From the NCBI RefSeq assembly GCF_055900595.2, contig NZ_CM148325.1: a stretch of 64,000 bases of DNA. The stretch is one strand, 5' to 3'. This document shows positions 1-64,000 of this stretch, in pieces; positions within the stretch are counted from its first letter, which is position 1, and every line of letters begins with the position of its first letter. The notes under the pieces are model-generated. The model was not told the origin of the DNA. It did not search any database and saw only the letters and a program-made list of their open reading frames with translations. The position numbers were made by a program, and so were the translations under genes.

Positions 1-83
1 TTACTACGATTGGTTTGGTTGGGTCTGGAAGGATTTGCTGTACTGCGTGAATAGCGTTTTGCTGATGTGCTGGAGATCGAATT

Positions 84-296
84 TCAAAGGTCAGTTTTTT
101 CATGACTTCCCTCTCTAACAGATTTCAGGTTATTCCACTCCGTTACCGCACTGCGATAATTCGCGGCCGCCACAGCAGCGTGGTTAGCGCAGTAGATTTG
201 GCACCCGTTCTCCATGTCGAATATTGTCGGTGATTTTCCGCATTTACATTTTTTGGCACGCGGTGCGTCTGAACACATTCCGTTAACGGTGTCCAT
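84..296 (-). CDS. Hypothetical Cys-rich small protein (nin-region position)
   Basis: 70-aa ORF downstream of replication genes, several Cys pairs; no family recognised. Confidence 0.4.
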   Translation of the reverse strand: MDTVNGMCSDAPRAKKCKCGKSPTIFDMENGCQIYCANHAAVAAANYRSAVTEWNNLKSVREGSHEKTDL

Positions 297-320
297 TAGG
301 ATCCCCCTAGTTCTTAATCC

Positions 321-350
321 AATAAAAAAGGGCTACTGTGTAAATAGCCC
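321..350 (-). terminator. Putative rho-independent terminator (tR2-like position)
   Basis: Hairpin GGGCTA...TAGCCC (330..350) followed on the minus strand by a T-run. Confidence 0.35.
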
Positions 351-381
351 CTGTTATTAGCCCAGTGATGTAGATGGTCAT

Positions 382-2262
382 TTAATACTCCGTCACGTTT
401 TCCTGTCGCCACGCCTCGTCATATTCCGATTTCGGCATATTGGCGATGTAGCTATATGGCGATCCTGATTCAAGTTGCAGGAACTGGTGCGATTGCTCGT
501 CAAGGAACAACGGGACACCACCTTCCCAACCTTCGCCGTTACGTTGTTTTTCAAGCATCAAAACAGATGCCGGAGATGCCAGTAGCTGTTCGTCCTTCTC
601 TGACATCTTTTCACCACTCTGAACTCTCTGTAACGCTCTCTCGCGAGCCTTGTTACGCCAGATGATGAAAAGGTTGTCTGTCAGGTCTGTTATCGCTCCA
701 GAGCCTTTTACGTCCATTTTCCCGGTTGGTTTTTCTTCGCTGTCTCCTTTTCGCGAGTGAGTAACGAGAATGACGTGGGAGTTTGTTTTGTTTTTGAAGT
801 CGCAAATCGAGTCAACAAACGCCTTCTGCCCGTTATAGTCATCGTCGCCTATGCCACATTTCATCAGGCTGTCGATGATGAATAACTGGATCCCGTATCG
901 GCGGCGAGCGTAGTCGAATATTTCGATCAGCCTGTCGGCTTTCGCCGTTCCGGTCAGGCCAAACACCCAGAGTCTTTCGTCATAAAATTTAAATGCAGAG
1001 TCAATTTCCAGCACTGGCGGCATCTTGCAGCACGTTGCCTGACGGGTAAGGCGCTTAAGGAGAATACCAGGCTTCAGCTCAAGTGACGCGATGCACGTCT
1101 TCACACCCTGACGCATTGCCTCAAGTGCCATATGCCCGACAACCTCCGTTTTTCCGTGACCGTTCACACCATTGACCAGCGTCAACTCGGCCTCACGGAA
1201 CTGGAATTTATCTGCCAGAGATTCCCACGGTGGATTAAACAGATACTGCTGCTTGCCGTAGAAAGCGTTGATAGTGTCCTGGTAAAACTCTCGCGCGCTG
1301 TAGAGTTCTTCAGGATCGAAGTAGGATGCCGTGCCAATGTACTGCCAGATTTCATCCTCGGTAACACCGTTCATCAGGCATTCGTTGATGTCTTTGTACG
1401 GCAGAGTAACAAGACGGCAACGATGTTCACCGAGTCGGCTTGCGATTTCCCTTGCGGCTTCACGACCAACATCATCAACGTCCATCGAGATGAATATTTC
1501 CTCAAACCTGTCGAGGTTGTGATACTCAAACTCAATCCACTGCTGCTTAGCGCCTTTCCCGCCACCAAACGGCACGGATAACGCCGAGATGCCGTATTGC
1601 GCATAGCTCATACAGTCAATTTCGCCTTCGCAAAGTACAACAGCCCTCACGCCAGCGTCCAGAGCCTGCCATCCGAACAGACAAGGTTCGCAATCACCTT
1701 CTGCCATAATGACTTTCTTCCCGTCCGGGCGCTCAGTGCTGATTCGCTTGACCTGCAACAACTCACCATCGCGTTTGTACGGAATCACCAGAGCATCCAG
1801 TTCCCGCTCTCCATTCCACACCTTGCCGCTGACAACCTCGTATCGCTTTACGATTTCTGGCGATATGCCACGCGATTGCAGGTACTCAAGATGGGATTCT
1901 GTTCTGGTAACGTAGCGGGCTATTTTCTTGCGATCAGGTCTGGAGAATTTCTTCTCACGTTTGGCATCGAAATGGTGATCGTCATCCTTGATACCGAGAA
2001 ATGCTTTCGCTTCCTGCATAGCCTGATGCAGGTTAATTCCACGACATGCCATCCACAAATCAAGCATGTCACCGCCGTCTCCCTCAGCGAAATCAGCCCA
2101 TTTTTTCTTGCCGCTAAGATTGACCTTAAGGCTGTTTCCCTTGTCACCGTTGACGTTACCGGCAACCCACTCATGCCCCTCTTTCTTGCCGTTTGGCAAC
2201 AGGTGCGGAGCCACCCTGTCAACCTGCGCCCAAAGCAGGTCGCTAAGTTCACTTGGCGTCAT
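382..2262 (-). CDS. Bifunctional DNA primase / replicative helicase (TOPRIM + DnaB-like ATPase)
   Basis: 626 aa; TOPRIM-like LCEGEIDCMS, Walker A GVNGHGKT, Walker B-like FIIDSL; sits where lambda P would be. Confidence 0.85.
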   Translation of the reverse strand: MTPSELSDLLWAQVDRVAPHLLPNGKKEGHEWVAGNVNGDKGNSLKVNLSGKKKWADFAEGDGGDMLDLWMACRGINLHQAMQEAKAFLGIKDDDHHFDAKREKKFSRPDRKKIARYVTRTESHLEYLQSRGISPEIVKRYEVVSGKVWNGERELDALVIPYKRDGELLQVKRISTERPDGKKVIMAEGDCEPCLFGWQALDAGVRAVVLCEGEIDCMSYAQYGISALSVPFGGGKGAKQQWIEFEYHNLDRFEEIFISMDVDDVGREAAREIASRLGEHRCRLVTLPYKDINECLMNGVTEDEIWQYIGTASYFDPEELYSAREFYQDTINAFYGKQQYLFNPPWESLADKFQFREAELTLVNGVNGHGKTEVVGHMALEAMRQGVKTCIASLELKPGILLKRLTRQATCCKMPPVLEIDSAFKFYDERLWVFGLTGTAKADRLIEIFDYARRRYGIQLFIIDSLMKCGIGDDDYNGQKAFVDSICDFKNKTNSHVILVTHSRKGDSEEKPTGKMDVKGSGAITDLTDNLFIIWRNKARERALQRVQSGEKMSEKDEQLLASPASVLMLEKQRNGEGWEGGVPLFLDEQSHQFLQLESGSPYSYIANMPKSEYDEAWRQENVTEY

Positions 2263-2366
2263 GATTCCCTCAGATTGAGATTTTTAAACCAGAAATCGAC
2301 AAATGAAATACTTAACCAGCCGTGGTTATAACCAGCGACCAGTAGCGATTTGATTTTTGATTTCAT
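2259..2366 (-). CDS. Possible 35-aa ORF coupled between initiator and primase-helicase
   Basis: ATG with AGGTGA SD; stop overlaps primase start (ATGA); below ORF-track cutoff. Confidence 0.25.
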   Translation of the reverse strand: MKSKIKSLLVAGYNHGWLSISFVDFWFKNLNLRES

Positions 2367-2369
2367 GGT

Positions 2370-3230
2370 TCACCTGTCGAAAAACACGTAGCCAGTTTTC
2401 GATACGGTGATTGCGGATGATGGTTTGGATTGTGGTTGAATGGTTTCTGGCTTTTCGTCGTTCCAGCGTTGACCGTTCAGGTAGCTCGATGGTAACAACC
2501 TGTCGAATCCGAACTGCTTACCATTCCTGCATGCGATGTCTTCTGCCAACATCGTGGCAAACTCGCTTGCCGTACCCCTGGTAGTTTTACGCCATTCCCT
2601 GAACTGTGTTCTGAATGCCGAAGCTGCGTTTTTCTTCCCGGCTTTCCGCATGCCTGCACACCAGAATATTTCCTCGAATGCCTTGTCGGTTTCTTCGTGA
2701 CGGTCAGGTGATTTTTCACACTCCGTCCGAACACTTTCGGACATAGTGTTTTTATTATTTCTTTTTTCTTTTGTAATAGTTTCTTTTGTGTGTCCCTGTT
2801 TTGGTGACAGCGCTGTCACCATTTTGGTGACACTTTTTGTCACCAATGCAGTGACATTATCACCAGAGTAGTGACACCCTTCGATTTGCCATTCCTCGAT
2901 GTTCTTGTTAGGCCCGATTTGCTGGCCTTCGCGAAGGATAACCTTCATCGCGATAAGCTCATTCTTGGCCTTGTTTACCTTCTGTCTTGGCAGCCTGGTA
3001 ATTTGAGCTAACTGACTATCAGAGATGCGATCCATCTTTTTACCGTAGCCGTATGTTTTACGGCATATGGCGTGGGCAACCTTGCTCTGATTTTTCGTTA
3101 AATCTGCGCCGATAAGCTCTTCATACAGGGCATTTGCAAGACGGGTATAACCATCTTCAACTTCTGCCACACGACGCTCCACAGGCCGTTGTGAAGGCCT
3201 TAAATGTGTTACGGTTGCAAGATTACTCAT
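2370..3230 (-). CDS. Replication initiator, lambda O-family N-terminal domain
   Basis: N-terminal region resembles lambda O (DGYxRL...ADLTK...KTYG...MDRIxDSQL...GPNKNI.EW); iterons lie inside the gene. Confidence 0.75.
2801..2880. repeat. Origin iterons (GGTGACA/TGTCACC repeats) with adjacent AT-rich tract
   Basis: At least 6 direct/inverted GTGACA motifs within 80 bp, flanked by AT-rich 2745..2790, in the initiator linker as in lambda ori. Confidence 0.55.
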
Positions 3231-3369
3231 GACCTTTCTCCTTCTGCATCAGCTTCACTTTTTCCAACTCAGCCCGGAATCGACCAGGCTGCTTGAAGCT
3301 GGACAGGAAGCGATCACGTAGTATGTGTTTGTGAATTTTGTCCTGGTAAGGACTGAGTTGTTTTGTCAT
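3223..3369 (-). CDS. Hypothetical basic 48-aa protein between cII and the initiator
   Basis: [18 protein letters not shown]... with AGGAG SD 6 nt upstream; 3-prime end overlaps initiator start. Confidence 0.4.
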
Positions 3370-3403
3370 AATTACTCCTGTGGATTGATCCAGTCTTTCT
3401 ACA

Positions 3404-3682
3404 TCAGGCCTCGAAGAATTCGCCGTTCTTCGGGGCTTTTTCTTTTGTCAGCATTCTGGCTACTTTCTTAGCCAGTTCCGCCAACTCCTCGTCTTCAACA
3501 CCCCATTCAAGAACAGCCAGAAGCATTCCCATTTTTGGGATGAAGCTGTCTTTCCATCGTGAAATTTGCGATTCATTAATCCCTAACGCGTCGGCCACCT
3601 TTCGCTGACCACGTACAGCAATTCGATTTAGGATGTTGCTTGTAATTGCATTCGCTTTCTTGCGAGTACTTGTAAGTTGCAT
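3404..3682 (-). CDS. cII: CII-like transcriptional activator
   Basis: Matches lambda CII core (SQISRWK...[10 protein letters not shown]). Confidence 0.8.
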
Positions 3683-3761
3683 ATGTAAGTATTTCCTTAG
3701 ATAACAATTGATTGAATGTATGCAAATAAATGCATACACCATAGGTGTGGTTTAATTTGAT

Positions 3762-3793
3762 GCCCTTTTTCAGGGCTGGGATGTGTAAGAGCG
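3762..3793 (-). promoter_or_regulatory. nutR (boxA + boxB)
   Basis: Minus strand reads boxA CGCTCTTACA then boxB GCCCTGAAAAAGGGC, between cro and cII. Confidence 0.65.
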
Positions 3794-3801
3794 GGAATGT
3801 C

Positions 3802-5154
<1,353 letters not shown>

Positions 5155-5179
5155 TCCCCACCTCAATCTCGATAACCAA

Positions 5180-5220
5180 AAACAAACTATTTTTCATTTA
5201 AAAACAATGGAGTTTGTTTT
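5180..5220 (+). terminator. Possible terminator of the immunity transcript
   Basis: Inverted repeat AAACAAACT...AGTTTGTTT followed by T-rich sequence; large loop, weak. Confidence 0.3.
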
Positions 5221-5240
5221 TCACGCCCCTTTTTACAATA

Positions 5241-5283
5241 TTTCTTGTTTACAACATACAATCTTTCTTGTAATTTTAAGCCA
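5241..5283 (+). promoter_or_regulatory. pL-like promoter with left operators
   Basis: TTTACA, 17 bp, TAATTT upstream of a lambda-pL-like transcript start; two TTTCTTGT operator repeats overlap. Confidence 0.5.
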
Positions 5284-5315
5284 TCAGCAGGACGCACTGA
5301 CCACCATGAAGGTGA

Positions 5316-5346
5316 GGCTCTTAAAAATTAAGCCCTGAAGAAGGGC
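5316..5346 (+). promoter_or_regulatory. nutL (boxA + boxB)
   Basis: GGCTCTTAA then GCCCTGAAGAAGGGC, as in lambda nutL. Confidence 0.8.
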
Positions 5347-5544
5347 AGCATTCAAAGCAGAAGGCTTTGGGATTGGATGAATGAGCAGGCTGATGCTCGA
5401 CCAATGTATAAACAGCGCTCATGGCAAGCAGTAACCAATCTGCGCCTCAAGACAGCGTCACTGGTAGTGCGGGCGCTCTAACCAGTAAGCCGGGGTTCAG
5501 CGCCGGCCATCCAATCACCAAAGCTAACTGACAGGAGAATCCAG

Positions 5545-5877
5545 ATGGATGCACAAACACGCCGCCGCGAACGTCGCGCAGAGAAACAGGCTCAATGGAA
5601 AGCAGCAAATCCCCTGTTGGTTGGGGTAAGCGCAAAACCAGTTAACCGCCCTATTCTCTCGCTGAATCGCAAACCGAAATCACGAGTAGAAAGCGCACTG
5701 AATCCGATAGACCTTACGGTGCTGGCTGAATACTACGAACAGATTGAAAGCAACCTGCAACGTATTGAGCGCAAGAATCAGCGCACATGGTACAGCAAGC
5801 CACGGAGTGAAATGGGTGTGACATGCTCAGGCCGCCAGAAGCAACGCGGAAAATCAATTCCGGCTTATTACGATTGA
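5545..5877 (+). CDS. N: Antiterminator N
   Basis: MDAQTRRRERRAEKQAQWKAANPLL..., Arg-rich motif, near-identical to lambda N over most of its length. Confidence 0.92.
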   Translation: MDAQTRRRERRAEKQAQWKAANPLLVGVSAKPVNRPILSLNRKPKSRVESALNPIDLTVLAEYYEQIESNLQRIERKNQRTWYSKPRSEMGVTCSGRQKQRGKSIPAYYD

Positions 5878-5885
5878 GGTGAGAT

Positions 5886-6137
5886 ATGGAATTTCATGAA
5901 AGTGCGATTTGTGATTTTCGCGCTAACGCAAATTCAGTAAAACCACAGCCAATTGCAGTTCTTTTTAAAACAATGGGAGCGTGGGCTGTTTTATGCTTCG
6001 CCTCTGACGACACTGATGCAAGAATGGCAATAGGCCAAGAGATGGAGATGGACCCGACAAACGATGAATTCATAATTTATGGCGCTCCATCTAATTACTT
6101 ACTTGATACCTGCAACATTTACAACAAGGCTGCCTGA
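5886..6137 (+). CDS. Hypothetical protein (83 aa)
   Basis: ORF with GAGGTGAG SD immediately after N. Confidence 0.5.
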   Translation: MEFHESAICDFRANANSVKPQPIAVLFKTMGAWAVLCFASDDTDARMAIGQEMEMDPTNDEFIIYGAPSNYLLDTCNIYNKAA

Positions 6138-6196
6138 TGGTGGCCTTTATTTTTTTGCCGTAAATAATTTCATGATTATTACAATCAAGGTGATAT

Positions 6197-6385
6197 ATGA
6201 AACGTAAATTTGAAATTTGGTTGGATTCCGGAGCAAACATTCACTCTTGCAAAAAGACAGTTGTAACACTCGATGATCTTGGCTTATCCGAGAATGAGTG
6301 GAATGAAATGGATCAGGACGAAAAAGACGAAAACATGCGTGATGTAGCATTTGAAACGCTTGATTGGGGATGGAAGGAAATTTAA
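6197..6385 (+). CDS. Hypothetical small acidic protein (62 aa)
   Basis: ORF with AGGTGA SD; Asp/Glu-rich C-terminal half; followed by a terminator hairpin. Confidence 0.55.
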   Translation: MKRKFEIWLDSGANIHSCKKTVVTLDDLGLSENEWNEMDQDEKDENMRDVAFETLDWGWKEI

Positions 6386-6390
6386 GTGAT

Positions 6391-6416
6391 GGCCGCATAG
6401 TCGGCCTTTATTTTTG
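6391..6416 (+). terminator. Rho-independent terminator
   Basis: GGCCG-CATA-GTCGGCC hairpin followed by T-run. Confidence 0.45.
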
Positions 6417-6624
6417 GCATAAACAACAGAATAAACACAGCACTGTGTATTCATTCCAACGAGTGAATACACGGAGCAATGTCGCTCGTAACTAAACAGG
6501 AGCCGACTTGTTCTGATTATTGGAAATCTTCTTTGCCCTCCGATGTGAGGGCTTTTTTATATGCATACCAATAACGCTTCACTCGAGGCGTTTTCGTTAT
6601 GCAATCAAACAGAAGGAGCATCCT

Positions 6625-6795
6625 ATGCAACAGTTCGCTATTGCAGGGGCGGCATCGGTTCGCCCTTTCAACCCGATTTTATCGGTACAGCATTCACGAA
6701 AAAATATTTTAACCGGAGCAGACTTTAAACAACCAAGAATGAAAAGTTTGCTCGAAAAGCTTTGGGATATTTTGAAACAACAAGGCCGTCCATGA
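6625..6795 (+). CDS. cIII: CIII-like protein (FtsH inhibitor family)
   Basis: MQQFAIAGA... and SLLEKLWDILKQ resemble lambda CIII; AAGGAG SD. Confidence 0.6.
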   Translation: MQQFAIAGAASVRPFNPILSVQHSRKNILTGADFKQPRMKSLLEKLWDILKQQGRP

Positions 6796-6950
6796 GTTTT
6801 ACGGATAACTGGTCAGACGAAGAATTCATTCGTCAGATGAAAGAATTAATCGGTAACGAAGGAGATATTCATGTCACTTGCAACCACAGTGAAGGAGAGC
6901 AAGTTACAGAGACGCATGTACACGCAGAAAGCTCTCTGGTATCGCCATAA
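6792..6950 (+). CDS. Hypothetical small protein (52 aa)
   Basis: ATG overlaps cIII-like stop (ATGA). Confidence 0.4.
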   Translation: MSFTDNWSDEEFIRQMKELIGNEGDIHVTCNHSEGEQVTETHVHAESSLVSP

Positions 6951-7049
6951 TGGCGACCGCGAAGGAATGCGGGTATGCCTTAATTTGTCCCGAGTCGAAG
7001 TATTAAATCAGCGTTATTTCCTTGGGCCATGTCCATTCTGAGGTGATTT

Positions 7050-7757
7050 ATGGATTTGAATAAATTCGATGAGCCATTCAGCCCTGAAGATATCGAATGG
7101 CGAATACAGCAAAGCGGTAAAACACGCGATGGCAAAGTGTGGGCTATGGTGCTGGCTTATGTCACGAACCGGGCAATCATGAAACGCCTGGACGATGTTT
7201 GCGGCAAAGCAGGATGGCGCAATGAATACCGCGATATTCCCAACAACGGCGGAGTTGAATGCGGCATATCAATCAAGATTGATTCCGAATGGGTAACCAA
7301 ATGGGATGCCGCTGAAAACACGCAGGTAGAAGCCGTCAAAGGTGGTCGTTCCGGTGCAATGAAGCGCGCTGCCGTTCAGTGGGGAATCGGTCGGTATCTG
7401 TATAACCTTGAGGAAGGTTTTGCACAAACATCTCTCGATAAAAAGCAGGGATGGCACAGGGCAAAACTCAAGGATGGAACAGGATTTTACTGGCTCCCTC
7501 CATCGCTGCCGGGATGGGCAATCCCAGCATCAGATAACAAACCATCACCAGAAAATACCAACCAGAAATCTCCATCGGTTGACTGCGAACAAATCCTGAA
7601 AGACTTCAGCGATTATGCGTCAACAGAAACTGACAAGAAAAAACTCATCGAGCGTTATCAGCGTGACTGGCAATTAATGGCTGGCAACGAGGAGGCGCAG
7701 GCTAAATGCGTTCAGGTAATGAACATCAGAGTTAACGAACTAAAACAGGCGGCATAA
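7050..7757 (+). CDS. Single-strand annealing protein (Rad52/Sak-like)
   Basis: Motif KGGRSGAMKRAAVQWGIGRYLY typical of Rad52-type annealases; sits where lambda bet would be. Confidence 0.7.
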   Translation: MDLNKFDEPFSPEDIEWRIQQSGKTRDGKVWAMVLAYVTNRAIMKRLDDVCGKAGWRNEYRDIPNNGGVECGISIKIDSEWVTKWDAAENTQVEAVKGGRSGAMKRAAVQWGIGRYLYNLEEGFAQTSLDKKQGWHRAKLKDGTGFYWLPPSLPGWAIPASDNKPSPENTNQKSPSVDCEQILKDFSDYASTETDKKKLIERYQRDWQLMAGNEEAQAKCVQVMNIRVNELKQAA

Positions 7758-8225
7758 ATGTCTCACTTGGACGGAATTATTAAAAGATTCGAGTCCAGCT
7801 ACAAAGTTAATGAAACAACAGGTTGCTGGGAGTCTACCTATTCAAAAAACAAAGGAGGATACACAAAATTTGTAGCCTTTGGCGTAACAATGCTTTCTCA
7901 TCGGGTTGCTTTTGAGCTTTATCACTCCCCCATTCCATCTGGGAAGATGGTTTGCCACAAATGCGATAACCCATGCTGCGTTAATCCTGAACATCTCTTT
8001 TTAGGTAGCGCGCAAGAAAACATGGACGACAAGATAGCAAAAGGAAGGCATCGTGGAGCCAAGAAAGGTCATGCTCATCATGGTGCAAAATTAACAGAGT
8101 GGCAGGTTATAGAAATTAGGAAAAGACTCTCTGAAAAAGAGAGTCAGTACAAGATAGCAAAAGACATGGGTGTATCTCAATCAATTATAAGCAACATAAA
8201 AACTGGCAAGAGGTGGAGCAAATGA
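7758..8225 (+). CDS. HNH endonuclease with C-terminal HTH
   Basis: HRVAFELYH...[23 protein letters not shown] motif. Confidence 0.8.
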
Positions 8226-8728
8226 GTTCTCGCGGGATAAATAAGGTGATTATTCTTGGTCGGGTAGGACAAGACCCGGAAGTTCGATACTCACCATCAG
8301 GAACAGCGTTCGCTAACCTGACAATAGCCACGTCAGAACAATGGCGAGATAAAAATACTGGCGAGCAAAAGGAATTGACTGAATGGCATCGTGTTGCTGT
8401 ATCCGGGAAACTGGCTGAGGTCGTGGGGCAGTATGTGAAAAAAGGTGATCAGATTTATTTCGAGGGAATGCTGAGAACCAGAAAGTGGAAAGACCAGTCA
8501 GGGCAAGACCGTTACACAACCGAGGTTCATGTCGGAATTAATGGTGTGATGCAAATGCTTGGCGGCATTGGCGACAGCAAACAACAAGCATCCAGCAGGC
8601 AATCACAGAAGCCACAGCAGCAATCATCACCAGCACAACACAACGAACCTCCGATGGATTTTGACGACGATATACCCTTTGCACCAGTAACTCTCCCCTT
8701 CCCTCGTCACGCTATTCACGCAATTTAA
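8222..8728 (+). CDS. ssb: Single-stranded DNA-binding protein (phage SSB) with C-terminal extension
   Basis: OB-fold N-terminus, Gln/Pro-rich linker, DDDIPF motif followed by 15 extra residues. Confidence 0.9.
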
Positions 8729-8741
8729 TCAGGAGAAAATC

Positions 8742-9035
8742 ATGCCAGCGCCTCAGTATGGTGCGGATGACCCGCGCCGCTGTTCCGGCAATTCCGTATC
8801 GGAGGTGCTGGATAAATTCAGAAAAAACTACGACCTGATAATGTCGCTACCGCAGGAAACGAAAGAGGAAAAGGAATTTCGCCATTGTATATGGCTTGCA
8901 GAGAAAGAAGAACGCGAGCGAATTTACCAGACATCAATCCGACCATTCCGCAAAGCCACATATACCCACTTCCCTGAAATTGACCCGCGCCTGCGTAATT
9001 ACCGCTCACGCTATGGCGCTATCAGTAATGACTGA
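8742..9035 (+). CDS. Hypothetical protein
   Basis: 97-aa ORF with CAGGAG SD. Confidence 0.5.
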
Positions 9036-9045
9036 GGAATTTACC

Positions 9046-9210
9046 ATGAGAGGACTTGCATACAATCCCGGCATTCTTCCGGCAGAAATGATTATTCGCC
9101 AACGCGTAAAGCCAATGCCATCGAGAGAGGAATTGCTTAAGAGAAATTCTTTTCCATCAGTGTATCAAAACAAATATCTGAATGCAATGTGGCGGAGTGG
9201 GAAGAAATGA
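9046..9210 (+). CDS. Hypothetical small protein
   Basis: Internal ATG with GAGGAA SD; start uncertain (alternative ATG at 9028). Confidence 0.35.
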
Positions 9211-9626
9211 AACAAATGTCACTAATTGAGATGGATGGATTTCTGAAAGGTAAATGCATCCCAAGTGATTTAAAGGTTAACGAAACAAACGCTGATTATC
9301 TGGTGCGTAAATTTGCTGAAGCGGAGGCCAAGTGCGCGGCGCTTGCGGCGGAGAATGAGCTGGCTCGTAAGGCAGTTCAGGCATTCTGCGATGTTGTTGG
9401 CGACAACACCGAGGTTATCGCTGAGGTGGTTGGGCGAGATGGCGTTCTGGTTATTTTGGAGGCCATGAAGGCAACAGGAAATATGCCAGCCACCGATGCT
9501 TTTCTGGCTGAAGTACGGGCGCAGGGTGTTGAATTGTTGCGCGAGCATCCTGCTATCCAGATTTGCTCTTTAACGCACGTATGCGACGAGTTCGCCGCCC
9601 AGCTTCGTCAGGGGGAAGCGGTATGA
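9207..9626 (+). CDS. Hypothetical protein
   Basis: ATGA overlap with upstream ORF; start uncertain. Confidence 0.5.
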
Positions 9627-9940
9627 GCATAGTTGATGATTCACATCTTACAGACGAAGTGGTTAACGCCGCTTTCGAAGGTACCAATTTCGGGCGCACT
9701 GATTTCCGCACCATTCTGGCAGAAACAGTTATGAAGCGTGCTGCTGGCTATCACTCTGGCTACACGGCAACGACTATCTGTATTCGCCTGGGATTGCTTG
9801 GCAAACACGATCGCCCGACAAAACTCGGCCTGACCTTCGCTTTCCATCACTACTACAGGCCATGCGTTCGCGAAGCGCTGATTTCGCATAACAGCCTTGA
9901 AGTATGGGCAAAACTTGGAGCACAGGAGTCCGCCAAATGA
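9623..9940 (+). CDS. Hypothetical protein
   Basis: ATGA overlap with upstream ORF. Confidence 0.5.
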   Translation: MSIVDDSHLTDEVVNAAFEGTNFGRTDFRTILAETVMKRAAGYHSGYTATTICIRLGLLGKHDRPTKLGLTFAFHHYYRPCVREALISHNSLEVWAKLGAQESAK

Positions 9941-10224
9941 GCAACATCAACAAACAGGCGCTGATTGCAAAAATCAAAAAGCAGGCCGAAAGCTTCGACA
10001 CAGTGGTGTTGAGAGAGGATGAAGCTAACGCGCTGCTGGATGAGCTGGAAGCAGCAGAGAAGCGGATTGCTGAACTGGAAGCGCGGGAAATACTGCTCCC
10101 GGAACGTAGCAGCATGCTTCATCGAACAGATTTTCACGATGATTACCAAACGGTAATGGCATACAAAGTTTCTGAAGTCATCGATGCAATCCGCGCCGCT
10201 GGCATTCGTATCAAAGGAGAGTGA
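9937..10224 (+). CDS. Hypothetical coiled-coil protein
   Basis: ATGA overlap; heptad-like LDELEAAEKRIAELEARE. Confidence 0.5.
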   Translation: MSNINKQALIAKIKKQAESFDTVVLREDEANALLDELEAAEKRIAELEAREILLPERSSMLHRTDFHDDYQTVMAYKVSEVIDAIRAAGIRIKGE

Positions 10225-10225
10225 T

Positions 10226-10447
10226 ATGGCTAACTCATTACTTGAAACCTGCAACAACTGGCAGATTCAGAGGGCGGAGATTTTATCTCGCAATCCAGAT
10301 ATGGCAATGACAATTGATAATCTGGACACGCTAATTGAACGGACCGTGCGTTCTGCAATTGATATAGCACATCGAGTGGATTGGGATTTCAGAGAAGCGG
10401 AGCGACTTGCTAAAGAGCAGGCGAAAGCAGCGGGTAAAGGAGAGTGA
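10226..10447 (+). CDS. Hypothetical protein
   Basis: ATG after conserved AAAGGAGAGTGAT junction. Confidence 0.45.
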   Translation: MANSLLETCNNWQIQRAEILSRNPDMAMTIDNLDTLIERTVRSAIDIAHRVDWDFREAERLAKEQAKAAGKGE

Positions 10448-10448
10448 T

Positions 10449-10646
10449 ATGGATAAAAACACCACTGCTTACTGGAGTCTTTCACTTGATACCGAATGTC
10501 CCAAATGCGGCCACAATTTCGATCTGCTTTGCGATGCTGATTTCTGGGAATTTTCTGGAGCAAAACAGGCATGTGAAGAAATAAAAGGTTACGAAACATG
10601 CTGCCCAGAATGTAACCATGAATTTAAAACAGATTTTGTGTATTGA
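10449..10646 (+). CDS. Hypothetical zinc-ribbon protein
   Basis: CPKCG...CCPECN; same AAAGGAGAGTGAT junction upstream. Confidence 0.5.
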   Translation: MDKNTTAYWSLSLDTECPKCGHNFDLLCDADFWEFSGAKQACEEIKGYETCCPECNHEFKTDFVY

Positions 10647-10656
10647 GGCATAACGA

Positions 10657-11466
10657 ATGACCACTTTTACTAAAGAACAATTAATAGAGATAATTAAGCG
10701 CAATATAACGGTTATGGATCGTTATCCTGATTTAGTAACTGCACAAATGGATCTGGAAGTATACAAAATTGCGCTGGCATCACTGGAAGCAGAACCAGTT
10801 GCTTATATTTTCAAACATCCGGCCGGGAAATTATTCTGGGCTTTAACGGATGAAAGCAATAAAGAGCAACCGGACGTTATTCCTGTTTATGCTGACTCAC
10901 CTGCGCCGGTTGTGCCGGATGAAATAGACGTAAACGATGTACCAAGGGCGGTGACATATTTCAAGACACACAGAGATTGTTACGCAGATGGCTGGAACGC
11001 CTGCCGCGCCGCCATGCTTCAGTCCGGAAACTTTCGGGAAAACAAGAATTCGTCAACCAATAATTTTCGGGAAATCGCGGAAACGTCAACCAACTATCCG
11101 GTAATTCCTAGTGAGGTGTTGTCCGCAATCCTGAAGGTTGCCAAGATTCGTGCCGATTTCGATGATTTTGACGGTGACAGGCGAGGTATCGGTGATTGTC
11201 TGGATGAGGCTGAGCAAGAGCTTATCGTTACCATTAACAAATATGCCAGTCAGTTGGCAGCAGAACCGATAGCGACTAATGACGTTCGAGAGCAAACAGC
11301 CGTTCCGCCAGTTCCTGTAATACAGGCTGATGTCGCGCAGGCAATTGAAAAACTCAAACGGAAATTAGTGGAATGCAATCGCTATAACTACTGCGCAGAT
11401 GCAGTTAAGGGCGTTGAGTATGCCTGCCACGCTGCCACGCTGCCACGCTGCCATGCTTCAGGGTAG
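10657..11466 (+). CDS. Hypothetical protein (269 aa)
   Basis: Long ORF; 3-prime end carries the CTGCCACG tandem repeat. Confidence 0.55.
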   Translation: MTTFTKEQLIEIIKRNITVMDRYPDLVTAQMDLEVYKIALASLEAEPVAYIFKHPAGKLFWALTDESNKEQPDVIPVYADSPAPVVPDEIDVNDVPRAVTYFKTHRDCYADGWNACRAAMLQSGNFRENKNSSTNNFREIAETSTNYPVIPSEVLSAILKVAKIRADFDDFDGDRRGIGDCLDEAEQELIVTINKYASQLAAEPIATNDVREQTAVPPVPVIQADVAQAIEKLKRKLVECNRYNYCADAVKGVEYACHAATLPRCHASG

Positions 11467-11857
11467 CCAACCTGTAAGCCAAACTTACAAGTTTCCAGTT
11501 AATACACCTTGCCAGGATGCGCCAGCCCATATCTGGCTGCAAACAGCTGGAGTATGGCCAGAAGATGGCGAGTTAAGCGAATTAACGTGGTGCAGCCACA
11601 ATCAGCACCATGATGACACGCTATATGTTCGAGCTGACTTGGTAAATGGCAATTCTCCGGTAACTCCGGATGGTTGGATAAGCTGTAGTGATCGAATGCC
11701 AAACGAAGAAGATGTTTTGGTTTATTGCTCAGACACTAAAGAGCAGATGGTAGGGTTTCACAAAGGTAAAGGGTTATTTCAATTCTTTTACATGAATGGT
11801 GTTGAGGGGGTATGTGAGCCGTCACACTGGATGCCGCTACCAGAGCCTCCACTTTGA
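11399..11857 (+). CDS. Phage protein with DUF551-like C-terminus; start uncertain (ATG at 11399, 11420 or 11453)
   Basis: C-terminal W.PLPEPP-type motif; no convincing SD at any candidate start. Confidence 0.5.
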   Translation: MQLRALSMPATLPRCHAAMLQGSQPVSQTYKFPVNTPCQDAPAHIWLQTAGVWPEDGELSELTWCSHNQHHDDTLYVRADLVNGNSPVTPDGWISCSDRMPNEEDVLVYCSDTKEQMVGFHKGKGLFQFFYMNGVEGVCEPSHWMPLPEPPL

Positions 11858-11953
11858 AAGCGAAGCTTATACATATCTTTTACATCAGCAATCTATTGTT
11901 AATCTCCAATCAATGTTACGTTGTCATCTCACTCATGCTTTGGAGGTAGTGAT

Positions 11954-12133
11954 ATGTCTTGTCCAAAATGCGGTTCTGGAAATATTGCAAAAGAAAAAAC
12001 AATGCGTGGATGGTCTGGTGATTATGTGTGCTGCGATTGCGGATACAACGACTCTAAAGACGCATTTGGAGAGCGTGGTAAAAACGAGTTTGTCAAAATT
12101 AATAAAGATCGCGAAGGCAACGGAAAAAGCTAA
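11954..12133 (+). CDS. Hypothetical zinc-ribbon protein
   Basis: CPKCG...CCDCG; GGAGG SD. Confidence 0.5.
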   Translation: MSCPKCGSGNIAKEKTMRGWSGDYVCCDCGYNDSKDAFGERGKNEFVKINKDREGNGKS

Positions 12134-12198
12134 TTTATTTATTCATATATGAAAACAATGTAACCAATATTCGAATTGAAGAACTGAAAGAACACCAA

Positions 12199-12220
12199 GC
12201 CGCCTGATGGCGGTTTTTTC
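12199..12220 (+). terminator. Rho-independent terminator upstream of xis
   Basis: GCCGCC-TGAT-GGCGG hairpin followed by TTTTTT. Confidence 0.45.
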
Positions 12221-12246
12221 TTGCGTGTAATTGCGGAGACTTTGCG

Positions 12247-12465
12247 ATGTACTTGACACTTCAGGAGTGGAACGCACGCCAGCGACGCCCAAGAAGCCTT
12301 GAAACAGTTCGTCGATGGGTACGCGAGTGCAGGATATTCCCTCCTCCGGTTAAGGATGGAAGAGAGTATCTGTTCCACGAATCAGCGGTAAAGGTTGACT
12401 TAAATCGACCAGTAACAGGTAGCCTTTTGAAGAGGATCAGAAATGGGAAGAAGGCGAAGTCATGA
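12247..12465 (+). CDS. xis: Excisionase
   Basis: 72 aa, MYLTLQEWNARQRRPRSLETVRRW..., lambda Xis. Confidence 0.92.
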   Translation: MYLTLQEWNARQRRPRSLETVRRWVRECRIFPPPVKDGREYLFHESAVKVDLNRPVTGSLLKRIRNGKKAKS

Positions 12466-13513
12466 GCGCCGGGATTTACCCCCTAACCTTTATATAAGAA
12501 ACAATGGATATTACTGCTACAGGGACCCAAGGACGGGTAAAGAGTTTGGATTAGGCAGAGACAGGCGAATCGCAATCACTGAAGCCATACAGGCCAACAT
12601 TGAGTTATTTTCAGGACACAAACACAAGCCTCTGACAGCGAGAATCAACAGTGATAATTCCGTTACGTTACATTCATGGCTTGATCGCTACGAAAAAATC
12701 CTGGCCAGCAGAGGAATCAAGCAGAAGACACTCATAAATTACATGAGCAAAATTAAAGCAATAAGGAGGGGTCTGCCTGATGCTCCACTTGAAGACATCA
12801 CCACAAAAGAAATTGCGGCAATGCTCAATGGATACATAGACGAGGGCAAGGCGGCGTCAGCCAAGTTAATCAGATCAACACTGAGCGATGGATTCCGAGA
12901 GGCAATAGCTGAAGGCCATATAACAACAAACCCTGTCGCTGCCACTCGCGCAGCAAAATCAGAGGTAAGGAGATCAAGACTTACGGCTGACGAATACCTG
13001 AAAATTTATCAAGCAGCAGAATCATCACCATGTTGGCTCAGACTTGCAATGGAACTGGCTGTTGTTACCGGGCAACGAGTTGGTGATTTATGCGAAATGA
13101 AGTGGTCTGATATCGTAGATGGATATCTTTATGTCGAGCAAAGCAAAACAGGCGTAAAAATTGCCATCCCAACAGCATTGCATGTTGATGCTCTCGGAAT
13201 ATCAATGAAGGAAACACTTGATAAATGCAAAGAGATTCTTGGCGGAGAAACCATAATTGCATCTACTCGTCGCGAACCGCTTTCATCCGGCACAGTATCA
13301 AGGTATTTTATGCGCGCACGAAAAGCATCAGGTCTTTCCTTCGAAGGGGATCCGCCTACCTTTCACGAGTTGCGCAGTTTGTCTGCAAGACTCTATGAGA
13401 AGCAGATAAGCGATAAGTTTGCTCAACATCTTCTCGGGCATAAGTCGGACACCATGGCATCACAGTATCGTGATGACAGAGGCAGGGAGTGGGACAAAAT
13501 TGAAATCAAATAA
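12443..13513 (+). CDS. int: Tyrosine integrase, lambda Int
   Basis: 356 aa; N-terminal arm-binding region and catalytic domain as in lambda Int; overlaps xis. Confidence 0.95.
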   Translation: MGRRRSHERRDLPPNLYIRNNGYYCYRDPRTGKEFGLGRDRRIAITEAIQANIELFSGHKHKPLTARINSDNSVTLHSWLDRYEKILASRGIKQKTLINYMSKIKAIRRGLPDAPLEDITTKEIAAMLNGYIDEGKAASAKLIRSTLSDGFREAIAEGHITTNPVAATRAAKSEVRRSRLTADEYLKIYQAAESSPCWLRLAMELAVVTGQRVGDLCEMKWSDIVDGYLYVEQSKTGVKIAIPTALHVDALGISMKETLDKCKEILGGETIIASTRREPLSSGTVSRYFMRARKASGLSFEGDPPTFHELRSLSARLYEKQISDKFAQHLLGHKSDTMASQYRDDRGREWDKIEIK

Positions 13514-13586
13514 TGATTTTATTTTGACTGATAGTGACCTGTTCGTTGCAACAAATTGATAAGCAATGCTTTTTTATAATGCCAAC

Positions 13587-13601
13587 TTAGTATAAAAAAG
13601 C
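13587..13601. other. Lambda att core (prophage-host junction, BOP-prime type) with int-proximal P-prime arm at 13514..13586
   Basis: Reverse complement reads GCTTTTTTATACTAA; flanking arm reads like lambda P-prime arm. Confidence 0.8.
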
Positions 13602-13647
13602 AGGCTTCAACGGATTCATTTTTCTATTTCATAGCCCGGAGCAACCT

Positions 13648-14931
13648 GTGAACACATTTTCAGTTTCCCGTCTGGCGCTGGCATTGGCTTTTGGCGTGAC
13701 GCTGACCGCCTGTAGCTCAACACCGCCCGATCAACGTCCTTCTGATCAAACCGCGCCTGGTACCTCTTCTCGCCCGATTCTGTCGGCAAAAGAAGCGCAG
13801 AATTTCGATGCTCAACACTATTTTGCGTCCCTGACGCCAGGTGCTGCAGCGTGGAATCCTTCCCCGATTACTCTGCCTGCGCAACCTGACTTTGTTGTCG
13901 GCCCGGCGGGTACTCCGGGTGTAACGCATACCACGATTCAGGCGGCGGTAGATGCGGCAATTATCAAGCGCACCAACAAGCGCCAGTATATTGCCGTGAT
14001 GCCTGGTGAGTATCAGGGAACGGTGTATGTCCCTGCTGCTCCGGGTGGAATTACTCTGTACGGTACAGGTGAAAAACCGATTGATGTGAAGATTGGGCTT
14101 TCCCTTGATGGGAGCATGAGCCCTGCCGACTGGCGTCACGACGTCAACCCGCGCGGCAAATATATGCCAGGTAAACCAGCGTGGTATATGTACGATAGCT
14201 GCCAGAGCAAACGCAGCGACAGTATCGGCGTTCTGTGTTCTGCGGTCTTCTGGTCACAAAACAACGGCCTGCAACTGCAAAACCTGACCATCGAAAACAC
14301 GCTGGGTGATAGCGTAGATGCGGGTAACCATCCGGCGGTGGCACTGCGTACTGATGGCGACAAAGTGCAGATCAATAACGTCAACATTCTCGGTCGTCAG
14401 AATACATTCTTTGTCACCAACAGTGGTGTGCAAAACCGTCTGGAAACCAACCGTCAGCCGCGTACTCTGGTGACCAACAGTTACATTGAAGGGGATGTGG
14501 ATATCGTTTCTGGTCGCGGCGCAGTGGTGTTCGATAATACCGAATTCCGCGTGGTGAACTCACGTACTCAGCAAGAAGCGTATGTGTTTGCACCGGCTAC
14601 GCTGTCTAACATCTATTACGGTTTCCTCGCCGTAAACAGCCGCTTCAATGCTTCCGGTGATGGCGTGGCGCAACTGGGCCGCTCGCTGGATGTTGATGCC
14701 AATACCAACGGTCAGGTGGTGATCCGTGATAGCGCCATCAACGAAGGTTTTAACACGGCTAAACCGTGGGCCGATGCGGTGATTTCCAATCGCCCGTTTG
14801 CGGGTAATACTGGCAACGTTGATGATAACGACGAAGTACAGCGTAATCTGAATGACACTAACTACAACCGCATGTGGGAATACAATAACCGCGGCGTGGG
14901 TAGCAAAGTGGTTGCAGAGGCGAAGAAGTAA
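13648..14931 (+). CDS. ybhC: Pectinesterase-family lipoprotein YbhC
   Basis: GTG start, lipoprotein signal (LTAC), 427 aa. Confidence 0.9.
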   Translation: MNTFSVSRLALALAFGVTLTACSSTPPDQRPSDQTAPGTSSRPILSAKEAQNFDAQHYFASLTPGAAAWNPSPITLPAQPDFVVGPAGTPGVTHTTIQAAVDAAIIKRTNKRQYIAVMPGEYQGTVYVPAAPGGITLYGTGEKPIDVKIGLSLDGSMSPADWRHDVNPRGKYMPGKPAWYMYDSCQSKRSDSIGVLCSAVFWSQNNGLQLQNLTIENTLGDSVDAGNHPAVALRTDGDKVQINNVNILGRQNTFFVTNSGVQNRLETNRQPRTLVTNSYIEGDVDIVSGRGAVVFDNTEFRVVNSRTQQEAYVFAPATLSNIYYGFLAVNSRFNASGDGVAQLGRSLDVDANTNGQVVIRDSAINEGFNTAKPWADAVISNRPFAGNTGNVDDNDEVQRNLNDTNYNRMWEYNNRGVGSKVVAEAKK

Positions 14932-14946
14932 AAGCGATTAACTTTT

Positions 14947-15150
<204 letters not shown>

Positions 15151-15163
15151 CACATGGCGCTTT

Positions 15164-17425
15164 TTACATCTGACGGTTTTTATTGAAGTTAATCAAACTA
15201 CCCGCCTTGATAATCTCGCGCTCTTCAGCAGTCAGACTTTCCATATAGAGCGTAATCTCTGTTACCGGCGCATCTTCATGGATCACATAACCTTTAAACG
15301 TCGTCCCCGGATTATCCAGCGCCGCTTTAATGCCAGGGATGTAAATGTAATCGCCCACTTCAAAGTTCGGTGCTTCCGCCATCTGCAGCGGTAACATTCC
15401 CCAGTTGATGACGTTAGAACGGTAGCGTTTAGTCGCGTATTCCTCGGCAATATTCGCCAGACCGCCAATCACACGCTGGCAGCTCGCCGCCTGCTCACGC
15501 GCAGAACCATCGCCTGGTTTCACCGCATAGACCATGCTGCCAATTTCAGTTTGCAGCGGATCAATATGCTCCTGACCAGCAATCTGCTTAATGCGCGCAA
15601 ACACCTCTGTCAGCTCGCTGACATTGCCCGCCAGACGCTGATTTTCCAGCTCAGCAGTCGCTTTACTTCTGCCAACATAACCTGGATCGCGGCGTGACAG
15701 GGTAAACTCCGCCAAACCAATCGGATTTGAACGATAAGAAGAGGTTTCACCGGAAGGAATCAGTTCGTCGGTGGTGGTGACTTCGTCGAGGATCTTCGAG
15801 CACACTTTGAGGACGATATTGTCAGTCAGCGCCCCCAATTCCGGCCAGTCTTTAATGTTCGGTCCGTAAATCAGCGGTTGCTGGGTCGCCCCTTTCACAA
15901 AGCCCTGATAAACACGGTTTTTATACGGCGTTACATCGAAGGCGTACTCCGGCACGTTGTCCCAGCAATCGAGTTCGCTGGCAGAGGTTAAATAGCCTCC
16001 GTTTGCCGCAGTCGCAGCAATAGAACGGGCGTCCATCAACGCCACCGCTGACATCTGACCATTAGCTGGCTTAGAGCCTTCGCGGTTCGGGAAGTTACGC
16101 GTGGTGTGGCGAATACTCAAACCGTTGTTGATTGGCGTATCACCCGCACCGAAGCATGGGCCGCAGAACGCGGTTCTGATGATTGCGCCTGCGCCAATCA
16201 AATCTGCTACCATGCCTTTTTTGGCTAAATCCATAAACACCGACTGTGATGACGGATAAACCGCCAGCGAGAAGGTGTCATTGCCACAGGATTGACCGCG
16301 CAGCGCATTCGCCGCCGCGATGACGTTTTCGTAGTTACCGCCAGAACAGCCCGCGATAATCCCCTGCTGCACTTTCAGGCGACCATTTTCCACTTTATCC
16401 AGCAGCGAGAGTTTGGCTTTACCGTGCGCCACGCGCTCGGACTCAATTTCAATCTCACGCAGAATGTCAGTCAGGTTCTGGTTCAGCATGTCGATTTCAT
16501 ACACGTTGCTCGGGTGGAACGGCAGCGCAATCATTGGTTTGATGGCGCTTAAATCAACGCTGATGCAGCCATCGTAGTACGCCATCGGTTGAGGGTTAAG
16601 CTGGCAGTAATCCTGGCCGCGACCGTGCAGCGCCAGCCAGTTATGGACTTCTTCATCAGTTTGCCAGACAGAACTTAAACAGGTAGTTTCAGTGGTCATC
16701 ACGTCAACGCTGTTACGGAAATCGGTAGAGAGCGCCGCAACACCGGGACCCACGAACTCCATCACTTTGTTTTTGACGTAGCCGTTTTTGAACACGGCAC
16801 CGATGATAGCCAGCGCCACATCCTGCGGCCCCACATACGGCGCAGGTTTTCCGGTCAAATGCACCGCAACAACTCCCGGATAGTCGATATCCCAGGTGTC
16901 ATTAAGCAGCTGTTTTACCAACTCACCGCCACCCTCACCGACTGCCATTGTCCCTAATGCACCGTAACGGGTGTGGCTGTCTGACCCGAGGATCATTTTG
17001 CCGCCGCCTGCCATCATCTCACGCATATATTGATGGATGACCGCAATATGTGGAGGCACAAAAATACCGCCATAACGCTGCGCTGCCGATAAACCAAAAA
17101 CATGGTCATCACCGTTAATGGTGCCGCCGACGGCGCAGAGTGAGTTATGGCAGTTGGTCAGCACATACGGCAGCGGGAAACGTTCCATACCGGACGCTTT
17201 AGCGGTCTGTACAATACCAACAAAGGTAATATCGTGAGAGGCTAATGAATCAAACTTAATTTTAAGTTTATCCATATTTCCGGACGTATTATGAGAAGAG
17301 AGAATAGACCAGGCAATAGTGCCTTTTTTTGCTTCTTCTTTTTTAATTTCGCCGGTGAAATGTTCTTCGGCAATTATTTCGTTATTACTGGCGAGAAACA
17401 CGCCTTTTTCAGATAACTTGATCAT
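15164..17425 (-). CDS. ybhJ: Aconitase-family hydratase YbhJ
   Basis: 753 aa from MIKLSEKG; aconitase-family size and composition. Confidence 0.85.
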
Positions 17426-17480
17426 CAAATGCTCCAGATATCTGCGCACCGTTAAGTACGCAGAAAGATAATAAATGGAT

Positions 17481-17605
17481 ATACTCTAAATAATTCGAGT
17501 TGCAGGAAGGCGGCAAGCGAGTGAATCCCCAGGAGCTTACATAAGTAAGTGACTGGGGTGAGCGAACGCAGACGCAGCACATGCAACTTGAAGTATGACG
17601 AGTAT
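17481..17605. repeat. ERIC (intergenic repeat unit) element
   Basis: Imperfect palindrome ATACTCTAAATAATTCGAGTTGCAGGAAGGCGGCAAGCGAGTGAATCCCCAGGAGCTTACATAAGTAAGTGACTGGGGTGAGCG... Confidence 0.7.
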
Positions 17606-17607
17606 AT

Positions 17608-19041
17608 TTACAGCATGTTCCAGCCGATCAGCATATTCCACCACCACACGCCGAGGGTGATATGTACCAGGAAGGTTAATATCGTCAGTACCGCACCGAC
17701 TAACCACCAGGATTTAATATCGTTATAGCCTACGCCGAAGATGACCGGACCTGCCGCACCGCCATAGTGAGTAACCATGCCGCCATAGGAGTTGGAGAAA
17801 AGCAGCGCCAGCGCAGTTAACATTAACGGTGCGCCGGAGACGTTCGCCAGCATGGCAAATACCGGTAACATGGCAACGATATAGGCACTACCGGAAGCAA
17901 AGAAATAACGCACGATGATGCTAAGGAAAATAATAACGAAGAAAGCTACGTTACCATGACCGTCAAATGCCAGGTTATTTTTAAAGACTTCAGCTAACCA
18001 TTCGAAGAATTTAACTTTCGATAATAAGGAGCTTAAGCCGATAATACCGCCGTACCAGATTAAGGTATTCCAGCCGCCTTTATTTTTCACCACGTCTTCC
18101 CAGGTAACGATCCCCAGCAGCAGCATGGTCGCCATAACAACGATTGCCACAGTGGATTCATCTACCCCGAGCGTTTTACTGAAAATCCAGCCCAACAGCG
18201 CCAGCACAAAGACACCGAGCAGCATTTTTTCGCGGATTTTCATCGGCCCCAGTTCAGCAAGGCCCGCTTTGGCGATAGTTTTGTTATCCACTTTCTTAAT
18301 TTCTGGCGGATACATGGTGTAAATCACCAGCGGAGTGACCAGCAGCATAATGATGCCCGGTAAACCAGCGGCCAGTGCCCATCCACCCCAGCTAATTTGC
18401 AGGTGCAGAATGTCGTTGATCATTTTCAGCGCCAGAATGTTCCCCGCCATTGCGGTAAAGAACATATAGCTGGTGGTTTTGGTGACCATGTAAATGGACA
18501 TCATCAGGTAATGTCCGACACGACGCGGGCTTTTTTCAGGTTCTGACCCCAAAGCCACCGCCACGCTGTTGATGATCGGTAACACAATGCCGCCCGCACG
18601 CGCGGTGTTAGACGGTGTTGCCGGAGCCAGTACCAGATCGAGGAATACCGTAACGTAACCCAGCCCCAGCGTGGTGTTACCGATTTTACCAATCAGCAGA
18701 TAGGCTATACGTTTGCCTAAGCCGGTGGTCACAAATGCGGCGCTTAAGGTAAACGCCGAGAACACCAGCCAGGTGGTACCTGAAGAGTAACCGCTTAATA
18801 CGGCGGTAGTCTTAAATGCACCAGCGGATAAATTACCGACCACCACCATTGAGGCAGCAACGGCAATTAACAGTACGACAGGTTCCGGGAAAGGCTTGAT
18901 AACCAGCCCGACGATTGCTGCCAGGTAAATACCAAAAAGCACCCACGCCAGTTCGCTTAATCCTGCCGGAGCTGGCATAAAGCCAATAATACATGGGATC
19001 GCTAATATCAGAATTAGCTTCCATAACGATTTTTTATTCAT
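17608..19041 (-). CDS. ybhI: DASS-family anion:sodium symporter YbhI
   Basis: 477 aa, polytopic membrane protein. Confidence 0.85.
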   Translation of the reverse strand: MNKKSLWKLILILAIPCIIGFMPAPAGLSELAWVLFGIYLAAIVGLVIKPFPEPVVLLIAVAASMVVVGNLSAGAFKTTAVLSGYSSGTTWLVFSAFTLSAAFVTTGLGKRIAYLLIGKIGNTTLGLGYVTVFLDLVLAPATPSNTARAGGIVLPIINSVAVALGSEPEKSPRRVGHYLMMSIYMVTKTTSYMFFTAMAGNILALKMINDILHLQISWGGWALAAGLPGIIMLLVTPLVIYTMYPPEIKKVDNKTIAKAGLAELGPMKIREKMLLGVFVLALLGWIFSKTLGVDESTVAIVVMATMLLLGIVTWEDVVKNKGGWNTLIWYGGIIGLSSLLSKVKFFEWLAEVFKNNLAFDGHGNVAFFVIIFLSIIVRYFFASGSAYIVAMLPVFAMLANVSGAPLMLTALALLFSNSYGGMVTHYGGAAGPVIFGVGYNDIKSWWLVGAVLTILTFLVHITLGVWWWNMLIGWNML

Positions 19042-19115
19042 TTAAAATCCTGTTCTTTCTGTATGACTTATACAGAAGTCCTTTGTTAATTGCCCTTATC
19101 ACGACAACGACCTTT

Positions 19116-20168
19116 TCAGGGAAGATAAACTTCACCGGAAAATATTTTTCTGGTCGTCCGAATAACAGATGCGCGTAAGGTTGTGGCATCCTGACCTTCA
19201 TTGCTTAAATGAACGTCGAGCGCACCACTGGGATGTTCAATATTGATATTGCCATATCCTACAGAAGGGACGATTTGTCGGGTGACGGTGCCTTCCAATG
19301 CACAACTACTGGAAATGGCAATAGCACCGGTTATCGCCAGCGCACGATGGCAGGAGTGCGGCATAAAATAACGCACATTAATTGCCCCGCCTTTCTGTGC
19401 TGGAGAAATAAGCACAGGCTTAGGGATAACCATATTACTGACATCACCTAAGCCCATTGCTTTACCCGCTTGTAGGCGGATAGATTCAATGCGGGCTAAT
19501 AATGTTTTGTCGGCATCCAGTTCCGCCGGTAATTCATAGCCTGTTTTACCCAAATAATCAGCCGGAATAATGACGACTGGCATCGCCATATCGATACAAG
19601 TCACTGGAACATCGTCAAAATAATCGATCTGATTATCAGTCGGGAAAACTTTTCCGGTTTTGGTTCCAGCGGCATTCAGGAAAGTGAGCGCAACCGGTGC
19701 GGCAGTACCCGGTACGCCGTCAATTCTGGTGCTACCCTCGTACTCGACAACACCATTTGGCGTTTGCACATCAGCTTCGATGAACGTACCCGTATTGACG
19801 TTGCGGATACGTACGCGGGTAACTGGCGAAGTCGCTGCAATCAAACCATTTTCAATGGCGAATGCCCCAACGCCAGACAGCATATTGCCGCAGTTAGGTG
19901 TAGTGTCGACACGTTGCTCATGGACGATAACCTGAGCAAACAGATAATCGACGTCAGCACGCGGATCGCTGGAACGGCTAATTATGGCGACTTTACTGGT
20001 CAGCGGATTACCGCCGCCAATACCGTCAATTTCCAGATCGTTACCGGAACCCATAATTGCCATCAATATTTTATCGCGCTGCGTTTGATCTTCGGGTAGA
20101 TGTTCCGCTAACAGGAACGCGCCCCTCGAGGTTCCACCTCGCATCATCACGCAGGGTATTTTTTTCAT
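19116..20168 (-). CDS. ybhH: PrpF-family isomerase YbhH
   Basis: 350 aa, PrpF/AcnD-accessory fold signature. Confidence 0.85.
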   Translation of the reverse strand: MKKIPCVMMRGGTSRGAFLLAEHLPEDQTQRDKILMAIMGSGNDLEIDGIGGGNPLTSKVAIISRSSDPRADVDYLFAQVIVHEQRVDTTPNCGNMLSGVGAFAIENGLIAATSPVTRVRIRNVNTGTFIEADVQTPNGVVEYEGSTRIDGVPGTAAPVALTFLNAAGTKTGKVFPTDNQIDYFDDVPVTCIDMAMPVVIIPADYLGKTGYELPAELDADKTLLARIESIRLQAGKAMGLGDVSNMVIPKPVLISPAQKGGAINVRYFMPHSCHRALAITGAIAISSSCALEGTVTRQIVPSVGYGNINIEHPSGALDVHLSNEGQDATTLRASVIRTTRKIFSGEVYLP

Positions 20169-20351
20169 AATAATGCCCTCAATTTAAAAACATAACTTAT
20201 TGCGATATGGTTACATTAAGGGCAAAGCATCTCTAATGACTTTAGCTCAACGATTAATAACATTTTTTCATTAATTTAAGTTGGCTAAATGCAGTTAAAA
20301 TTTTTAACGGCCTGTCATCCAAAATCGTCGCATCCATTTTTCGGAGTAATA

Positions 20352-21305
20352 ATGAAGCATGAATTATCAAGTATGAAGGCATTTGTCATACTGGCAGAGT
20401 CCAGTTCATTTAACAATGCTGCTAAATTACTCAATATTACGCAACCTGCATTAACGCGAAGAATAAAAAAGATGGAAGAGGATTTACATATTCAACTATT
20501 TGAGCGTACAACTCGCAAGGTTACGTTAACAAAAGCAGGAAAAAGGTTGCTCCCGGAGGCACGGGAATTAATAAAGAAATTCGATGAAACGCTTTTTAAT
20601 ATTCGTGATATGAATGCTTATCATCGTGGTATGGTGACGTTAGCGTGTATTCCGACCGCAGTATTTTATTTTTTACCACTGGCAATCGGTAAATTTAATG
20701 AGCTGTATCCCAATATTAAAGTGCGGATTCTGGAACAAGGCACGAATAATTGCATGGAATCGGTGCTGTGTAACGAATCAGACTTTGGCATAAACATGAA
20801 CAACGTCACAAATTCATCCATTGATTTTACCCCACTGGTCAACGAGCCGTTTGTGCTGGCCTGTCGGCGTGACCACCCATTAGCCAAAAAGCAGCTTGTA
20901 GAATGGCAGGAGTTAGTAGGTTACAAAATGATTGGCGTACGCTCCTCCCGCGGCAACCGACTGCTGATAGAACAGCAACTGGCCGACAAGCCCTGGAAGC
21001 TGGATTGGTTTTACGAAGTGCGTCATCTTTCGACGTCGTTAGGACTGGTAGAGGCGGGACTGGGGATTTCAGCGCTTCCTGGTCTTGCAATGCCCCATGC
21101 GCCCTATTCTTCCATTATTGGTATCCCGCTGGTGGAACCCGTTATACGTCGGACATTGGGGATTATTCGCCGCAAAGATGCCGTACTTTCTCCGGCTGCA
21201 GAACGCTTTTTTGCCTTGCTGATTAATTTATGGACCGACGATAAAGACAACTTGTGGACCAATATCGTCGAACGCCAGAGACATGCGTTACAGGAGATAG
21301 GTTAA
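20352..21305 (+). CDS. ybhD: LysR-family regulator YbhD
   Basis: N-terminal HTH; divergent from ybhH. Confidence 0.8.
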   Translation: MKHELSSMKAFVILAESSSFNNAAKLLNITQPALTRRIKKMEEDLHIQLFERTTRKVTLTKAGKRLLPEARELIKKFDETLFNIRDMNAYHRGMVTLACIPTAVFYFLPLAIGKFNELYPNIKVRILEQGTNNCMESVLCNESDFGINMNNVTNSSIDFTPLVNEPFVLACRRDHPLAKKQLVEWQELVGYKMIGVRSSRGNRLLIEQQLADKPWKLDWFYEVRHLSTSLGLVEAGLGISALPGLAMPHAPYSSIIGIPLVEPVIRRTLGIIRRKDAVLSPAAERFFALLINLWTDDKDNLWTNIVERQRHALQEIG

Positions 21306-21345
21306 TACTCCGGCGCAGGAGAGACTGCGCCGGGTGAATCAGCGG

Positions 21346-22377
<1,032 letters not shown>

Positions 22378-22495
22378 CTAAAATTAGTCGCTTTTGGCGG
22401 TGAATGCTGAATTAAAACGCAGAATTTTGTCCGATAGTGGTATCGGTGTACCATTCGCGCAGACGAAAATTCTTAACCTTAATCTGGAATACGCC

Positions 22496-23314
22496 ATGAC
22501 CACACGCGTGATTGCACTCGACTTAGACGGCACCTTATTGACCCCGAAAAAAACCTTGCTTCCTTCATCGATAGAAACCCTGGCCCGCGCTCGCGAAGCA
22601 GGCTATCAATTAATCATCGTCACGGGCCGCCATCACGTCGCTATTCATCCTTTTTATCAGGCGCTGGCGCTGGATACACCTGCTATTTGCTGTAATGGCA
22701 CCTATTTGTATGATTATCATGCAAAAACAGTACTTGAAGCCGATCCAATGCCCGTTAATAAAGCCCTGCAACTCATTGAGATGCTGAATGAACACCACAT
22801 TCACGGTCTGATGTATGTGGATGATGCAATGGTCTATGAGCACCCGACCGGGCATGTCATTCGCACGTCTAACTGGGCGCAAACCCTGCCGCCGGAACAG
22901 CGTCCGACCTTTACCCAGGTTGCTTCACTGGCCGAGACAGCGCAGGAAGTTAACGCAGTATGGAAGTTCGCCCTGACACACGATGACCTGCCGCAATTGC
23001 AGCATTTTGGTAAGCATGTTGAACATGAATTGGGACTGGAGTGTGAATGGTCCTGGCACGATCAGGTTGATATTGCCCGCGGTGGTAACAGCAAAGGTAA
23101 ACGCCTGACGAAATGGGTTGAGGCGCAAGGCTGGTCGATGGAAAACGTCGTCGCATTCGGCGATAATTTTAATGATATCAGTATGCTGGAAGCCGCTGGT
23201 ACAGGCGTGGCGATGGGCAACGCTGATGACGCAGTAAAAGCGCGTGCCAACATTGTGATTGGTGATAACACCACCGACAGCATTGCCCAGTTCATTTATA
23301 ACCACCTGATTTAA
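22496..23314 (+). CDS. ybhA: HAD-family (Cof-type) sugar/pyridoxal phosphate phosphatase YbhA
   Basis: DLDGTLL motif; 272 aa from MTTRVIALDLDGTLL. Confidence 0.85.
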   Translation: MTTRVIALDLDGTLLTPKKTLLPSSIETLARAREAGYQLIIVTGRHHVAIHPFYQALALDTPAICCNGTYLYDYHAKTVLEADPMPVNKALQLIEMLNEHHIHGLMYVDDAMVYEHPTGHVIRTSNWAQTLPPEQRPTFTQVASLAETAQEVNAVWKFALTHDDLPQLQHFGKHVEHELGLECEWSWHDQVDIARGGNSKGKRLTKWVEAQGWSMENVVAFGDNFNDISMLEAAGTGVAMGNADDAVKARANIVIGDNTTDSIAQFIYNHLI

Positions 23315-24373
23315 TCAGGCGGTTATCGAGACACTTTTAATTTGCGCGTATAGCCACAGGCCAGGTTTGATCGCCAGTTCATCCCTGGCCCACGGGCTTA
23401 TTCGCGCCCACAGCGTTTTACCGCCGACTTCCAATTCCACTTCCACCTGACCGTTGTCGTCATAGCTATTGACGACTTTGGCGCGCAGCACATTGCGGAT
23501 GCTGGTTTGTTGCGGCGGTTGTAAAACCAGAGAAACATCGGAAGCCTGGATGCGGATGCGTAGCGCGGCTTGCAGCGGTTCATCCAGCTTATTAACCCAC
23601 AAATGCTGATCGCCCAGCGCCAGCGCGGTCATCGCGTAATGCGGATGATGTTCCAGTACCGTTACTTTCAGAATGCTGCTTTGTTGCTCTTTCGGCAACC
23701 ATGGATTCATTACGCTACTGCCCCAGACTTCTTCCAGCGCACCGAACGCTTTCACCTGGCCGTTTTCCAGTACCATCACTCGGTCTGCCAGATGGAGGAT
23801 CTCATCCAGCGAATGGCTGACATAGAGCATTGGAATGTTGATTTCCCGCGTCAACCGTTGCAGATAAGGCAATAGCTCGCGTTTTCGCGGAAGATCCAGC
23901 GAGGCCAGTGGTTCATCCAGCAACAGCAATTCCGGTGCTGTCAGCAAAGCCCGCCCAATCGCCACACGCTGTTTTTCGCCTCCGGACAGGCTGCCTGGTA
24001 AACGGTCAAGCAACGGTTCAATGCCTAAAAGCGCCACCAGCTTATCGAACTGATCGGCCATGCTTTTCGCCATGCCGTAGCGCAGATTTCCACGTACTTT
24101 GTAATGCGGAAACAGCCGCGCATCCTGAAACACATAACCAACGCGACGCTTTTCTGGCGAAAGGCAGATCCCTTTTTCGGCGTCATTTAGTACCCGACCA
24201 TTGAGGACAATCCGCCCTTTTTGCGGACGTGTCAGCCCACTGATGGCATTAATCAGCGAGGTTTTTCCGGCACCAGAGACGCCAAAGATAGCGGTGATAC
24301 CATTGGCGGGCAGCGTTTCATTAATGGCCAGGCAATGATTGCCCAACGTCTGGGAAAAATTCAGTTCCAGCAT
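23315..24373 (-). CDS. modC: Molybdate ABC transporter ATPase
   Basis: Walker [13 protein letters not shown] signature LSGGEKQR, C-terminal TOBE domain. Confidence 0.92.
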
Positions 24374-24375
24374 GA

Positions 24376-25065
24376 TTAGCGCCCCGCCCGTTCACGGCTG
24401 ATTCTGGCCAGCCATTCAGAAATCAACAGGGAGATCATCGCCAGCGCAATAGAGATAATGCACAGTCTCGCCGCGCCACTTTCCCCGCCGGGAGTCTGGA
24501 TCAGGGTATACATGGCAGAAGGAATGGTTCGCGTTTCACCAGGAATGTTAGAAACAAAGGTTATGGTTGCCCCAAACTCACCGAGCGAACGAGCGAATGC
24601 CAGTACCGTACCGACGATAATTCCCGGTAGGGTCAGCGGTAACGTGATAGTAAAGAACACGCGCCAGCGCCCTGCCCCCAATGTTCTTGCGGCCTGTTCC
24701 AGTTTGACATCAACCCCTTCCAGCGCCAGACGAATTGCCCGCACCATCAACGGAAACGACATCACGGCGGCAGCGAGAACCGCGCCACGCCAGCTAAAGG
24801 CGAAGGTAATGCCAAACCAGTCATACAGACGTTCACCGATAAATCCGCGCCGTCCCATCGAAACTAATAACAAGTAACCGACGACCACGGGCGGTAACAC
24901 CAGCGGTAGATGCAGTACGCTATCGAGCAGAGCTTTGCCCGGAAATGTGCAACGCACCAGTAACCAGGCAAAAAAGATCCCAAACGGCAGGCTAAACAGC
25001 ACAGCCAGGGAAGAAACTTTCAGGCTTAATAAAACCGCCTGCCATTCTGGATCGGTCAGTATCAT
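24376..25065 (-). CDS. modB: Molybdate ABC transporter permease
   Basis: 229 aa membrane protein. Confidence 0.92.
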
Positions 25066-25838
25066 TACTTGGTTGTAAATCCGTAGCGTTTAAAAATTTC
25101 CGCAGCCTGCGGTCCCTTCAGATAATCATAAAATGCTTTTACTGTCGCATTGTTATGTCCTTCCACAACAGCAACCGGATATTCCACTTTTTTATGTGAA
25201 TCTTCCGGGAAGGTGGCAACCACTTTTACCCCTTTGCTGGCAACAGCGTCAGAACCGTAAACAATACCCAGCGGCGCTTCATTGCGTTCGACCAACGCCA
25301 GCGCGCCACGAACATCTTCCGCCGGAGCCAGTTTCGGGGAGAGCGTATCCCATGCGCCCAGTTTTTGCAGTGCTTCTTTTGCATAAATGCCAGCGGGAAC
25401 ATGTTCCGGATCACCAACCGCCAGGCGACCGCCATTCAGCAGCGAAGTCCAGTTGGTTTTGCTGTCAATGGAGAAATCTTTCTGCTCGCTGGCTTTCGGT
25501 GCTACAACAACCAGGCTATTACCGAGTAGAGTCTGACGCGAGGCCGTATCGATCGCTTTTTTATCAACCGCATAATCCATCCATTTCTGATCGGCAGAAA
25601 TAAACAGATCCGCAGGCGCACCCGCTTCAATCTGACGGGCCAGGGTAGAAGACGAGGCGAAAGAAGAGACGATATCTACGCCTTTCTCTTTTTTATACTG
25701 CGTAGCGATGTCCTGCATTGCGTTAGTCAGTGATGCGGCGGCGAACACCGTGATTTTTCCTTCATCTGCCAGTACATTGCCAGCAACAGCGAAAGAGAAT
25801 GCCGCCCCGGCAAACAAGTTCAACCATTTACGAGCCAT
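25065..25838 (-). CDS. modA: Molybdate-binding periplasmic protein
   Basis: Signal peptide, 257 aa. Confidence 0.92.
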   Translation of the reverse strand: MARKWLNLFAGAAFSFAVAGNVLADEGKITVFAAASLTNAMQDIATQYKKEKGVDIVSSFASSSTLARQIEAGAPADLFISADQKWMDYAVDKKAIDTASRQTLLGNSLVVVAPKASEQKDFSIDSKTNWTSLLNGGRLAVGDPEHVPAGIYAKEALQKLGAWDTLSPKLAPAEDVRGALALVERNEAPLGIVYGSDAVASKGVKVVATFPEDSHKKVEYPVAVVEGHNNATVKAFYDYLKGPQAAEIFKRYGFTTK

Positions 25839-25857
25839 TGGTAACCCCTTAATGTGA

Positions 25858-25881
25858 CGTTATGTAGGCGACAATATAACG
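25858..25881. promoter_or_regulatory. ModE operator at the modA promoter
   Basis: Palindrome CGTTATATTGTCGCCTACATAACG (reverse complement) just upstream of modA. Confidence 0.6.
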
Positions 25882-25964
25882 GCAAGTTCAGAATTTTCCC
25901 AGCAGTTATTGCTAACCTTTGTGAGGTTGATGAAAAAAATATCGGCAGGAAAAGCAGGAAGTTG

Positions 25965-25993
25965 AGAAAAAGAAAATGCCCGACTAAGCGGGC
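25965..25993 (-). terminator. Rho-independent terminator after acrZ
   Basis: GCCCG...CGGGC hairpin followed on the minus strand by a T-rich run. Confidence 0.45.
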
Positions 25994-26003
25994 ATTCAGA
26001 GAA

Positions 26004-26171
<168 letters not shown>

Positions 26172-26281
26172 TCATGAGACTATTCTAACCGCTAAGCACA
26201 GAAAAGCACTCCCCTTTTGTGCGGTCAGCTTTGCGTGGCGTTCGTTTTCCGTCACAATAAGACTTTTGCCAGGACATTGTT

Positions 26282-27070
26282 ATGCAGGCCGAAATCCTTC
26301 TCACCCTTAAGCTCCAACAAAAATTATTCGCCGACCCGCGCCGCATTTCGTTACTAAAACACATTGCGCTTTCCGGTTCCATTAGCCAGGGAGCGAAAGA
26401 TGCCGGTATCAGCTATAAAAGCGCCTGGGATGCCATTAACGAGATGAATCAGTTAAGTGAGCATATTCTGGTTGAGCGCGCAACAGGCGGTAAAGGTGGC
26501 GGCGGCGCAGTACTGACCCGCTATGGTCAGCGACTGATTCAGCTCTATGATTTACTGGCGCAAATCCAGCAAAAAGCCTTTGATGTGTTAAGTGACGATG
26601 ACGCCTTGCCGCTGAACAGCCTGCTGGCCGCGATCTCACGTTTTTCACTGCAGACCAGTGCCCGTAACCAGTGGTTTGGCACCATCACCGCCCGCGATCA
26701 TGATGACATTCAACAACATGTTGATGTCTTACTGGCCGATGGCAAAACACGCCTTAAAGTCGCGATTACCGCACAAAGTGGCGCACGTCTGGGACTGGAT
26801 GAAGGCAAAGAAGTGTTGATTCTGCTGAAAGCGCCGTGGGTGAACATTACTCAGGATGACACTGTCGCCCAGGGTGCCGACAACCAATTGCCGGGCATTA
26901 TTCGTCATATAGAGCGCGGTGCAGAACAGTGCGAAGTATTAATGGCGTTACCTGACGGGCAAACTCTGTGCGCCACGGTGCCGGTAAATGAAGCAGCTTC
27001 TCTTGAACAAGGGCAGAATGCCACGGCTTACTTTAACGCCGACAGCGTGATTATCGCTACGCTTTGCTAA
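26282..27070 (+). CDS. modE: Molybdate-responsive regulator ModE
   Basis: 262 aa, HTH plus di-MOP domains. Confidence 0.9.
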   Translation: MQAEILLTLKLQQKLFADPRRISLLKHIALSGSISQGAKDAGISYKSAWDAINEMNQLSEHILVERATGGKGGGGAVLTRYGQRLIQLYDLLAQIQQKAFDVLSDDDALPLNSLLAAISRFSLQTSARNQWFGTITARDHDDIQQHVDVLLADGKTRLKVAITAQSGARLGLDEGKEVLILLKAPWVNITQDDTVAQGADNQLPGIIRHIERGAEQCEVLMALPDGQTLCATVPVNEAASLEQGQNATAYFNADSVIIATLC

Positions 27071-27137
27071 GCGTGTTGACAATTTGTTATGAAACACGTA
27101 TCCCTGTCAGTAATCGCTGCAAAAAATGGGATATAAA

Positions 27138-28610
27138 ATGTCATCGTTGCAAATTTTGCAAGGCACGTTTCGTCTTAGCGACACAAAAACGCTGCAATTG
27201 TCTCAGCTAACGTTAAACGCGGGTGATAGTTGGGCGTTTGTCGGTTCGAATGGAAGCGGGAAGTCGGCGCTGGCCCGCGCGCTGGCGGGGGAACTTCCGC
27301 TTTTGAAAGGTGAACGACAAAGTCAGTTTTCCCACATCACTCGTCTCTCCTTCGAGCAATTGCAAAAGCTCGTCAGCGACGAATGGCAACGGAATAACAC
27401 CGATATGCTCGGCCCTGGCGAAGATGACACCGGACGCACTACGGCTGAAATCATTCAGGATGAAATTAAGGATGCACAGCGTTGTGCGCAGTTGGCGCAG
27501 CAGTTCGGCATTACCGCCCTTCTCGACCGACGCTTTAAATACCTTTCCACTGGCGAGACGCGAAAAACCCTGCTGTGTCAGGCGCTGATGTCGGAGCCAG
27601 ACTTGTTGATTCTTGATGAGCCGTTCGATGGCCTGGATGTTGCCTCACGTCAGCAGCTGGCTGAGCGACTCGCCTCGTTACATCAGTCCGGTATTACCCT
27701 GGTACTGGTGCTCAATCGCTTCGATGAGATCCCGGAATTTGTCCAGTTTGCTGGCGTGCTGGCGGATTGCACGTTAGCGGAAACTGGCGCTAAAGAGGAA
27801 CTGCTCCAACAAGCACTCGTCGCGCAACTGGCGCATAGCGAACAGCTTGAAGGTGTGCAACTGCCGGAGCCAGATGAACCTTCAGCACGTCACGCCTTAC
27901 CTGCCAACGAACCGCGCATTGTGCTGAACAACGGCGTGGTTTCTTATAACGATCGCCCCATTCTTAATAACCTTAGCTGGCAGGTGAATCCAGGCGAGCA
28001 CTGGCAAATTGTCGGGCCAAATGGCGCGGGAAAATCGACGCTATTAAGCCTGATTACAGGCGATCATCCGCAAGGTTACAGCAACGATTTAACACTTTTC
28101 GGACGACGTCGCGGCAGCGGCGAAACCATCTGGGATATCAAAAAGCATATCGGTTACGTCAGCAGTAGTTTGCATCTGGATTACCGGGTCAGCACTACCG
28201 TGCGTAATGTGATCCTTTCTGGCTATTTTGATTCGATTGGCATTTATCAGGCCGTTTCAGATCGCCAGCAAAAACTGGTGCAGCAGTGGCTGGATATTCT
28301 CGGCATTGATAAACGCACGGCTGACGCTCCTTTCCATAGTCTTTCCTGGGGACAGCAGCGTCTGGCGCTGATCGTTCGCGCACTGGTGAAGCATCCGACT
28401 TTGCTTATTCTTGATGAACCTTTACAGGGCCTTGATCCACTCAATCGCCAGCTTATCCGCCGTTTTGTTGATGTGCTGATTAGCGAAGGTGAAACGCAAT
28501 TATTGTTTGTTTCACACCACGCCGAAGATGCGCCCGCCTGTATTTCACATCGTCTTGAGTTCGTGCCGGACGGTGACCTCTATCGTTATGCGCTGACAAA
28601 AATAAACTGA
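27138..28610 (+). CDS. modF: ABC-type ATPase ModF (tandem ATPase domains)
   Basis: Two Walker A motifs (GSNGSGKS, GPNGAGKS). Confidence 0.88.
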   Translation: MSSLQILQGTFRLSDTKTLQLSQLTLNAGDSWAFVGSNGSGKSALARALAGELPLLKGERQSQFSHITRLSFEQLQKLVSDEWQRNNTDMLGPGEDDTGRTTAEIIQDEIKDAQRCAQLAQQFGITALLDRRFKYLSTGETRKTLLCQALMSEPDLLILDEPFDGLDVASRQQLAERLASLHQSGITLVLVLNRFDEIPEFVQFAGVLADCTLAETGAKEELLQQALVAQLAHSEQLEGVQLPEPDEPSARHALPANEPRIVLNNGVVSYNDRPILNNLSWQVNPGEHWQIVGPNGAGKSTLLSLITGDHPQGYSNDLTLFGRRRGSGETIWDIKKHIGYVSSSLHLDYRVSTTVRNVILSGYFDSIGIYQAVSDRQQKLVQQWLDILGIDKRTADAPFHSLSWGQQRLALIVRALVKHPTLLILDEPLQGLDPLNRQLIRRFVDVLISEGETQLLFVSHHAEDAPACISHRLEFVPDGDLYRYALTKIN

Positions 28611-28776
28611 GTCGGTAATGCTGACTGTACCGGAGGCGGCCTAAGCGCCCTCTCCGGCCTAAAGTTCGACGCATCCAGGCATGAAACCGCGACTTTTTTC
28701 AGATAAAAAGCGCAATCATTCATAAACCCTCTGTTTTATAATCACTTAATCGTGCATAAAGAACGGCTAAATTCTT

Positions 28777-28792
28777 GTGTAAACGATTCCAC
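28777..28792. promoter_or_regulatory. gal operator OE within the galP1/P2 region
   Basis: GTGTAAACGATTCCAC upstream of TTATGCTATGGTTATTTCATACCAT. Confidence 0.6.
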
Positions 28793-28870
28793 TAATTTAT
28801 TCCATGTCACACTTTTCGCATCTTTGTTATGCTATGGTTATTTCATACCATAAGCCTAATGGAGCGAATT

Positions 28871-29887
28871 ATGAGAGTTCTGGTTACCGGTGGTAGCGGT
28901 TACATTGGAAGTCATACCTGTGTGCAATTACTGCAAAACGGTCATGATGTCATCATTCTTGATAACCTCTGTAACAGTAAGCGCAGCGTACTGCCTGTTA
29001 TCGAGCGTTTAGGCGGCAAACATCCAACGTTTGTTGAAGGCGATATCCGTAACGAAGCGTTGATGACCGAGATCCTGCACGATCACGCTATCGACACCGT
29101 GATCCACTTCGCCGGGCTGAAAGCCGTTGGCGAATCGGTACAAAAACCGCTTGAATATTACGACAACAATGTCAACGGTACTCTGCGCCTGATTAGCGCC
29201 ATGCGCGCCGCTAACGTCAAAAACTTTATCTTCAGCTCCTCCGCCACCGTTTATGGCGATCAGCCCAAAATTCCATACGTTGAAAGCTTCCCGACCGGCA
29301 CACCACAAAGTCCTTACGGCAAAAGCAAGCTGATGGTGGAACAGATCCTCACCGATCTGCAAAAAGCCCAGCCGGACTGGAGCATTGCCCTGCTGCGCTA
29401 TTTCAACCCGGTTGGCGCGCATCCGTCGGGTGATATGGGCGAAGATCCGCAAGGTATTCCGAATAACCTGATGCCATACATCGCCCAGGTTGCTGTAGGC
29501 CGTCGCGACTCGCTGGCGATTTTTGGTAACGATTATCCGACCGAAGATGGTACTGGCGTGCGTGATTACATCCACGTAATGGATCTGGCGGATGGACACG
29601 TCGTGGCGATGGAAAAACTGGCGAACAAGCCAGGCGTACACATCTACAACCTCGGCGCTGGCGTAGGCAGCAGCGTGCTGGACGTGGTGAATGCCTTCAG
29701 TAAAGCCTGCGGCAAACCGGTTAACTATCATTTTGCACCGCGTCGCGAGGGCGATCTTCCGGCCTACTGGGCGGACGCCAGCAAAGCCGACCGTGAACTG
29801 AACTGGCGCGTAACGCGCACACTCGATGAAATGGCGCAGGACACCTGGCACTGGCAGTCACGCCATCCACAGGGATATCCCGATTAA
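28871..29887 (+). CDS. galE: UDP-glucose 4-epimerase
   Basis: MRVLVTGGSGYIGSH..., 338 aa. Confidence 0.95.
   Translation: MRVLVTGGSGYIGSHTCVQLLQNGHDVIILDNLCNSKRSVLPVIERLGGKHPTFVEGDIRNEALMTEILHDHAIDTVIHFAGLKAVGESVQKPLEYYDNNVNGTLRLISAMRAANVKNFIFSSSATVYGDQPKIPYVESFPTGTPQSPYGKSKLMVEQILTDLQKAQPDWSIALLRYFNPVGAHPSGDMGEDPQGIPNNLMPYIAQVAVGRRDSLAIFGNDYPTEDGTGVRDYIHVMDLADGHVVAMEKLANKPGVHIYNLGAGVGSSVLDVVNAFSKACGKPVNYHFAPRREGDLPAYWADASKADRELNWRVTRTLDEMAQDTWHWQSRHPQGYPD
28890..28905. promoter_or_regulatory. gal internal operator OI
   Basis: GTGGTAGCGGTTACAT inside the 5-prime end of galE. Confidence 0.55.
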
Positions 29888-29896
29888 GGAACGACC

Positions 29897-30943
29897 ATGA
29901 CGCAATTTAACCCCGTTGATCATCCACATCGCCGCTACAACCCGCTCACCGGGCAATGGATTCTGGTTTCACCGCACCGCGCTAAGCGCCCCTGGCAGGG
30001 GGCGCAGGAAACGCCAGCCAAACAGGTGTTACCTGCGCACGATCCAGATTGCTTCCTCTGCGCAGGTAATGTGCGGGTGACAGGCGATAAAAACCCCGAC
30101 TACACTGGGACTTACGTTTTCACTAATGACTTTGCGGCCTTGATGTCTGACACGCCAGATGCGCCAGAAAGCAACGATCCTTTGATGCGTTGTCAGAGCG
30201 CGCGCGGTACCAGCCGGGTGATCTGCTTTTCACCGGATCACAGTAAAACGCTGCCAGAACTGAGCGTTGCGGCTTTGACGGAAATCGTCAAAACCTGGCA
30301 GGAGCAAACCGCAGAACTGGGGAAAACATACCCGTGGGTGCAGGTCTTTGAAAACAAAGGCGCGGCGATGGGCTGCTCTAACCCGCATCCGCACGGACAG
30401 ATTTGGGCAAATAGCTTCCTGCCTAACGAAGCTGAGCGCGAAGATCGCCTGCAAAAAGAATATTTTGCCGAGCAAAAATCGCCAATGCTGGTGGATTATG
30501 TTCAGCGCGAGCTGGCAGACGGTAGCCGTACCGTTGTCGAAACCGAACACTGGTTAGCCGTTGTGCCTTACTGGGCTGCCTGGCCGTTCGAAACGCTACT
30601 GCTGCCCAAAGCCCACGTTTTGCGGATCACCGATTTGACCGACGCCCAGCGCAGCGATTTGGCGCTGGCGTTGAAAAAGCTGACCAGTCGTTATGACAAC
30701 CTCTTCCAGTGCTCCTTCCCCTACTCTATGGGCTGGCACGGCGCGCCATTTAATGACGAAGAGAATCAACACTGGCAGCTGCACGCGCACTTTTATCCGC
30801 CTCTGTTGCGCTCCGCCACCGTACGTAAATTTATGGTTGGTTATGAAATGCTGGCAGAGACCCAGCGAGACCTGACCGCAGAACAGGCAGCAGAGCGTTT
30901 GCGCGCAGTCAGCGATATCCATTTTCGCGAATCCGGAGTGTAA
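29897..30943 (+). CDS. galT: Galactose-1-phosphate uridylyltransferase
   Basis: 348 aa; CFLC and HPHGQ motifs. Confidence 0.95.
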
Positions 30944-30946
30944 GTA

Positions 30947-32095
30947 ATGAGTCTGAAAGAAAAAACACAATCTCTGTTTGCCAATGCATTTGGCTACCCT
31001 GCCACTCATACCATTCAGGCGCCTGGCCGCGTGAATCTTATTGGCGAACACACCGACTACAACGACGGTTTCGTTCTGCCCTGCGCAATTGATTATCAAA
31101 CCGTCATTAGCTGTGCGCCACGTGATGACCGTAACGTTCGCGTGATGGCAGCCGATTATGAAAATCAGCTTGACGAGTTTTCCCTTGATGCGCCCATTGT
31201 CGCTCATGAAAACTATCAATGGGCTAACTACGTCCGTGGCGTGGTGAAACATCTGCAACTGCGTAACAACAGCTTCGGCGGCGTGGACATGGTGATCAGC
31301 GGCAATGTGCCGCAGGGTGCCGGGTTAAGTTCTTCCGCTTCACTGGAAGTCGCGGTTGGAACCGTATTGCAGCAGCTTTATCATCTGCCGCTGGACGGCG
31401 CACAAATCGCACTTAACGGCCAGGAAGCAGAAAACCAGTTTGTTGGCTGTAACTGTGGGATCATGGATCAGCTAATTTCCGCGCTCGGCAAGAAAGATCA
31501 TGCCTTGCTGATCGATTGCCGCTCACTGGGCGCCAAAGCGGTTTCTATGCCGAAAGGTGTGGCTGTGGTCATCATTAACAGTAACTTCAAACGTACCCTG
31601 GTCGGCAGCGAATACAACACCCGTCGTGAACAGTGCGAAACCGGTGCGCGTTTCTTCCAGCAGCCGGCCCTGCGCGATGTCACCATTGAAGAGTTCAACG
31701 CTGTTGCGCATGAACTGGACCCGATCGTGGCGAAACGCGTGCGTCATATCCTGACTGAAAACGCCCGTACCGTTGAAGCAGCCAGCGCACTGGAGCAAGG
31801 CGACCTGAAACGTATGGGCGAGTTGATGGCGGAGTCTCATGCTTCTATGCGCGATGATTTCGAAATCACCGTGCCGCAAATTGACACTCTGGTAGAAATC
31901 GTCAAAGCTGTGATTGGCGACAAAGGTGGCGTACGCATGACCGGCGGCGGATTTGGCGGCTGTATCGTCGCACTGATCCCGGAAGAGCTGGTGCCTGCCG
32001 TACAGCAGGCTGTCGCTGAACAATATGAAGCAAAAACAGGTATTAAAGAGACTTTTTACGTTTGTAAACCATCACAAGGAGCAGGACAGTGCTGA
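30947..32095 (+). CDS. galK: Galactokinase
   Basis: 382 aa, GHMP kinase motifs. Confidence 0.95.
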
Positions 32096-33129
32096 ACGAA
32101 ACTCCCGCACTGGCACCCGATGGTCAGCCGTACCGACTGTTAACTTTGCGTAACAACGCAGGGATGGTAGTCACGCTGATGGACTGGGGTGCGACTTTAC
32201 TTTCCGCCCGTATTCCGCTTTCCGATGGCAGCGTCCGCGAGGCGCTGCTCGGCTGCGCCAGCCCGGAATGCTATCAGGATCAGGCCGCGTTTCTGGGGGC
32301 CTCTATTGGTCGTTATGCAAACCGTATCGCCAATAGTCGTTATACCTTTGACGATGAAACCGTGACGCTTTCGCCAAGTCAGGGCGTTAACCAGCTGCAC
32401 GGCGGCCCGGAAGGGTTCGACAAACGTCGCTGGCAGATTGTGAATCAGAACGATCGTCAGGTGCTATTTGCCCTGAGTTCAGAAGATGGCGATCAGGGCT
32501 TTCCGGGTAATCTCGGCGCGACAGTGCAATATCGTCTGACCGACGATAACCGTATCTCCATTACTTATCGCGCCACAGTTGATAAACCTTGCCCGGTGAA
32601 TATGACTAACCACGTCTATTTCAACCTCGACGGCGAGCAGTCTGACGTACGCAATCACAAGCTGCAGATTCTGGCAGACGAATATCTGCCGGTTGATGAA
32701 GCCGGCATTCCGCACGACGGTCTGAAATCTGTCGCCGGAACGTCTTTTGATTTCCGCAGCGCCAAAATCATCGCCAGTGAATTTCTTGCCGACGACGATC
32801 AGCGCAAAGTGAAAGGTTACGATCATGCGTTCTTGTTACAGGCTAAAGGCGATGGCAAGAAAGTGGCGGCGCATGTCTGGTCAGCAGATGAAAAATTGCA
32901 ACTGAAGGTCTACACCACCGCTCCGGCTCTGCAATTCTACTCCGGCAACTTCCTCGGCGGCACACCGTCGCGGGGAACCGAACCTTATGCCGACTGGCAA
33001 GGGCTGGCGTTGGAAAGCGAGTTTCTGCCGGACAGCCCAAACCACCCTGAATGGCCGCAACCGGACTGCTTCCTGCGTCCTGGCGAAGAGTATTCCAGCC
33101 TGACTGAATATCAGTTTATTGCTGAATAA
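32089..33129 (+). CDS. galM: Aldose 1-epimerase (galactose mutarotase)
   Basis: 346 aa, overlaps galK end. Confidence 0.93.
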
Positions 33130-33331
33130 CTTTAAGCCCTCGTCATGAGGGCTTTATCCTTATATTGCTCAAATCACCAGCAAACACCGACATATTTGCA
33201 ACTCAATATTCACAACAACCTTACACTGCGACACTATTTTCGCTATGGTTATGCGTAAGCATTGCCGTTGCTTCGTCACGGCAATATAATGAGAATTATT
33301 ATCATTAAAAGATGGTTTGAGGAGTAAGTAT

Positions 33332-34084
33332 ATGGCTGTAACTAAGCTGGTTCTGGTTCGTCATGGCGAAAGTCAGTGGAACAAAGAAAACCGTTTTACC
33401 GGTTGGTACGACGTGGATCTGTCTGAGAAAGGCGTAAGCGAAGCAAAAGCAGCTGGTAAGCTGCTGAAAGAGGAAGGTTACAGCTTTGATTTTGCTTACA
33501 CCTCTGTGCTGAAACGCGCTATCCATACCCTGTGGAATGTGCTGGACGAACTGGATCAGGCATGGCTGCCCGTTGAGAAATCCTGGAAACTGAACGAACG
33601 TCACTACGGTGCGTTGCAGGGTCTGAACAAAGCGGAAACTGCTGAAAAGTATGGCGACGAGCAGGTGAAACAGTGGCGTCGTGGTTTTGCGGTTACTCCG
33701 CCGGAACTGACTAAAGATGATGAGCGTTATCCGGGCCACGATCCACGTTACGCGAAGCTGAGCGAGAAAGAGCTGCCACTGACGGAAAGCCTGGCGCTGA
33801 CCATTGACCGCGTGATCCCTTACTGGAATGAAACTATTCTGCCGCGAATGAAGAGCGGTGAGCGCGTGATCATCGCCGCACACGGTAACTCGTTACGTGC
33901 GCTGGTGAAATATCTCGATAATATGAGCGAAGAAGAGATTCTTGAGCTGAATATCCCGACTGGCGTGCCACTGGTTTATGAATTCGACGAGAATTTCAAA
34001 CCGCTGAAACGCTATTATCTGGGTAATGCTGACGAGATCGCGGCGAAAGCAGCGGCCGTTGCTAACCAGGGTAAAGCGAAGTAA
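33332..34084 (+). CDS. gpmA: 2,3-bisphosphoglycerate-dependent phosphoglycerate mutase
   Basis: [10 protein letters not shown] motif, 250 aa. Confidence 0.93.
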
Positions 34085-34107
34085 ACGTCATTCGCTTAAA
34101 AATGAGA

Positions 34108-34136
34108 AAGCCGACTGCAAGTGAGTCGGCTTTTTT
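34108..34136 (+). terminator. Rho-independent terminator after gpmA
   Basis: AAGCCGACT...AGTCGGCTT hairpin plus TTTTTT. Confidence 0.55.
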
Positions 34137-34149
34137 GTTGCTAACAATG

Positions 34150-34240
34150 GAGCACATTGCCTGATGCGACGCTGCGCGTCTTGTCAGGCCTACGGTGATT
34201 CATCGGATAACCACTGTGACGGCGCATCCGACAATTAAAC
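34150..34240. repeat. REP element
   Basis: GCCTGATGCGACGCTGCGCGTCTTGTCAGGCCTAC-type palindromic unit. Confidence 0.45.
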
Positions 34241-34241
34241 T

Positions 34242-35294
34242 TTACCCGCGACGCGCTTTTACTGCATTCGCCAGTTGACGTAACAGGGCATCGGTATCTT
34301 CCCAGCCAATGCAGGCATCGGTGATGCTCTTGCCATAGGCCAGCGGTTCCCCACTCTCGAGGCTCTGATTGCCTTCCACCAGATGGCTTTCCACCATCAC
34401 GCCAATAATGGCCTTTTCGCCACCGGCAATCTGCTGGCAAACGTCAGCACAAACATCCATCTGCTTTTTGAATTGTTTCGACGAGTTAGCATGGCTGAAA
34501 TCGATCATCACCTGTGCTGGCAGGCCTGCTTTGTTCAGCCCTTCTTTCACTTCAGCAACGTGCTTCGCGCTGTAGTTAGGCTCTTTACCGCCGCGCAGAA
34601 TGATATGGCAATCGCCGTTACCGCTGGTGTTCACGATCGCCGAATGCCCCCATTTCGTTACGGACAGGAAGCAGTGCGGCGCACCGGCGGCATTAATAGC
34701 ATCGATAGCCACTTTAATCGTACCGTCGGTGCCATTTTTGAAGCCGACCGGACAAGAAAGCCCAGACGCAAGTTCGCGGTGCACCTGCGATTCCGTTGTA
34801 CGTGCGCCAATTGCTCCCCAGCTCATCAGGTCCGCGAGATATTGCGGGGTGATCATATCCAGGAATTCACCCGCTGCTGGCAGACCGCTGTCGTTAATAT
34901 CGAGCAGTAATTTACGGGCAATACGCAGACCGTCGTTGATCTGGAAGCTGTTATCCATATGCGGATCGTTAATCAGCCCTTTCCAGCCCACTGTGGTACG
35001 CGGCTTTTCAAAGTAGACGCGCATTACGATTTCCAGCTCATCTTTCAGCTCTTCACGCAGCGCCAGCAAGCGAGTGGCATACTCTTTAGCCGCGACGGGA
35101 TCATGAATAGAACACGGACCAATCACCACCAACAGGCGATCATCATTACCTTTCAGGATCTTATGGATCGCTTTTCGGGCATGGGCGACCGTATTCGCGG
35201 CATTTTCAGTAGCAGGGAATTTTTCCAGCAATGCGACAGGAGGAAGTAACTCTTTGATTTCTTTGATGCGTAAATCGTCGTTCTGATAATTCAT
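34242..35294 (-). CDS. aroG: DAHP synthase, Phe-sensitive
   Basis: 350 aa, MNYQNDDLRIKEIKELLPP... Confidence 0.93.
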   Translation of the reverse strand: MNYQNDDLRIKEIKELLPPVALLEKFPATENAANTVAHARKAIHKILKGNDDRLLVVIGPCSIHDPVAAKEYATRLLALREELKDELEIVMRVYFEKPRTTVGWKGLINDPHMDNSFQINDGLRIARKLLLDINDSGLPAAGEFLDMITPQYLADLMSWGAIGARTTESQVHRELASGLSCPVGFKNGTDGTIKVAIDAINAAGAPHCFLSVTKWGHSAIVNTSGNGDCHIILRGGKEPNYSAKHVAEVKEGLNKAGLPAQVMIDFSHANSSKQFKKQMDVCADVCQQIAGGEKAIIGVMVESHLVEGNQSLESGEPLAYGKSITDACIGWEDTDALLRQLANAVKARRG

Positions 35295-35364
35295 GTCTGT
35301 TCCAGTGTTGCCATACTTATCTTAGTGAATGCAATACTTCCAATCTATATCTTCCGTCAGAATG

Positions 35365-35382
35365 TGTAAACGGGGTTTTACA
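35365..35382. promoter_or_regulatory. Putative TyrR box upstream of aroG
   Basis: TGTAAACGGGGTTTTACA (TGTAAA-N6-TTTACA). Confidence 0.5.
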
Positions 35383-35609
35383 CTATGAACGGATTAATCC
35401 TGGAATTAGCAAGAAAAACGCCAGATTGTCGCGAAAAACGAGATCTCTCCTACAATTTCTAACTGTAACTCCTTTGTTTGTTAATTATTTCAAGATTCTC
35501 TGCTGCGTTTTATAACCTGGCTGAAATCTTAAACCATTGCCTTATATTCACCTGCAAATGCACTGTTGGAAGAGGTTATCCGACATAACGACCATAACAG
35601 GAGCATCCT

Positions 35610-35990
35610 ATGAAAATGACAAAACTGGCCACACTATTTCTGACTGCCACTCTAAGCCTTGCCAGCGGTGCCGCACTGGCTGCCGATAGCGGAGCGCAAA
35701 GCAATAACGGCCAGGCAAACGCCGCAGCTGATGCGGGCCAGGTAGCCCCTGATGCCCGTGAAAATGTCGCGCCAAATAACGTCGACAATAACGGGGTAAA
35801 TACCGGTTCTGGCGGCACAATGCTGCATCCGGATGGTTCTTCAATGAACAATGACGGCATGACCAAAGATGAAGAGCACAAAAACACCATGTGCAAAGAT
35901 GGTCGCTGCCCGGATATCAATAAAAAAGTCCAAACCGGTGATGGCATCAACAATGATGTCGATACCAAAACCGACGGTACCACGCAGTAA
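35610..35990 (+). CDS. ybgS: Secreted protein YbgS
   Basis: Signal peptide, low-complexity 126 aa. Confidence 0.8.
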
Positions 35991-36103
35991 CCCTGCGAAA
36001 TAGCCAATAATGGGAGAGCGGAGTCTCTCCCTTTTAATTTTTCCCTTCTAAAAGCAGTATGATGTCATAAAGTTAAGTGAGAATAATTAAGGGATGACTC
36101 GTC

Positions 36104-37045
36104 ATGGCGCACTCACACTCACACACGTCCTCACACCTGCCAGAAGATAATAATGCTCGTCGCTTGTTGTATGCTTTCGGCGTGACTGCCGGGTTTATGC
36201 TCGTAGAAGTCATTGGTGGTTTTCTTTCCGGTTCTCTGGCATTGCTGGCCGATGCGGGTCATATGTTGACCGATACTGCCGCCCTGCTTTTCGCCCTACT
36301 CGCAGTGCAATTTTCCCGTCGTCCTCCCACCATTCGCCACACTTTCGGTTGGCTAAGATTGACCACGCTCGCGGCGTTTGTGAATGCCATCGCCCTGGTG
36401 GTGATTACTATTTTGATTGTCTGGGAGGCGATAGAACGCTTCCGCACGCCGCGTCCGGTCGAGGGCGTCATGATGATGGCAATTGCCGTGGCTGGGCTAC
36501 TGGCAAATATACTTTCTTTCTGGTTACTTCATCACGGCAGCGAAGAGAAAAACCTCAACGTGCGAGCAGCGGCACTGCATGTCCTCGGGGACCTTCTGGG
36601 TTCGGTTGGAGCTATTATTGCCGCGTTGATTATTATCTGGACCGGCTGGACACCTGCTGACCCCATTCTCTCAATACTGGTGTCGCTTCTGGTTCTGCGT
36701 AGCGCGTGGCGACTGTTGAAAGATAGCGTGAATGAATTACTTGAAGGTGCACCGGTATCGCTGGATATCGCCGAACTGAAGCGTCGTATGTGCCGGGAAA
36801 TCCCTGAAGTCCGCAATGTGCACCATGTACATGTATGGATGGTAGGCGAGAAGCCGGTGATGACGCTGCATGTGCAGGTGATCCCGCCACACGATCACGA
36901 TGCCTTGTTAGATCAGATCCAACACTACCTGATGGATCACTATCAGATTGAGCACGCCACTATTCAGATGGAATATCAACCTTGTCATGGGCCAGACTGC
37001 CACCTGAATGAAGGGGTGTCTGGCCATTCACATCATCATCATTAA
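36104..37045 (+). CDS. zitB: CDF-family zinc efflux transporter
   Basis: 313 aa, His-rich termini, CDF TM core. Confidence 0.9.
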
Positions 37046-37761
37046 TGGGACAGCGCGCGTGAACCTCTTTCGCGTGCGCTGTTGATCCACATCCGGCTGC
37101 CGTTGAGGGCAATAAAGGTCAGGATGATGTACTCCAGAGACATGGCGTAAACGCCCTGAAGTGCAAAAATAACGACGCTAATCACGTTAATAATCACCCA
37201 CAATAGCCAGTTTTCCACATACTTACGCGTCATCAGAATCATTGCCACGATAGATAACACCATCATGCATGAATCCCAGAACGGGAAAGCGTCCGGCTGT
37301 AGTTCAGGCATCGCAACCTGTAATCCTAATGCTTGCATGATCATGACTGCCACGCGGGTCAAAAATGCAAACACCGGATTGATAAATACCGTCATCAGAC
37401 CAATCGAAACAACGCAAACCGCCAACCAGCTGAGCGCCTTCGGCAATGGCAACCAGCGAATTTTCAACTCCGCCTCGTTCTGACTGGTTTGTCGCGACCA
37501 CGCATACCAACCGTAAATATTCGCGGCAAAGAAAAACACCTGTAATAGCAGGCTGGCATACAGCTGAATCTGAAAGAAAATAATGCCAAACAAGGTGACG
37601 TTGATCAGGCCAAAGAAGTAGTTGCTGATCTTCTCCAGACTGGCAAGGCCAATACACAGCAACCCGGCGATCGTGCCTACCGCTTCGATCCATGAGAGAT
37701 CATAACCGCCTGCTCCTATTGGTATATGTACCAGGATATTCTGCACACTAAAAAAATCCAT
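37042..37761 (-). CDS. pnuC: Nicotinamide riboside transporter
   Basis: 239 aa membrane protein, operonic with nadA. Confidence 0.9.
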
Positions 37762-37798
37762 CTTTCCCCCAAAGCGTAACGTGACGCCTTATTATTAG

Positions 37799-38842
37799 TT
37801 ATCCACGTAGTGTAGCCGCAAAATCCAGCATACGATTGAGCGGCACCAGCGCCTTCTCTCGCAGCTTTTCCTCAACATGAACCTCGTGATTGCTTCCTTC
37901 CTGTTCTAATGCCTCTGCGATGGCCTGAAGGCCATTCATGGCCATCCACGGACAATGCGCGCAGCTGCGGCAGGTTGCGCCCTCACCCGCGGTTGGTGCT
38001 TCCAGTAACTCTTTATCTGGCACCGCCTGCTGCATTTTGTAGAAAATACCCCGATCGGTTGCCACGATAAGTCGCTGATGTGGCAATGTTTTCGCAGCAG
38101 CGATCAGTTGACTGGTGGAACCGACCGCATCCGCCATATCTACAATAGCTTGCGGTGATTCTGGATGCACCAGTATGGCAGCATCCGGGTATTCTTCTTG
38201 CAAGCGGGTTAACGCCTGAGTCTTAAACTCATCATGCACAATGCAGGCACCCTGCCAGCATAAAATGTCTGCGCCCGTCTGTTTTTGCACGTAACGCCCC
38301 AGATGTTTGTCGGGTGCCCAGATGATTTTTTCACCCAAACTATCCAGATGATCAATAAGTTCGACGGCAATGCTTGAAGTTACCACCCAATCTGCGCGCG
38401 CTTTTACCGCAGCAGAAGTGTTGGCGTAGACGACGACAGTACGATCGGGATGGGCATCGCAAAATGTGTTAAATTCTTCAACAGTGCAGCCGAGATCCAG
38501 TGAACATTCAGCCTGAAGTGTCGGCATCAGAATTGTTTTTTCTGGACTGAGGATTTTGGCGGTTTCTCCCATAAATCTCACCCCAGCGACTAACAATGTA
38601 GAAGCGGGATGCTTTGCACCGAAGCGCGCCATTTCCAGAGAATCAGAAATACATCCACCCGTTTCTTCTGCCAGTTGTTGAATTTCGGGATCGGTATAGT
38701 AGTGGGCAACCATCACCGCATTACGTTCTTTTAGCAAACGTTTTATCTTCTCGCGGTAATACGCTTTTTCATCAATGCTTAACGGCGTCGGCTTCGGGGG
38801 GAAAGGATAAATCGCCGCTTCAGGATCAAACATCACGCTCAT
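37799..38842 (-). CDS. nadA: Quinolinate synthase
   Basis: 347 aa, Fe-S Cys motifs. Confidence 0.93.
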
Positions 38843-38914
38843 CTTACCATCTCGTTTTACATGCTTAACGTTAACACCGACTTAAGCGTGACATTCGCTA
38901 TTATCGGCGCAATT

Positions 38915-38932
38915 TGTTTTATATGCTAAACA
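38915..38932. promoter_or_regulatory. Possible NadR operator upstream of nadA
   Basis: TGTTTTATATGCTAAACA inverted repeat. Confidence 0.35.
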
Positions 38933-39080
38933 AGATAGTCGAATGGTGAGGAAAAGTCACTCGAATTACGTATGAGATGACGAATGCCACACTTTGCGTC
39001 TTATTCCTCCGACGTAGAGTCGTTTACGCAGCAAGCGCGGAGTATGTCATCAGGGTCAGAATTGAAATTGAGAGATGCCT

Positions 39081-39432
39081 GAATAGCAAAAAAGCGCCTT
39101 TAGGGCGCTTTTTTTACATTGGTGGGTCGTGCAGGATGACTCGCTTCGCTCGCCCTTCGGGCCGTCGCCGCGAGCGGCTCCGTTGTTTCGCTACGCTCAA
39201 CTCGAACCTGCTGCAGGTTCGAATCTTTGAATATCCCAGATAGCAAAAAAGCGCCTTTAGGGCGCTTTTTTACATTGGTGGGTCGTGCAGGATGACTCGC
39301 TTCGCTCGCCCTTCGGGCCGTCGCCGCGAGCGGCTCCGTTGTTTCGCTACGCTCAACTCGAACCTGCTGCAGGTTCGAATCTTTGAATATCCCAGATAGC
39401 AAAAAAGCGCCTTTAGGGCGCTTTTTTTACAT
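39081..39432. repeat. Tandem ~156-bp repeats downstream of the tRNA operon, each with a terminator hairpin and a tRNA-Lys 3-prime-end fragment
   Basis: AAAAAAGCGCCTTTAGGGCGCTTTTTT plus TGGTGGGTCGTGCAGGATGACTCG... repeated with period ~156 bp. Confidence 0.6.
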
Positions 39433-39508
39433 TGGTGGGTCGTGCAGGATTCGAACCTGCGACCAATTGATTAAAAGTCAACTGCTCTACCAACTGAGCT
39501 AACGACCC
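39433..39508 (-). tRNA. lysQ: tRNA-Lys (UUU)
   Basis: 76-nt match to tRNA-Lys, anticodon loop CTTTTAA, CCA encoded. Confidence 0.9.
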
Positions 39509-39640
39509 CTTGCGGGATTATGCTGCTTTAATCATTCAGGATGGTGGGTCGTGCAGGATGACTCGACTTCGTCTCGCCCTTCGGGCCGTTGCTGACGCAA
39601 CGTTATCCTTCACGTTCTCTACCAGTAACCACCTTTAAAT

Positions 39641-39716
39641 TGGTGGGTCGTGCAGGATTCGAACCTGCGACCAATTGATTAAAAGTCAACTGCTCTACCA
39701 ACTGAGCTAACGACCC
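39641..39716 (-). tRNA. lysZ: tRNA-Lys (UUU)
   Basis: Identical 76-nt tRNA-Lys copy. Confidence 0.9.
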
Positions 39717-39862
39717 ATACGGGTGTTACCTGAATGATTTCTACTCGGAACCAATCTTTAAGATTAGTGGGTCGTGCAGGATGACTCGCTTCGCTCGCCC
39801 TACGGGCCGTTGCTGACGCATCGTTATCCTTCACGCTTAACATCTGAGTTTGATGTTAAAAC

Positions 39863-39938
39863 TGGTGGGTCGTGCAGGATTCGAACCTGCGACCAATTGA
39901 TTAAAAGTCAACTGCTCTACCAACTGAGCTAACGACCC
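39863..39938 (-). tRNA. lysY: tRNA-Lys (UUU)
   Basis: Identical 76-nt tRNA-Lys copy. Confidence 0.9.
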
Positions 39939-39941
39939 GAG

Positions 39942-40017
39942 TGGTGGGTGATGACGGGATCGAACCGCCGACCCCCTCCTTGTAAGGGAGGTGCTCTCCC
40001 AGCTGAGCTAATCACCC
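39942..40017 (-). tRNA. valZ: tRNA-Val (UAC)
   Basis: 76-nt tRNA, anticodon TAC. Confidence 0.9.
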
Positions 40018-40068
40018 GATACTGCGCTGGATACTACAAACTACTTCCACCGAACCCACCGTAATTAG

Positions 40069-40144
40069 TGGTGGGTCGTGCAGGATTCGAACCTGCGACC
40101 AATTGATTAAAAGTCAACTGCTCTACCAACTGAGCTAACGACCC
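40069..40144 (-). tRNA. lysW: tRNA-Lys (UUU)
   Basis: Identical 76-nt tRNA-Lys copy. Confidence 0.9.
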
Positions 40145-40146
40145 GG

Positions 40147-40222
40147 TGGTGGGTGATGACGGGATCGAACCGCCGACCCCCTCCTTGTAAGGGAGGTGCT
40201 CTCCCAGCTGAGCTAATCACCC
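40147..40222 (-). tRNA. valT: tRNA-Val (UAC)
   Basis: 76-nt tRNA, anticodon TAC. Confidence 0.9.
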
Positions 40223-40357
40223 GATACTGCGCTGGATACTACAACTAACTAGGTTAGTGGTGGGTCGTGCAGGATGACTCGACTTCGTCTCGCCCTTCGG
40301 GCCGTTGCTGACGCAACGTTATCCTTCACGTTTTACTACCGCTTCCACCTTAGCGAT

Positions 40358-40433
40358 TGGTGGGTCGTGCAGGATTCGAACCTGCGACCAATTGATTAAA
40401 AGTCAACTGCTCTACCAACTGAGCTAACGACCC
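40358..40433 (-). tRNA. lysT: tRNA-Lys (UUU)
   Basis: Identical 76-nt tRNA-Lys copy, promoter-proximal. Confidence 0.9.
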
Positions 40434-40597
40434 ACTTTTTCGTTGCTTTCGGTTTGTTTGATATCCCGTGGCAACGGCGGCATATATTACTGATTTCAGA
40501 CTTGAGCGCAACAAAAATTTCGATGCAGATCACTCAACTGCTTATGATTCGCACGACACGACCAGAAATAATGCGACTTCTGGTCGTGTGTTATGCA

Positions 40598-41389
40598 TTA
40601 CATCGCGTTCAGACGTTTTTGTGCCTGTTTAGCGCCATCAGTACCAGGGTATTTACTGATAACCTGCTGGTATACGGCTTTCGCTTTTGCGGTGTCACCT
40701 TTGTCCTGCATGATGACGCCGACTTTAAACATCGCATCTGCAGCCTTCGGTGACTTCGGATAGTTTTTCACTACCGAAGCAAAATAATACGCCGCATCAT
40801 CTTTTTTACCCTTGTTGTAGTTTAACTGACCCAGCCAATAATTGGCGTTTGGCAGGTAAGTTGAATCAGGGTAATTTTTGATGAAATTCTGAAATGCCAC
40901 CATTGCGTCATCCTGGCGGGATTTATCCTGCACCAGCGCAATAGCTGCATTGTAATCCGTGTTTGCATCACCGCTTTTCACCGGCGCGCCAGCATTCGCA
41001 GTACCAGCATCAGCTGTCGGCGTCGTTGATGCCGCCGCACCGCTATGATCGCCGCTGGTTGATTGCGCCGCTGCACCACCGCTGCTGAGGCTATCGATCT
41101 GCAACAGGATCTGCTTTTGCCGCTCCACGACCTGATTCAGTTGATACTGATTTTCCTGAATCTGACCACGCAGGGAATCAATATCGGATTGATTATCAGA
41201 GAGTTGTTGCTGGAGTTGGGTTAAAAGCTGGCTGTGAGCATTAGAAATACGCTCAAGTTGAGTGACGCGGTCTTCGACCGAGCCTGAGCCGACACTACTG
41301 ATTGGTGCCTGAGCAAAAGCGGCCCAGGGGGCCGCTATACCAACCAGTAACGACAGACTCAATAGTTGATGTCTGAAGTTACTGCTCAT
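40598..41389 (-). CDS. cpoB: Cell division coordinator CpoB (YbgF)
   Basis: Signal peptide, coiled coil, C-terminal TPR; last gene of tol-pal. Confidence 0.88.
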   Translation of the reverse strand: MSSNFRHQLLSLSLLVGIAAPWAAFAQAPISSVGSGSVEDRVTQLERISNAHSQLLTQLQQQLSDNQSDIDSLRGQIQENQYQLNQVVERQKQILLQIDSLSSGGAAAQSTSGDHSGAAASTTPTADAGTANAGAPVKSGDANTDYNAAIALVQDKSRQDDAMVAFQNFIKNYPDSTYLPNANYWLGQLNYNKGKKDDAAYYFASVVKNYPKSPKAADAMFKVGVIMQDKGDTAKAKAVYQQVISKYPGTDGAKQAQKRLNAM

Positions 41390-41398
41390 GCAATTCTC

Positions 41399-41944
<546 letters not shown>

Positions 41945-41954
41945 TTAATTATTA

Positions 41955-43247
41955 TCACAGATACGGCGACCAGGCAGGGAATTTTACCTGTCCATCAGTT
42001 GCCGGAAGACGCGCTTTGAAACGCCCATCTGTAGAAACCAAATTCAGCACGGATCCCATCCCCTGAGAAGAGCTGTAGATTACCATAGTGCCGTTAGGTG
42101 CCAGACTTGGCGTTTCATCCAGGAACGTGGACGACAGAACTTGTACGCCTCCCGTTGCCAGATCTTGTTTGGCAATGTGCTGCTGCCCACCATTGGAGCT
42201 GACCATTACCATAAATTTACCGTCGCTGCTGACATCCGCATCCTGGTTCTGCGAACCTTCCCAGGTAATACGTTGTGGCGCACCGCCGTTGATATTCACT
42301 TTATAAACCTGCGGACGACCGGCCTGGTCAGAAGTAAATGCCAGGTTCTGGCTGTCCGGGAACCAGGTCGGTTCGGTATTGTTACTGCGACCATCAGTCA
42401 CCTGGCGGATCTGACCAGAAGCCAAATCCATTACGTACAGGTTCAGGCTACCGGTTTTCGACAAGGCGAATGCCAGTTTGCTGCCGTCTGGCGAGAATGC
42501 AGGTGCACCGTTGTGACGCGGGAATGAAGCCACCTGACGTACAGCGCCATTTGCCAGCGTTTGGATGACCAGCGCGGAACGACCGCTTTCGAAGGTCACA
42601 TAAGCCAGTTTAGAACCGTCTGGTGACCACGCCGGAGACATCAGCGGCTGCGGTGAACGGTGAACGACAAATTGGTTGTAACCGTCATAGTCAGATACGC
42701 GCAGTTCATACGGGAACTGACCGCCGTTGGTCTGAACAACGTAGGCAATACGGGTACGGAACGCACCTTTAATGCCGGTCAGTTTTTCAAATACTTCGTC
42801 ACTGGCGGTATGACCAGCATAACGCAGCCACTGCTTGTTCACTTTGTACGAGTTCTGAGCAAGTACAGTACCCGGTGCGCCGCCAGTGTCAACCAGCTGA
42901 TAAGCAACATTGTAAGAGCCGTCCGGATTCGGAGTGACCTGGCCGACAACCACAGCGTCAATGCCCAGCGCAGACCATGCTGCTGGTTGTACTTCCTGTG
43001 CACTACCCGGCTGCTGTGGCAGACGAGCGCGATCTAATGGATTAAATTTACCGCTGTTACGCAAGTCAGCAGCAACGATGCCGCCAATATCTTCAGGTGC
43101 AGCACCAGGACCCGCCCACTGGAAAGGAACTACGCCAATAGGACGACCGGAATCTACACCGCTGTCGATCACAATGCGGACTTCAGCGTGCAGAACTGAT
43201 GCCCACAGTATGAGAAAACCAAATGCTACTCGTAATGCCTGCTTCAT
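41955..43247 (-). CDS. tolB: Tol-Pal system periplasmic protein TolB
   Basis: 430 aa, signal peptide, beta-propeller. Confidence 0.93.
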
Positions 43248-43379
43248 CATATCTCCCTTATCTGGACCGATGGCCCACGATAATTTAGCAGAATGTTAAC
43301 AAACTAAAATACACAAAACTACCAGAACCCCGTGTCAACCGGTGCCTGATGTTGACCGTTGGAACAATCAACATCGTGA

Positions 43380-44645
43380 TTACGGTTTGAAGTCCAATGG
43401 CGCATTTTTGAACACTTCATATACTGCCTGGCTTGGTGGTTTCGGGATCTTCGCAAGTTTAGCTGCTGCCAACGCAGCCTGACAAAGTGCGGGATCGCCA
43501 CCTTCAGGTTTGATATCCAGTAACATACCATCGGGTGCCAGTTTTATGCGCAGCGTACAGGTCTTGCCTGCATAGGACGATGCGTCATAGAACTTACTTT
43601 CGATAGCAGATTTAATCTGCCCGGCATAGTTATTGATATCGGCCCCTGATGCGCCATTGTTTTTAGTATTACCACTCCCGGCAGGCGAAGCATTGTTCCC
43701 TTTCGCCCCTCCCCCCGTTTTCGGTGCATTCTTACCAGAGCTTAGCTCACCGAAAATATCATCTGCCTCTGCGGCAGCTTTTGCTGCAGCGGCTTTTTCA
43801 GCTGCAGCTTTTGCCGCTGCCGCTTTTTTGTCTGCGGCGGCTTTTTCTGCCGCTGCTTTCTTATCAGCTGCTGCCTTTTCAGCAGCCGCTTTTTCTGCTG
43901 CTTTTTTGTCGGCTGCAGCTTTCTCTGCCGCTGCTTTCTTATCAGCTGCAGCCTTTTCAGCAGCCGCTTTCTTCTCAGCTTCTGCCTTGGTTTTTTCAGC
44001 AGCTTCAGTTGCCGCTTTTTTTCTTGCTTCAGCTGCAGCTGCTTCTGCCGCTTCCGCTTTCTTCTTCAGCGCCGCAGCGGCTGCTTCGGCTTTTTTCTGC
44101 GCTTCGGCTGCGGCTTTGGCGGCTTCTGCTTCTGCTTTTTTCTTCGCGTCTGCAGCCGCTTTCTTCGCTGCTTCTTCCGCAGCTTTTGCATCCGCTTCAG
44201 CCTTCGCTTTAGCATCTGCCGCCGCTTTCGCTGCCGCCTCTTCCGCTTGCTTCTGCTTTAACTCGGCCTGTTTTGCGGCTTCTTCAGCCTGCTTTTTCTG
44301 CTCCTGAGCCGCTAACCGCTCTTTCTCAAGTTGCTTCAGGCGTTCCTGTTCAGCCGCTTGTTTCTCACGCAGTTCTTCCGCAGCCTGCTGTTCCTTCATC
44401 TTGCGCTGCTCATCAGAACGCTTCGCGCTTGATTCCTGGCTTTGCATGCGTTTGTACTGCTCAACTACCGCACCTGAATCAACCATTACAGCGTCGATGG
44501 ACGAACCACCGCCGCCTCCGGCTGAAGCTTCTATATTCTCATCGAACGAACTCCAGATCAGCGCCGCAAATAAGATGACATGCAGCACTGCTGAAATAAT
44601 TATCGCCCGCTTGAGCTTGTCGTTTTGTTCGGTTGCCTTTGACAC
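43380..44645 (-). CDS. tolA: Tol-Pal system protein TolA
   Basis: N-terminal TM, long Ala/Lys/Glu-rich helical domain II, C-terminal domain III. Confidence 0.9.
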   Translation of the reverse strand: MSKATEQNDKLKRAIIISAVLHVILFAALIWSSFDENIEASAGGGGGSSIDAVMVDSGAVVEQYKRMQSQESSAKRSDEQRKMKEQQAAEELREKQAAEQERLKQLEKERLAAQEQKKQAEEAAKQAELKQKQAEEAAAKAAADAKAKAEADAKAAEEAAKKAAADAKKKAEAEAAKAAAEAQKKAEAAAAALKKKAEAAEAAAAEARKKAATEAAEKTKAEAEKKAAAEKAAADKKAAAEKAAADKKAAEKAAAEKAAADKKAAAEKAAADKKAAAAKAAAEKAAAAKAAAEADDIFGELSSGKNAPKTGGGAKGNNASPAGSGNTKNNGASGADINNYAGQIKSAIESKFYDASSYAGKTCTLRIKLAPDGMLLDIKPEGGDPALCQAALAAAKLAKIPKPPSQAVYEVFKNAPLDFKP

Positions 44646-44709
44646 TCTCGGTTTCCAAAAACTGTTCGCCTGTTACCCGCTCTCTTTCAAGCTAGGGAAA
44701 CGCAGATGT

Positions 44710-45138
44710 TTAGATAGGCTGCGTCATTAAACCAACCGATTTCACACCCGCACTATGTAACAAGTTCAGTGCTTTAATTATTTCATCGTAAGGCACATCT
44801 TTTGCGCCACCGATCAGAAAGACCGTTTTCGGGTTGGCCTTGAAACGGCTGGACACTTCCGCCACCACCTGCTCTGGTGGTAAACGCTCCAGGCGATCTT
44901 TCTCAACCATCACGGTGTACTGACCAATACCAGACACTTCAACAATCACTGGCGGATTATCGTTACTGCTCACCGCCTGTGATTCAGTAGCGTCTGGCAG
45001 ATCGACCTCCACGCTCTGGGTGATGATGGGCGCTGTCGCCATAAAGATCAGCAACAGCACCAGCAGTACGTCCAGCAACGGTACAATGTTGATTTCGGAC
45101 TTGAGATCGCGACGACCTCGTCCACGCGCTCTGGCCAT
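44710..45138 (-). CDS. tolR: Tol-Pal system protein TolR
   Basis: 142 aa, ExbD/TolR family. Confidence 0.92.
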   Translation of the reverse strand: MARARGRGRRDLKSEINIVPLLDVLLVLLLIFMATAPIITQSVEVDLPDATESQAVSSNDNPPVIVEVSGIGQYTVMVEKDRLERLPPEQVVAEVSSRFKANPKTVFLIGGAKDVPYDEIIKALNLLHSAGVKSVGLMTQPI

Positions 45139-45141
45139 GGC

Positions 45142-46235
<1,094 letters not shown>

Positions 46236-46384
46236 TTTACATCCCGGTAATGCAACAAAAGTTAGAGCTTTTAAACGCTGCTACTATACGCGCGCGATTG
46301 AGGTTTGGGAATGAGGGCAAGTTAAGGGAGCGTAAAAATTTATGGGCCTGAAGCGGCCCATAAATTTTTAAAGAGAATTCTGAT

Positions 46385-46678
46385 TTAAAAGAAGAAGAAA
46401 ATCAGCCCGACAATGAGAACAATATCGGCAAGCAAAGGGCAAAAAATCCCTTGCCAGAGAACCTTCTGCGGACGAAAGCCCACGCCGTGAATAACACCAG
46501 CACAGACGGCCCACATCAGCAATAAACCATGCCAGATTTCCAGTTCACTGGTCTTCGCGGCGAAACGTGACGGGTCCCAAAACATACATCCTGCTAACAG
46601 AAGCGCCATCACGAAGGAAAGCGCCCGCAGGGGGCGCTTGTCCATTACCGCATACAAGGTTGCGATAATCTTACTCAT
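46385..46678 (-). CDS. ybgE: Cyd operon membrane protein YbgE
   Basis: 97 aa hydrophobic, downstream of cydX. Confidence 0.8.
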   Translation of the reverse strand: MSKIIATLYAVMDKRPLRALSFVMALLLAGCMFWDPSRFAAKTSELEIWHGLLLMWAVCAGVIHGVGFRPQKVLWQGIFCPLLADIVLIVGLIFFFF

Positions 46679-46791
46679 CAGATGTCTTCTTGACCGGCTT
46701 TGCCTGATTCGACGTGCTCAAGCGCCAGCGCGGTGATTACCCCAAATGAACAGGCAAGAAGCGTTCCCAGAATCCATGCGAAATACCACAT
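46678..46791 (-). CDS. cydX: Cytochrome bd-I small subunit CydX (37 aa)
   Basis: Translates to MWYFAWILGTLLACSFGVITALALEHVESGKAGQEDI; below ORF-track cutoff. Confidence 0.8.
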   Translation of the reverse strand: MWYFAWILGTLLACSFGVITALALEHVESGKAGQEDI

Positions 46792-46805
46792 TTTTAGCTC
46801 CTTAC

Positions 46806-47945
46806 TTAGTACAGAGAGTGGGTGTTACGTTCAATATCTTCTTTGGTGATACGACCGAACATTTTCCAGTAGCACCAAGCGGTGTAGAGCAGAATGATCG
46901 GTACCAGAACCACCGCAACCCAGGTCATGACGTTAAGCGTCAGCTGGCTGGAAGTTGCATCCCACATTGTCAGACTTGCGTTCATCATGGTGCTGGACGG
47001 CATCACAAACGGGAACATTGCAATACCGGCAGTCAGGATGATGCAGGCCAGCGTCAGGGAGGAGAACACAAACGCCCACGCCGCTTTATCCATACGTGCA
47101 GTCAGAATGGTCAGCAGAGGCAGAACCACACCCAGTACCGGAATAGCCCACAGAATCGGCGTGTTGTTGAAGTTCACCAACCATGCGCCAGCTTCACGAA
47201 CCACTTCTTTATTCAGTGGGTTAGATGCCGCGTAATGGTCCATTGTTGATTTCACAACATAACCATCGATACCGTACATCACCCATACGCCAGCCAGTGC
47301 GAAGCAGACCAGTGTCACCAGTGCCGCCACCTGAGCCGTTGCACGGGTACGCAGGTGCAGTTCGCCCACGGTACGCATCTGCAGATAGGTTGCGCCCTGA
47401 GTAATGATCATCCCTACGCTCACCACGCCAGCCAGCAGGCCGAACGGGTTAAGCAGCTGGAAGAAGTTACCGGTGTAGTACAGACGCAGGTATTCATCAA
47501 CGTTAAACGGTACGCCCTGCAACAGGTTACCGAACGCCACACCAATCACCAGCGGCGGAACGAAGCTACCAATGAAGATGCCCCAGTCCCACATGTTACG
47601 CCAGCGGGTTTCTTCAATCTTGGAGCGGTAGTCAAAACCGACCGGACGGAAGAACAGAGACGCCAGCACGAGGATCATCGCGACATAGAAGCCGGAGAAC
47701 GCAGCGGCATAGACCATCGGCCAGGCAGCAAACAGAGCGCCACCCGCAGTGATCAGCCATACCTGGTTACCGTCCCAGTGTGGTGCGATGGAGTTAATCA
47801 TAATTCGACGCTCGGTGTCGTTACGACCGAGGAAACGGGTGAGCATGCCCACCCCCATGTCGAAACCGTCAGTGACTGCAAAACCAATCAGCAGAACGCC
47901 AACCAGCAGCCACCAGATAAAACGCAATACTTCATAATCGATCAT
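46806..47945 (-). CDS. cydB: Cytochrome bd-I oxidase subunit II
   Basis: 379 aa polytopic membrane protein. Confidence 0.93.
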   Translation of the reverse strand: MIDYEVLRFIWWLLVGVLLIGFAVTDGFDMGVGMLTRFLGRNDTERRIMINSIAPHWDGNQVWLITAGGALFAAWPMVYAAAFSGFYVAMILVLASLFFRPVGFDYRSKIEETRWRNMWDWGIFIGSFVPPLVIGVAFGNLLQGVPFNVDEYLRLYYTGNFFQLLNPFGLLAGVVSVGMIITQGATYLQMRTVGELHLRTRATAQVAALVTLVCFALAGVWVMYGIDGYVVKSTMDHYAASNPLNKEVVREAGAWLVNFNNTPILWAIPVLGVVLPLLTILTARMDKAAWAFVFSSLTLACIILTAGIAMFPFVMPSSTMMNASLTMWDATSSQLTLNVMTWVAVVLVPIILLYTAWCYWKMFGRITKEDIERNTHSLY

Positions 47946-47960
47946 TTGACGACTCCTGTC

Positions 47961-49529
47961 TTAGCGTGCCGGCTGAGTAGTCGTGGAAGACTGCTCAAAG
48001 TGATAGCGACCGGTTTTCAGGCTGCTTGGGCCGAGGCGTGCAAACTTGAACATTAAGAACAATTCTGCCACCAGGAACAGGGTATACAGGCCACAAATCA
48101 GCACCATCGAGAAGATGAGGTCGCCTGCGGTCAGTGACGAGTTCGCTACAGCTGTCGGCAGCACTTCACCGATAGCCCAAGGTTGGCGACCATATTCAGC
48201 CACGAACCAGCCCGCTTCTACAGCAATCCACGGCAGCGGAATACCGTACAGTGCGGCGCGCAGCAGCCATTTTTTCTCGCCAATACGGTTGCGGATGACA
48301 CTCCAGAAAGAGAGCGCGATGATTGCCAGCAGCAGGAAGCCACACGCCACCATGATACGGAACGCGAAGTACAGCGGCGCTACACGTGGAATGGAGTCTT
48401 TGGTTGCCTGTTGAATCTGCGCTTCAGTTGCATCCGCCACGTTTGGCGTATAGCGTTTCAGCAGCAGACCGTAACCGAGGTCTTTCTTCATGCTATTGAA
48501 CTGGTCACGAACCGCCTGGTCAGTAGAACCAGAACGCAGTTGCTCGAGCAGAGAGTACGCCTTCATCCCGTTACGGATGCGTTCTTCATGCTGCACCATC
48601 AGCTCTTTCAGGCCGATAACCGGGGTATCCACGGAACGCGTTGCAATGATGCCCAGCGCGTAAGGGATCTGGATCGCAAATTTGTTCGTCTCCTCTTCCT
48701 GATCAGGAATGCCGAACAGAGTAAAGGCAGCAGGTGCAGGTTGCGTTTCCCACTCGGCTTCAATAGCAGCCAGTTTGGTTTTCTGCACGTCGCCCATTTC
48801 ATAACCAGATTCATCACCCAGAACAATAACAGACAGAACGGCAGCCATACCGAAGCTGGCAGCGATAGCAAAGGAGCGTTTAGCAAAGGCGAAGTCACGA
48901 CCTTTCAACATATACCATGCGCTGATACCGAGGATGAACATCGCGCCAGTCACATAACCAGACGCTACAGTGTGAACGAATTTCACCTGAGCAACCGGGT
49001 TAAGCACCAGCTCGGAGAAGCTCACCATCTCCATACGCATAGTTTCAAAGTTGAAATCGGATGCGATTGGGTTTTGCATCCAGCCGTTCGCAACCAGAAT
49101 CCACAGTGCGGACAGGTTTGAACCAAGCGCCACCAGCCAGGTGACACACATATGCTGAACTTTACCCAGACGATCCCAACCGAAGAAGAACAGACCTACA
49201 AAGGTGGATTCGAGGAAGAAGGCCATCAGACCTTCGATTGCCAGCGGCGCACCGAAGATATCCCCTACATAGTGGGAATAGTAAGACCAGTTAGTCCCGA
49301 ACTGGAACTCCATGGTCAGACCGGTTGCCACACCCAGAGCGAAGTTGATACCAAACAACTTGCCCCAGAACTTGGTCATATCTTTATAAATCTGTTTGCC
49401 GGAAAGGACGTAGACCGTTTCCATAATGGCCAGCAGGAACGCCATACCGAGCGTCAGTGGCACAAAAAGGAAGTGGTACATCGCGGTCAAGGCAAACTGT
49501 AAGCGCGACAGTTCGACTATATCTAACAT
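47961..49529 (-). CDS. cydA: Cytochrome bd-I oxidase subunit I
   Basis: 522 aa from [24 protein letters not shown]. Confidence 0.93.
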
Positions 49530-49866
49530 CATGACTCCTTGCTCATCGCATGAAGACTCCGAGAGTGAACCCCGTTAGAAAGGGTCACACGCATGCCCCA
49601 ATACAAAATTATTTGCTCGCCTCTATCGCTGTCTTTTCCTCAAAAGTGGAAAAGACAATGATAAAAAAGTTACAAATATGTTAATGAATAAACCAAATTG
49701 ATCCCGTAATTATATTACGCCGCAAAATCCTTACAATAAACAGGTTTTTATTGAGCAAATTTGCATTTTTCGACAGTGATCAATTTATAGCGAAATTGTC
49801 ACGCCCCCACCAATTTGATCTACGACAATTTATCGTGTTTTGCAGATTTTTTTCAAGAATTAAAAA

Positions 49867-49880
49867 TTGATTAATATCAA
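49867..49880. promoter_or_regulatory. FNR-type box in the cydA upstream regulatory region
   Basis: TTGATTAATATCAA (TTGAT-N4-ATCAA) inside the long AT-rich cydA leader. Confidence 0.5.
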
Positions 49881-50332
49881 AATCAATCGAATATGTTAAT
49901 TATGTATAAATCATAGACCATTGGTAATTTTATTGTTAATTTATTGTGAAATATTTACGTAACACAATTATTACAATAAAAAGACATAGATAAAAAACCA
50001 GTGTTTTATTTAACAGAATCGCCTTATCAACTTTTTATAATACCAATTGATTAGAGTAGCCAATTTGTTGCTATTTTACATAACATATTTTTATCAAAGT
50101 TAATTGATTGTTGCCTTTATGAGCATCGCCGTAAGACCGCCATGTTATTGTTTCATTTGTAATAATCACCAATAAGTATCGATGAGAGAGATATCGCTTA
50201 ACAGAGGCGACTGTGTCTGCATGAACACAGGCACTTTCGTCTGATAAACGAAAAATGAGCGATTTTTGCAAGTTAGTTTTTCTATAGCCGGGTACGCTGA
50301 GCGCCTCGCTTGATTACAATGAGGTTGCTGCC

Positions 50333-51277
50333 ATGGGTCTTGATAATATAGGTTATGTTGTCAATCGCTTCTCTGGTTGGCCATCAAATGATCCTCTAAA
50401 AACAGATAACGAATCAATGACATCACCCGTGACTGTGCAGGTAATAAAGTTGATTGCCGCCATCCTTGACCCACATCGGATAGTCGTTGGTATCGATACA
50501 CTTTATACAACGCAGCGCAAAACATTTACCTCAGAGGGTCAACAACTCATTGAATCAGCATTGAAAACACTTAATGTGATGAATTTAAATAACCTGGAAA
50601 CAGATCGCGATGAGGAGGGTAACTATCTGGCTTTTGGATATAACGTTGACACTCCTGACAGAATAACCGTTTCTGCTTATAATGAAAAAAAACCTTTCTG
50701 TTATGGCCAATGTCTTTTAATACAGGATGAAGAACCAGATTTATTTAACCTGGTAAAAATTAAAACCTTTGAAGCCAGGCATAATTATGTTTCTAAATTG
50801 ATGAGCGATCCGGAATTTATGTTTAAATTCAGTTATAGCACCCAACAAAATAGATTAGAACCTCATCTTCTGGTTCCCACTTATTTCCCTCTAAAAACAA
50901 ACCAACCGGTTACGCTAGAGGATGTACTGATACTTTATCGTTTCTTTAAAATGAATGGCGATTTTAATATATTAACATCAGATGAATACATGAGTATCAT
51001 GACACCTCTGATGAAGTGTGAGCGTAGTGTCCACGACCATAACAGGTATGTGACGGGCAAAGATGCTCTTCTTCTGGACAATCCTCCGTCTGGTAACCAG
51101 ATATATTTCCATATTTCCCCTGACGAATCAGCAACACTTGTCCTTTATTTTTCAGACAATAACCTTGAATCCTTCGTCTTTGAAAATGATATTCCGAGCC
51201 AGTATCGACATTTCAAAATGTTTACCAATTTAGCACTAGTTATTGATCAGTTAACCGACGCCAATCAAATACTTTAA
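50333..51277 (+). CDS. Hypothetical protein (314 aa), AT-rich
   Basis: Long ORF with GAGGT SD; no recognised motif, TM segment or signal peptide. Confidence 0.6.
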   Translation: MGLDNIGYVVNRFSGWPSNDPLKTDNESMTSPVTVQVIKLIAAILDPHRIVVGIDTLYTTQRKTFTSEGQQLIESALKTLNVMNLNNLETDRDEEGNYLAFGYNVDTPDRITVSAYNEKKPFCYGQCLLIQDEEPDLFNLVKIKTFEARHNYVSKLMSDPEFMFKFSYSTQQNRLEPHLLVPTYFPLKTNQPVTLEDVLILYRFFKMNGDFNILTSDEYMSIMTPLMKCERSVHDHNRYVTGKDALLLDNPPSGNQIYFHISPDESATLVLYFSDNNLESFVFENDIPSQYRHFKMFTNLALVIDQLTDANQIL

Positions 51278-51356
51278 TTTTCTATACAGCCCTGTGTAAA
51301 ATATTGCTAATCAGTGCCCGGGGTTGATTTTTATTCCTCACGGTGATATTTAAATC

Positions 51357-51779
51357 ATGACCCCATCTCAGCTCTCTTTTAATACTCTTCCTGTCAATGC
51401 AACATGCACTTCAGAGATAACAGTAAACACACAAAAATTCTCTGACATCCTCTACTCAGTGGGGTATTCCCTAAAGGATCTGGCTTATCTGAGCAGATGT
51501 CTTGCATCATTACACCCGACACTCGCCAAAAACATTTATGAAACGGAAAATCTCAGCGATCAAAAATTACTTTATATAGATTGCCGTAGTACAAATGAAA
51601 TCAAGATAAATATCTTTTTTGGTCAGCAACGAGAAGGATTAATTGAAATTAGTTCTGACACAGTCATTTTTTCGATACTGTCTTCATTGATTGACTCAGC
51701 TATTTCTGAACATCGACATCAAATCACCATTAACGATTCAAATAATTCTGAACTATTTTATGAGGATTATACTGATTAA
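51357..51779 (+). CDS. Hypothetical protein (140 aa), AT-rich
   Basis: ORF directly downstream of the 314-aa ORF, same strand; no recognised motif. Confidence 0.55.
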   Translation: MTPSQLSFNTLPVNATCTSEITVNTQKFSDILYSVGYSLKDLAYLSRCLASLHPTLAKNIYETENLSDQKLLYIDCRSTNEIKINIFFGQQREGLIEISSDTVIFSILSSLIDSAISEHRHQITINDSNNSELFYEDYTD

Positions 51780-52321
51780 ATCCACTCTGTGCGAACCTGT
51801 CCTGCATTTATGCCAGAAGTATTAGAATCTTTGATTAACGTTACTCGTACTGGTAGCACCTTCATGTGCCTCTCTTTTTTACGAACAATCAAAAGAACTA
51901 ACAAAGGGCATAATTCGTATAAATCATTAACCATTTGTTATATTCAACATTTTTTTACATTAAGCAGAGATGAATTGCAGTGAAATTCAAGTTAAATTTT
52001 ACAAAATGTATTACTCATGGCTAAAAAATCTCCCCAAAATGCAAATTAGAAGTTGATCACAATTATCTCAATACATCAAATAAAGTTAATTTTAAAAATT
52101 TAACATTCATGACATTAGTTGACATAACACGCTGAATTAAAATGAGAATTTAAAAACACACTTTAAACAATCATTTCCCGAAAGACATTTTGAAAATAGA
52201 TCAATTGCAACATTACGGTCAGATAAAGACACTCCTCTGATATTAAACCTGTGCCGTTATGAACGGCCATAAATACGACGTGTGTAACTTAATTTACTCT
52301 CTGTCTTACAAAGGATTACCC

Positions 52322-52771
52322 ATGAAGAAAGCAACACTTGTGATTGGCGTTATTGGCGCGGACTGCCATGCAGTAGGCAATAAAGTTCTGGACCGCGTTT
52401 TTAGCAACCATGACTTCAGAGTCATTAATCTGGGCGTAATGGTCAGCCAGGACGAATATATTGATGCTGCCATTGAAACTGGCGCTGACGCGATTGTCGT
52501 CTCCTCTATCTATGGGCATGGCGATATCGATTGTCTGGGCATGCGCGAACGCTGCATCGAGCGTGGGCTGGGTAACATCCTGCTCTATGTGGGCGGTAAC
52601 CTGGTGGTCGGAAAACATGACTTCGCTGACGTGGAAACCAAGTTCAAAGAGATGGGATTTGATCGCGTCTTTTCCCCAAGTCATGACTTAGAAGATGTTT
52701 GTCAGCTGATGGCCCACGATATCAACCAACGTCATGACGTTGATACTCGCATTCTTGAAGAGGCAATCTGA
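52322..52771 (+). CDS. Glutamate mutase sigma (B12-binding) subunit
   Basis: 149 aa; cobalamin-binding DxHxxG motif (DCHAVG); followed by L and E subunits. Confidence 0.85.
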
Positions 52772-54159
52772 TGCAAATCGTCTCTGTCGATATTGGATCG
52801 ACGTGGACCAAAGCAGCCCTCTTCACCCGGGAGGGGGACGCGTTAACGTTGGTTAACCACGTTCTGACCCCAACCACCACCCATCATCTGGCGAAGGGGT
52901 TTTTCTCCAGCCTGGACCAGGTGTTAAACGTAGATGATGCCCTCCCCCTGTTAAACAGTGGTGAGGTTGCATTGAAGTATTCCTCCTCTGCCAAAGGTGG
53001 GCTGGCGGTTGCCGCAATGGGATTAGTGCCTTCTATCACTCTGGAAACCGCGAAAGTAACCGCTCACTCTGCGGGTGCTAAAATTGCGCAATATTACGCC
53101 TACAAGCTGAACCGCCGTGATATCCAGGCACTGGAAGAAACGCAGCCCGATATTCTCTTGTTCACCGGCGGCACCGACGGCGGAGAAGAAAGCTACGGAC
53201 TGAATAACGCCCGTGTGCTGGCAGAATCCAAACTCGACTGCGCCATTATTTATGCCGGAAACCGGGATATTCAGGACAAGGTGCAGGAGATCCTCGGGCA
53301 TAAAGACCTGACCATCGTCGACAACGTTCTGCCCGATCTTGACCATCCGAACCCTTTAGCTGCACGCCAGGCTATCTGCGACATATTCCTTAAACGCATC
53401 GTTAAAGGGAAAGGGCTGGATGTCATTGTTGATAAAACAGGCGAAGAACCAATGCCGACACCATGGACGGTCTTTGAACTGGTTAAGGCAATCAGTAACG
53501 TCGATCACAGCTGGAAAGAGTTCATGCTGATCGACATGGGCGGCGCAACCACCGATGTCTATTCCGCCTGTGCCAACACGCTCTCGCCCGACACTGTTTT
53601 ACATGGCGTACCGGAACCCTTCGTAAAACGGACGGTGGAAGGCGATCTGGGAATGCGCGTCTCGGCAATGGTGGTTGGTGAAAGTGCGAAAGAGTTAGTC
53701 AGTGTGAATTTTGCTCAGCAACCCGCACAGTTGGACGCTTTTTATCATTACCTCCGTCATCTAGTCGCTCATCCCGACTACTTACCCGCGAATGCAGATG
53801 AAAAATATTTCGATACCGTCCTGGCCGGACTGTGTGTGGGTTATGCCACCGAAAGACATGCGGGCACCAAAAAAGAGGTCTGCACCTGCGTCGGCAATGT
53901 CGATTTACAGATGGGACGTGACCTGACAACCGTGCGTAAAGTCGTGGGTTCCGGCGGATGGCTCTCGCGTGCCAGTCAGTTCGATATGCATCGCTGGTTG
54001 AAATACCGCGAGTTAAACGACGACGGTAAACGCATTCTCTTACCGACCGAATTTGAATATTACCGCGATTCCCGGGGGCTATTACCACTGCTGGCAAACG
54101 TCGCCAGAGTCGATCCGCTGGCCGCCGCGCGCACCAGTATTCAATGCTTAACCCTATAA
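52771..54159 (+). CDS. Glutamate mutase-associated L protein (MutL/GlmL-type ATPase chaperone)
   Basis: 462 aa, ASKHA-type N-terminus (VDIGSTWTKAA), between S and E subunits. Confidence 0.8.
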   Translation: MQIVSVDIGSTWTKAALFTREGDALTLVNHVLTPTTTHHLAKGFFSSLDQVLNVDDALPLLNSGEVALKYSSSAKGGLAVAAMGLVPSITLETAKVTAHSAGAKIAQYYAYKLNRRDIQALEETQPDILLFTGGTDGGEESYGLNNARVLAESKLDCAIIYAGNRDIQDKVQEILGHKDLTIVDNVLPDLDHPNPLAARQAICDIFLKRIVKGKGLDVIVDKTGEEPMPTPWTVFELVKAISNVDHSWKEFMLIDMGGATTDVYSACANTLSPDTVLHGVPEPFVKRTVEGDLGMRVSAMVVGESAKELVSVNFAQQPAQLDAFYHYLRHLVAHPDYLPANADEKYFDTVLAGLCVGYATERHAGTKKEVCTCVGNVDLQMGRDLTTVRKVVGSGGWLSRASQFDMHRWLKYRELNDDGKRILLPTEFEYYRDSRGLLPLLANVARVDPLAAARTSIQCLTL

Positions 54160-54177
54160 CAATTAAGGCTGCAATCA

Positions 54178-55623
54178 ATGGAACTTCGAAATAAGAAATT
54201 AACCCATGACGAATTCATGACCGAGCGGCAACAGGTATTGAAAACCTGGGAAACCGGCAAGGATGTTGAAAACTTTGAAGATGGCGTTAAATACCAACAA
54301 ACCATTCCTGAGCATAAACGCTTCTCTCTTGCCCTGCTGAAAGCAGACAAGGAAGGTAAAACCCTTAGCCAACCGCGCGCAGGCGTGGCGCTGATGGACG
54401 AACACATCGAACTACTGAAAACACTACAAGAAGAGTGCGATCTGCTGCCGAGCACTATCGATGCATATACCCGTCTGAATCGGTACGAAGAAGCGGCTGT
54501 AGGGATTAAAAAATCCATCGAAGCCAGAACCTCTAAACTGAACGGTTTACCGGTAGTTAACCACGGCGTCGCAGCTTGCCGTCGCCTCACCGAAACTCTG
54601 CAAAAACCGCTACAGATCCGCCACGGCACGCCAGATGCGCGTCTGCTGGCTGAAATCTCGATGGCCAGCGGCTTTACCAGTTATGAAGGCGGCGGCATTT
54701 CCTACAATATTCCGTATGCCAAGCGCGTAACGCTGGAAAAATCGATCCGCGACTGGCAGTACTGCGATCGTTTAATGGGGATGTACGAAGAACACGGGAT
54801 CCGCATCAACCCCGAACCGTTTGGCCCACTAACGGGTACGCTGATCCCGCCGTTTATCTCGCACTCTATCGCAATAATCGAAGGCTTGCTGGCACTGGAA
54901 CAGGGTGTGAAGTCTATCACCGTTGGTTATGGTCAGGTCGGTAGCCTGACGCAGGATGTTGCGGCGATCCAGTCTCTGCGGGAACTTGCACACGAATACT
55001 TTCAGAGCTATGGCTATACCGACTACGAATTAAGTACCGTGTTTCACCAGTGGATGGGCGGCTTTCCGGAAGACGAATCGAAAGCGTTCGCCATTATCTC
55101 CTGGGGTGCTGCCGTCGCGGGGATGTCTGGTGCTACCAAAGTCATCACCAAAAGTCCGCACGAAGCCTGGGGCATCCCGACTGCTGCTGCCAACATTCAG
55201 GGGCTAAAAGCCTCCCGCCAGATGCTCAACATGGTCAACGAGCAGAAATTCCCGCCGTGCCCGGCGGTTGAACTAGAAATTGAACTGATTAAGAGCGAGG
55301 TTCGCGCGGTACTGAACAAAGTGTTCGAACTGGGTAATGGTGATATTGCGCGCGGTACGGTGCTGGCATTTGAAGCGGGCGTACTGGATGTGCCGTTTGC
55401 GCCAGCCGCCTGCAACGCAGGCAAAATTCTTCCGGTCCGTGACAACACTGGCGCGATTCGCGTACTGGAGGCCGGAGCCGTTCCATTGCCAAAAGATATT
55501 CTCGACCTCCACCACGATTACGTTGCTGAACGCGCGCGCTTTGAAGGACGCCAACCGACATTCCAGATGGTTGTAGATGACATCAATGCTGTATCCCACA
55601 GTAAATTAATAGGAAGACCATAA
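54178..55623 (+). CDS. glmE: Glutamate mutase epsilon (catalytic) subunit
   Basis: 481 aa, TIM-barrel mutase signature; coupled to methylaspartase. Confidence 0.88.
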   Translation: MELRNKKLTHDEFMTERQQVLKTWETGKDVENFEDGVKYQQTIPEHKRFSLALLKADKEGKTLSQPRAGVALMDEHIELLKTLQEECDLLPSTIDAYTRLNRYEEAAVGIKKSIEARTSKLNGLPVVNHGVAACRRLTETLQKPLQIRHGTPDARLLAEISMASGFTSYEGGGISYNIPYAKRVTLEKSIRDWQYCDRLMGMYEEHGIRINPEPFGPLTGTLIPPFISHSIAIIEGLLALEQGVKSITVGYGQVGSLTQDVAAIQSLRELAHEYFQSYGYTDYELSTVFHQWMGGFPEDESKAFAIISWGAAVAGMSGATKVITKSPHEAWGIPTAAANIQGLKASRQMLNMVNEQKFPPCPAVELEIELIKSEVRAVLNKVFELGNGDIARGTVLAFEAGVLDVPFAPAACNAGKILPVRDNTGAIRVLEAGAVPLPKDILDLHHDYVAERARFEGRQPTFQMVVDDINAVSHSKLIGRP

Positions 55624-56864
55624 TGAAAATAAAACAGGCCCTTTTTACCGCTGGCTACTCCTCATTCTATTTCGATGATCAGCAGGCGATAAAAAACGGA
55701 GCGGGTCACGACGGTTTTTTTTATACCGGGGAGCCAGTAACACAGGGGTTTAACGCCGTACGTCAGGCCGGGGAGTGCGTTTCGGTTCAGTTGATTCTGG
55801 AAAACGGTGCGGTCGCCGTAGGCGACTGTGCTGCCGTACAGTATTCCGGGGCAGGTGGTCGCGATCCACTGTTCCTCGCAGAGCACTTTATTCCGTTCCT
55901 CAACGACCATATCAAGCCATTACTGGTAGGCCGCGATGTGGATGCTTTCCTGCCGAATGCCCGTTTCTTCGACAAATTGCGTATTGACGGCAACTTGCTA
56001 CATACCGCCGTGCGCTACGGATTATCACAGGCGCTGCTTGATGCTACCGCGCTGGCAACCGGCCGTCTGAAAACTGAAGTGGTCTGTGATGAATGGCAGT
56101 TGCCACGCGTGGCGGAATCCATTCCATTATTTGGTCAGAGCGGCGACGATCGATATATCGCTGTCGATAAGATGATCCTTAAGGGCATCGACGTGCTGCC
56201 CCATGCGCTGATTAATAACGTCGAAGAGAAACTGGGCTTTAAAGGTGAAAAACTGCGCGAATATGTCCGCTGGCTGTCGGATCGCATTCTGAGCAAGCGC
56301 ACCAGCGCACGCTACCACCCTACCCTGCACATCGATGTATACGGCACTATTGGTCTGATCTTCGATATGGATCCGCTTCGCTGTGCGCAATACATCGCCA
56401 GTCTGGAAAAAGAGGCGCAAGGCCTGCCGCTCTACATTGAGGGGCCGGTCGATGCCGGTAACAAGCCCGATCAAATCCGCCTGCTGACCGCGATTACCAA
56501 AGAGCTGACGCGCCTCGGTTCCGGCGTGAAAATCGTGGCCGATGAATGGTGTAACACCTACCAGGATATTGTTGATTTCACTGATGCCGCCAGTTGCCAC
56601 ATGGTGCAAATCAAAACCCCGGATCTGGGCAGTATTCACAACATCGTCGATGCAGTTCTTTATTGCAACAGCCACAGCATGGAAGCGTACCAGGGCGGCA
56701 CCTGCAATGAAACTGATGTCAGTGCCCGCACCTGTGTCCACGTCGCCCTTGCTGCTCGCCCCATGCGTATGCTGGTAAAACCAGGGATGGGCTTTGACGA
56801 AGGCCTCGATATCGTCTTCAACGAAATGAATCGTACTATCGCGCTGTTGCAGGCTAAGGATTAA
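55623..56864 (+). CDS. 3-methylaspartate ammonia-lyase (enolase superfamily)
   Basis: 413 aa; start overlaps glmE stop. Confidence 0.88.
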   Translation: MKIKQALFTAGYSSFYFDDQQAIKNGAGHDGFFYTGEPVTQGFNAVRQAGECVSVQLILENGAVAVGDCAAVQYSGAGGRDPLFLAEHFIPFLNDHIKPLLVGRDVDAFLPNARFFDKLRIDGNLLHTAVRYGLSQALLDATALATGRLKTEVVCDEWQLPRVAESIPLFGQSGDDRYIAVDKMILKGIDVLPHALINNVEEKLGFKGEKLREYVRWLSDRILSKRTSARYHPTLHIDVYGTIGLIFDMDPLRCAQYIASLEKEAQGLPLYIEGPVDAGNKPDQIRLLTAITKELTRLGSGVKIVADEWCNTYQDIVDFTDAASCHMVQIKTPDLGSIHNIVDAVLYCNSHSMEAYQGGTCNETDVSARTCVHVALAARPMRMLVKPGMGFDEGLDIVFNEMNRTIALLQAKD

Positions 56865-56867
56865 CAA

Positions 56868-58238
56868 ATGGCTCGTTCTTTTAAAGTCTTATCGCCAACG
56901 GCAATCCTCGGGTATGGATTCCCGGAAGAGAGCTTCCGCAAAGCGATGGCAGAATCGCCCGATCTGATCGCCGTTGATGCAGGCTCTTCCGATCCTGGCC
57001 CCCACTACCTCGGGGCGGGCAAACCGTTTACCGATCGCGCAGGGGTCAAGCGCGATCTACGCTATATGATCACCGCAGGCGTGCAAAATAATATACCGGT
57101 AGTGATCGGAACGGCCGGCGGTTCTGGTGCCGCTCCACACCTGGAGTGGTGCCGAGAAATAATTCATGAGATTGCCCGGGAAGAGCACCTCGCGTTCTCG
57201 ATGGCGCTGATCCCGGCAGACGTTGACAAAGCCATCGTCCACCAGGCGCTGGATAACGGCAAAATCACGGCGCTGGATTTTGTCCCGCCGTTAACCCACG
57301 ACGCGATTGACGAAAGTACGTATATCGTCGCGCAAATGGGCATCGAACCCTTCCAGCAGGCGCTGAAAGAAGGCGCGCAAGTGGTGCTGGGCGGGCGCGC
57401 TTACGACCCGGCCTGCTTTGCTGCGCTACCGATCATGCAAGGCTTTGATGAAGGTCTGGCGCTGCATTGTGGGAAAATCCTTGAATGCGCGGCAATCGCC
57501 GCAACGCCCGGCTCAGGCTCTGACTGTGCGATGGGCATCATTGATGACAACGGCTTTACGCTGAAGACATTTAATCCGAAGCGTAAATTTACCGAAACGT
57601 CAGCGGCTGCACACACACTGTATGAGAAATCCGATCCCTACTTTCTGCCAGGACCTGGCGGCGTGCTAAACCTGAAAGGTTGCACATTTAAAGCGATCAA
57701 TGATGGCGAAGTTTACGTCAGCGGTTCTAAGCATGAAGAAACGCCCTATGCCCTGAAACTGGAAGGTGCGCGGCGGGTGGGTTTCCGCTGTTTGACCATC
57801 GCCGGAACGCGCGACCCGATCATGATCGCCGGGATCGATAACATCATCGATGAAGTCAAAACCAGCGTTTCGCGTAATCTGTCCTTAGACGATGACAGCA
57901 TTCGCATCAATTTCCACCTGTACGGCAAAAACGGGGTGATGGGCGACCATGAACCGATGCAAACTGCCGGGCATGAGCTGGGGATTGTCCTTGATGTAGT
58001 TGCACCGACCCAGGATATTGCCAATAGCGTTTGCTCGCTGGTGCGCTCTACCATGCTGCACTACGGCTATGAAAACCGCATCGCTACCGCAGGCAACCTG
58101 GCGTTCCCGTTCTCCCCTTCTGATATCCAGGGCGGGCCGGTATACGAATTTTCCATATATCACCTGATTGAAGCCAACGACGCTCTGCGTTTTGATTTCC
58201 ATATTGAACAGGTGACGCCAGAAGGAGTTCAGGCATGA
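56868..58238 (+). CDS. DUF1446 (AtuA-like) family protein, function unknown
   Basis: 456 aa; N-terminal pattern recalled for AtuA-like proteins; coupled to next ORF. Confidence 0.65.
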   Translation: MARSFKVLSPTAILGYGFPEESFRKAMAESPDLIAVDAGSSDPGPHYLGAGKPFTDRAGVKRDLRYMITAGVQNNIPVVIGTAGGSGAAPHLEWCREIIHEIAREEHLAFSMALIPADVDKAIVHQALDNGKITALDFVPPLTHDAIDESTYIVAQMGIEPFQQALKEGAQVVLGGRAYDPACFAALPIMQGFDEGLALHCGKILECAAIAATPGSGSDCAMGIIDDNGFTLKTFNPKRKFTETSAAAHTLYEKSDPYFLPGPGGVLNLKGCTFKAINDGEVYVSGSKHEETPYALKLEGARRVGFRCLTIAGTRDPIMIAGIDNIIDEVKTSVSRNLSLDDDSIRINFHLYGKNGVMGDHEPMQTAGHELGIVLDVVAPTQDIANSVCSLVRSTMLHYGYENRIATAGNLAFPFSPSDIQGGPVYEFSIYHLIEANDALRFDFHIEQVTPEGVQA

Positions 58239-58552
58239 AACAGTCAATTGTCTCACTGGCGCAAGTCATTCGTTCGAAAAATGCCGGACCTTACGAACTG
58301 GTTTTAGATATTTTATTTAAAACCAAAGAAAACTATGAGCGAGTAAAATCATCAGGGCAATTAACCCCAGAACTGATTGCGCGCTTATATCATGTTGAAC
58401 CTGACTTTATTCATCGTATTGTCTGGTTTGATCCTTCTAACGCAGTAAAAATTGTCATGCCACGAGATATTATCTCCGGGAATGTAGGTGACAATGATGT
58501 CTATGGCGCACAGCAACATGCACCTTTATTAAATATGAGTTTCGATTTGTAA
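58235..58552 (+). CDS. DUF4387-like small protein, partner of the DUF1446 protein
   Basis: 105 aa; start overlaps upstream stop. Confidence 0.55.
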   Translation: MKQSIVSLAQVIRSKNAGPYELVLDILFKTKENYERVKSSGQLTPELIARLYHVEPDFIHRIVWFDPSNAVKIVMPRDIISGNVGDNDVYGAQQHAPLLNMSFDL

Positions 58553-58712
58553 AAATCCGAACACTTTTAGCCAACTGACATCCCGTCACTTATTGCAGCT
58601 CAACACTTCAGCTATTTGTAAGGTTGTTATAGCAGGTAGATGCCTGAATCTCTATTCAGGCATCCACTTCTCCTGATTCTGATTTATCGCCGTGCACCTG
58701 ATGGAGGAAAAA

Positions 58713-59993
58713 ATGAAGAAAATAAGTTTAACCACGATGATTCTTTTGGCGCTGGTACTTGGAATGATTATCGGCGTAGTGCTCAATAACACTGCTTCAC
58801 CGGAAACAGCAAAACTCTATGCGCAAGAAATATCGATATTCACGACGATTTTCTTACGACTGATAAAAATGATTATCGCTCCGTTAGTGGTCTCTACCCT
58901 GGTGGTAGGTATTGCTAAAATGGGCGATGCCAAAGCCCTTGGTCGTATTTTTTCTAAAACACTCTTTTTATTTATTTGCGCCTCATTGCTGTCAATTGCC
59001 TTAGGCTTGATAACGGTAAATTTCTTCATGCCAGGCACAGGAATTAATTTTGTTGCACACGGTGCCGAAACCACCGGAGTGGTCGCGTCAGAACCCTTTA
59101 CACTAAAAGTATTTATTTCGCATGCTTTCCCCACCAGCATTGTCGATGCCATGGCGCACAATGAAATTTTGCAAATCGTGGTGTTCTCAATTTTCCTCGG
59201 CTGTAGCCTGACGGCGATTGGTGAGAAAGGCAGCGCCATCGTTCACGCCTTAGATTCGCTGGCACATGCCATGTTAAAGCTCACTGGCTACGTCATGCTC
59301 TTCGCTCCCCTGACCGTATTCGCCGCTATTTCAGCATTGATTGCTGAACGAGGACTGGCAGTTATGGTGAGCGCCGGGATCTTTATGGGTGAATTTTATT
59401 TCACCATGTTATTACTTTGGGTGCTGCTTATCGGTCTGGCCATCGTTTATGTCGGCCCCTGCATCAGACGCCTGACCCGCGCCCTTTCTGAACCCGCCCT
59501 GCTGGCATTTACCACATCCAGTTCTGAAGCTGCTTTTCCGGGAACGCTTGAAAAACTGGAGCAATTTGGCGTTTCCCCCAAAATTGCCAGCTTTGTCTTA
59601 CCCATTGGCTACTCATTTAATCTCGTTGGATCAATGGCCTACTGCTCCTTCGCCACAGTTTTCATCGCCCAGGCCTGCAATATCCATTTATCCATCGGTG
59701 AGCAAATCACCATGCTGTTGATCCTGATGTTGACCTCGAAAGGAATGGCTGGCGTACCACGCGCCTCAATGGTGGTTATCGCCGCCACGCTCAACCAGTT
59801 CAATATTCCGGAAGCGGGGCTGATCTTGCTGATGGGCGTTGATCCGTTCCTTGATATGGGGCGTTCCGCGACAAACGTCATGAGCAACGCAATGGGCGCT
59901 GCGATGGTGAGTCGGTGGGAAGGCGAACATTTCGGCGAGGGTTGTCGGGGTAAAGCATTAAAACCCAATGAATCGAACGTTGCTCTGCCCTGA
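58713..59993 (+). CDS. Dicarboxylate/amino acid:cation symporter (GltP/DctA family)
   Basis: GGAGG SD; polytopic membrane protein with DAACS-type motifs. Confidence 0.8.
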   Translation: MKKISLTTMILLALVLGMIIGVVLNNTASPETAKLYAQEISIFTTIFLRLIKMIIAPLVVSTLVVGIAKMGDAKALGRIFSKTLFLFICASLLSIALGLITVNFFMPGTGINFVAHGAETTGVVASEPFTLKVFISHAFPTSIVDAMAHNEILQIVVFSIFLGCSLTAIGEKGSAIVHALDSLAHAMLKLTGYVMLFAPLTVFAAISALIAERGLAVMVSAGIFMGEFYFTMLLLWVLLIGLAIVYVGPCIRRLTRALSEPALLAFTTSSSEAAFPGTLEKLEQFGVSPKIASFVLPIGYSFNLVGSMAYCSFATVFIAQACNIHLSIGEQITMLLILMLTSKGMAGVPRASMVVIAATLNQFNIPEAGLILLMGVDPFLDMGRSATNVMSNAMGAAMVSRWEGEHFGEGCRGKALKPNESNVALP

Positions 59994-60100
59994 GGGGGAT
60001 CTTAAGAAATCAGAAGCCAATGACTACGCATTTTTATAAGCCGGATCATGAAGTTAGACGGCAATTAAGTAACACTAACGTTTAAGGTGAAAAGTGAAAT

Positions 60101-61753
60101 ATGTCCAAACCATTTATCTGGCAAGAACCGTTTCTACAAAATAAAGACGGTACAGAATATACATTAATTAGCGATCAACATATTACAGTAACGGAATTAG
60201 ACGGCGAAGAAGTAATAAAAATCGCTCCTGAAGCATTAACGCTGCTTGCCCGGCAGGCATTTTATGAAGCCTCTTTTTTCTTACGTTCCGCTCATTTGCA
60301 ACAGGTCGCCAGCATTCTTAACGATCCGCAGGCCAGCAGTAATGATAAATACGTTGCGTTGCAGTTATTACGTAATGCTGAAGTCTCAGCAAAAGGGGTA
60401 TTACCCAACTGTCAGGATACCGGCACCGCAACTATTGTTGCCAGTAAAGGGCAACAGATATGGACGGGAGGTAACGACGCTGAAGCCTTAAGCAAAGGCA
60501 TTTACAGTACTTTCCAGGAAAATAATCTGCGCTTTTCACAAAATGCGCCGCTGGATATGTATACCGAAGTCAATACGCAAACCAATCTTCCGGCGCAGAT
60601 TGATATCAGCGCTGTCGCTGGTAATGAGTACCATTTTCTCTGTGTTAATAAAGGGGGCGGCTCCGCCAATAAAGCTGCACTTTATCAGGAAACCAAATCC
60701 TTATTGCAACCAGAAAAACTGACCGCATTTTTAATCGACAAAATGAAATCGTTGGGCACGGCCGCCTGCCCGCCCTACCACATCGCCTTTGTCGTCGGAG
60801 GGCTTTCAGCCGATCAAACCTTAAAAGTTGCCAAGCTGGCCTCTACGAAATATTACGACAATTTGCCCACCAGCGGAAACGAGCAGGGACAAGCATTCCG
60901 TGATATTGAGCTGGAAAAAGCGTTGCTCGAAGCCAGTCAGCAATTTGGTATTGGTGCGCAATTTGGGGGTAAATATTTCGCTCATGATATTCGCGTCATT
61001 CGTCTGCCGCGTCACGGTGGCTCCTGCCCGATAGCTATGGCGCTCTCCTGTTCTGCCGATCGCAATATCAAAGCCAAAATTAACAAGCACGGTATCTGGC
61101 TGGAAAAACTCGAACACAATCCGGGGCAATATATTCCAGCCTCATTGCGGGAAGAAAATCACTCGCTACATGTACACCTGGATCTAAACCGTCCGTTGCG
61201 TGACGTGATGCAGGATCTCGCCAGATTACCGGTAGGTACCCGCGTGTCGTTAAGTGGTCCCATCGTAGTGGCGCGCGATATCGCCCACGCAAAAATAAAA
61301 GCGCGGCTGGATAGCGGCGAATCGATGCCGGATTACCTGAAGCATCATATTGTCTATTACGCTGGCCCGGCGAAAACACCGGAGAACATGGCCTGCGGTT
61401 CACTGGGTCCAACCACGGGCGGTCGAATGGACGGTTATGTCGAAACCTTCCAGGCGGCTGGCGGCAGTCTGGTAATGTTATCGAAAGGTAACCGCAGCCA
61501 GCAGGTCACCGATGCCTGTCACAAACATGGCGGCTTCAATCTGGGAAGTATTGGCGGTGCAGCTGCGTTACTGGCGCAAGAATATGTCAAAAGTCTGCGT
61601 TGCCTGGAATACCCGGAGCTGGGTATGGAGGCGGTGTGGATGATGGAAGTGGAAAATCTGCCCGCATTCATCCTGGTTGATGATAAAGGCAATAATTTCT
61701 TTAGCCAGTTTGAGCAGCAACACCGCTGCGCCAGTTGCCCTGCGGGACATTAA
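60101..61753 (+). CDS. fumD: Class I (Fe-S) fumarate hydratase paralogue, likely mesaconase
   Basis: 550 aa, strongly FumA-like along full length; name fumD is from memory of the O157 mesaconase. Confidence 0.8.
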
Positions 61754-61762
61754 GGAAAATGA

Positions 61763-62365
61763 ATGGAAGCGCGAATTTCAACTGAACGGCATGTGCAGCG
61801 CCAGCAGAAATTGAAGGAACAGGTCGATACGCGCGTCGCGGCGGCGATAGAGAAAAAAGGGATCTTGATTGTTTTCACCGGCAACGGCAAAGGGAAATCC
61901 ACTGCCGCGTTTGGTACTGTAACGCGCGCGGTGGGCCATGGCAAAACGGTGGGGGTTGCGCAGTACATCAAGGGGCAATGGGACAACGGCGAATACAATC
62001 TTCTCCAGCCGCTGGGAGTGGAGTTTCATATTATGGGAACCGGTTTTACCTGGGAGACACAGAACCGGCAAGCGGATATCGATGCGGCGAAAGAGGTCTG
62101 GTCGGAAAGCAAACGGATGCTGGCTGACAAGCGTTACGACTTAGTGGTGCTTGATGAGCTCACCTATATGCTGGCTTACCATTATCTGGATACAGAAGAA
62201 GTGATCACTTCTCTGCAAAACCGTCCGGCACAACAAAGTGTCATTGTCACCGGACGCGGTTGCCACAGTCAGATATTAAAAATGGCGGATACGGTAAGTG
62301 AAATCCGCCCCGTCAAACATGCTTTTGATAACGGCATTCAGGCCCAGCCGGGGATCGACTGGTAA
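61763..62365 (+). CDS. Corrinoid adenosyltransferase (BtuR/CobA family)
   Basis: 200 aa; P-loop GNGKGKSTAAFG; strongly BtuR-like. Confidence 0.88.
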   Translation: MEARISTERHVQRQQKLKEQVDTRVAAAIEKKGILIVFTGNGKGKSTAAFGTVTRAVGHGKTVGVAQYIKGQWDNGEYNLLQPLGVEFHIMGTGFTWETQNRQADIDAAKEVWSESKRMLADKRYDLVVLDELTYMLAYHYLDTEEVITSLQNRPAQQSVIVTGRGCHSQILKMADTVSEIRPVKHAFDNGIQAQPGIDW

Positions 62366-62368
62366 TAA

Positions 62369-62400
62369 CTGCGCCTGGCATCCCGCCAGGCGCAGGTTTT
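62369..62400. terminator. Bidirectional terminator between convergent genes
   Basis: 10-bp stem CTGCGCCTGG/CCAGGCGCAG with T-run. Confidence 0.5.
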
Positions 62401-63304
62401 ACATCTCCTGCGGTACGACCGATTTCGCCAGCAACCATTCACGAAATTGCTGCAAGTGCGGAGAGTCAGACTTCTCTTCCTGCCACGTCATAATAAAACG
62501 ATTACCGGTACGAATAGGCACATCACAGGGAATCACCATATCGCCACTATCCAAATCATGTTGAATAGCGAACCGTGGTAACAGCGCCACGCCGAGATTA
62601 GAGCGCACGGCGGCAATCAGCATTGAAAGCAAATCGAAACGTGGTCCGTTATTGACCAGCGGACTGCTAACGCCAGATAAAGCAAACCACTCTTCCCAGC
62701 CAGTAATACGGGTGCTTTGATGCAGAAGTGGTAACTCAGTAAGCAGTTCTGCCACTGACAGTTTTTGATCGGACATTGCAAGCAAACTGCCGCTGCATAC
62801 CGGCAAAATCTCCTCTTCAAAGAGATATTCTACTTCCGCCCAGGGCGCGCAAAAATTTTCGCGCATAATGACAGCATCGTACTCCCGATTAAGAAAATCG
62901 CCGTTATTAGCTAAAGAATGAATATTAACAATAATATCGGGATGTAACTTTGTGAATTCATGTAAATTTGGGATTAACCAGTGGGTACTAAAAGTAGGAT
63001 TAACGGCAAGTTCAATAACCTGAACCGTAGGCTGCCATGTCATAATCGTATTGGTATCGCGCTCCAGCTTATTTAATGTTTCTTTTACTATCCCCAGGTA
63101 ATACTTCCCTGCATCATTAAGAAAAATGCGTTTTTTAGAGTGTGAAAATAACGGAGTATGTAAAAATTCCTCCAGCGCACTTACTTGTCTGAATACAGCA
63201 CTTTGGGTTAACGCTAACTCCTCTGCCGCTCTGGTATAACTTTCATGTCGTGCGACGACCTCAAAAGTCACCAGCAGCTCCGTTTTAGGTATTTTTCCTC
63301 GCAT
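62399..63304 (-). CDS. LysR-family transcriptional regulator (likely regulator of the island operon)
   Basis: N-terminal HTH (ESYTRAAEELALTQSAVFRQV); start taken at second ATG. Confidence 0.8.
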   Translation of the reverse strand: MRGKIPKTELLVTFEVVARHESYTRAAEELALTQSAVFRQVSALEEFLHTPLFSHSKKRIFLNDAGKYYLGIVKETLNKLERDTNTIMTWQPTVQVIELAVNPTFSTHWLIPNLHEFTKLHPDIIVNIHSLANNGDFLNREYDAVIMRENFCAPWAEVEYLFEEEILPVCSGSLLAMSDQKLSVAELLTELPLLHQSTRITGWEEWFALSGVSSPLVNNGPRFDLLSMLIAAVRSNLGVALLPRFAIQHDLDSGDMVIPCDVPIRTGNRFIMTWQEEKSDSPHLQQFREWLLAKSVVPQEM

Positions 63305-63517
63305 AATGCCGTCCGTGAAAAAATAACAATTCAAAAATTATTTTATAAAAAACAGTAGCACTAATGAATATCATAATTCAAATAAACAAACCAGTCAGCT
63401 ATATGTCTAACCAGGAAAATAAAGTGACAATAATCCTAAAACAGGAATTTCACCTCAGTTATCCGCATGCAATACTTTAAAGCTATTATTGCAAGAATAT
63501 TATTCATATACATGAAT

Positions 63518-63641
63518 ATACTCTAAATAAGTCAAGTTGCAGGAAGGGAACAAATAATGAATATCCAGAAGCTTACATAAGTAAGTGACCTGGGTGAGCG
63601 AACATCGATGCAGCACATGCAACTTGAATTATGACAAGTAT
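63518..63641. repeat. ERIC element (second copy, with internal substitution/insertion)
   Basis: Shares both arms with the 17481..17605 copy. Confidence 0.65.
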
Positions 63642-63892
63642 ACAATGATAAATTTATATACCCTATGTTATATATTATCTATGTCCGGTTAAATTGAATG
63701 AGTCATAGCCTTAAAAGACTTCACAAAAGATAATTCCTCTTTAACAATAAGCCAGATTTACCACTTGTAAAACTTGCTATCGCTGCATACACTACGCGCG
63801 TTTTCTTTCCCTTTTGCTGGCTGCTGACCGGAAAGACAAAATTACCCTCGCAATACAGGGGGTTGATTAACGTCTATATTTCAGGACAGCGT

Positions 63893-64000
63893 TATGCATC
63901 ATCTTTCAAGGCTTGATAAAGCCTTTCTGCGCAAAGGGATCCAACTTTCCCGCGCCAACAATATTGTTTCATTATGTCGTCCATCAGGAGCCAGTGCCCG
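63893..64000 (+). CDS. Possible 5-prime end of an unidentified gene running off the window
   Basis: ATG with AGGA upstream and open frame to window end; not recognised. Confidence 0.25.

Follow-up and report, generated by a model that had tools for sequence, protein, structure and literature searches.

Glutamate is abundant in the gut. One route for its breakdown is the clostridial methylaspartate pathway of Clostridium tetanomorphum and C. cochlearium, which uses GlmS/GlmE, GlmL, a methylaspartase and a class I fumarase-type mesaconase, all homologous to enzymes of the locus studied here, and whose gene cluster has a citrate-lyase-type citramalate lyase and a split mesaconase as features of its own (PMC4682846). 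A glutamate fermentation cluster containing fumD was described in E. coli O157:H7 by Kronen and Berg in 2015; the O157:H7 FumD favored mesaconate over fumarate 2- to 3-fold, and the fate of citramalate was called unclear (PMC4682846). In O157:H7, no condition with expression of the genes was found, and neither growth on glutamate nor methylaspartase activity was seen (PMC4682846). Earlier work cited there had reported methylaspartase activity in many enterobacteria.

Here, a 64,000-nucleotide stretch of DNA (the window; contig NZ_CM148325.1, assembly GCF_055900595.2) was analyzed, in which an original prediction had placed a B12-dependent methylaspartate (mesaconate) pathway island at positions 52322 to 63304, upstream of cydA, and had taken it for a recognized accessory pathway of some pathogenic E. 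coli lineages. The block is indeed the accessory cluster already described by Kronen and Berg (PMC4682846), and it lies upstream of cydA, as predicted (Table 1). Gene content (ten genes), gene order and chromosomal site are shared with the O157:H7 cluster, which is collinear with the window and has 96.7% DNA identity to it over 15.1 kb; the enzyme proteins are 98 to 100% identical. Eight of these genes had been named beforehand, and all eight are present in their predicted places, full length and without internal stops; the list was nonetheless incomplete, since an AtuA/DUF1446 gene and a DUF4387 gene had been overlooked. For GlmS, GlmL, GlmE, MAL, FumD and CobA, equivalog-level HMM scores exceeded the curated cut-offs. 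Overall, we consider it very likely that the segment represents, in E. coli, an enterobacterial glutamate fermentation island with a complete five-step route. Nothing in it is new in kind, and the new leads are small: a promoter box, two orphan genes and a diverged cydA regulatory region.

Table 1. Features of the island and its flanks (positions in the window)
Feature	Position	Strand	Basis or remark
cydA	47961-49532	-	
Diverged cydA upstream (regulatory) region, core/accessory transition	49587-49911		K-12 identity drop
hypA, orphan gene, 314 aa, AT-rich	50333-51277	+	Hypothetical in RefSeq
hypB, orphan gene, 140 aa, AT-rich	51357-51779	+	Hypothetical in RefSeq
TGA-N7-TCA box, candidate operator	52190-52208	+	TTGAAAATAGATCAATTGC
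glmS, glutamate mutase small (B12-binding) subunit	52322-52771	+	NF002612, 251 bits vs cut-off 110
glmL (mutL), mutase accessory protein	52771-54159	+	NF040745, 507 bits vs 475; Pfam MutL
glmE, glutamate mutase catalytic subunit	54178-55623	+	TIGR01503, 859 bits vs 390
mal, 3-methylaspartate ammonia-lyase	55623-56864	+	TIGR01502, 544 bits vs 286
cmlA, predicted citramalate lyase large subunit (AtuA/DUF1446)	56868-58238	+	PDB 9ERQ/9EVF chain A
cmlB, predicted citramalate lyase small subunit (DUF4387)	58235-58552	+	PDB 9ERQ/9EVF chain B
Dicarboxylate/amino-acid:cation symporter (SDF family)	58713-59993	+	Pfam SDF, E-value 2e-102
fumD, class I (4Fe-4S) fumarase/mesaconase	60101-61753	+	NF011921, 1272 bits vs 1060
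cobO, CobA-type ATP:cob(I)alamin adenosyltransferase	61763-62365	+	TIGR00708, 246 bits
GC-rich hairpin between convergent cobO and lysR	62369-62395		11-pair stem, 9 G-C pairs
LysR-type regulator, GcvA-like	62399-63304	-	Pfam HTH_1 + LysR_substrate
ERIC-like dispersed imperfect palindrome	63517-63642		25-nt arms
Extra RtcB-family gene, start only, cut by window end	63894-64000	+	Annotated in strain E200086

Of 5426 complete E. coli genomes, 1138 have the island. It lies between cydA and sucD, a site at which K-12 and most other E. coli carry mngRAB instead. Carriers make up about one E. coli strain in five and include most O157:H7. Compared with the O157:H7 type, the window represents a rarer sequence variant, matched at 99% identity or more in 10 of 1140 matching records. 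Its closest relative, strain E200086, is 99.9% identical and has an IS1 inserted in fumD, showing that the pathway is dispensable.

The route that the ten genes would encode leads from glutamate through methylaspartate, mesaconate and (S)-citramalate to pyruvate and acetate. The symporter would import the substrate, presumably glutamate. GlmS and GlmE, with adenosylcobalamin, would convert L-glutamate to (2S,3S)-3-methylaspartate, a step in which CobO would adenosylate the imported corrinoid and GlmL would probably act as an accessory or reactivating protein of the mutase. Methylaspartate ammonia-lyase would then yield ammonia and mesaconate, and FumD, an oxygen-labile 4Fe-4S hydratase, would turn mesaconate into (S)-citramalate. 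Finally, the two-subunit CmlAB would split citramalate directly into pyruvate and acetate, with neither a CoA ester nor the acyl-carrier machinery on which the citrate-lyase-type enzyme of clostridia relies. The chemistry of the first three steps is shared with the clostridial pathway, whereas CmlAB, a single-chain FumD, and the added symporter, adenosyltransferase and LysR regulator are the island's own. The island would thus work like the clostridial pathway with a different enzyme set, the citramalate step being filled by the unrelated CmlAB. The classical clostridial enzyme set was also considered for the island and rejected, given that none of the ten proteins matches citrate-lyase families, whereas the classical lyase comprises acyl-carrier, transferase and lyase subunits. 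The B12-dependent methylaspartate route of the original prediction is borne out by these assignments; its description as self-contained did not follow from the genes listed, which end at (S)-citramalate, and holds only because of the overlooked cmlA and cmlB.

The assignment of these two genes comes from the names given by PDB depositors and from in vivo use in one preprint. CmlA matches chain A of PDB 9ERQ/9EVF over its full length (E-value 6.5e-293, about 92 to 93% identity), and CmlB matches chain B, also full length (E-value 5e-57); the chains are deposited as "Citramalate lyase, subunit A (cmlA)/B (cmlB)". An AF2 model of CmlA superposes on 9EVF_A with a TM of 0.95. 9EVF, which bears the title "Citramalate lyase - ADP - pyruvate complex", contains a pyruvate ligand that implies cleavage to pyruvate. 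Moreover, the cmlAB genes of Raoultella served in vivo as a functional citramalate lyase, with pyruvate and acetate as products (bioRxiv 10.64898/2026.01.16.699985); that the crystallized chains come from Raoultella planticola was inferred from the same preprint. The island pair is accordingly best described as a predicted citramalate lyase, the E. coli ortholog of the R. planticola CmlAB. No primary paper on CmlAB biochemistry came up in the library of papers searched. With ADP bound in 9EVF, the mechanism of CmlAB may be nucleotide dependent or nucleotide regulated. No other relative of the CmlAB fold has been solved.

That the AtuA/DUF4387 pair has another function, with citramalate being an end product or handled elsewhere, appears very improbable. 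RefSeq and Pfam do label the pair "acyclic terpene utilisation" and DUF4387, no NCBIfam model names either protein, and homologues of about 56% identity occur in unrelated dehydrogenase clusters. However, CmlA shares with the AtuA of the Pseudomonas acyclic terpene utilization cluster (PF07287) only a Pfam AtuA domain (E-value 7e-20), a weak match of 72 bits in another genomic context, so that the family name is uninformative about CmlA function and the RefSeq label is misleading. This contrasts with the full-length identity of about 93% to a deposited citramalate lyase chain with bound pyruvate and with the in vivo activity of the ortholog. Furthermore, the genes invariably adjoin mal: cmlA starts 4 nt past its end and overlaps cmlB by 4 nt, and the two genes lie next to each other and to mal in Enterobacterales, Betaproteobacteria, Alphaproteobacteria, Firmicutes and Dictyoglomaceae. 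Recognition of the pair as CmlAB would close a pathway left open-ended at citramalate in the 2015 description, and would make the current RefSeq and Pfam names of both genes misleading.

DxHxxG is the base-off/His-on cobalamin-binding motif of the GlmS family. It is kept in the island protein, where it aligned to the same motif in PDB 1I9C, and the block thus holds an S subunit with DxHxxG together with an E subunit, as expected of an adenosylcobalamin-dependent glutamate mutase. MAL is near-identical to the crystallized Citrobacter amalonaticus enzyme (PDB 1KKO). The FumA-like enzyme, earlier proposed as a likely mesaconase, is 98% identical to the biochemically characterized O157:H7 FumD, which supports that proposal; a preference for mesaconate over fumarate is predicted here from activity measured on the O157:H7 protein only. 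CobO is 67% identical to K-12 BtuR and represents a second copy beside the core btuR. The corrinoid functions of the island consist of adenosylation by CobO and the mutase accessory GlmL, with no B12 synthesis; therefore, the pathway would still need imported corrinoid. No B12 riboswitch was found in the island. The island could supply extra pyruvate, acetate and ammonia anaerobically, dependent on scavenged vitamin B12.

The symporter, presumed to be the substrate importer, scored about equally against the DctA (C4-dicarboxylate) and GltP (glutamate/aspartate) models and below both cut-offs. These scores would also fit a scheme in which the true substrates are environmental C5-dicarboxylates (mesaconate, citramalate, methylaspartate) and the glutamate mutase is a side entry only, as would a hydratase and CmlAB-like lyase module that occurs on a Klebsiella plasmid without mutase or ammonia-lyase. 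We regard such a scheme as improbable on the basis of gene order. Among 61 recovered loci, glmS-glmL-glmE-mal-cmlA-cmlB form one block in all the complete ones, spanning Enterobacterales, Aromatoleum/Azoarcus, Telmatospirillum, Clostridiales, Desulfotomaculum and Dictyoglomaceae. The mutase, its accessory protein, the ammonia-lyase and the lyase are thereby an invariant, translationally coupled core across phyla, whereas the symporter and fumD belong to a variable periphery; in addition, an extra adenosyltransferase is sensible only if the mutase is in use. In Dictyoglomaceae, split class I fumarase subunits lie directly 3' of the six-gene block, and no citrate-lyase-type genes were found in these loci.

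Regulation and B12 supply are the remaining questions, as the original prediction had rightly noted. From glmS to cmlB, neighboring genes overlap or are at most 18 nt apart, and glmSLE-mal-cmlAB probably form one translationally coupled operon, with a promoter just downstream of a TGA-N7-TCA dyad, TTGAAAATAGATCAATTGC. This box lies 132 nt upstream of glmS and occurs a single time in the window, against 0.03 occurrences expected by chance. It was found once per locus and always upstream of glmS (n = 34 loci), conserved while the remaining spacer varies. Its invariant sequence upstream of glmS, TGAaaatagaTCA, fits the LysR-type T-N11-A pattern. Conservation of the box extends from E. coli to Yersinia and Budvicia, and it can still be recognized in Azoarcus and Telmatospirillum; in Budvicia, Hafnia and Morganella, a form of it is retained with no lysR homologue within 10 kb. 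We infer that the box may serve the glm operon as an operator, at which a LysR-type activator, most likely the one encoded in the island, would turn the operon on upon a signal. The island's regulator carries HTH_1 and LysR substrate-binding domains and scored 221 bits against NF008352, under the cut-off of 288. A missing inducing signal for such an activator would explain why the genes were never induced in the laboratory, and the conserved box offers a concrete handle on how the operon is switched on. Downstream, the hairpin between cobO and lysR is likely a bidirectional terminator.

Physiological use of the pathway in E. coli is still a proposal, because expression, growth and methylaspartase activity were never seen in O157:H7 (PMC4682846). 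It is conceivable, though unlikely, that E. coli keeps the island only as a cryptic and mostly silent remnant, which hitch-hikes at a cydA-sucD recombination hot spot and has no natural role in glutamate catabolism. Besides the silence of O157:H7 in every condition tried, the IS1 in the nearest relative and the occupation of the site by mngRAB in most E. coli agree with this, as does the region upstream of glmS, which is AT-rich (32 to 40% GC) and in which a promoter search gave no good match to the sigma-70 consensus. However, all ten genes are intact, and the enzymes have kept 98 to 100% protein identity to O157:H7 while the adjoining orphan genes hypA and hypB have drifted to 85%, which argues for purifying selection on the enzymes. 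The invariance of the promoter box across genera and the methylaspartase activity of many enterobacteria also speak for a functional island.

At the right edge, homology with O157:H7 ends at 63322, 18 bp upstream from the start codon of lysR, and gives way to unrelated DNA that carries the ERIC-like element and the RtcB-family gene, the latter lineage-specific and without a counterpart at the O157:H7 locus. In this lineage, the promoter region of lysR has been replaced, and expression may differ from that in O157:H7. A joint reading, in which a LysR-type activator acts via the box, lysR expression is altered in this lineage and CmlAB is nucleotide dependent or regulated, is one that we hold tentatively and find rather doubtful as a whole. 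The arms of the ERIC-like element (63517-63541 and 63618-63642) are 76 nt apart and 80% complementary, 126 bp overall, and the element was found at 30764 places in 5425 E. coli genomes, the median genome having 6 detectable copies. We take it to match the published ERIC consensus, whose imperfect palindrome measures about 126 bp and recurs in several intergenic copies per enterobacterial genome. The ERIC repeat said to bound the block is thus real on the right side; it does not bound the other side, and it is lineage-specific, not being part of the O157:H7 version.

At the left edge, identity to K-12 is 99 to 100% through cydA to about 49586, some 55 bp upstream of that gene, falls to 61 to 88% up to about 49911, and gives way to no homology past that point. 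The intermediate stretch is 92 to 100% identical to O157:H7. No Pfam, NCBIfam or PADLOC family was found for hypA and hypB, which were absent from the other genera scanned. In E. coli, they are inherited with the island (they occur in 1134 genomes and the island in 1138), and the accessory segment starts well to the left of 52322.

The original prediction placed a B12-dependent methylaspartate island of eight genes upstream of cydA. As seen in the table, the E. coli glutamate-to-pyruvate cluster at 52322-63304 comprises nine tightly spaced open reading frames on the plus strand and one on the minus strand, whose families were assigned by Pfam and NCBIfam scans; the identities of the island enzymes are established at the level of sequence homology. 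The island was confirmed at its predicted place, with all genes present and translating without stops. The eight named genes were found, but the count is ten, the AtuA/DUF1446 and DUF4387 genes (cmlA and cmlB) having been overlooked. Because all ten are stop-free in translation and have the lengths of their RefSeq counterparts, frameshifts or stops speaking against the island are absent, and it is not refuted. In addition, GlmS retains the DxHxxG cobalamin-binding motif (alignment to PDB 1I9C), the ammonia-lyase is near-identical to 1KKO, the crystal structure of the Citrobacter amalonaticus enzyme, and CobO is 67% identical to core BtuR.

Features of the island and its flanks, with window coordinates and the supporting family match or description
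Feature	Coordinates	Strand	Match or description
cydA	47961-49532	minus	
TTGAT-N4-ATCAA, perfect	~49868-49881		within cydA control region
hypA	50333-51277		orphan gene, 314 aa, AT-rich; between cydA and glmS
hypB	51357-51779		orphan gene, 140 aa, AT-rich; between cydA and glmS
Box	52190-52208		TGA-N7-TCA dyad upstream of glmS
glmS	52322-52771	plus	equivalog NF002612, 251 bits
glmL	52771-54159	plus	NF040745, 507 bits
glmE	54178-55623	plus	TIGR01503, 859 bits
mal (methylaspartate ammonia-lyase)	55623-56864	plus	TIGR01502, 544 bits
cmlA (AtuA/DUF1446 protein)	56868-58238	plus	Pfam/NCBIfam scans
cmlB (DUF4387 protein)	58235-58552	plus	Pfam/NCBIfam scans
SDF-family symporter	58713-59993	plus	Pfam/NCBIfam scans
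fumD (class I fumarate hydratase)	60101-61753	plus	NF011921, 1272 bits
cobO (CobA-type adenosyltransferase)	61763-62365	plus	Pfam/NCBIfam scans
Hairpin	62369-62395		GC-rich, 11 pairs; between convergent cobO and lysR
lysR (GcvA-like LysR regulator)	62399-63304	minus	convergent with cobO
ERIC-like palindrome	63517-63642		in the lineage of the window
RtcB-family gene	63894 onward		cut off by window end

Judged from sequence and fold similarity, the two overlooked genes are the key to the pathway, as they are predicted to encode citramalate lyase. Against the PDB, the AtuA-like protein matched chain A of 9ERQ/9EVF over all 456 residues (E-value 6.5e-293, approximately 93% identity), and the DUF4387 protein matched chain B of the same entries (E-value 5e-57). 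In the deposited entries these chains bear the names "Citramalate lyase, subunit A (cmlA)" and "subunit B (cmlB)". An AlphaFold model of CmlA built from 19 orthologs (pLDDT 86) superposed on 9EVF chain A with a TM of 0.95, and a fold search with this model returned no solved relative besides 9EVF, the next match having an E-value of 2.7e-3 and a TM of 0.16. The 9EVF entry, titled "Citramalate lyase - ADP - pyruvate complex", was released on 2025-10-08. For Kronen and Berg (2015, PMC4682846), the DUF1446 gene of the O157:H7 cluster encoded a protein of unknown function, and a 2026 preprint (bioRxiv 10.64898/2026.01.16.699985) employed Raoultella planticola cmlAB that the Berg laboratory had donated. 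The island is already known: Kronen and Berg published the cluster in 2015, a structure of the lyase has been public since 2025, and the 2026 preprint was already working with the enzyme. The original prediction correctly recognised the island as a known accessory trait. No primary publication on the CmlAB enzyme was found in the searchable literature, and what was retrieved on DUF4387 was empty or uninformative. The RefSeq and Pfam names across 56868-58552 are still "acyclic terpene utilization AtuA family protein" and "DUF4387". NCBIfam has no model covering the citramalate lyase subunits; together with these labels, this means that the final pathway step is concealed by automated annotation.

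In the proposed pathway, imported glutamate would be rearranged by GlmSE, an adenosylcobalamin-dependent mutase, with support from GlmL and CobO. Methylaspartate ammonia-lyase would then deaminate the product to mesaconate, FumD would hydrate mesaconate to (S)-citramalate, and CmlAB would cleave citramalate to pyruvate and acetate. The activities of FumD and CmlAB are attributed here by analogy with orthologs, on which others have shown them; FumD of O157:H7 favours mesaconate 2- to 3-fold over fumarate (PMC4682846). We infer the substrate of the transporter, the role of GlmL and the operon structure. The interpretation of the island as self-contained is partly supported: the description is correct, but the reason lies in the overlooked CmlAB genes and not in those originally listed. 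The island encodes no corrinoid synthesis, and no B12 riboswitch or other known RNA was detected in 49400-64000 at a permissive threshold; the pathway therefore relies on scavenged B12. E. coli is unable to make cobalamin de novo, with which this dependence agrees.

To describe conservation across genera, 61 loci were collected with CmlA as the query, using one genome per species, and the ten island proteins were mapped onto them. The order glmS-glmL-glmE-mal-cmlA-cmlB was unbroken in every locus long enough to tell. This uninterrupted six-gene block occurs in Escherichia, Klebsiella, Citrobacter, Salmonella, Enterobacter, Yersinia, Hafnia, Morganella and Budvicia, and the same block, at 49-70% identity, in Aromatoleum, Azoarcus, Telmatospirillum, Clostridiales, Desulfotomaculum and Dictyoglomaceae; a single Bacillota metagenome-assembled genome has cmlAB ahead of mal. 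At the Dictyoglomaceae locus, which has no citrate-lyase-type genes, the block is directly followed by both subunits of a split class I fumarase, such that eight contiguous genes cover all five reactions. The variable periphery consists of the symporter, fumD, cobO and lysR: fumD and lysR lie on the opposite side of the block in Yersinia, and they are absent within 10 kb in Hafnia, Morganella and Budvicia. In most loci from Klebsiella, Citrobacter, Enterobacter and Salmonella (L008-L033 and others), the symporter and fumD are separated by an additional stretch of approximately 1-1.2 kb that is absent from E. coli; this stretch probably corresponds to the glutaminase gene shown in Fig. 5 of PMC4682846. 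A CmlA-like (56% identity) and DUF4387 pair was also found in a different cluster on the conjugative resistance plasmid pHNLC3 of Klebsiella pneumoniae (L066 5952-15048), adjoining a divergent LysR gene and followed by two aldehyde dehydrogenases, an SDR, an alcohol dehydrogenase and a class I fumarate hydratase. From this cluster, the hydratase-plus-lyase module may well operate in other catabolic routes.

When the region upstream of glmS was aligned across genera, the spacer was free to vary save for three conserved parts: an invariant box of 19-21 nt, TTGAAAATAGATCAATTGC, located 132 nt before the glmS start codon; GACACTCC; and a TATTAA hexamer that follows the box by approximately 30 nt. 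Within the window the box has a single occurrence, versus 0.03 expected by chance, and it likewise appears once per locus in 34 loci. In Klebsiella, Yersinia and Budvicia it carries one or two changes, and recognisable relatives are found in Azoarcus, in the divergent lysR-glmS spacer, and in Telmatospirillum. The TGA-N7-TCA dyad fits the generic LysR pattern, T-N11-A, and we propose the box as a candidate operator of the glm operon. Three genera retain it without a nearby lysR, which leaves LysR a candidate regulator at the box. FNR and CRP need six bases between half-sites; the TGA and TCA half-sites are 7 nt apart in every species, not 6, and the box was rejected as a site for either. No consensus sigma-70 promoter was found upstream of glmS, and shuffled sequence contained at least as many sites resembling promoters or terminators as this region; the hairpin alone stood out. 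The flanking DNA has 32-40% GC. Literature on expression of the operon was empty or uninformative, apart from a reported failure to induce the cluster genes (Kronen and Berg 2015, PMC4682846), with which the absent consensus promoter and the AT-rich flanks are compatible.

The interval from cydA to sucD, which in K-12 holds mngR-mngA-mngB, is occupied here by the island. Of 5426 complete E. coli genomes, 1138 have the island and 3884 have mngRAB, both counts being totals over the set. All of cydA and approximately 55 bp upstream of it match K-12 at 99-100% identity; the value falls to 61-88% up to ~49911, and homology is lost beyond. Since 49587-49911 is diverged from K-12, island-bearing strains differ from it in their allele of the cydAB control region. 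The orphan genes hypA and hypB co-travel with the island in E. coli and are not in other genera; they belong to no family in Pfam, NCBIfam or PADLOC, and tblastn against plasmids matched only mis-filed E. coli chromosomes. Their proteins are 85% identical to the O157:H7 copies, and the neighbouring enzymes 98-100%.

At the right edge, homology to O157:H7 extends only 18 bp beyond the lysR start codon, to 63322. The ERIC repeat said to bound the block is real, but it marks one side only and is lineage-specific, since the right flank beyond 63322 is unlike that of O157:H7. The DNA at 63323-64000 is unrelated to that upstream of lysR in O157:H7; the ERIC element and then a stand-alone RtcB-family RNA ligase gene are inserted before sucD. 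Strain E200086, a Malian strain that is the closest relative with a sequence (99.9% identical), has an IS1 inside fumD (L001 12134-12831; ~60270 in the window), splitting the mesaconase gene.

Follow-up and report, generated by a model that had tools for sequence, protein, structure and literature searches.

The closest described relatives of the gene pair considered here are the two chains of PDB entries 9ERQ and 9EVF, released in October 2025. The depositors named these chains 'Citramalate lyase, subunit A (cmlA)' and 'subunit B (cmlB)'; the entry titles, 'AMPPNP - citramalate complex' and 'ADP - pyruvate complex', are our source for the presence of an adenine nucleotide (AMPPNP or ADP) in the complexes. 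Furthermore, a preprint of January 2026 (bioRxiv 10.64898/2026.01.16.699985) reported that cmlAB of Raoultella planticola converts, in vivo, mesaconate-derived citramalate to pyruvate and acetate: an acetyl-CoA auxotroph grew on mesaconate, curing of the cml plasmid abolished this growth, and isotope label passed from mesaconate to acetyl-CoA via FumA and Cml. Our literature search for a primary biochemical paper on CmlAB turned up only this preprint, which employs the enzyme as a tool; the assigned CmlAB function is thus supported by the names given in the deposition, by the ligands in the crystals and by a single preprint. The function was already known from the structures and the preprint, and it is the depositors of 9ERQ and 9EVF who deserve the credit for it.

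The metabolic question behind these studies is older. To Kronen & Berg (PLoS One 2015, PMC4682846), whose work identified FumD of the cluster considered here as a mesaconase, the fate of citramalate was 'still unclear'. Extracts of E. coli O157:H7 with an active citrate lyase, isocitrate lyase or methylcitrate pathway had no citramalate lyase activity, and the methylisocitrate lyase of E. coli likewise had none. The same authors remarked on a DUF1446 gene downstream of mal; they also saw that most enterobacteria have no citramalyl-CoA lyase genes and that clostridial glm-mal clusters carry citDEF/citCXG instead (PMC4682846). In E. coli O157:H7 expression of the cluster was undetected or not inducible, and there was no growth on glutamate (PMC4682846); for this reason a physiological role of the cluster in E. 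coli is putative.

The window, i.e. the whole 64-kb stretch of DNA that we analyzed, is part of an E. coli chromosome. An earlier note, made from the sequence, had pointed to ORFs of 456 and 105 aa between methylaspartate ammonia-lyase and a transporter, had described them as translationally coupled and had likened them to the DUF1446 and DUF4387 families. All of this was borne out. Both ORFs are intact and lie exactly where the note had placed them, with neighbours verified by family matches: cmlA, for the citramalate lyase large subunit, at 56868..58238 (plus strand, ATG start, 456 aa) and cmlB, for the small subunit, at 58235..58552 (plus strand, ATG start, 105 aa). The TGA stop codon of cmlA and the start codon of cmlB share the tetranucleotide ATGA, and a GGAG motif is situated ∼10 nt 5′ of the cmlB start, so that the junction fits translational coupling; cmlA itself starts 3 nt past the mal stop codon, with AAGGA upstream. 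CmlA matched the Pfam family AtuA/PF07287, formerly DUF1446 (E=1.2e-18; residues 63-392 aligned with positions 61-395 of the 437-position model), a match also precomputed for all close CmlA homologues; CmlB matched DUF4387/PF14330 (E=2.9e-39; residues 6-101 aligned with positions 2-97 of the 98-position model). The scan of both proteins against NCBIfam release 20 matched no family. The pair is present at 100% DNA identity in several complete genomes, and RefSeq labels on such identical DNA are 'acyclic terpene utilization AtuA family protein' and 'DUF4387 domain-containing protein'.

The pair belongs to a row of plus-strand genes that extends from 52.3 to 62.4 kb in the order glmS-glmL-glmE-mal-cmlA-cmlB-symporter-fumD-cobO. 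Upstream of cmlA there are genes for the B12-binding subunit S of glutamate (methylaspartate) mutase, glmS (52322..52771; NCBIfam NF002612, E=1.3e-75, also glmS in RefSeq), for the accessory or reactivating protein of the mutase, glmL or mutL (52771..54159; TIGR01319, E=6e-266, with NF040745 above its cut-off), for the catalytic subunit E of the mutase, glmE (54178..55623; TIGR01503, E=6.8e-259), and for 3-methylaspartate ammonia-lyase, mal (55623..56864; TIGR01502, E=2.4e-163). Downstream of cmlB there is a dicarboxylate/amino acid:cation symporter gene (58713..59993), whose product, GltP/DctA-like, is presumed to import glutamate; its matches were below the DctA and GltP equivalog cut-offs, the name is that of RefSeq, and the symporter of the cluster was labelled GltP by Kronen & Berg (PMC4682846). 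Two more genes complete the row: fumD (60101..61753; NCBIfam NF011921, 1271.7 bits, above cut-off), for the class I fumarase/mesaconase that makes (S)-citramalate, and cobO (61763..62365; TIGR00708, E=1.7e-73), whose product, a cob(I)alamin adenosyltransferase, provides the mutase with adenosylcobalamin.

The row is followed by a terminator-like hairpin (62369..62395, plus strand; consensus match only) with an 11-bp stem containing 9 G-C pairs. It was the top-listed terminator-like site in 49500-64000, its stem being the longest and the most GC-rich; no comparable site was found from mal to cobO. We consider this hairpin a likely 3′ end of a glmS-cobO transcription unit. In the promoter and terminator scan as such the counts did not exceed those in shuffled sequence, and the hairpin after cobO was the sole convincing site. 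A perfect 11-bp hairpin is also present inside the 160-nt intergenic region between cmlB and the symporter gene; the predicted folding of this whole region was not better than that of shuffles (z = -1.1). Divergent from the row, on the minus strand, is a gene for a LysR-family protein (62399..63334), a presumed regulator of the cluster; its GcvA-like LysR matches were below cut-off, and its position is conserved in Enterobacterales loci.

In the PDB sequence search CmlA aligned with chain A of 9ERQ/9EVF over its full length and with no gaps, with 420 of 456 residues identical (92.1%, E=6.5e-293); the ungapped alignment of CmlB with chain B had 88 identities in 104 positions (84.6%, E=5.2e-57). 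We also aligned 16 diverse CmlA homologues (61-89% identical, mean column identity 74%). None of the 36 differences between CmlA and the PDB sequence occurred at an invariant column of this alignment, which contains the CmlA of the window, so that the invariant residues are present in the latter by construction. Judged by this sequence similarity, the E. coli pair is very probably CmlAB, a two-subunit citramalate lyase.

The alignment of 16 sequences revealed very strongly conserved motifs in CmlA, among them D37-x-G-S-x-D-P-G-P-x-Y-L-G-x-G-K52, G81-x-x-G-G-x-G-A-x-x-H91, G176-R-x-Y-D-P181 and H200-x-G-K-I-L-E-C-A-A-I-A-A-x-P-G-S-G-x-D-C220; five cysteines, C95, C207, C220, C272 and C389, were invariant. 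Segments 40-53 and 213-217 of CmlA were left unplaced by AlphaFold (low AF2 confidence), yet they are among the most conserved; conservation combined with poor prediction would be typical of loops that close over a ligand. The Gly-rich loops 37-52, 81-91 and 213-217 are compatible with binding of the nucleotide beside the substrate. In CmlB, the motifs R13-S-K-N16-x-G-P and G91-x-Q-Q-x-x-P-L98 remain invariant even in paralogues that are 44-47% identical. The AtuA+DUF4387 superfamily is large, with at least 2,384 clusters at 50% identity, and includes fungi. A DUF4387 domain was adjacent or fused in every AtuA-family member that we examined, including members 41-44% identical and a fungal fusion; the neighbours of these distant members and of the fungal fusion gave no functional clue. 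Proteins of the Cml clade are at least 55% identical, and remoter members of the family at most 50%.

The earlier note had observed that the cluster has no obvious citramalate lyase, had named a canonical one encoded nearby as an argument against a role of the pair, and had suggested the pair as a candidate for the step after mesaconate hydration. Searches by tblastn with E. coli K-12 CitC, CitD, CitE, CitF, CitX and CitG as queries (E<=0.01) found no homologues of these proteins in the 64-kb window, and citCDEFXG were absent within 10 kb of all 80 cml loci described below (tblastn, E<=1e-6). The suggested candidacy is, in turn, backed by orthology to 9ERQ/9EVF, by the preprint on growth with mesaconate and by the gap published in 2015. 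The note foresaw neither the prior solution by others nor the binding of ATP or ADP by the enzyme.

For comparison of genomic contexts the alignment was scanned against GTDB, one genome per species, and the best 80 loci were kept (CmlA 57-92% identical); they come from Enterobacterales, Aromatoleum/Azoarcus, Propionivibrio, Riflebacteria, Aminicenantes, Spirochaetes, Lentisphaerae, Bacillota and others. Neighbours were counted by tblastn with the window proteins, and denominators given below are the numbers of loci with enough flank (for mal, ≥1.4 kb upstream). We saw cmlB directly 3′ of cmlA in 79 of the best 80 loci; the remaining one was cut by a contig end. The co-occurrence with glutamate mutase genes, proposed in the earlier note as a check, was frequent among these loci: glmE was near cmlA in 61/68 and mal was immediately 5′ of it in 67/72, with a class I fumarase, whole or split, nearby in 37/60. 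Two distant loci, from Riflebacteria and from an unrelated genome (65% and 61% identical), had the order GntR-glmS-mutL-glmE-mal-AtuA-DUF4387 with fumarase genes close. On the other hand, five of the 72 loci (Accumulibacter, three Shewanella and Desulfospira) had the pair with no mal or glm genes nearby; thus, cmlAB is not strictly bound to glutamate fermentation. The neighbours of the standalone pairs included genes for HrpA, an M4 protease, FadE, RND efflux and a corrinoid methyltransferase, which offered no functional clue. In nearly all non-enterobacterial clusters cmlB is followed by a gene for an unnamed P-loop + AlaX-like protein, which may be an accessory factor of the CmlAB system.

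Among 5426 complete E. coli genomes the pair was present in 1125 and the entire 10.1-kb cluster in 1117; the closeness of these numbers indicates that the cluster is inherited as one unit. The pair was also found in many genomes of Citrobacter, Klebsiella, Salmonella arizonae, Yersinia, Morganella and Hafnia. Since the clostridial clusters have citDEF/citCXG, and the clusters described here have the unrelated cmlAB, at the same position of the pathway, the pattern is the one expected of non-orthologous displacement.

We are highly confident that CmlAB of this operon would act as a citramalate lyase with neither CoA nor an acyl carrier protein, splitting (S)-citramalate into pyruvate and acetate and thereby closing the methylaspartate route. 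What the present analysis contributes to this proposal is family membership, orthology to the crystallised enzyme, obligate pairing of the A and B genes and linkage to mal, glm and mesaconase genes; the identity of substrate and products comes from the work of others (PDB ligands and in vivo function described in the preprint) and pertains to the Raoultella orthologue. In the complete route glutamate would be converted to (2S,3S)-3-methylaspartate by GlmSE with the help of GlmL and CobO, (2S,3S)-3-methylaspartate to mesaconate by Mal, mesaconate to (S)-citramalate by FumD and, finally, (S)-citramalate to pyruvate and a two-carbon unit, acetate, by CmlAB. The last reaction is probably a retro-aldol loss of the carboxymethyl group from a tertiary beta-hydroxy acid at a nucleotide-binding site; the predicted nucleotide site would probably be formed by the flexible Gly-rich loops 37-52, 81-91 and 200-220 of CmlA together with the RSKN and QQH motifs of CmlB. 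We infer that the active site is situated at the A/B interface, where the carboxymethyl arm of the tertiary 3-hydroxy acid would be released as the C2 unit.

A plain lyase reaction needs no ATP, and the bound ATP analogue is not accounted for by such a simple reaction. One could speculate that ATP serves as a stoichiometric co-substrate: the C4 carboxylate would be converted to citramalyl phosphate, cleavage would then yield pyruvate, acetyl phosphate and ADP, and acetate kinase would regain the ATP. In such a scheme the acyl-thioester chemistry of citrate and citramalate lyases would have a counterpart that needs no CoA, with the phosphate activating the alpha-carbon as a thioester would. Removal of a proton directly alpha to a free carboxylate is chemically difficult, and the problem of a carbanion beside a free carboxylate would be overcome in this way; furthermore, AMPPNP with citramalate resembles a substrate pair and ADP with pyruvate a product pair, and low AF2 confidence in conserved, Gly-rich loops is typical of lids that bind phosphate. 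However, the preprint names acetate as the product with ATP unmentioned, considers cleavage to be thermodynamically unfavourable in the presence of 20 mM acetate, and describes evolved strains that up-regulated Acs, the acetate-activating enzyme. Genes of AckA/Pta were near cmlAB in one of the 80 loci; these are housekeeping genes and their placement is therefore uninformative. On balance, we hold a co-substrate role of ATP to be rather unlikely. The naming of acetate with no mention of ATP agrees with the nucleotide being an allosteric or structural ligand, or else priming the enzyme by an ATP-dependent, CitC-like Cys acetylation, with the turnover itself being that of a plain lyase giving acetate. 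The five invariant cysteines of CmlA speak for this possibility; still, it is simpler to take the AMPPNP/citramalate and ADP/pyruvate complexes for a substrate and a product state, and we regard such a role of the nucleotide as conceivable but doubtful.

Several database entries call close homologues of CmlA '3-methylaspartate ammonia-lyase', a name remarked on as unexplained in PMC4682846, and the Pfam family takes its name from the terpene-utilisation protein AtuA. One may then suppose that the pair is not a lyase here at all, acting instead as an accessory or second methylaspartate ammonia-lyase or glutamate mutase, or as an AtuA-type enzyme of acyclic terpenes. Against this, CmlA has no similarity to MAL (TIGR01502 matches the upstream gene only, and Pfam gives AtuA only), the pair is present in some genomes that have no mal, neither the window nor related loci contain atu genes, such as that for geranyl-CoA carboxylase, and the crystal complexes hold citramalate and pyruvate. 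Such a role is highly improbable, and the most probable source of the 'MAL' names is annotation carried over from the adjoining gene. A second methylaspartase and a terpene-catabolic role of AtuA type, in particular, are effectively refuted by the ligand-bound structures.

As a citramalate lyase, CmlAB answers the question, put in print in 2015, of what becomes of citramalate in the enterobacterial methylaspartate pathway, and it provides DUF1446/AtuA and DUF4387, both large families, with their first function. These genes are present in around one-fifth of complete E. coli genomes and have no functional name in either RefSeq or NCBIfam; therefore, metabolic reconstructions miss the full route from glutamate to pyruvate and acetate. 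For metabolic engineering, CmlAB is a small CoA-independent module for citramalate cleavage (bioRxiv 10.64898/2026.01.16.699985). Should ATP prove to be a co-substrate, the enzyme would be a CoA-free 'acyl-phosphate lyase', unprecedented among reactions of the citrate-lyase type, and the chemistry would extend to the whole AtuA+DUF4387 superfamily, including the acetate-releasing step of acyclic terpene degradation.

Among known systems, CmlAB of Raoultella planticola is the nearest to the E. coli pair. It has the same two-gene architecture, with 456 + 105 aa and the same Pfam families, and a Raoultella-like locus has the synteny glm-mal-cmlAB-transporter-fumD-cobO as in E. coli; it differs in the host species and by 36 (CmlA) and 16 (CmlB) substitutions. 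AtuA of Pseudomonas and Thauera (∼600 aa), the namesake of PF07287, shares the Pfam family and the fused or adjacent DUF4387. It was tentatively assigned an acetate-releasing lyase reaction on 3-hydroxy-3-isohexenylglutaryl-CoA, also a tertiary 3-hydroxy acid with a carboxymethyl arm, though LiuE has been credited with this step as well. AtuA is a distant paralogue of CmlA, its presumed substrate is another compound and a CoA ester, and the E. coli locus has no atu neighbours. A different solution is provided by (S)-citramalyl-CoA lyase (Ccl; HpcH/CitE family) with citramalate CoA-transferase, which likewise converts citramalate to pyruvate and a C2 unit; however, it requires prior CoA activation, yields acetyl-CoA and is unrelated to CmlAB in sequence, and CitE, a member of Ccl's family, had no tblastn match in the 64-kb window. 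Finally, the classical CitDEF enzyme with CitC/X/G (EC 4.1.3.22, 4.1.3.6), known from clusters of the Clostridium tetanomorphum type, has the same net reaction, the same pathway position and the same place in glm-mal clusters (PMC4682846) and is unrelated to CmlAB in sequence and fold. CmlAB lacks an acyl carrier protein, a phosphoribosyl-dephospho-CoA group and activation genes, and binds an adenine nucleotide instead; it is a non-orthologous replacement of the clostridial CitDEF-type citramalate lyase.

The pathway is not complete in every genome with the glm-cml cluster: in strain E200086, where cmlAB (the citramalate lyase subunit genes) are 100% identical to those of the window, the mesaconase gene fumD is interrupted by an IS1A insertion (L001:12234-14663, the locus of this strain). 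As fumD is thus split, the pathway is broken in some cluster carriers. In the window fumD (60101-61753) is intact and encodes 550 aa.

Two hypothetical ORFs, of 314 aa (50333-51277) and 140 aa (51357-51779), are situated between cydA and glmS in a stretch with 36% G+C. A Pfam search with the 314-aa product gave no match, and PADLOC returned no match for either ORF. This stretch was covered by at least 80% in ∼1134 genomes; since this figure is near the count of glm-cml cluster carriers, the two ORFs appear to belong to the glm-cml island.

Within the cluster, the untranslated gap from cmlB to the transporter gene is 139 nt long if measured to the GTG start of the longest transporter ORF, or 160 nt if counted to the RefSeq ATG at 58713. 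It contains a perfect 11-bp inverted repeat, GATGCCTGAAT-CTCT-ATTCAGGCATC (58639-58664). Since the repeat lacks a T-run, it does not have the form of a typical terminator; it may act as a hairpin in mRNA stabilisation or processing, or as a palindrome to which a protein binds. The gap as a whole did not fold better than shuffled sequence.

Some 35 kb away from the mesaconate-producing operon we saw an uncharacterised di-/tricarboxylate cluster (15164-21305) made up of ybhJ (aconitase-like hydratase), ybhI (DASS anion symporter), ybhH (PrpF-like isomerase, annotated as ‘4-oxalomesaconate tautomerase’) and ybhD (LysR); ybhI is intact in the window, whereas in strain E200086 it is disrupted by IS3. 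The end of a lambdoid prophage (1-13513), with replication, Rad52-like, LexA-like and toprim genes as well as an integrase ORF (12443-13513), adjoins ybhC. This region was covered by at least 80% in only one of 5426 complete E. coli genomes; in strain E200086, also a carrier of the glm cluster, the neighbours of ybhC are instead uvrB and the bio operon.

NCBI records give the name ‘3-methylaspartate ammonia-lyase’ to several close homologues of CmlA (P0002, P0060 and P0072), as pointed out earlier by Kronen and Berg (PMC4682846). The homologues so named showed no similarity to the methylaspartate ammonia-lyase MAL; most probably, the name was carried over from the annotation of the neighbouring gene.

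At one fungal locus (L088:1-9630), AtuA and DUF4387 were found fused in an intron-containing gene of 608 aa, and in this single case an acetate kinase gene lies ∼7 kb from the fusion gene. Acetate kinase genes are rare in fungi. With n = 1 the proximity may be a coincidence; it is relevant, as one instance, to the hypothesis that CmlAB uses ATP as co-substrate, releasing acetyl phosphate and pyruvate from citramalate.

Follow-up and report, generated by a model that had tools for sequence, protein, structure and literature searches.

The spacer upstream of a gltP-type transporter gene contains a palindrome whose transcript probably folds into a conserved RNA hairpin, termed P2, that would act post-transcriptionally on the gltP leader. 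Judging from the comparison of orthologous spacers, we assign to this reading a probability of roughly 85%. The palindrome had already been noticed in a first-pass annotation of the 64,000-nt stretch of DNA analyzed (hereafter the window). The present analysis goes beyond it in two respects: P2 covaries across genera, and it is a member of a larger conserved leader.

The gene cluster that harbors P2 is an accessory trait of approximately one fifth of the complete Escherichia coli genomes, including those of O157:H7, O55:H7, and O145, and of many opportunistic enterobacteria. A selected RNA structure placed directly before the gene of the substrate transporter offers a testable handle on how uptake is tuned with respect to the B12-dependent enzymes. 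Taken by itself, the hairpin of E. coli is a modest result, belonging to a familiar class and involving no new mechanism. The leader found in Citrobacter and Klebsiella is more interesting than P2 alone and represents a candidate new cis-regulatory RNA that could be curated, Rfam being one suitable database.

Genomic context and geometry of the palindrome

As described in the first-pass annotation, the spacer is flanked by a DUF4387 gene upstream (Pfam E = 2.6e-39) and by a sodium:dicarboxylate symporter gene downstream (E = 2.3e-102) (Table 1). Because the six upstream genes overlap or are only 3 to 18 nt apart, the 160-nt spacer stands out. According to Pfam and RefSeq, glmS, glmL, and glmE encode glutamate mutase and its chaperone, and mal encodes methylaspartate ammonia-lyase. 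On the same strand, gltP is followed by the genes for the class I fumarase/mesaconase FumD and for CobO, and a LysR-family gene (62399-63304, minus strand) is convergent with cobO. This gene set corresponds to the methylaspartate glutamate-fermentation cluster of Kronen and Berg (PMC4682846), in which the transporter was named GltP, a glutamate transporter (Fig. 5 therein). The same authors found no conditions that induce the cluster, induction having been attempted in O157:H7 (PMC4682846), and our literature search retrieved neither transcript data nor a prior description of the locus. The cluster is inserted between sucCD and cydAB, and the island region was present in 1124 of the 5426 complete E. 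coli genomes, always in one copy. The cluster begins with glmS, which is preceded by an untranslated gap of ~540 nt (51779-52321) that has no Rfam match, including none to a cobalamin riboswitch; the promoter and regulatory region of the operon is presumably located in this gap.

The transporter gene starts at ATG 58713, 5 nt past the GGAGG sequence, and RefSeq concurs with this assignment. A mechanical list of open reading frames had placed the start at GTG 58692, which is displaced by the ATG with its GGAGG and by the RefSeq annotation.

Table 1. Coordinates of the gltP leader and its neighboring features in the window
Feature	Position	Strand	Remarks
DUF4387 gene	58235..58552	+	Last of six tightly packed genes (glmS, glmL, glmE, mal, AtuA-like, DUF4387); Pfam and RefSeq
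Intercistronic spacer (gltP leader)	58553..58712	+	160 nt; 5' half (58553-58633) diverged from the conserved leader of other genera
Extended P2 helix	58634..58669	+	15 pairs and one A58638·C58665 mismatch (window allele)
P2 core hairpin	58639..58664	+	11 perfect pairs, GAUGCCUGAAU/AUUCAGGCAUC, CUCU loop; homologous to columns 89-101/113-125 of alignment A1
Pyrimidine-rich, G-poor tail (predicted single-stranded)	58668..58697	+	From P2 to the ribosome-binding site; same position as the (A/G)CCCUAC tail of other genera
Shine-Dalgarno sequence and gltP start codon	58703..58715	+	GGAGG at 58703-58707, ATG at 58713-58715; outside the hairpin
gltP-type dicarboxylate/amino acid:cation symporter gene	58713..59993	+	Pfam and RefSeq

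The inverted repeat reported in the first-pass annotation at 58639-58664 was recovered exactly, with 11 perfect pairs and a 4-nt loop. G58639 and ATGCCTGAAT (58640-49) form the left arm and are followed by CTCT (58650-53) and by the right arm ATTCAGGCATC (58654-64), and four of the 11 pairs are G-C. The claim of a stable hairpin likewise held, the extended helix of the window allele (58634-58669) having a predicted folding energy of -19.7 kcal/mol (z = -4.9). The hairpin pattern occurred a single time in the window, even when 3 mismatches were allowed, and was matched in none of 100 shuffles. In block-shuffled windows, the mean number of perfect hairpins (arms of 11 bp or more, loops of 3 to 8 nt) was 0.06, and 5 of 100 such windows contained any. 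Terminator-like sites at 39088, 39245, 39401, 46333, and 62369 account for the remaining real hairpins of that size in the window. P2 is unlikely to have arisen by chance.

The allele present in the window, whose twelfth pair is an A·C mismatch, is rare, as a 61-nt probe matched at least 99% in only 16 records. In most E. coli, including O157:H7, O55:H7, O145, and IAI39, position 58665 is a T, which results in a perfect 14-bp stem, or in one of 16 bp with one G·U pair; the O157:H7 allele reaches -24.3 kcal/mol as compared to the -19.7 kcal/mol of the window allele. The 1124 matching E. coli records shared at least 90% identity over the region, and six of their alleles were aligned. The changes among these aligned alleles concern the loop (CUCU to UUUU), the exchange A58658G, by which a U-A pair becomes a U·G wobble, and the one outer-pair mismatch of the rare allele. 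The ATG at 58640, which lies inside the stem, is specific to E. coli and is not kept in other genera.

P2 is not a dispersed repeat of the REP/BIME, ERIC, or MITE type, since a 43-nt probe centered on the hairpin matched no other locus, and matched exclusively in the 1123 genomes with the island; the two places recorded per genome correspond to the palindrome matching both strands. Insertions of IS1 were observed in strain 100416 (L060:2249-3030), where DUF4387 and the left arm of the hairpin were removed, and in strain E200086 (L001:11134-11831), where fumD was split. A metagenome-assembled contig labeled 'Collinsella sp.' (L002, JAIJJM010000101.1) encodes DUF4387 and GltP proteins that are 100% identical to those of the window and carries the majority E. 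coli leader allele; it is probably a mis-binned E. coli contig.

Covariation of P2 and the wider leader in other genera

A genome scan with the DUF4387 protein retrieved 58 loci. The order DUF4387-spacer-gltP is kept in Escherichia, Citrobacter, Klebsiella, Enterobacter, Lelliottia, Pluralibacter, and Buttiauxella, as well as in Salmonella enterica subsp. arizonae and diarizonae, Yersinia, Morganella, and Pseudescherichia, with spacers of between 120 and 364 nt. Thirty-five spacers, representing at least 8 genera, were aligned (A1), and RNAalifold placed the hairpin at the columns homologous to 58636-58667. Double-sided changes were observed at 12 of the 13 P2 pairs, and 94.6% of the cells were paired; these values were reached by none of 500 shuffles, and sliding the partners by 1 to 3 columns left 19 to 47% paired. 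The corresponding stems include GAUGCCUGAAU in E. coli, GCGUGCGCCUGAGC in C. amalonaticus, GUGUGUGCCUUGG in Buttiauxella, and GCGAGCACCUGAGCG in Citrobacter Awk4. The arms are 75 to 78% identical, as compared to 54% at the 4-fold degenerate sites of DUF4387, which served as a neutral proxy, and the loop is between 4 and 12 nt long, with a pairwise identity of 64%. The ratio of G·U to A·C was 43:7 in P2 and 62:1 in P1, a second helix of the leader, against permutation baselines of 56:20 and 76:17, respectively; for P2 alone, this G·U excess is moderate, at about twice the compositional baseline.

These data point to selection on the helix itself, rather than on its sequence or its loop. Because compensatory change, free loop length, and G·U excess occur together, P2 appears to be a sense-strand RNA helix and not a DNA operator. 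Compensatory substitutions and a sense-strand signature are the marks of a generic conserved cis-acting mRNA structure, and P2 displays both.

In Escherichia sp. MOD1-EC7003, a sister lineage, the corresponding position is occupied by a hairpin whose sequence differs. The distribution of P2 has exceptions. The spacers of Yersinia and of the Pseudescherichia group contain P1 but no P2 equivalent, and P2 is therefore not indispensable. The lineages that were folded or scanned have a stable hairpin in the spacer and no clear U-tract 3' of the stem, with the possible exception of Morganella. Escherichia sp. E1V33 and E. whittamii (L004:4340-4400 and L005:4340-4400) have no gltP, and their DUF4387 gene is followed by fumD; ~33 nt past the DUF4387 stop codon, they contain unrelated hairpins of 13 to 17 bp (-18 and -19 kcal/mol) without a U-tract. 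ERIC-like insertions were found in Klebsiella oxytoca NBRC 105695 (L024:4319-4685), directly past the DUF4387 stop codon, and in C. amalonaticus S646 (L013:4319-4603), between CCCUAC and the Shine-Dalgarno (SD) sequence. In the latter strain, another local helix, formed with the linker GCGGUUGG, takes the place of the canonical P2; this hints that P2 works together with the gltP side.

Outside Escherichia, a leader of ~165 nt is conserved (spacers L006-L037, L052, and L055; for example, L012:4319-4491 and L019:4319-4489). It was found in Citrobacter, Klebsiella, Enterobacter, Salmonella arizonae/diarizonae, Buttiauxella, Lelliottia, and Pluralibacter, and parts of it reach Yersinia. From 5' to 3', it is composed of an A/C-rich G-free tract (2.5% G), P1, a linker, P2, the (A/G)CCCUAC sequence, a C-rich G-poor tail, and CCGAUGGAG, which includes the SD sequence. 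P1 comprises 9 pairs, 6 of them with double-sided changes, and its loop contains GCUGU. The linker, AAUUAUUCAUGCGGUUGGUCACAACAGG (also given as AAUUAUUCAUGCGGUUGGUCAC), is 90% identical, which is close to the value at codon positions 1+2 (95%), as compared to 54% at neutral sites, and the SD block shows 99% identity across genera. The tail past P2 contains 38% C and 5.7% G in the 35 spacers, and 32% C and 16% G in E. coli. Such a conservation of the linker next to P2 exceeds what a generic barrier would need and points to a putative sequence-specific regulatory leader outside Escherichia.

In five of the nine Citrobacter-type leaders folded (L012, L008, L028, L026, and L035), the minimum free energy (MFE) structure pairs the 5' sequence UCCAUUGG with the SD sequence, which has an unpaired probability of 0.06 to 0.27, and a GGUUGGU/ACCARCC helix encloses P2. 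Together with an alternative UUCAU.CG/CG.AUGGA pairing, these long-range helices are 87 to 98% base-paired across the 35 sequences, as compared to 24 to 51% when slid. Because both strands are nearly invariant, no covariation was detected in the anti-SD and enclosing helices of the 35 sequences. Shuffles reached the observed values; a single U-A to C-G exchange distinguishes the enclosing helix of the main group from that of the Pseudescherichia group. We consider these predicted long-range helices to be hypothetical.

Of these elements, E. coli has kept and strengthened P2, whereas P1, the linker, the CCCUAC tail, and the two anti-SD sequences were lost. The E. coli SD sequence is predicted to be largely accessible (unpaired probability of 0.34 to 0.43), and the spacer as a whole does not exceed shuffles in folding stability (z = -0.72). 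MOD1-EC7003 retains P2 and a P1-like hairpin of different sequence; its losses comprise the canonical P1 together with the conserved loop, the consensus of the linker, and the two anti-SD sequences.

Possible roles of the hairpin in the transcript

The first-pass annotation had proposed an attenuator, an RNA-processing site, or a regulator-binding palindrome, by which the transporter would be decoupled from the upstream enzymes, and it had remarked that no clean T-run follows the stem. The latter observation was confirmed: CACTTCTCCTGATTC lies 3' of the stem, and a terminator scan makes no call. An attenuator in the sense of an intrinsic terminator can be discarded, as a U-tract past the stem is absent from E. 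coli and from the 34 orthologous spacers. Like intrinsic terminators and attenuators, P2 is a strong, G+C-rich stem-loop (11 to 16 bp, -19.7 to -24.3 kcal/mol) that follows a coding region. Unlike them, it is followed by CACUUCUCC in the window and by ACCCUAC in the orthologs, and the scan made no call in E. coli, L012, or L019.

Decoupling at the RNA level fits all the observations and is plausible as the preferred reading. We tentatively favor, at somewhat less than even odds, the view that P2 forms a structural boundary, resistant to nucleases, by which the transporter segment is uncoupled from the enzyme genes 5' of it. The palindrome would be transcribed within the operon mRNA and would fold into the very stable stem-loop P2, one structural module of the untranslated gltP leader that would not cause termination by itself. 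Endonucleolytic cleavage or premature 3'-end formation would take place in the flanking G-poor single-stranded tracts. The helix would then block 3'-to-5' exonucleases on the side of the enzyme genes and/or cap the 5' end of the gltP-fumD-cobO segment. As an outcome, the transporter segment and the six enzyme genes would differ in stability and output. Extra conserved elements, lost in E. coli, enclose this helix in Citrobacter, Klebsiella, Enterobacter, and Salmonella.

The boundary role is favored because only the stability of the helix is constrained, because the G-depleted flanks are presumably single-stranded, and because a stable hairpin without a clear U-tract was found in the lineages folded or scanned, Morganella possibly excepted. 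Stable intercistronic stem-loops without a U-tract, such as the malE-malF REP and the Rhodobacter puf hairpins, are exonuclease barriers that set segmental mRNA stability, and transcripts terminated by Rho have their 3' ends trimmed back to hairpins of this kind. P2 is similar to both examples in that it is a stable U-tract-less stem-loop inside a polycistronic operon, with the helix and not the sequence being of importance, and in that it lies between genes for abundant soluble proteins and a membrane-transporter gene. Unlike the malE-malF REP, P2 is single-copy, does not match the REP consensus, and is found in a sequence-conserved leader in other genera, and its boundary role here is one that we infer.

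A less probable explanation is that P2 is the scaffold helix of a dedicated translational riboregulator of gltP. The sequence UCCAUUGG, located close to the 5' end, or the linker sequence UUCAUGCG would pair with the SD region CCGAUGGAG, and the GGUUGGU/ACCARCC helix would enclose P2. By shortening the enclosed loop, P2 would promote a closed, translation-off fold, to be opened by a ligand, a small RNA, a protein, temperature, or ribosomes terminating on DUF4387. The occluded SD sequences in the five MFE folds enclosing P2, the pairing level of the long-range helices relative to the slid controls, the conservation of the linker and the SD block relative to neutral sites, and the U-A to C-G exchange in the enclosing helix are all consistent with this model. 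However, the long-range helices show no covariation, with shuffles equaling the observed values, and both anti-SD sequences are absent from E. coli, MOD1-EC7003, the Pseudescherichia group, and Yersinia. The E. coli SD sequence is not sequestered, the folding stability of the whole E. coli spacer is that of shuffles, and no Rfam match was obtained. The model thus suits the Citrobacter-type leader better than the E. coli leader.

This class of regulators is known in E. coli, since a CpoB/ybgF thermometer (RF02782) is encoded elsewhere in the same window. Like the CpoB/ybgF intercistronic RNA, P2 is a structured RNA between two cistrons and upstream of a ribosome-binding site, and the SD sequence is occluded in the predicted Citrobacter-type folds. 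Unlike it, P2 ends 35 nt before the SD sequence, which it excludes, and has no Rfam match; in addition, the occlusion is not accompanied by covariation and is absent from E. coli. An SD-sequestering regulator or thermometer in E. coli was rejected on this basis, given that the hairpin ends at 58669, that the SD sequence is located at 58703-58707, and that the latter has an unpaired probability of 0.34 to 0.43.

It is rather unlikely, though conceivable, that the ~165-nt leader as a whole (P1, linker, P2, and tail) is an undescribed cis-regulatory RNA, with the E. coli P2 as its surviving helix, that functions as a signal-responsive switch of the translation or stability of the glutamate transporter. 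The signal could be a metabolite, as in a riboswitch, or a small RNA. Nucleotides 1 to 7 (GUAGGGU, from L187:400-510) of Spot 42, the catabolite-repression small RNA, are complementary to (A/G)CCCUAC (A1 columns 129-135; for example, L012:4444-4450). The match is limited to a 7-mer and is statistically weak, with z values between about -1 and -2.8. The tail is conserved from Yersinia to Citrobacter, occurs also in MOD1-EC7003, and is absent from E. coli; we regard this complementarity as a possible lead only. The leader shares with the 'motif' RNAs of the Breaker laboratory, such as the opuB motif of Enterobacteriaceae (PMC11109978), the covarying stems, the highly conserved unpaired nucleotides, the fixed position upstream of one gene family, and the narrow phylogenetic range. 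Unlike these motifs, it is absent from those surveys and from Rfam 15, and its sole partner candidate is the 7-nt Spot 42 complementarity.

The C-rich tail raises the question of Rho. In a Rho-dependent attenuator, poor translation of gltP would allow Rho to load on the C-rich G-poor tail and to terminate transcription within gltP, and P2 would serve as a pause signal and protective 3' end. We consider this improbable. The base composition of the tail across the 35 spacers (C 38%, G 5.7%), the lack of an intrinsic terminator, and the location of the hairpin immediately 5' of the tract in all P2-bearing orthologs argue for it, but the C-rich tract measures merely ~31-33 nt, whereas typical Rho loading sites are longer, and the C>G bias is weak in E. 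coli itself (C 32% vs G 16%).

Equally improbable is that the E. coli P2 is a functionless relic of the ancestral leader that owes its perfection to a template-switch (hairpin-templated) mutation, a route by which perfect long palindromes can arise. The E. coli variation, restricted in the six alleles to the loop, the U·G wobble, and one rare outer-pair mismatch, argues against this view, as does the hairpin of different sequence that the sister lineage MOD1-EC7003 keeps at the same place. Compatible with a relic are the losses that E. coli has undergone in its leader (P1, conserved linker, CCCUAC tail, and the two anti-SD sequences), the disruption of the locus by IS1 in some strains, and the observation that the cluster was not inducible in O157:H7 (PMC4682846).

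Finally, the regulator-binding palindrome of the first-pass annotation, that is, a double-stranded DNA operator for a dimeric regulator (the LysR-type protein encoded at 62399-63304, or LexA) that would control an internal gltP promoter, is highly improbable: the spacer does contain a perfect dyad in non-coding DNA and the cluster a LysR-family gene, but the arms diverge with pairing kept, half-sites (LysR-type T-N11-A or those of another dimer) vary at 12 of 13 stem positions on both sides, a spacing of 4 to 12 bp would rotate them relative to each other, G·U exceeds A·C on the sense strand, and A58658G yields a U·G pair. A scan for sigma-70-like promoters on the plus strand of the spacer gave no hit in E. 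coli or in the two Citrobacter spacers L012 and L019, although an activator-dependent promoter could be present. The LexA consensus is CTGT-N8-ACAG; the E. coli core CCTGAATCTCTATTCAGG (CTGA-N8-TCAG) fits only the minimal CTG-N10-CAG and does not have the T and A that flank CTG and CAG in LexA boxes, and in the orthologs this spacing is absent, CTG and CAG being separated by ~20 nt.

Further candidates and other features of the window

Comparisons with known RNA families did not assign P2 to any of them. In Rfam 15, no relevant match was obtained at E<=10 for the window spacer or the Citrobacter L012 spacer, and there were no matches at gathering score in 14 orthologous loci or at the P2 position in the whole-window scan. 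Cobalamin and glutamine riboswitches, thermometers, leaders, and small RNAs were rejected as the identity of P2, as none of their Rfam covariance models matched. The leader is not listed in two surveys of enterobacterial structured RNAs. A metagenome scan was conducted with the 14-mer CATGCGGTTGGTCA, a pattern that proved too short: GATGGAG was present within 130 nt downstream in none of the 120 stretches fetched, the seven stretches inspected look coding, and the matches appear to be due to chance.

An upstream open reading frame or leader peptide was also rejected, given that the AUG of the linker opens frames of 10 to 101 codons in all three reading frames and is lost in several taxa. Pairing with GcvB, which recognizes C/A-rich targets, was dismissed since the duplex energies of its region R1 equaled those of shuffles (z ~0).

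Several genera have a hairpin of their own 3' of gltP (L010:5793-5814, L008:5781-5804, and L012:5859-5889); it takes the form of a classic terminator with a T-run in Buttiauxella and of a REP-like palindrome in C. amalonaticus. In those genera, gltP may be the last gene of the transcription unit.

Elsewhere in the window, an 11-bp perfect inverted repeat, CTGCGCCTGGCATCCCGCCAGGCGCAG, is located at 62369-62395 between the convergent cobO and LysR-family genes, and the same sequence is found in L004; it is probably a shared terminator. A 16-bp perfect palindrome at 46333-46370, TAAAAATTTATGGGCC-TGAAGC-GGCCCATAAATTTTTA, has A/T runs on both sides and looks like a bidirectional terminator. Rfam matches at gathering score, all on the minus strand, correspond to a tRNA array interleaved with RtT repeats (39120-40433), the CpoB/ybgF RNA thermometer (41360-41498, RF02782), and naRNA4 (15000-15070).

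Follow-up and report, generated by a model that had tools for sequence, protein, structure and literature searches.

A decayed ERIC element lies inside an allele-specific spacer of the Escherichia coli sucD-cydA region and does not delimit the methylaspartate island

When a palindromic repeat stands just beyond the last gene of a metabolic island, does it mark the place where the island ends? ERIC (enterobacterial repetitive intergenic consensus) elements are non-autonomous, MITE-like palindromic repeats of enterobacteria, and one of them lies next to the lysR gene that closes the methylaspartate cluster in the stretch of 64,000 nucleotides analysed here (the window). The preliminary description took this copy for the right edge of the island and added that such repeats often coincide with insertion or deletion breakpoints. 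Here, we ask what the element is, where the breakpoints around it fall and whether it has contributed to the variation of this locus.

The window is E. coli DNA, virtually identical to that of strain Z0117EC0005 (record L001), in reverse orientation to K-12. According to the RefSeq annotation of Z0117EC0005, cydA is followed by two hypothetical genes, glmS-glmL-glmE, the methylaspartate ammonia-lyase gene (mal), an AtuA-like gene (atuA), a DUF4387 gene, a dicarboxylate/amino-acid symporter gene, a class I fumarase gene, cobO and lysR, after which come an AT-rich intergenic region with the ERIC, a paralogue of the RtcB family and sucD with its 3′ sRNA sdhX. At 39120-40433 and 41360-41498 on the minus strand, a cluster of seven matches to tRNAs, with five to RtT repeats in between, and a CpoB/ybgF thermometer presumably correspond to the cpoB and lysT-valT tRNA region of K-12 and confirm the orientation of the window. 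A match to the Rfam family naRNA4 (nucleoid-associated ncRNA 4; 71.9 bits) at 15000-15070, also on the minus strand, is what we take to be a REP-derived element. The stretch from 49500 to 52500, comprising the cydA upstream region and the two hypothetical genes, has a G+C content of 32-40%, as against about 52% in the methylaspartate genes. The features around the right end of the cluster are as follows.

62399..63304, minus strand: LysR-family regulator gene, last of the methylaspartate cluster (RefSeq annotation of the near-identical record)
63323..63778: allele-specific AT-rich spacer of 456 bp carrying the ERIC, intact in 144 genomes and partial in 6
63517..63642: ERIC (IRU) element of 126 bp, oriented like the copy at 17481-17605; G+C content 37%, middle stem degraded
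63779..63894, plus strand: conserved region upstream of rtcB, common to hut-type genomes and a cryptic-clade Escherichia
63895..64000, plus strand: 5′ end of the RtcB-family paralogue, which extends past the end of the window to the sdhX terminator, at about 65291

The genes lysR and rtcB are divergent, with the ERIC between them in a 565-bp, AT-rich intergenic region (lysR starts at 63304, rtcB at 63870 or 63895). The placement of the element just beyond lysR in the preliminary description is accurate: it begins 213 bp upstream of the lysR ATG, and it is more than 210 bp from the start codons of both genes. The open reading frames overlapping it are of 35-40 aa only; those of the spacer measure 20-40 aa, and none reaches beyond the AT-rich spacer or the ERIC.

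Some details of the flanking genes deserve mention. The rtcB paralogue probably starts with the ATG at 63895, as judged from sequence comparison: at 63870-63872 the window reads ACG, as do the other genomes examined, in which rtcB is annotated with 1398 bp and not 1422 bp, which fits this start, and Z0117EC0005 has an ATG there that is annotated as the start of the gene. The same difference means that the window comes from a very close relative of Z0117EC0005 and not from that exact record. Some 90 bp at 63779-63869 are highly conserved among ERIC-type genomes, hut-type genomes and a cryptic-clade Escherichia, everything further upstream being replaced, and may hold a promoter or operator of the rtcB paralogue. 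In strain A34 the lysR beside the ERIC is annotated as an incomplete pseudogene, and O169:H41 has ATT in place of the ATG at 63895, both of which suggest that the genes beside the element are decaying in some lineages.

The ERIC family, also called IRU or RU-1, is said to have been described by Sharples & Lloyd in 1990 and by Hulton et al. in 1991, and has thus reportedly been known since 1990-91. For comparison with the copy beside lysR, the window provides a canonical element, and the parts of the two that matter here are given below.

17480..17606: canonical ERIC copy of 127 bp used as reference, between ybhI and ybhJ
63517..63523: left terminal inverted repeat, TATACTC, beginning with TA
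63579..63600, plus strand: conserved ERIC core (ERIC2-primer motif), with 2 mismatches
63636..63642: right terminal inverted repeat, AAGTATA (canonical GAGTATA)

The copy beside lysR had been placed correctly to within a single base, since its true ends, 63517 and 63642, lie one base beyond 63518-63641 on either side. It reads TATACTCTAAATAAGTCAAGTTGCAGG...GCAACTTGAATTATGACAAGTATA, that is, TATACTC...AAGTATA, its terminal inverted repeats being complementary at six of seven bases and ending in 5′-TA-3′. The ERIC2-primer motif AAGTAAGTGACTGGGGTGAGCG is matched at 20 of 22 bases at 63579-63600, and 100 shuffles gave no matches to this motif by chance. Scanning for the complement of the ERIC1R primer site gave more than 3 mismatches, and comparison of the two copies puts the number at 4. 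Primer-motif scans detected only two ERIC copies within the 64-kb window, the other one, at 17481-17605, lying between the core genes ybhI and ybhJ and being unrelated to the island. As had been noted, the two have diverged internally: they align over their full length with 89% identity (the mean column identity over aligned 151-base stretches containing both copies), and their differences cluster in two internal arms and enrich for AT, the G+C content being 48% in the canonical copy and 37% in the copy beside lysR. With the 126-bp sequence as query, end-to-end ERIC matches of about 85% identity (E about 1e-30), well above anything that chance would give, were found in 5425 of 5426 complete E. 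coli genomes, and ERICs are dispersed over 30,766 places in these 5425 genomes (median 6 and maximum 11 per genome, at E <= 1e-5). Rfam at its gathering thresholds returned nothing at the ERIC locus; under permissive thresholds the sole match, at 63516-63638, was a full-length one to RF02818 (V_AS5, Vibrio RNA AS5) with 18.6 bits against a cut-off of 96, and this Vibrio family may be an ERIC-like repeat. The sequence at 63517-63642 is a genuine, decayed member of the ERIC family.

Having established what the element is, we turn to where the breakpoints lie. In pairwise blastn between Z0117EC0005 and K-12 (L001 versus L003), the segment differing from K-12 is delimited by L001 positions 7911 and 23285, which correspond to window positions 49911 and about 65284.

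49911..64000: in-window part of the segment differing from K-12, the whole of which spans about 49911-65284

This segment holds the two hypothetical genes, the methylaspartate cluster, lysR, the ERIC spacer and rtcB, in place of which K-12 has mngRAB. The breakpoints of a second island-free genome, SSGw2 (TPR type), lie at 50176 and about 65288, the right one being L001 23289. The right breakpoint against island-free genomes thus coincides with the stop codon of rtcB and the sdhX terminator, outside the window and 1.64 kb to the right of the ERIC. Among island carriers, breakpoints beside lysR fall at about 63315-63322 and about 63779, those of the hut type being at L001 21323 and 21780 (window 63322 and 63779). 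The ends of the ERIC are 194 bp (left) and 136 bp (right) from the borders of this replaced patch, so that the element lies inside the patch and not at its border.

These alignments bear directly on the earlier view, in which the ERIC would be the right boundary of the island and the site of its insertion or of its recombinational joining to the core genome. That view is understandable, given that the element sits in the first intergenic region past the last gene of the methylaspartate cluster, that the lysR-rtcB intergenic region does vary between genomes, and that one deletion endpoint, described below, is 10 bp from the ERIC; moreover, the part of PMC3184786 concerned with a Xenorhabdus region reports that ERIC-like repeats have been proposed to add to its plasticity. 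However, island-free genomes regain homology only at the sdhX terminator, 1.64 kb further right, the hut-type and O157-type breakpoints are 194 bp and 136 bp off the ends of the element, and the variable part of the chromosome also takes in rtcB, on the right of the ERIC. Contradicted by the alignments of K-12, SSGw2, 24AR0376 and O157, and failing the test that the preliminary description itself proposed, in which a breakpoint away from the ERIC would refute it, the boundary view is extremely improbable. The ERIC does not delimit the island: relative to genomes that lack the island, its right edge lies past rtcB, at the sdhX terminator.

The chromosome between sucD and cydA is variable and built of modules, the combination of which differs among E. 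coli genomes. The modules seen are the two hypothetical genes, the methylaspartate cluster, a hut (histidine-utilisation) cluster, rtcB, mngRAB and a TPR pseudogene, in the following combinations.

K-12: mngR-mngA-mngB only
SSGw2 / APEC type: TPR pseudogene
O157: island, then a remnant of the hut cluster (HAL gene) and a truncated rtcB, without the ERIC
24AR0376 and PRO_A-1534: island, six-gene hut cluster and intact rtcB
This window: island, ERIC spacer and intact rtcB
JNE23-011, DCE7 and DETEC-S792: truncated glmE joined to the ERIC, then rtcB and mngBAR

K-12 and the JNE23 type agree in the coordinate at which the mngRAB module is joined, L001 23285. The annotations of the Z0117EC0005, O157, JNE23-type and hut-type records show no transposase genes within the interval. 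Beyond the window, the sucB-sucC intergenic region (L001 25474-25670) is unalignable between genomes and has repeated copies of 80-94% identity in record L006, which suggests a variable array of the REP/BIME type.

Within this region, the 456-bp spacer at 63323-63778 is opposed in most other island carriers by an 8.6-kb hut cluster or its remnant (blastn of L001 against the hut-type record L007, megablast ends), the hut filling being L007 17606-26241. The left boundary of the spacer is about 10-18 bp upstream of the lysR ATG, and, being so near to it, leaves the two alleles with wholly different lysR promoter regions. The LysR protein itself, WP_022645384.1, is identical in GF4-3 (ERIC type) and PRO_A-1534 (hut type), from which we infer that the ERIC spacer and the hut cluster, as two alternative fillings between lysR and rtcB, would have replaced one another through homologous recombination in the conserved flanks on the lysR and rtcB sides. 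We considered the possibility that the window allele is a simple deletion of the hut cluster and rejected it, because O157, which is such a derivative, keeps about 90% identity to the hut-type spacer, whereas the window spacer does not.

Where the spacer comes from was approached by comparison with its counterparts. Under permissive scoring, its left part gave a weak collinear alignment, running across the ERIC site, with the spacer upstream of lysR in O157 and in a cryptic-clade Escherichia (z 4.2-5.6); at the ERIC site itself, CATGAA-TA-CAATGATAAA stands against TGTGGA-TA-TTATGATAAA in O157. A profile search with nhmmer returned the same ERIC-site region as its top window match, but with E = 0.4, MAFFT did not align the window spacer convincingly with those of O157 and the hut type, and strict local alignment of these spacers yielded nothing above shuffles. 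The homology of the left spacer to the O157/hut-type spacer is, on this sequence comparison, suggestive. The right spacer (63643-63778) matches none of the compared spacers. A scan for RtcB paralogues with one genome per species yielded no donor for the ERIC spacer and brought up just two loci, one in a hut-type metagenome-assembled genome and one in a cryptic-clade Escherichia (with the hut genes deleted from the spacer), neither of which carries the ERIC.

How widespread this variant of the ERIC is, and whether it has moved recently, can be read from its distribution. It is present in 150 of the 5426 complete E. coli genomes, 144 of which have it contiguous with both flanks and 6 of which are of the deletion type; wherever both flanks occur (144 genomes) the ERIC is there as well, and no genome has the variant at another place. 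When the flanks were joined without the ERIC and used as query, this sequence was covered to at least 80% in 144 genomes, and all of the matches listed were in two pieces spanning about 421 and 126 bp, so that no empty site appeared among the matches listed from the 5426 genomes searched. Nor was a close ERIC-free version of the 456-bp spacer found in these 5426 genomes. Close relatives show no difference in presence or absence at the same site, the pattern by which a recently mobile MITE would be recognised.

The sequence of the element tells a similar story of age. Carriers of the ERIC allele differ by up to 5% across the locus, and, in a comparison of six divergent carriers, variable columns make up 11% of the ERIC, 6-8% of the spacer flanks and about 6% of the adjacent coding DNA. 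The ERIC therefore varies at least as fast as its flanks and bears no sign of purifying selection. The divergence of the carriers, the variability of the ERIC and its universal presence together indicate that the copy is old and fixed within the allele, with no sign of recent mobility. When folded as RNA, it reaches -33.4 kcal/mol (z -4.6), and -32.8 kcal/mol (z -3.8) on the other strand, as against -52.6 kcal/mol (z -7.9) for the canonical copy; its outer and central stems still fold on both strands. The changes in the arms run towards AT and are non-compensated, and it is because they are not compensatory that the middle stem of the hairpin has been lost.

It is against this background that a function of the element as cis-regulatory RNA has to be weighed. 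The ERIC might be transcribed in the leader of lysR or rtcB, or might earlier have been transcribed in the 3′ region of the hut operon, its hairpin altering mRNA stability. There is a precedent in Yersinia, where ERICs are co-transcribed with their neighbours and have an orientation-dependent effect on mRNA stability, according to the passages of PMC2229807 that cite De Gregorio 2005, and such a role would be in keeping with the position between the divergent lysR and rtcB, with weak promoter-like matches that flank and overlap the element, and with its retention in 144 of 144 intact carriers of the allele. Against it, the element varies faster than its flanks, with uncompensated stem changes and no sign of purifying selection; the distance to either start codon exceeds 210 bp, conservation ahead of rtcB sets in only 136 bp downstream of the ERIC, in a stretch that ERIC-free genomes have as well, and the five promoter matches are little in excess of shuffled sequence (2.6 +/- 1.4). 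Taken together, these points would make a regulatory role very unlikely.

The second claim of the preliminary description, that such repeats coincide with insertion or deletion breakpoints, finds a single supporting case: one deletion, found in six genomes, ends 10 bp from the ERIC, and the other breakpoint classes lie away from it.

54664..63506: deleted segment of 8,843 bp in 6 genomes (JNE23-011, DCE7, DETEC-S792 and others)

The deletion, present in 6 of the 5426 genomes, extends from the middle of glmE to 10 bp left of the ERIC. Its junction reads CGATG-TG-TATACATG (with a longer right side, ...CGATG-TG-TATACATGAATATACTC); it contains two filler bases and lacks microhomology. JNE23-011, DCE7 and DETEC-S792, the three genomes examined, have exactly the same junction, which points to a single event. 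We estimate the chance that a random endpoint in the 565-bp intergenic region falls within 10 bp of an ERIC end at about 7%. The deletion would fit an attraction of breakpoints to palindromic repeats, without demonstrating it.

Could the ERIC, or its AT-rich flank, then be a fragile site, at which a hairpin or cruciform stalls replication or attracts nucleases and so promotes an illegitimate deletion from glmE to lysR? The endpoint 10 bp from the left end of the element, the same in all three genomes examined, the six genomes in the deletion class, the filler bases without microhomology that are expected of illegitimate end joining, and the remaining ability of the element to form a long hairpin would all agree with this. 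On the other side, the identical junction speaks for one event of single origin, proximity of this order would arise by chance in about 7% of cases in an intergenic region of this size, three other classes of breakpoint in the region avoid the ERIC, and the hairpin is weakened (-33 versus -53 kcal/mol); we therefore regard a fragile site as unlikely. The broader claim, that the ERIC or the adjacent AT-rich DNA is a local hotspot of illegitimate recombination that seeded the 8.8-kb deletion and may also have seeded the replacement of the hut cluster by the spacer, strikes us as having only a slight chance of being right.

We consider it likely that the ERIC is an old, fixed and neutrally decaying MITE-like relic, passive in an allele-specific spacer, that neither delimits nor created the island. 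This reading builds on the identity and position of the element, the breakpoints around it and its presence in every carrier of the allele, all of which are observed directly. The remaining steps are conditional: the TATA ends and the weak alignment with the hut-type spacer suggest that the ERIC would have inserted at a TA dinucleotide long ago, and the copy would now be without function. The one deletion that ends 10 bp from the element in six genomes does leave room, against a wholly passive role, for a local effect on illegitimate recombination.

Comparison with known systems places the locus among familiar things. The glutamate-fermentation cluster of E. coli O157:H7 is reportedly credited to Kato & Asano 1997. 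In the window, as in O157:H7, the cluster comprises glmS/L/E, the methylaspartate ammonia-lyase gene, a DUF1446/AtuA-like gene, a glutamate/dicarboxylate symporter gene, the gene of the class I fumarase FumD, a cobalamin adenosyltransferase gene and a LysR-type regulator gene; the difference is that lysR is followed in O157:H7 by the hut remnant and a truncated rtcB, without the ERIC, and in the window by the ERIC spacer and an intact rtcB. A LysR-type regulator (LTTR) is included in the published description of this O157:H7 methylaspartate (mesaconate) cluster (Kronen & Berg 2015, PMC4682846). As regards the repeat, the family features used here are those given in PMC2229807 and PMC3184786, Table 1 of the former listing a 7-bp terminal repeat and 5′TA3′ ends. 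The copy beside lysR resembles the family, with its length of about 127 bp, imperfect palindrome, conserved core with the ERIC2 motif and 7-bp terminal inverted repeats with TA ends, in lying outside genes and in having several dispersed copies per E. coli genome. Unlike the family type, it has 126 bp, 37% G+C, and neither the middle stem nor the ERIC1R primer site, and this variant occurs only in one allele of a variable locus, carried by 150 of 5426 genomes. The features that set its sequence apart from a canonical ERIC are of decay, not of kind.

A parallel is offered by Locus D of Xenorhabdus, where, in the part of PMC3184786 that cites Ogier et al. 2010, ERIC-like repeats are connected with genome plasticity. 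As far as that account goes, the two loci are alike in having an ERIC in a highly variable chromosomal interval, with one deletion ending beside the ERIC in our case, and differ in that the interval studied here is without annotated transposase genes and has its main module boundaries off the ERIC. Both the ERIC family and the methylaspartate cluster have already been described, and the ERIC copy itself is ordinary.

What the analysis changes, then, is the picture of the locus: the right edge of the island lies outside the window, and the ERIC is carried as a passenger in a spacer specific to one allele. Should the doubtful hotspot reading prove true, ERICs would help to reshuffle metabolic modules in E. 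coli. The view of the sucD-cydA interval as a set of exchangeable modules is more informative than the ERIC itself, and may help pangenome work on metabolic variation in this species.
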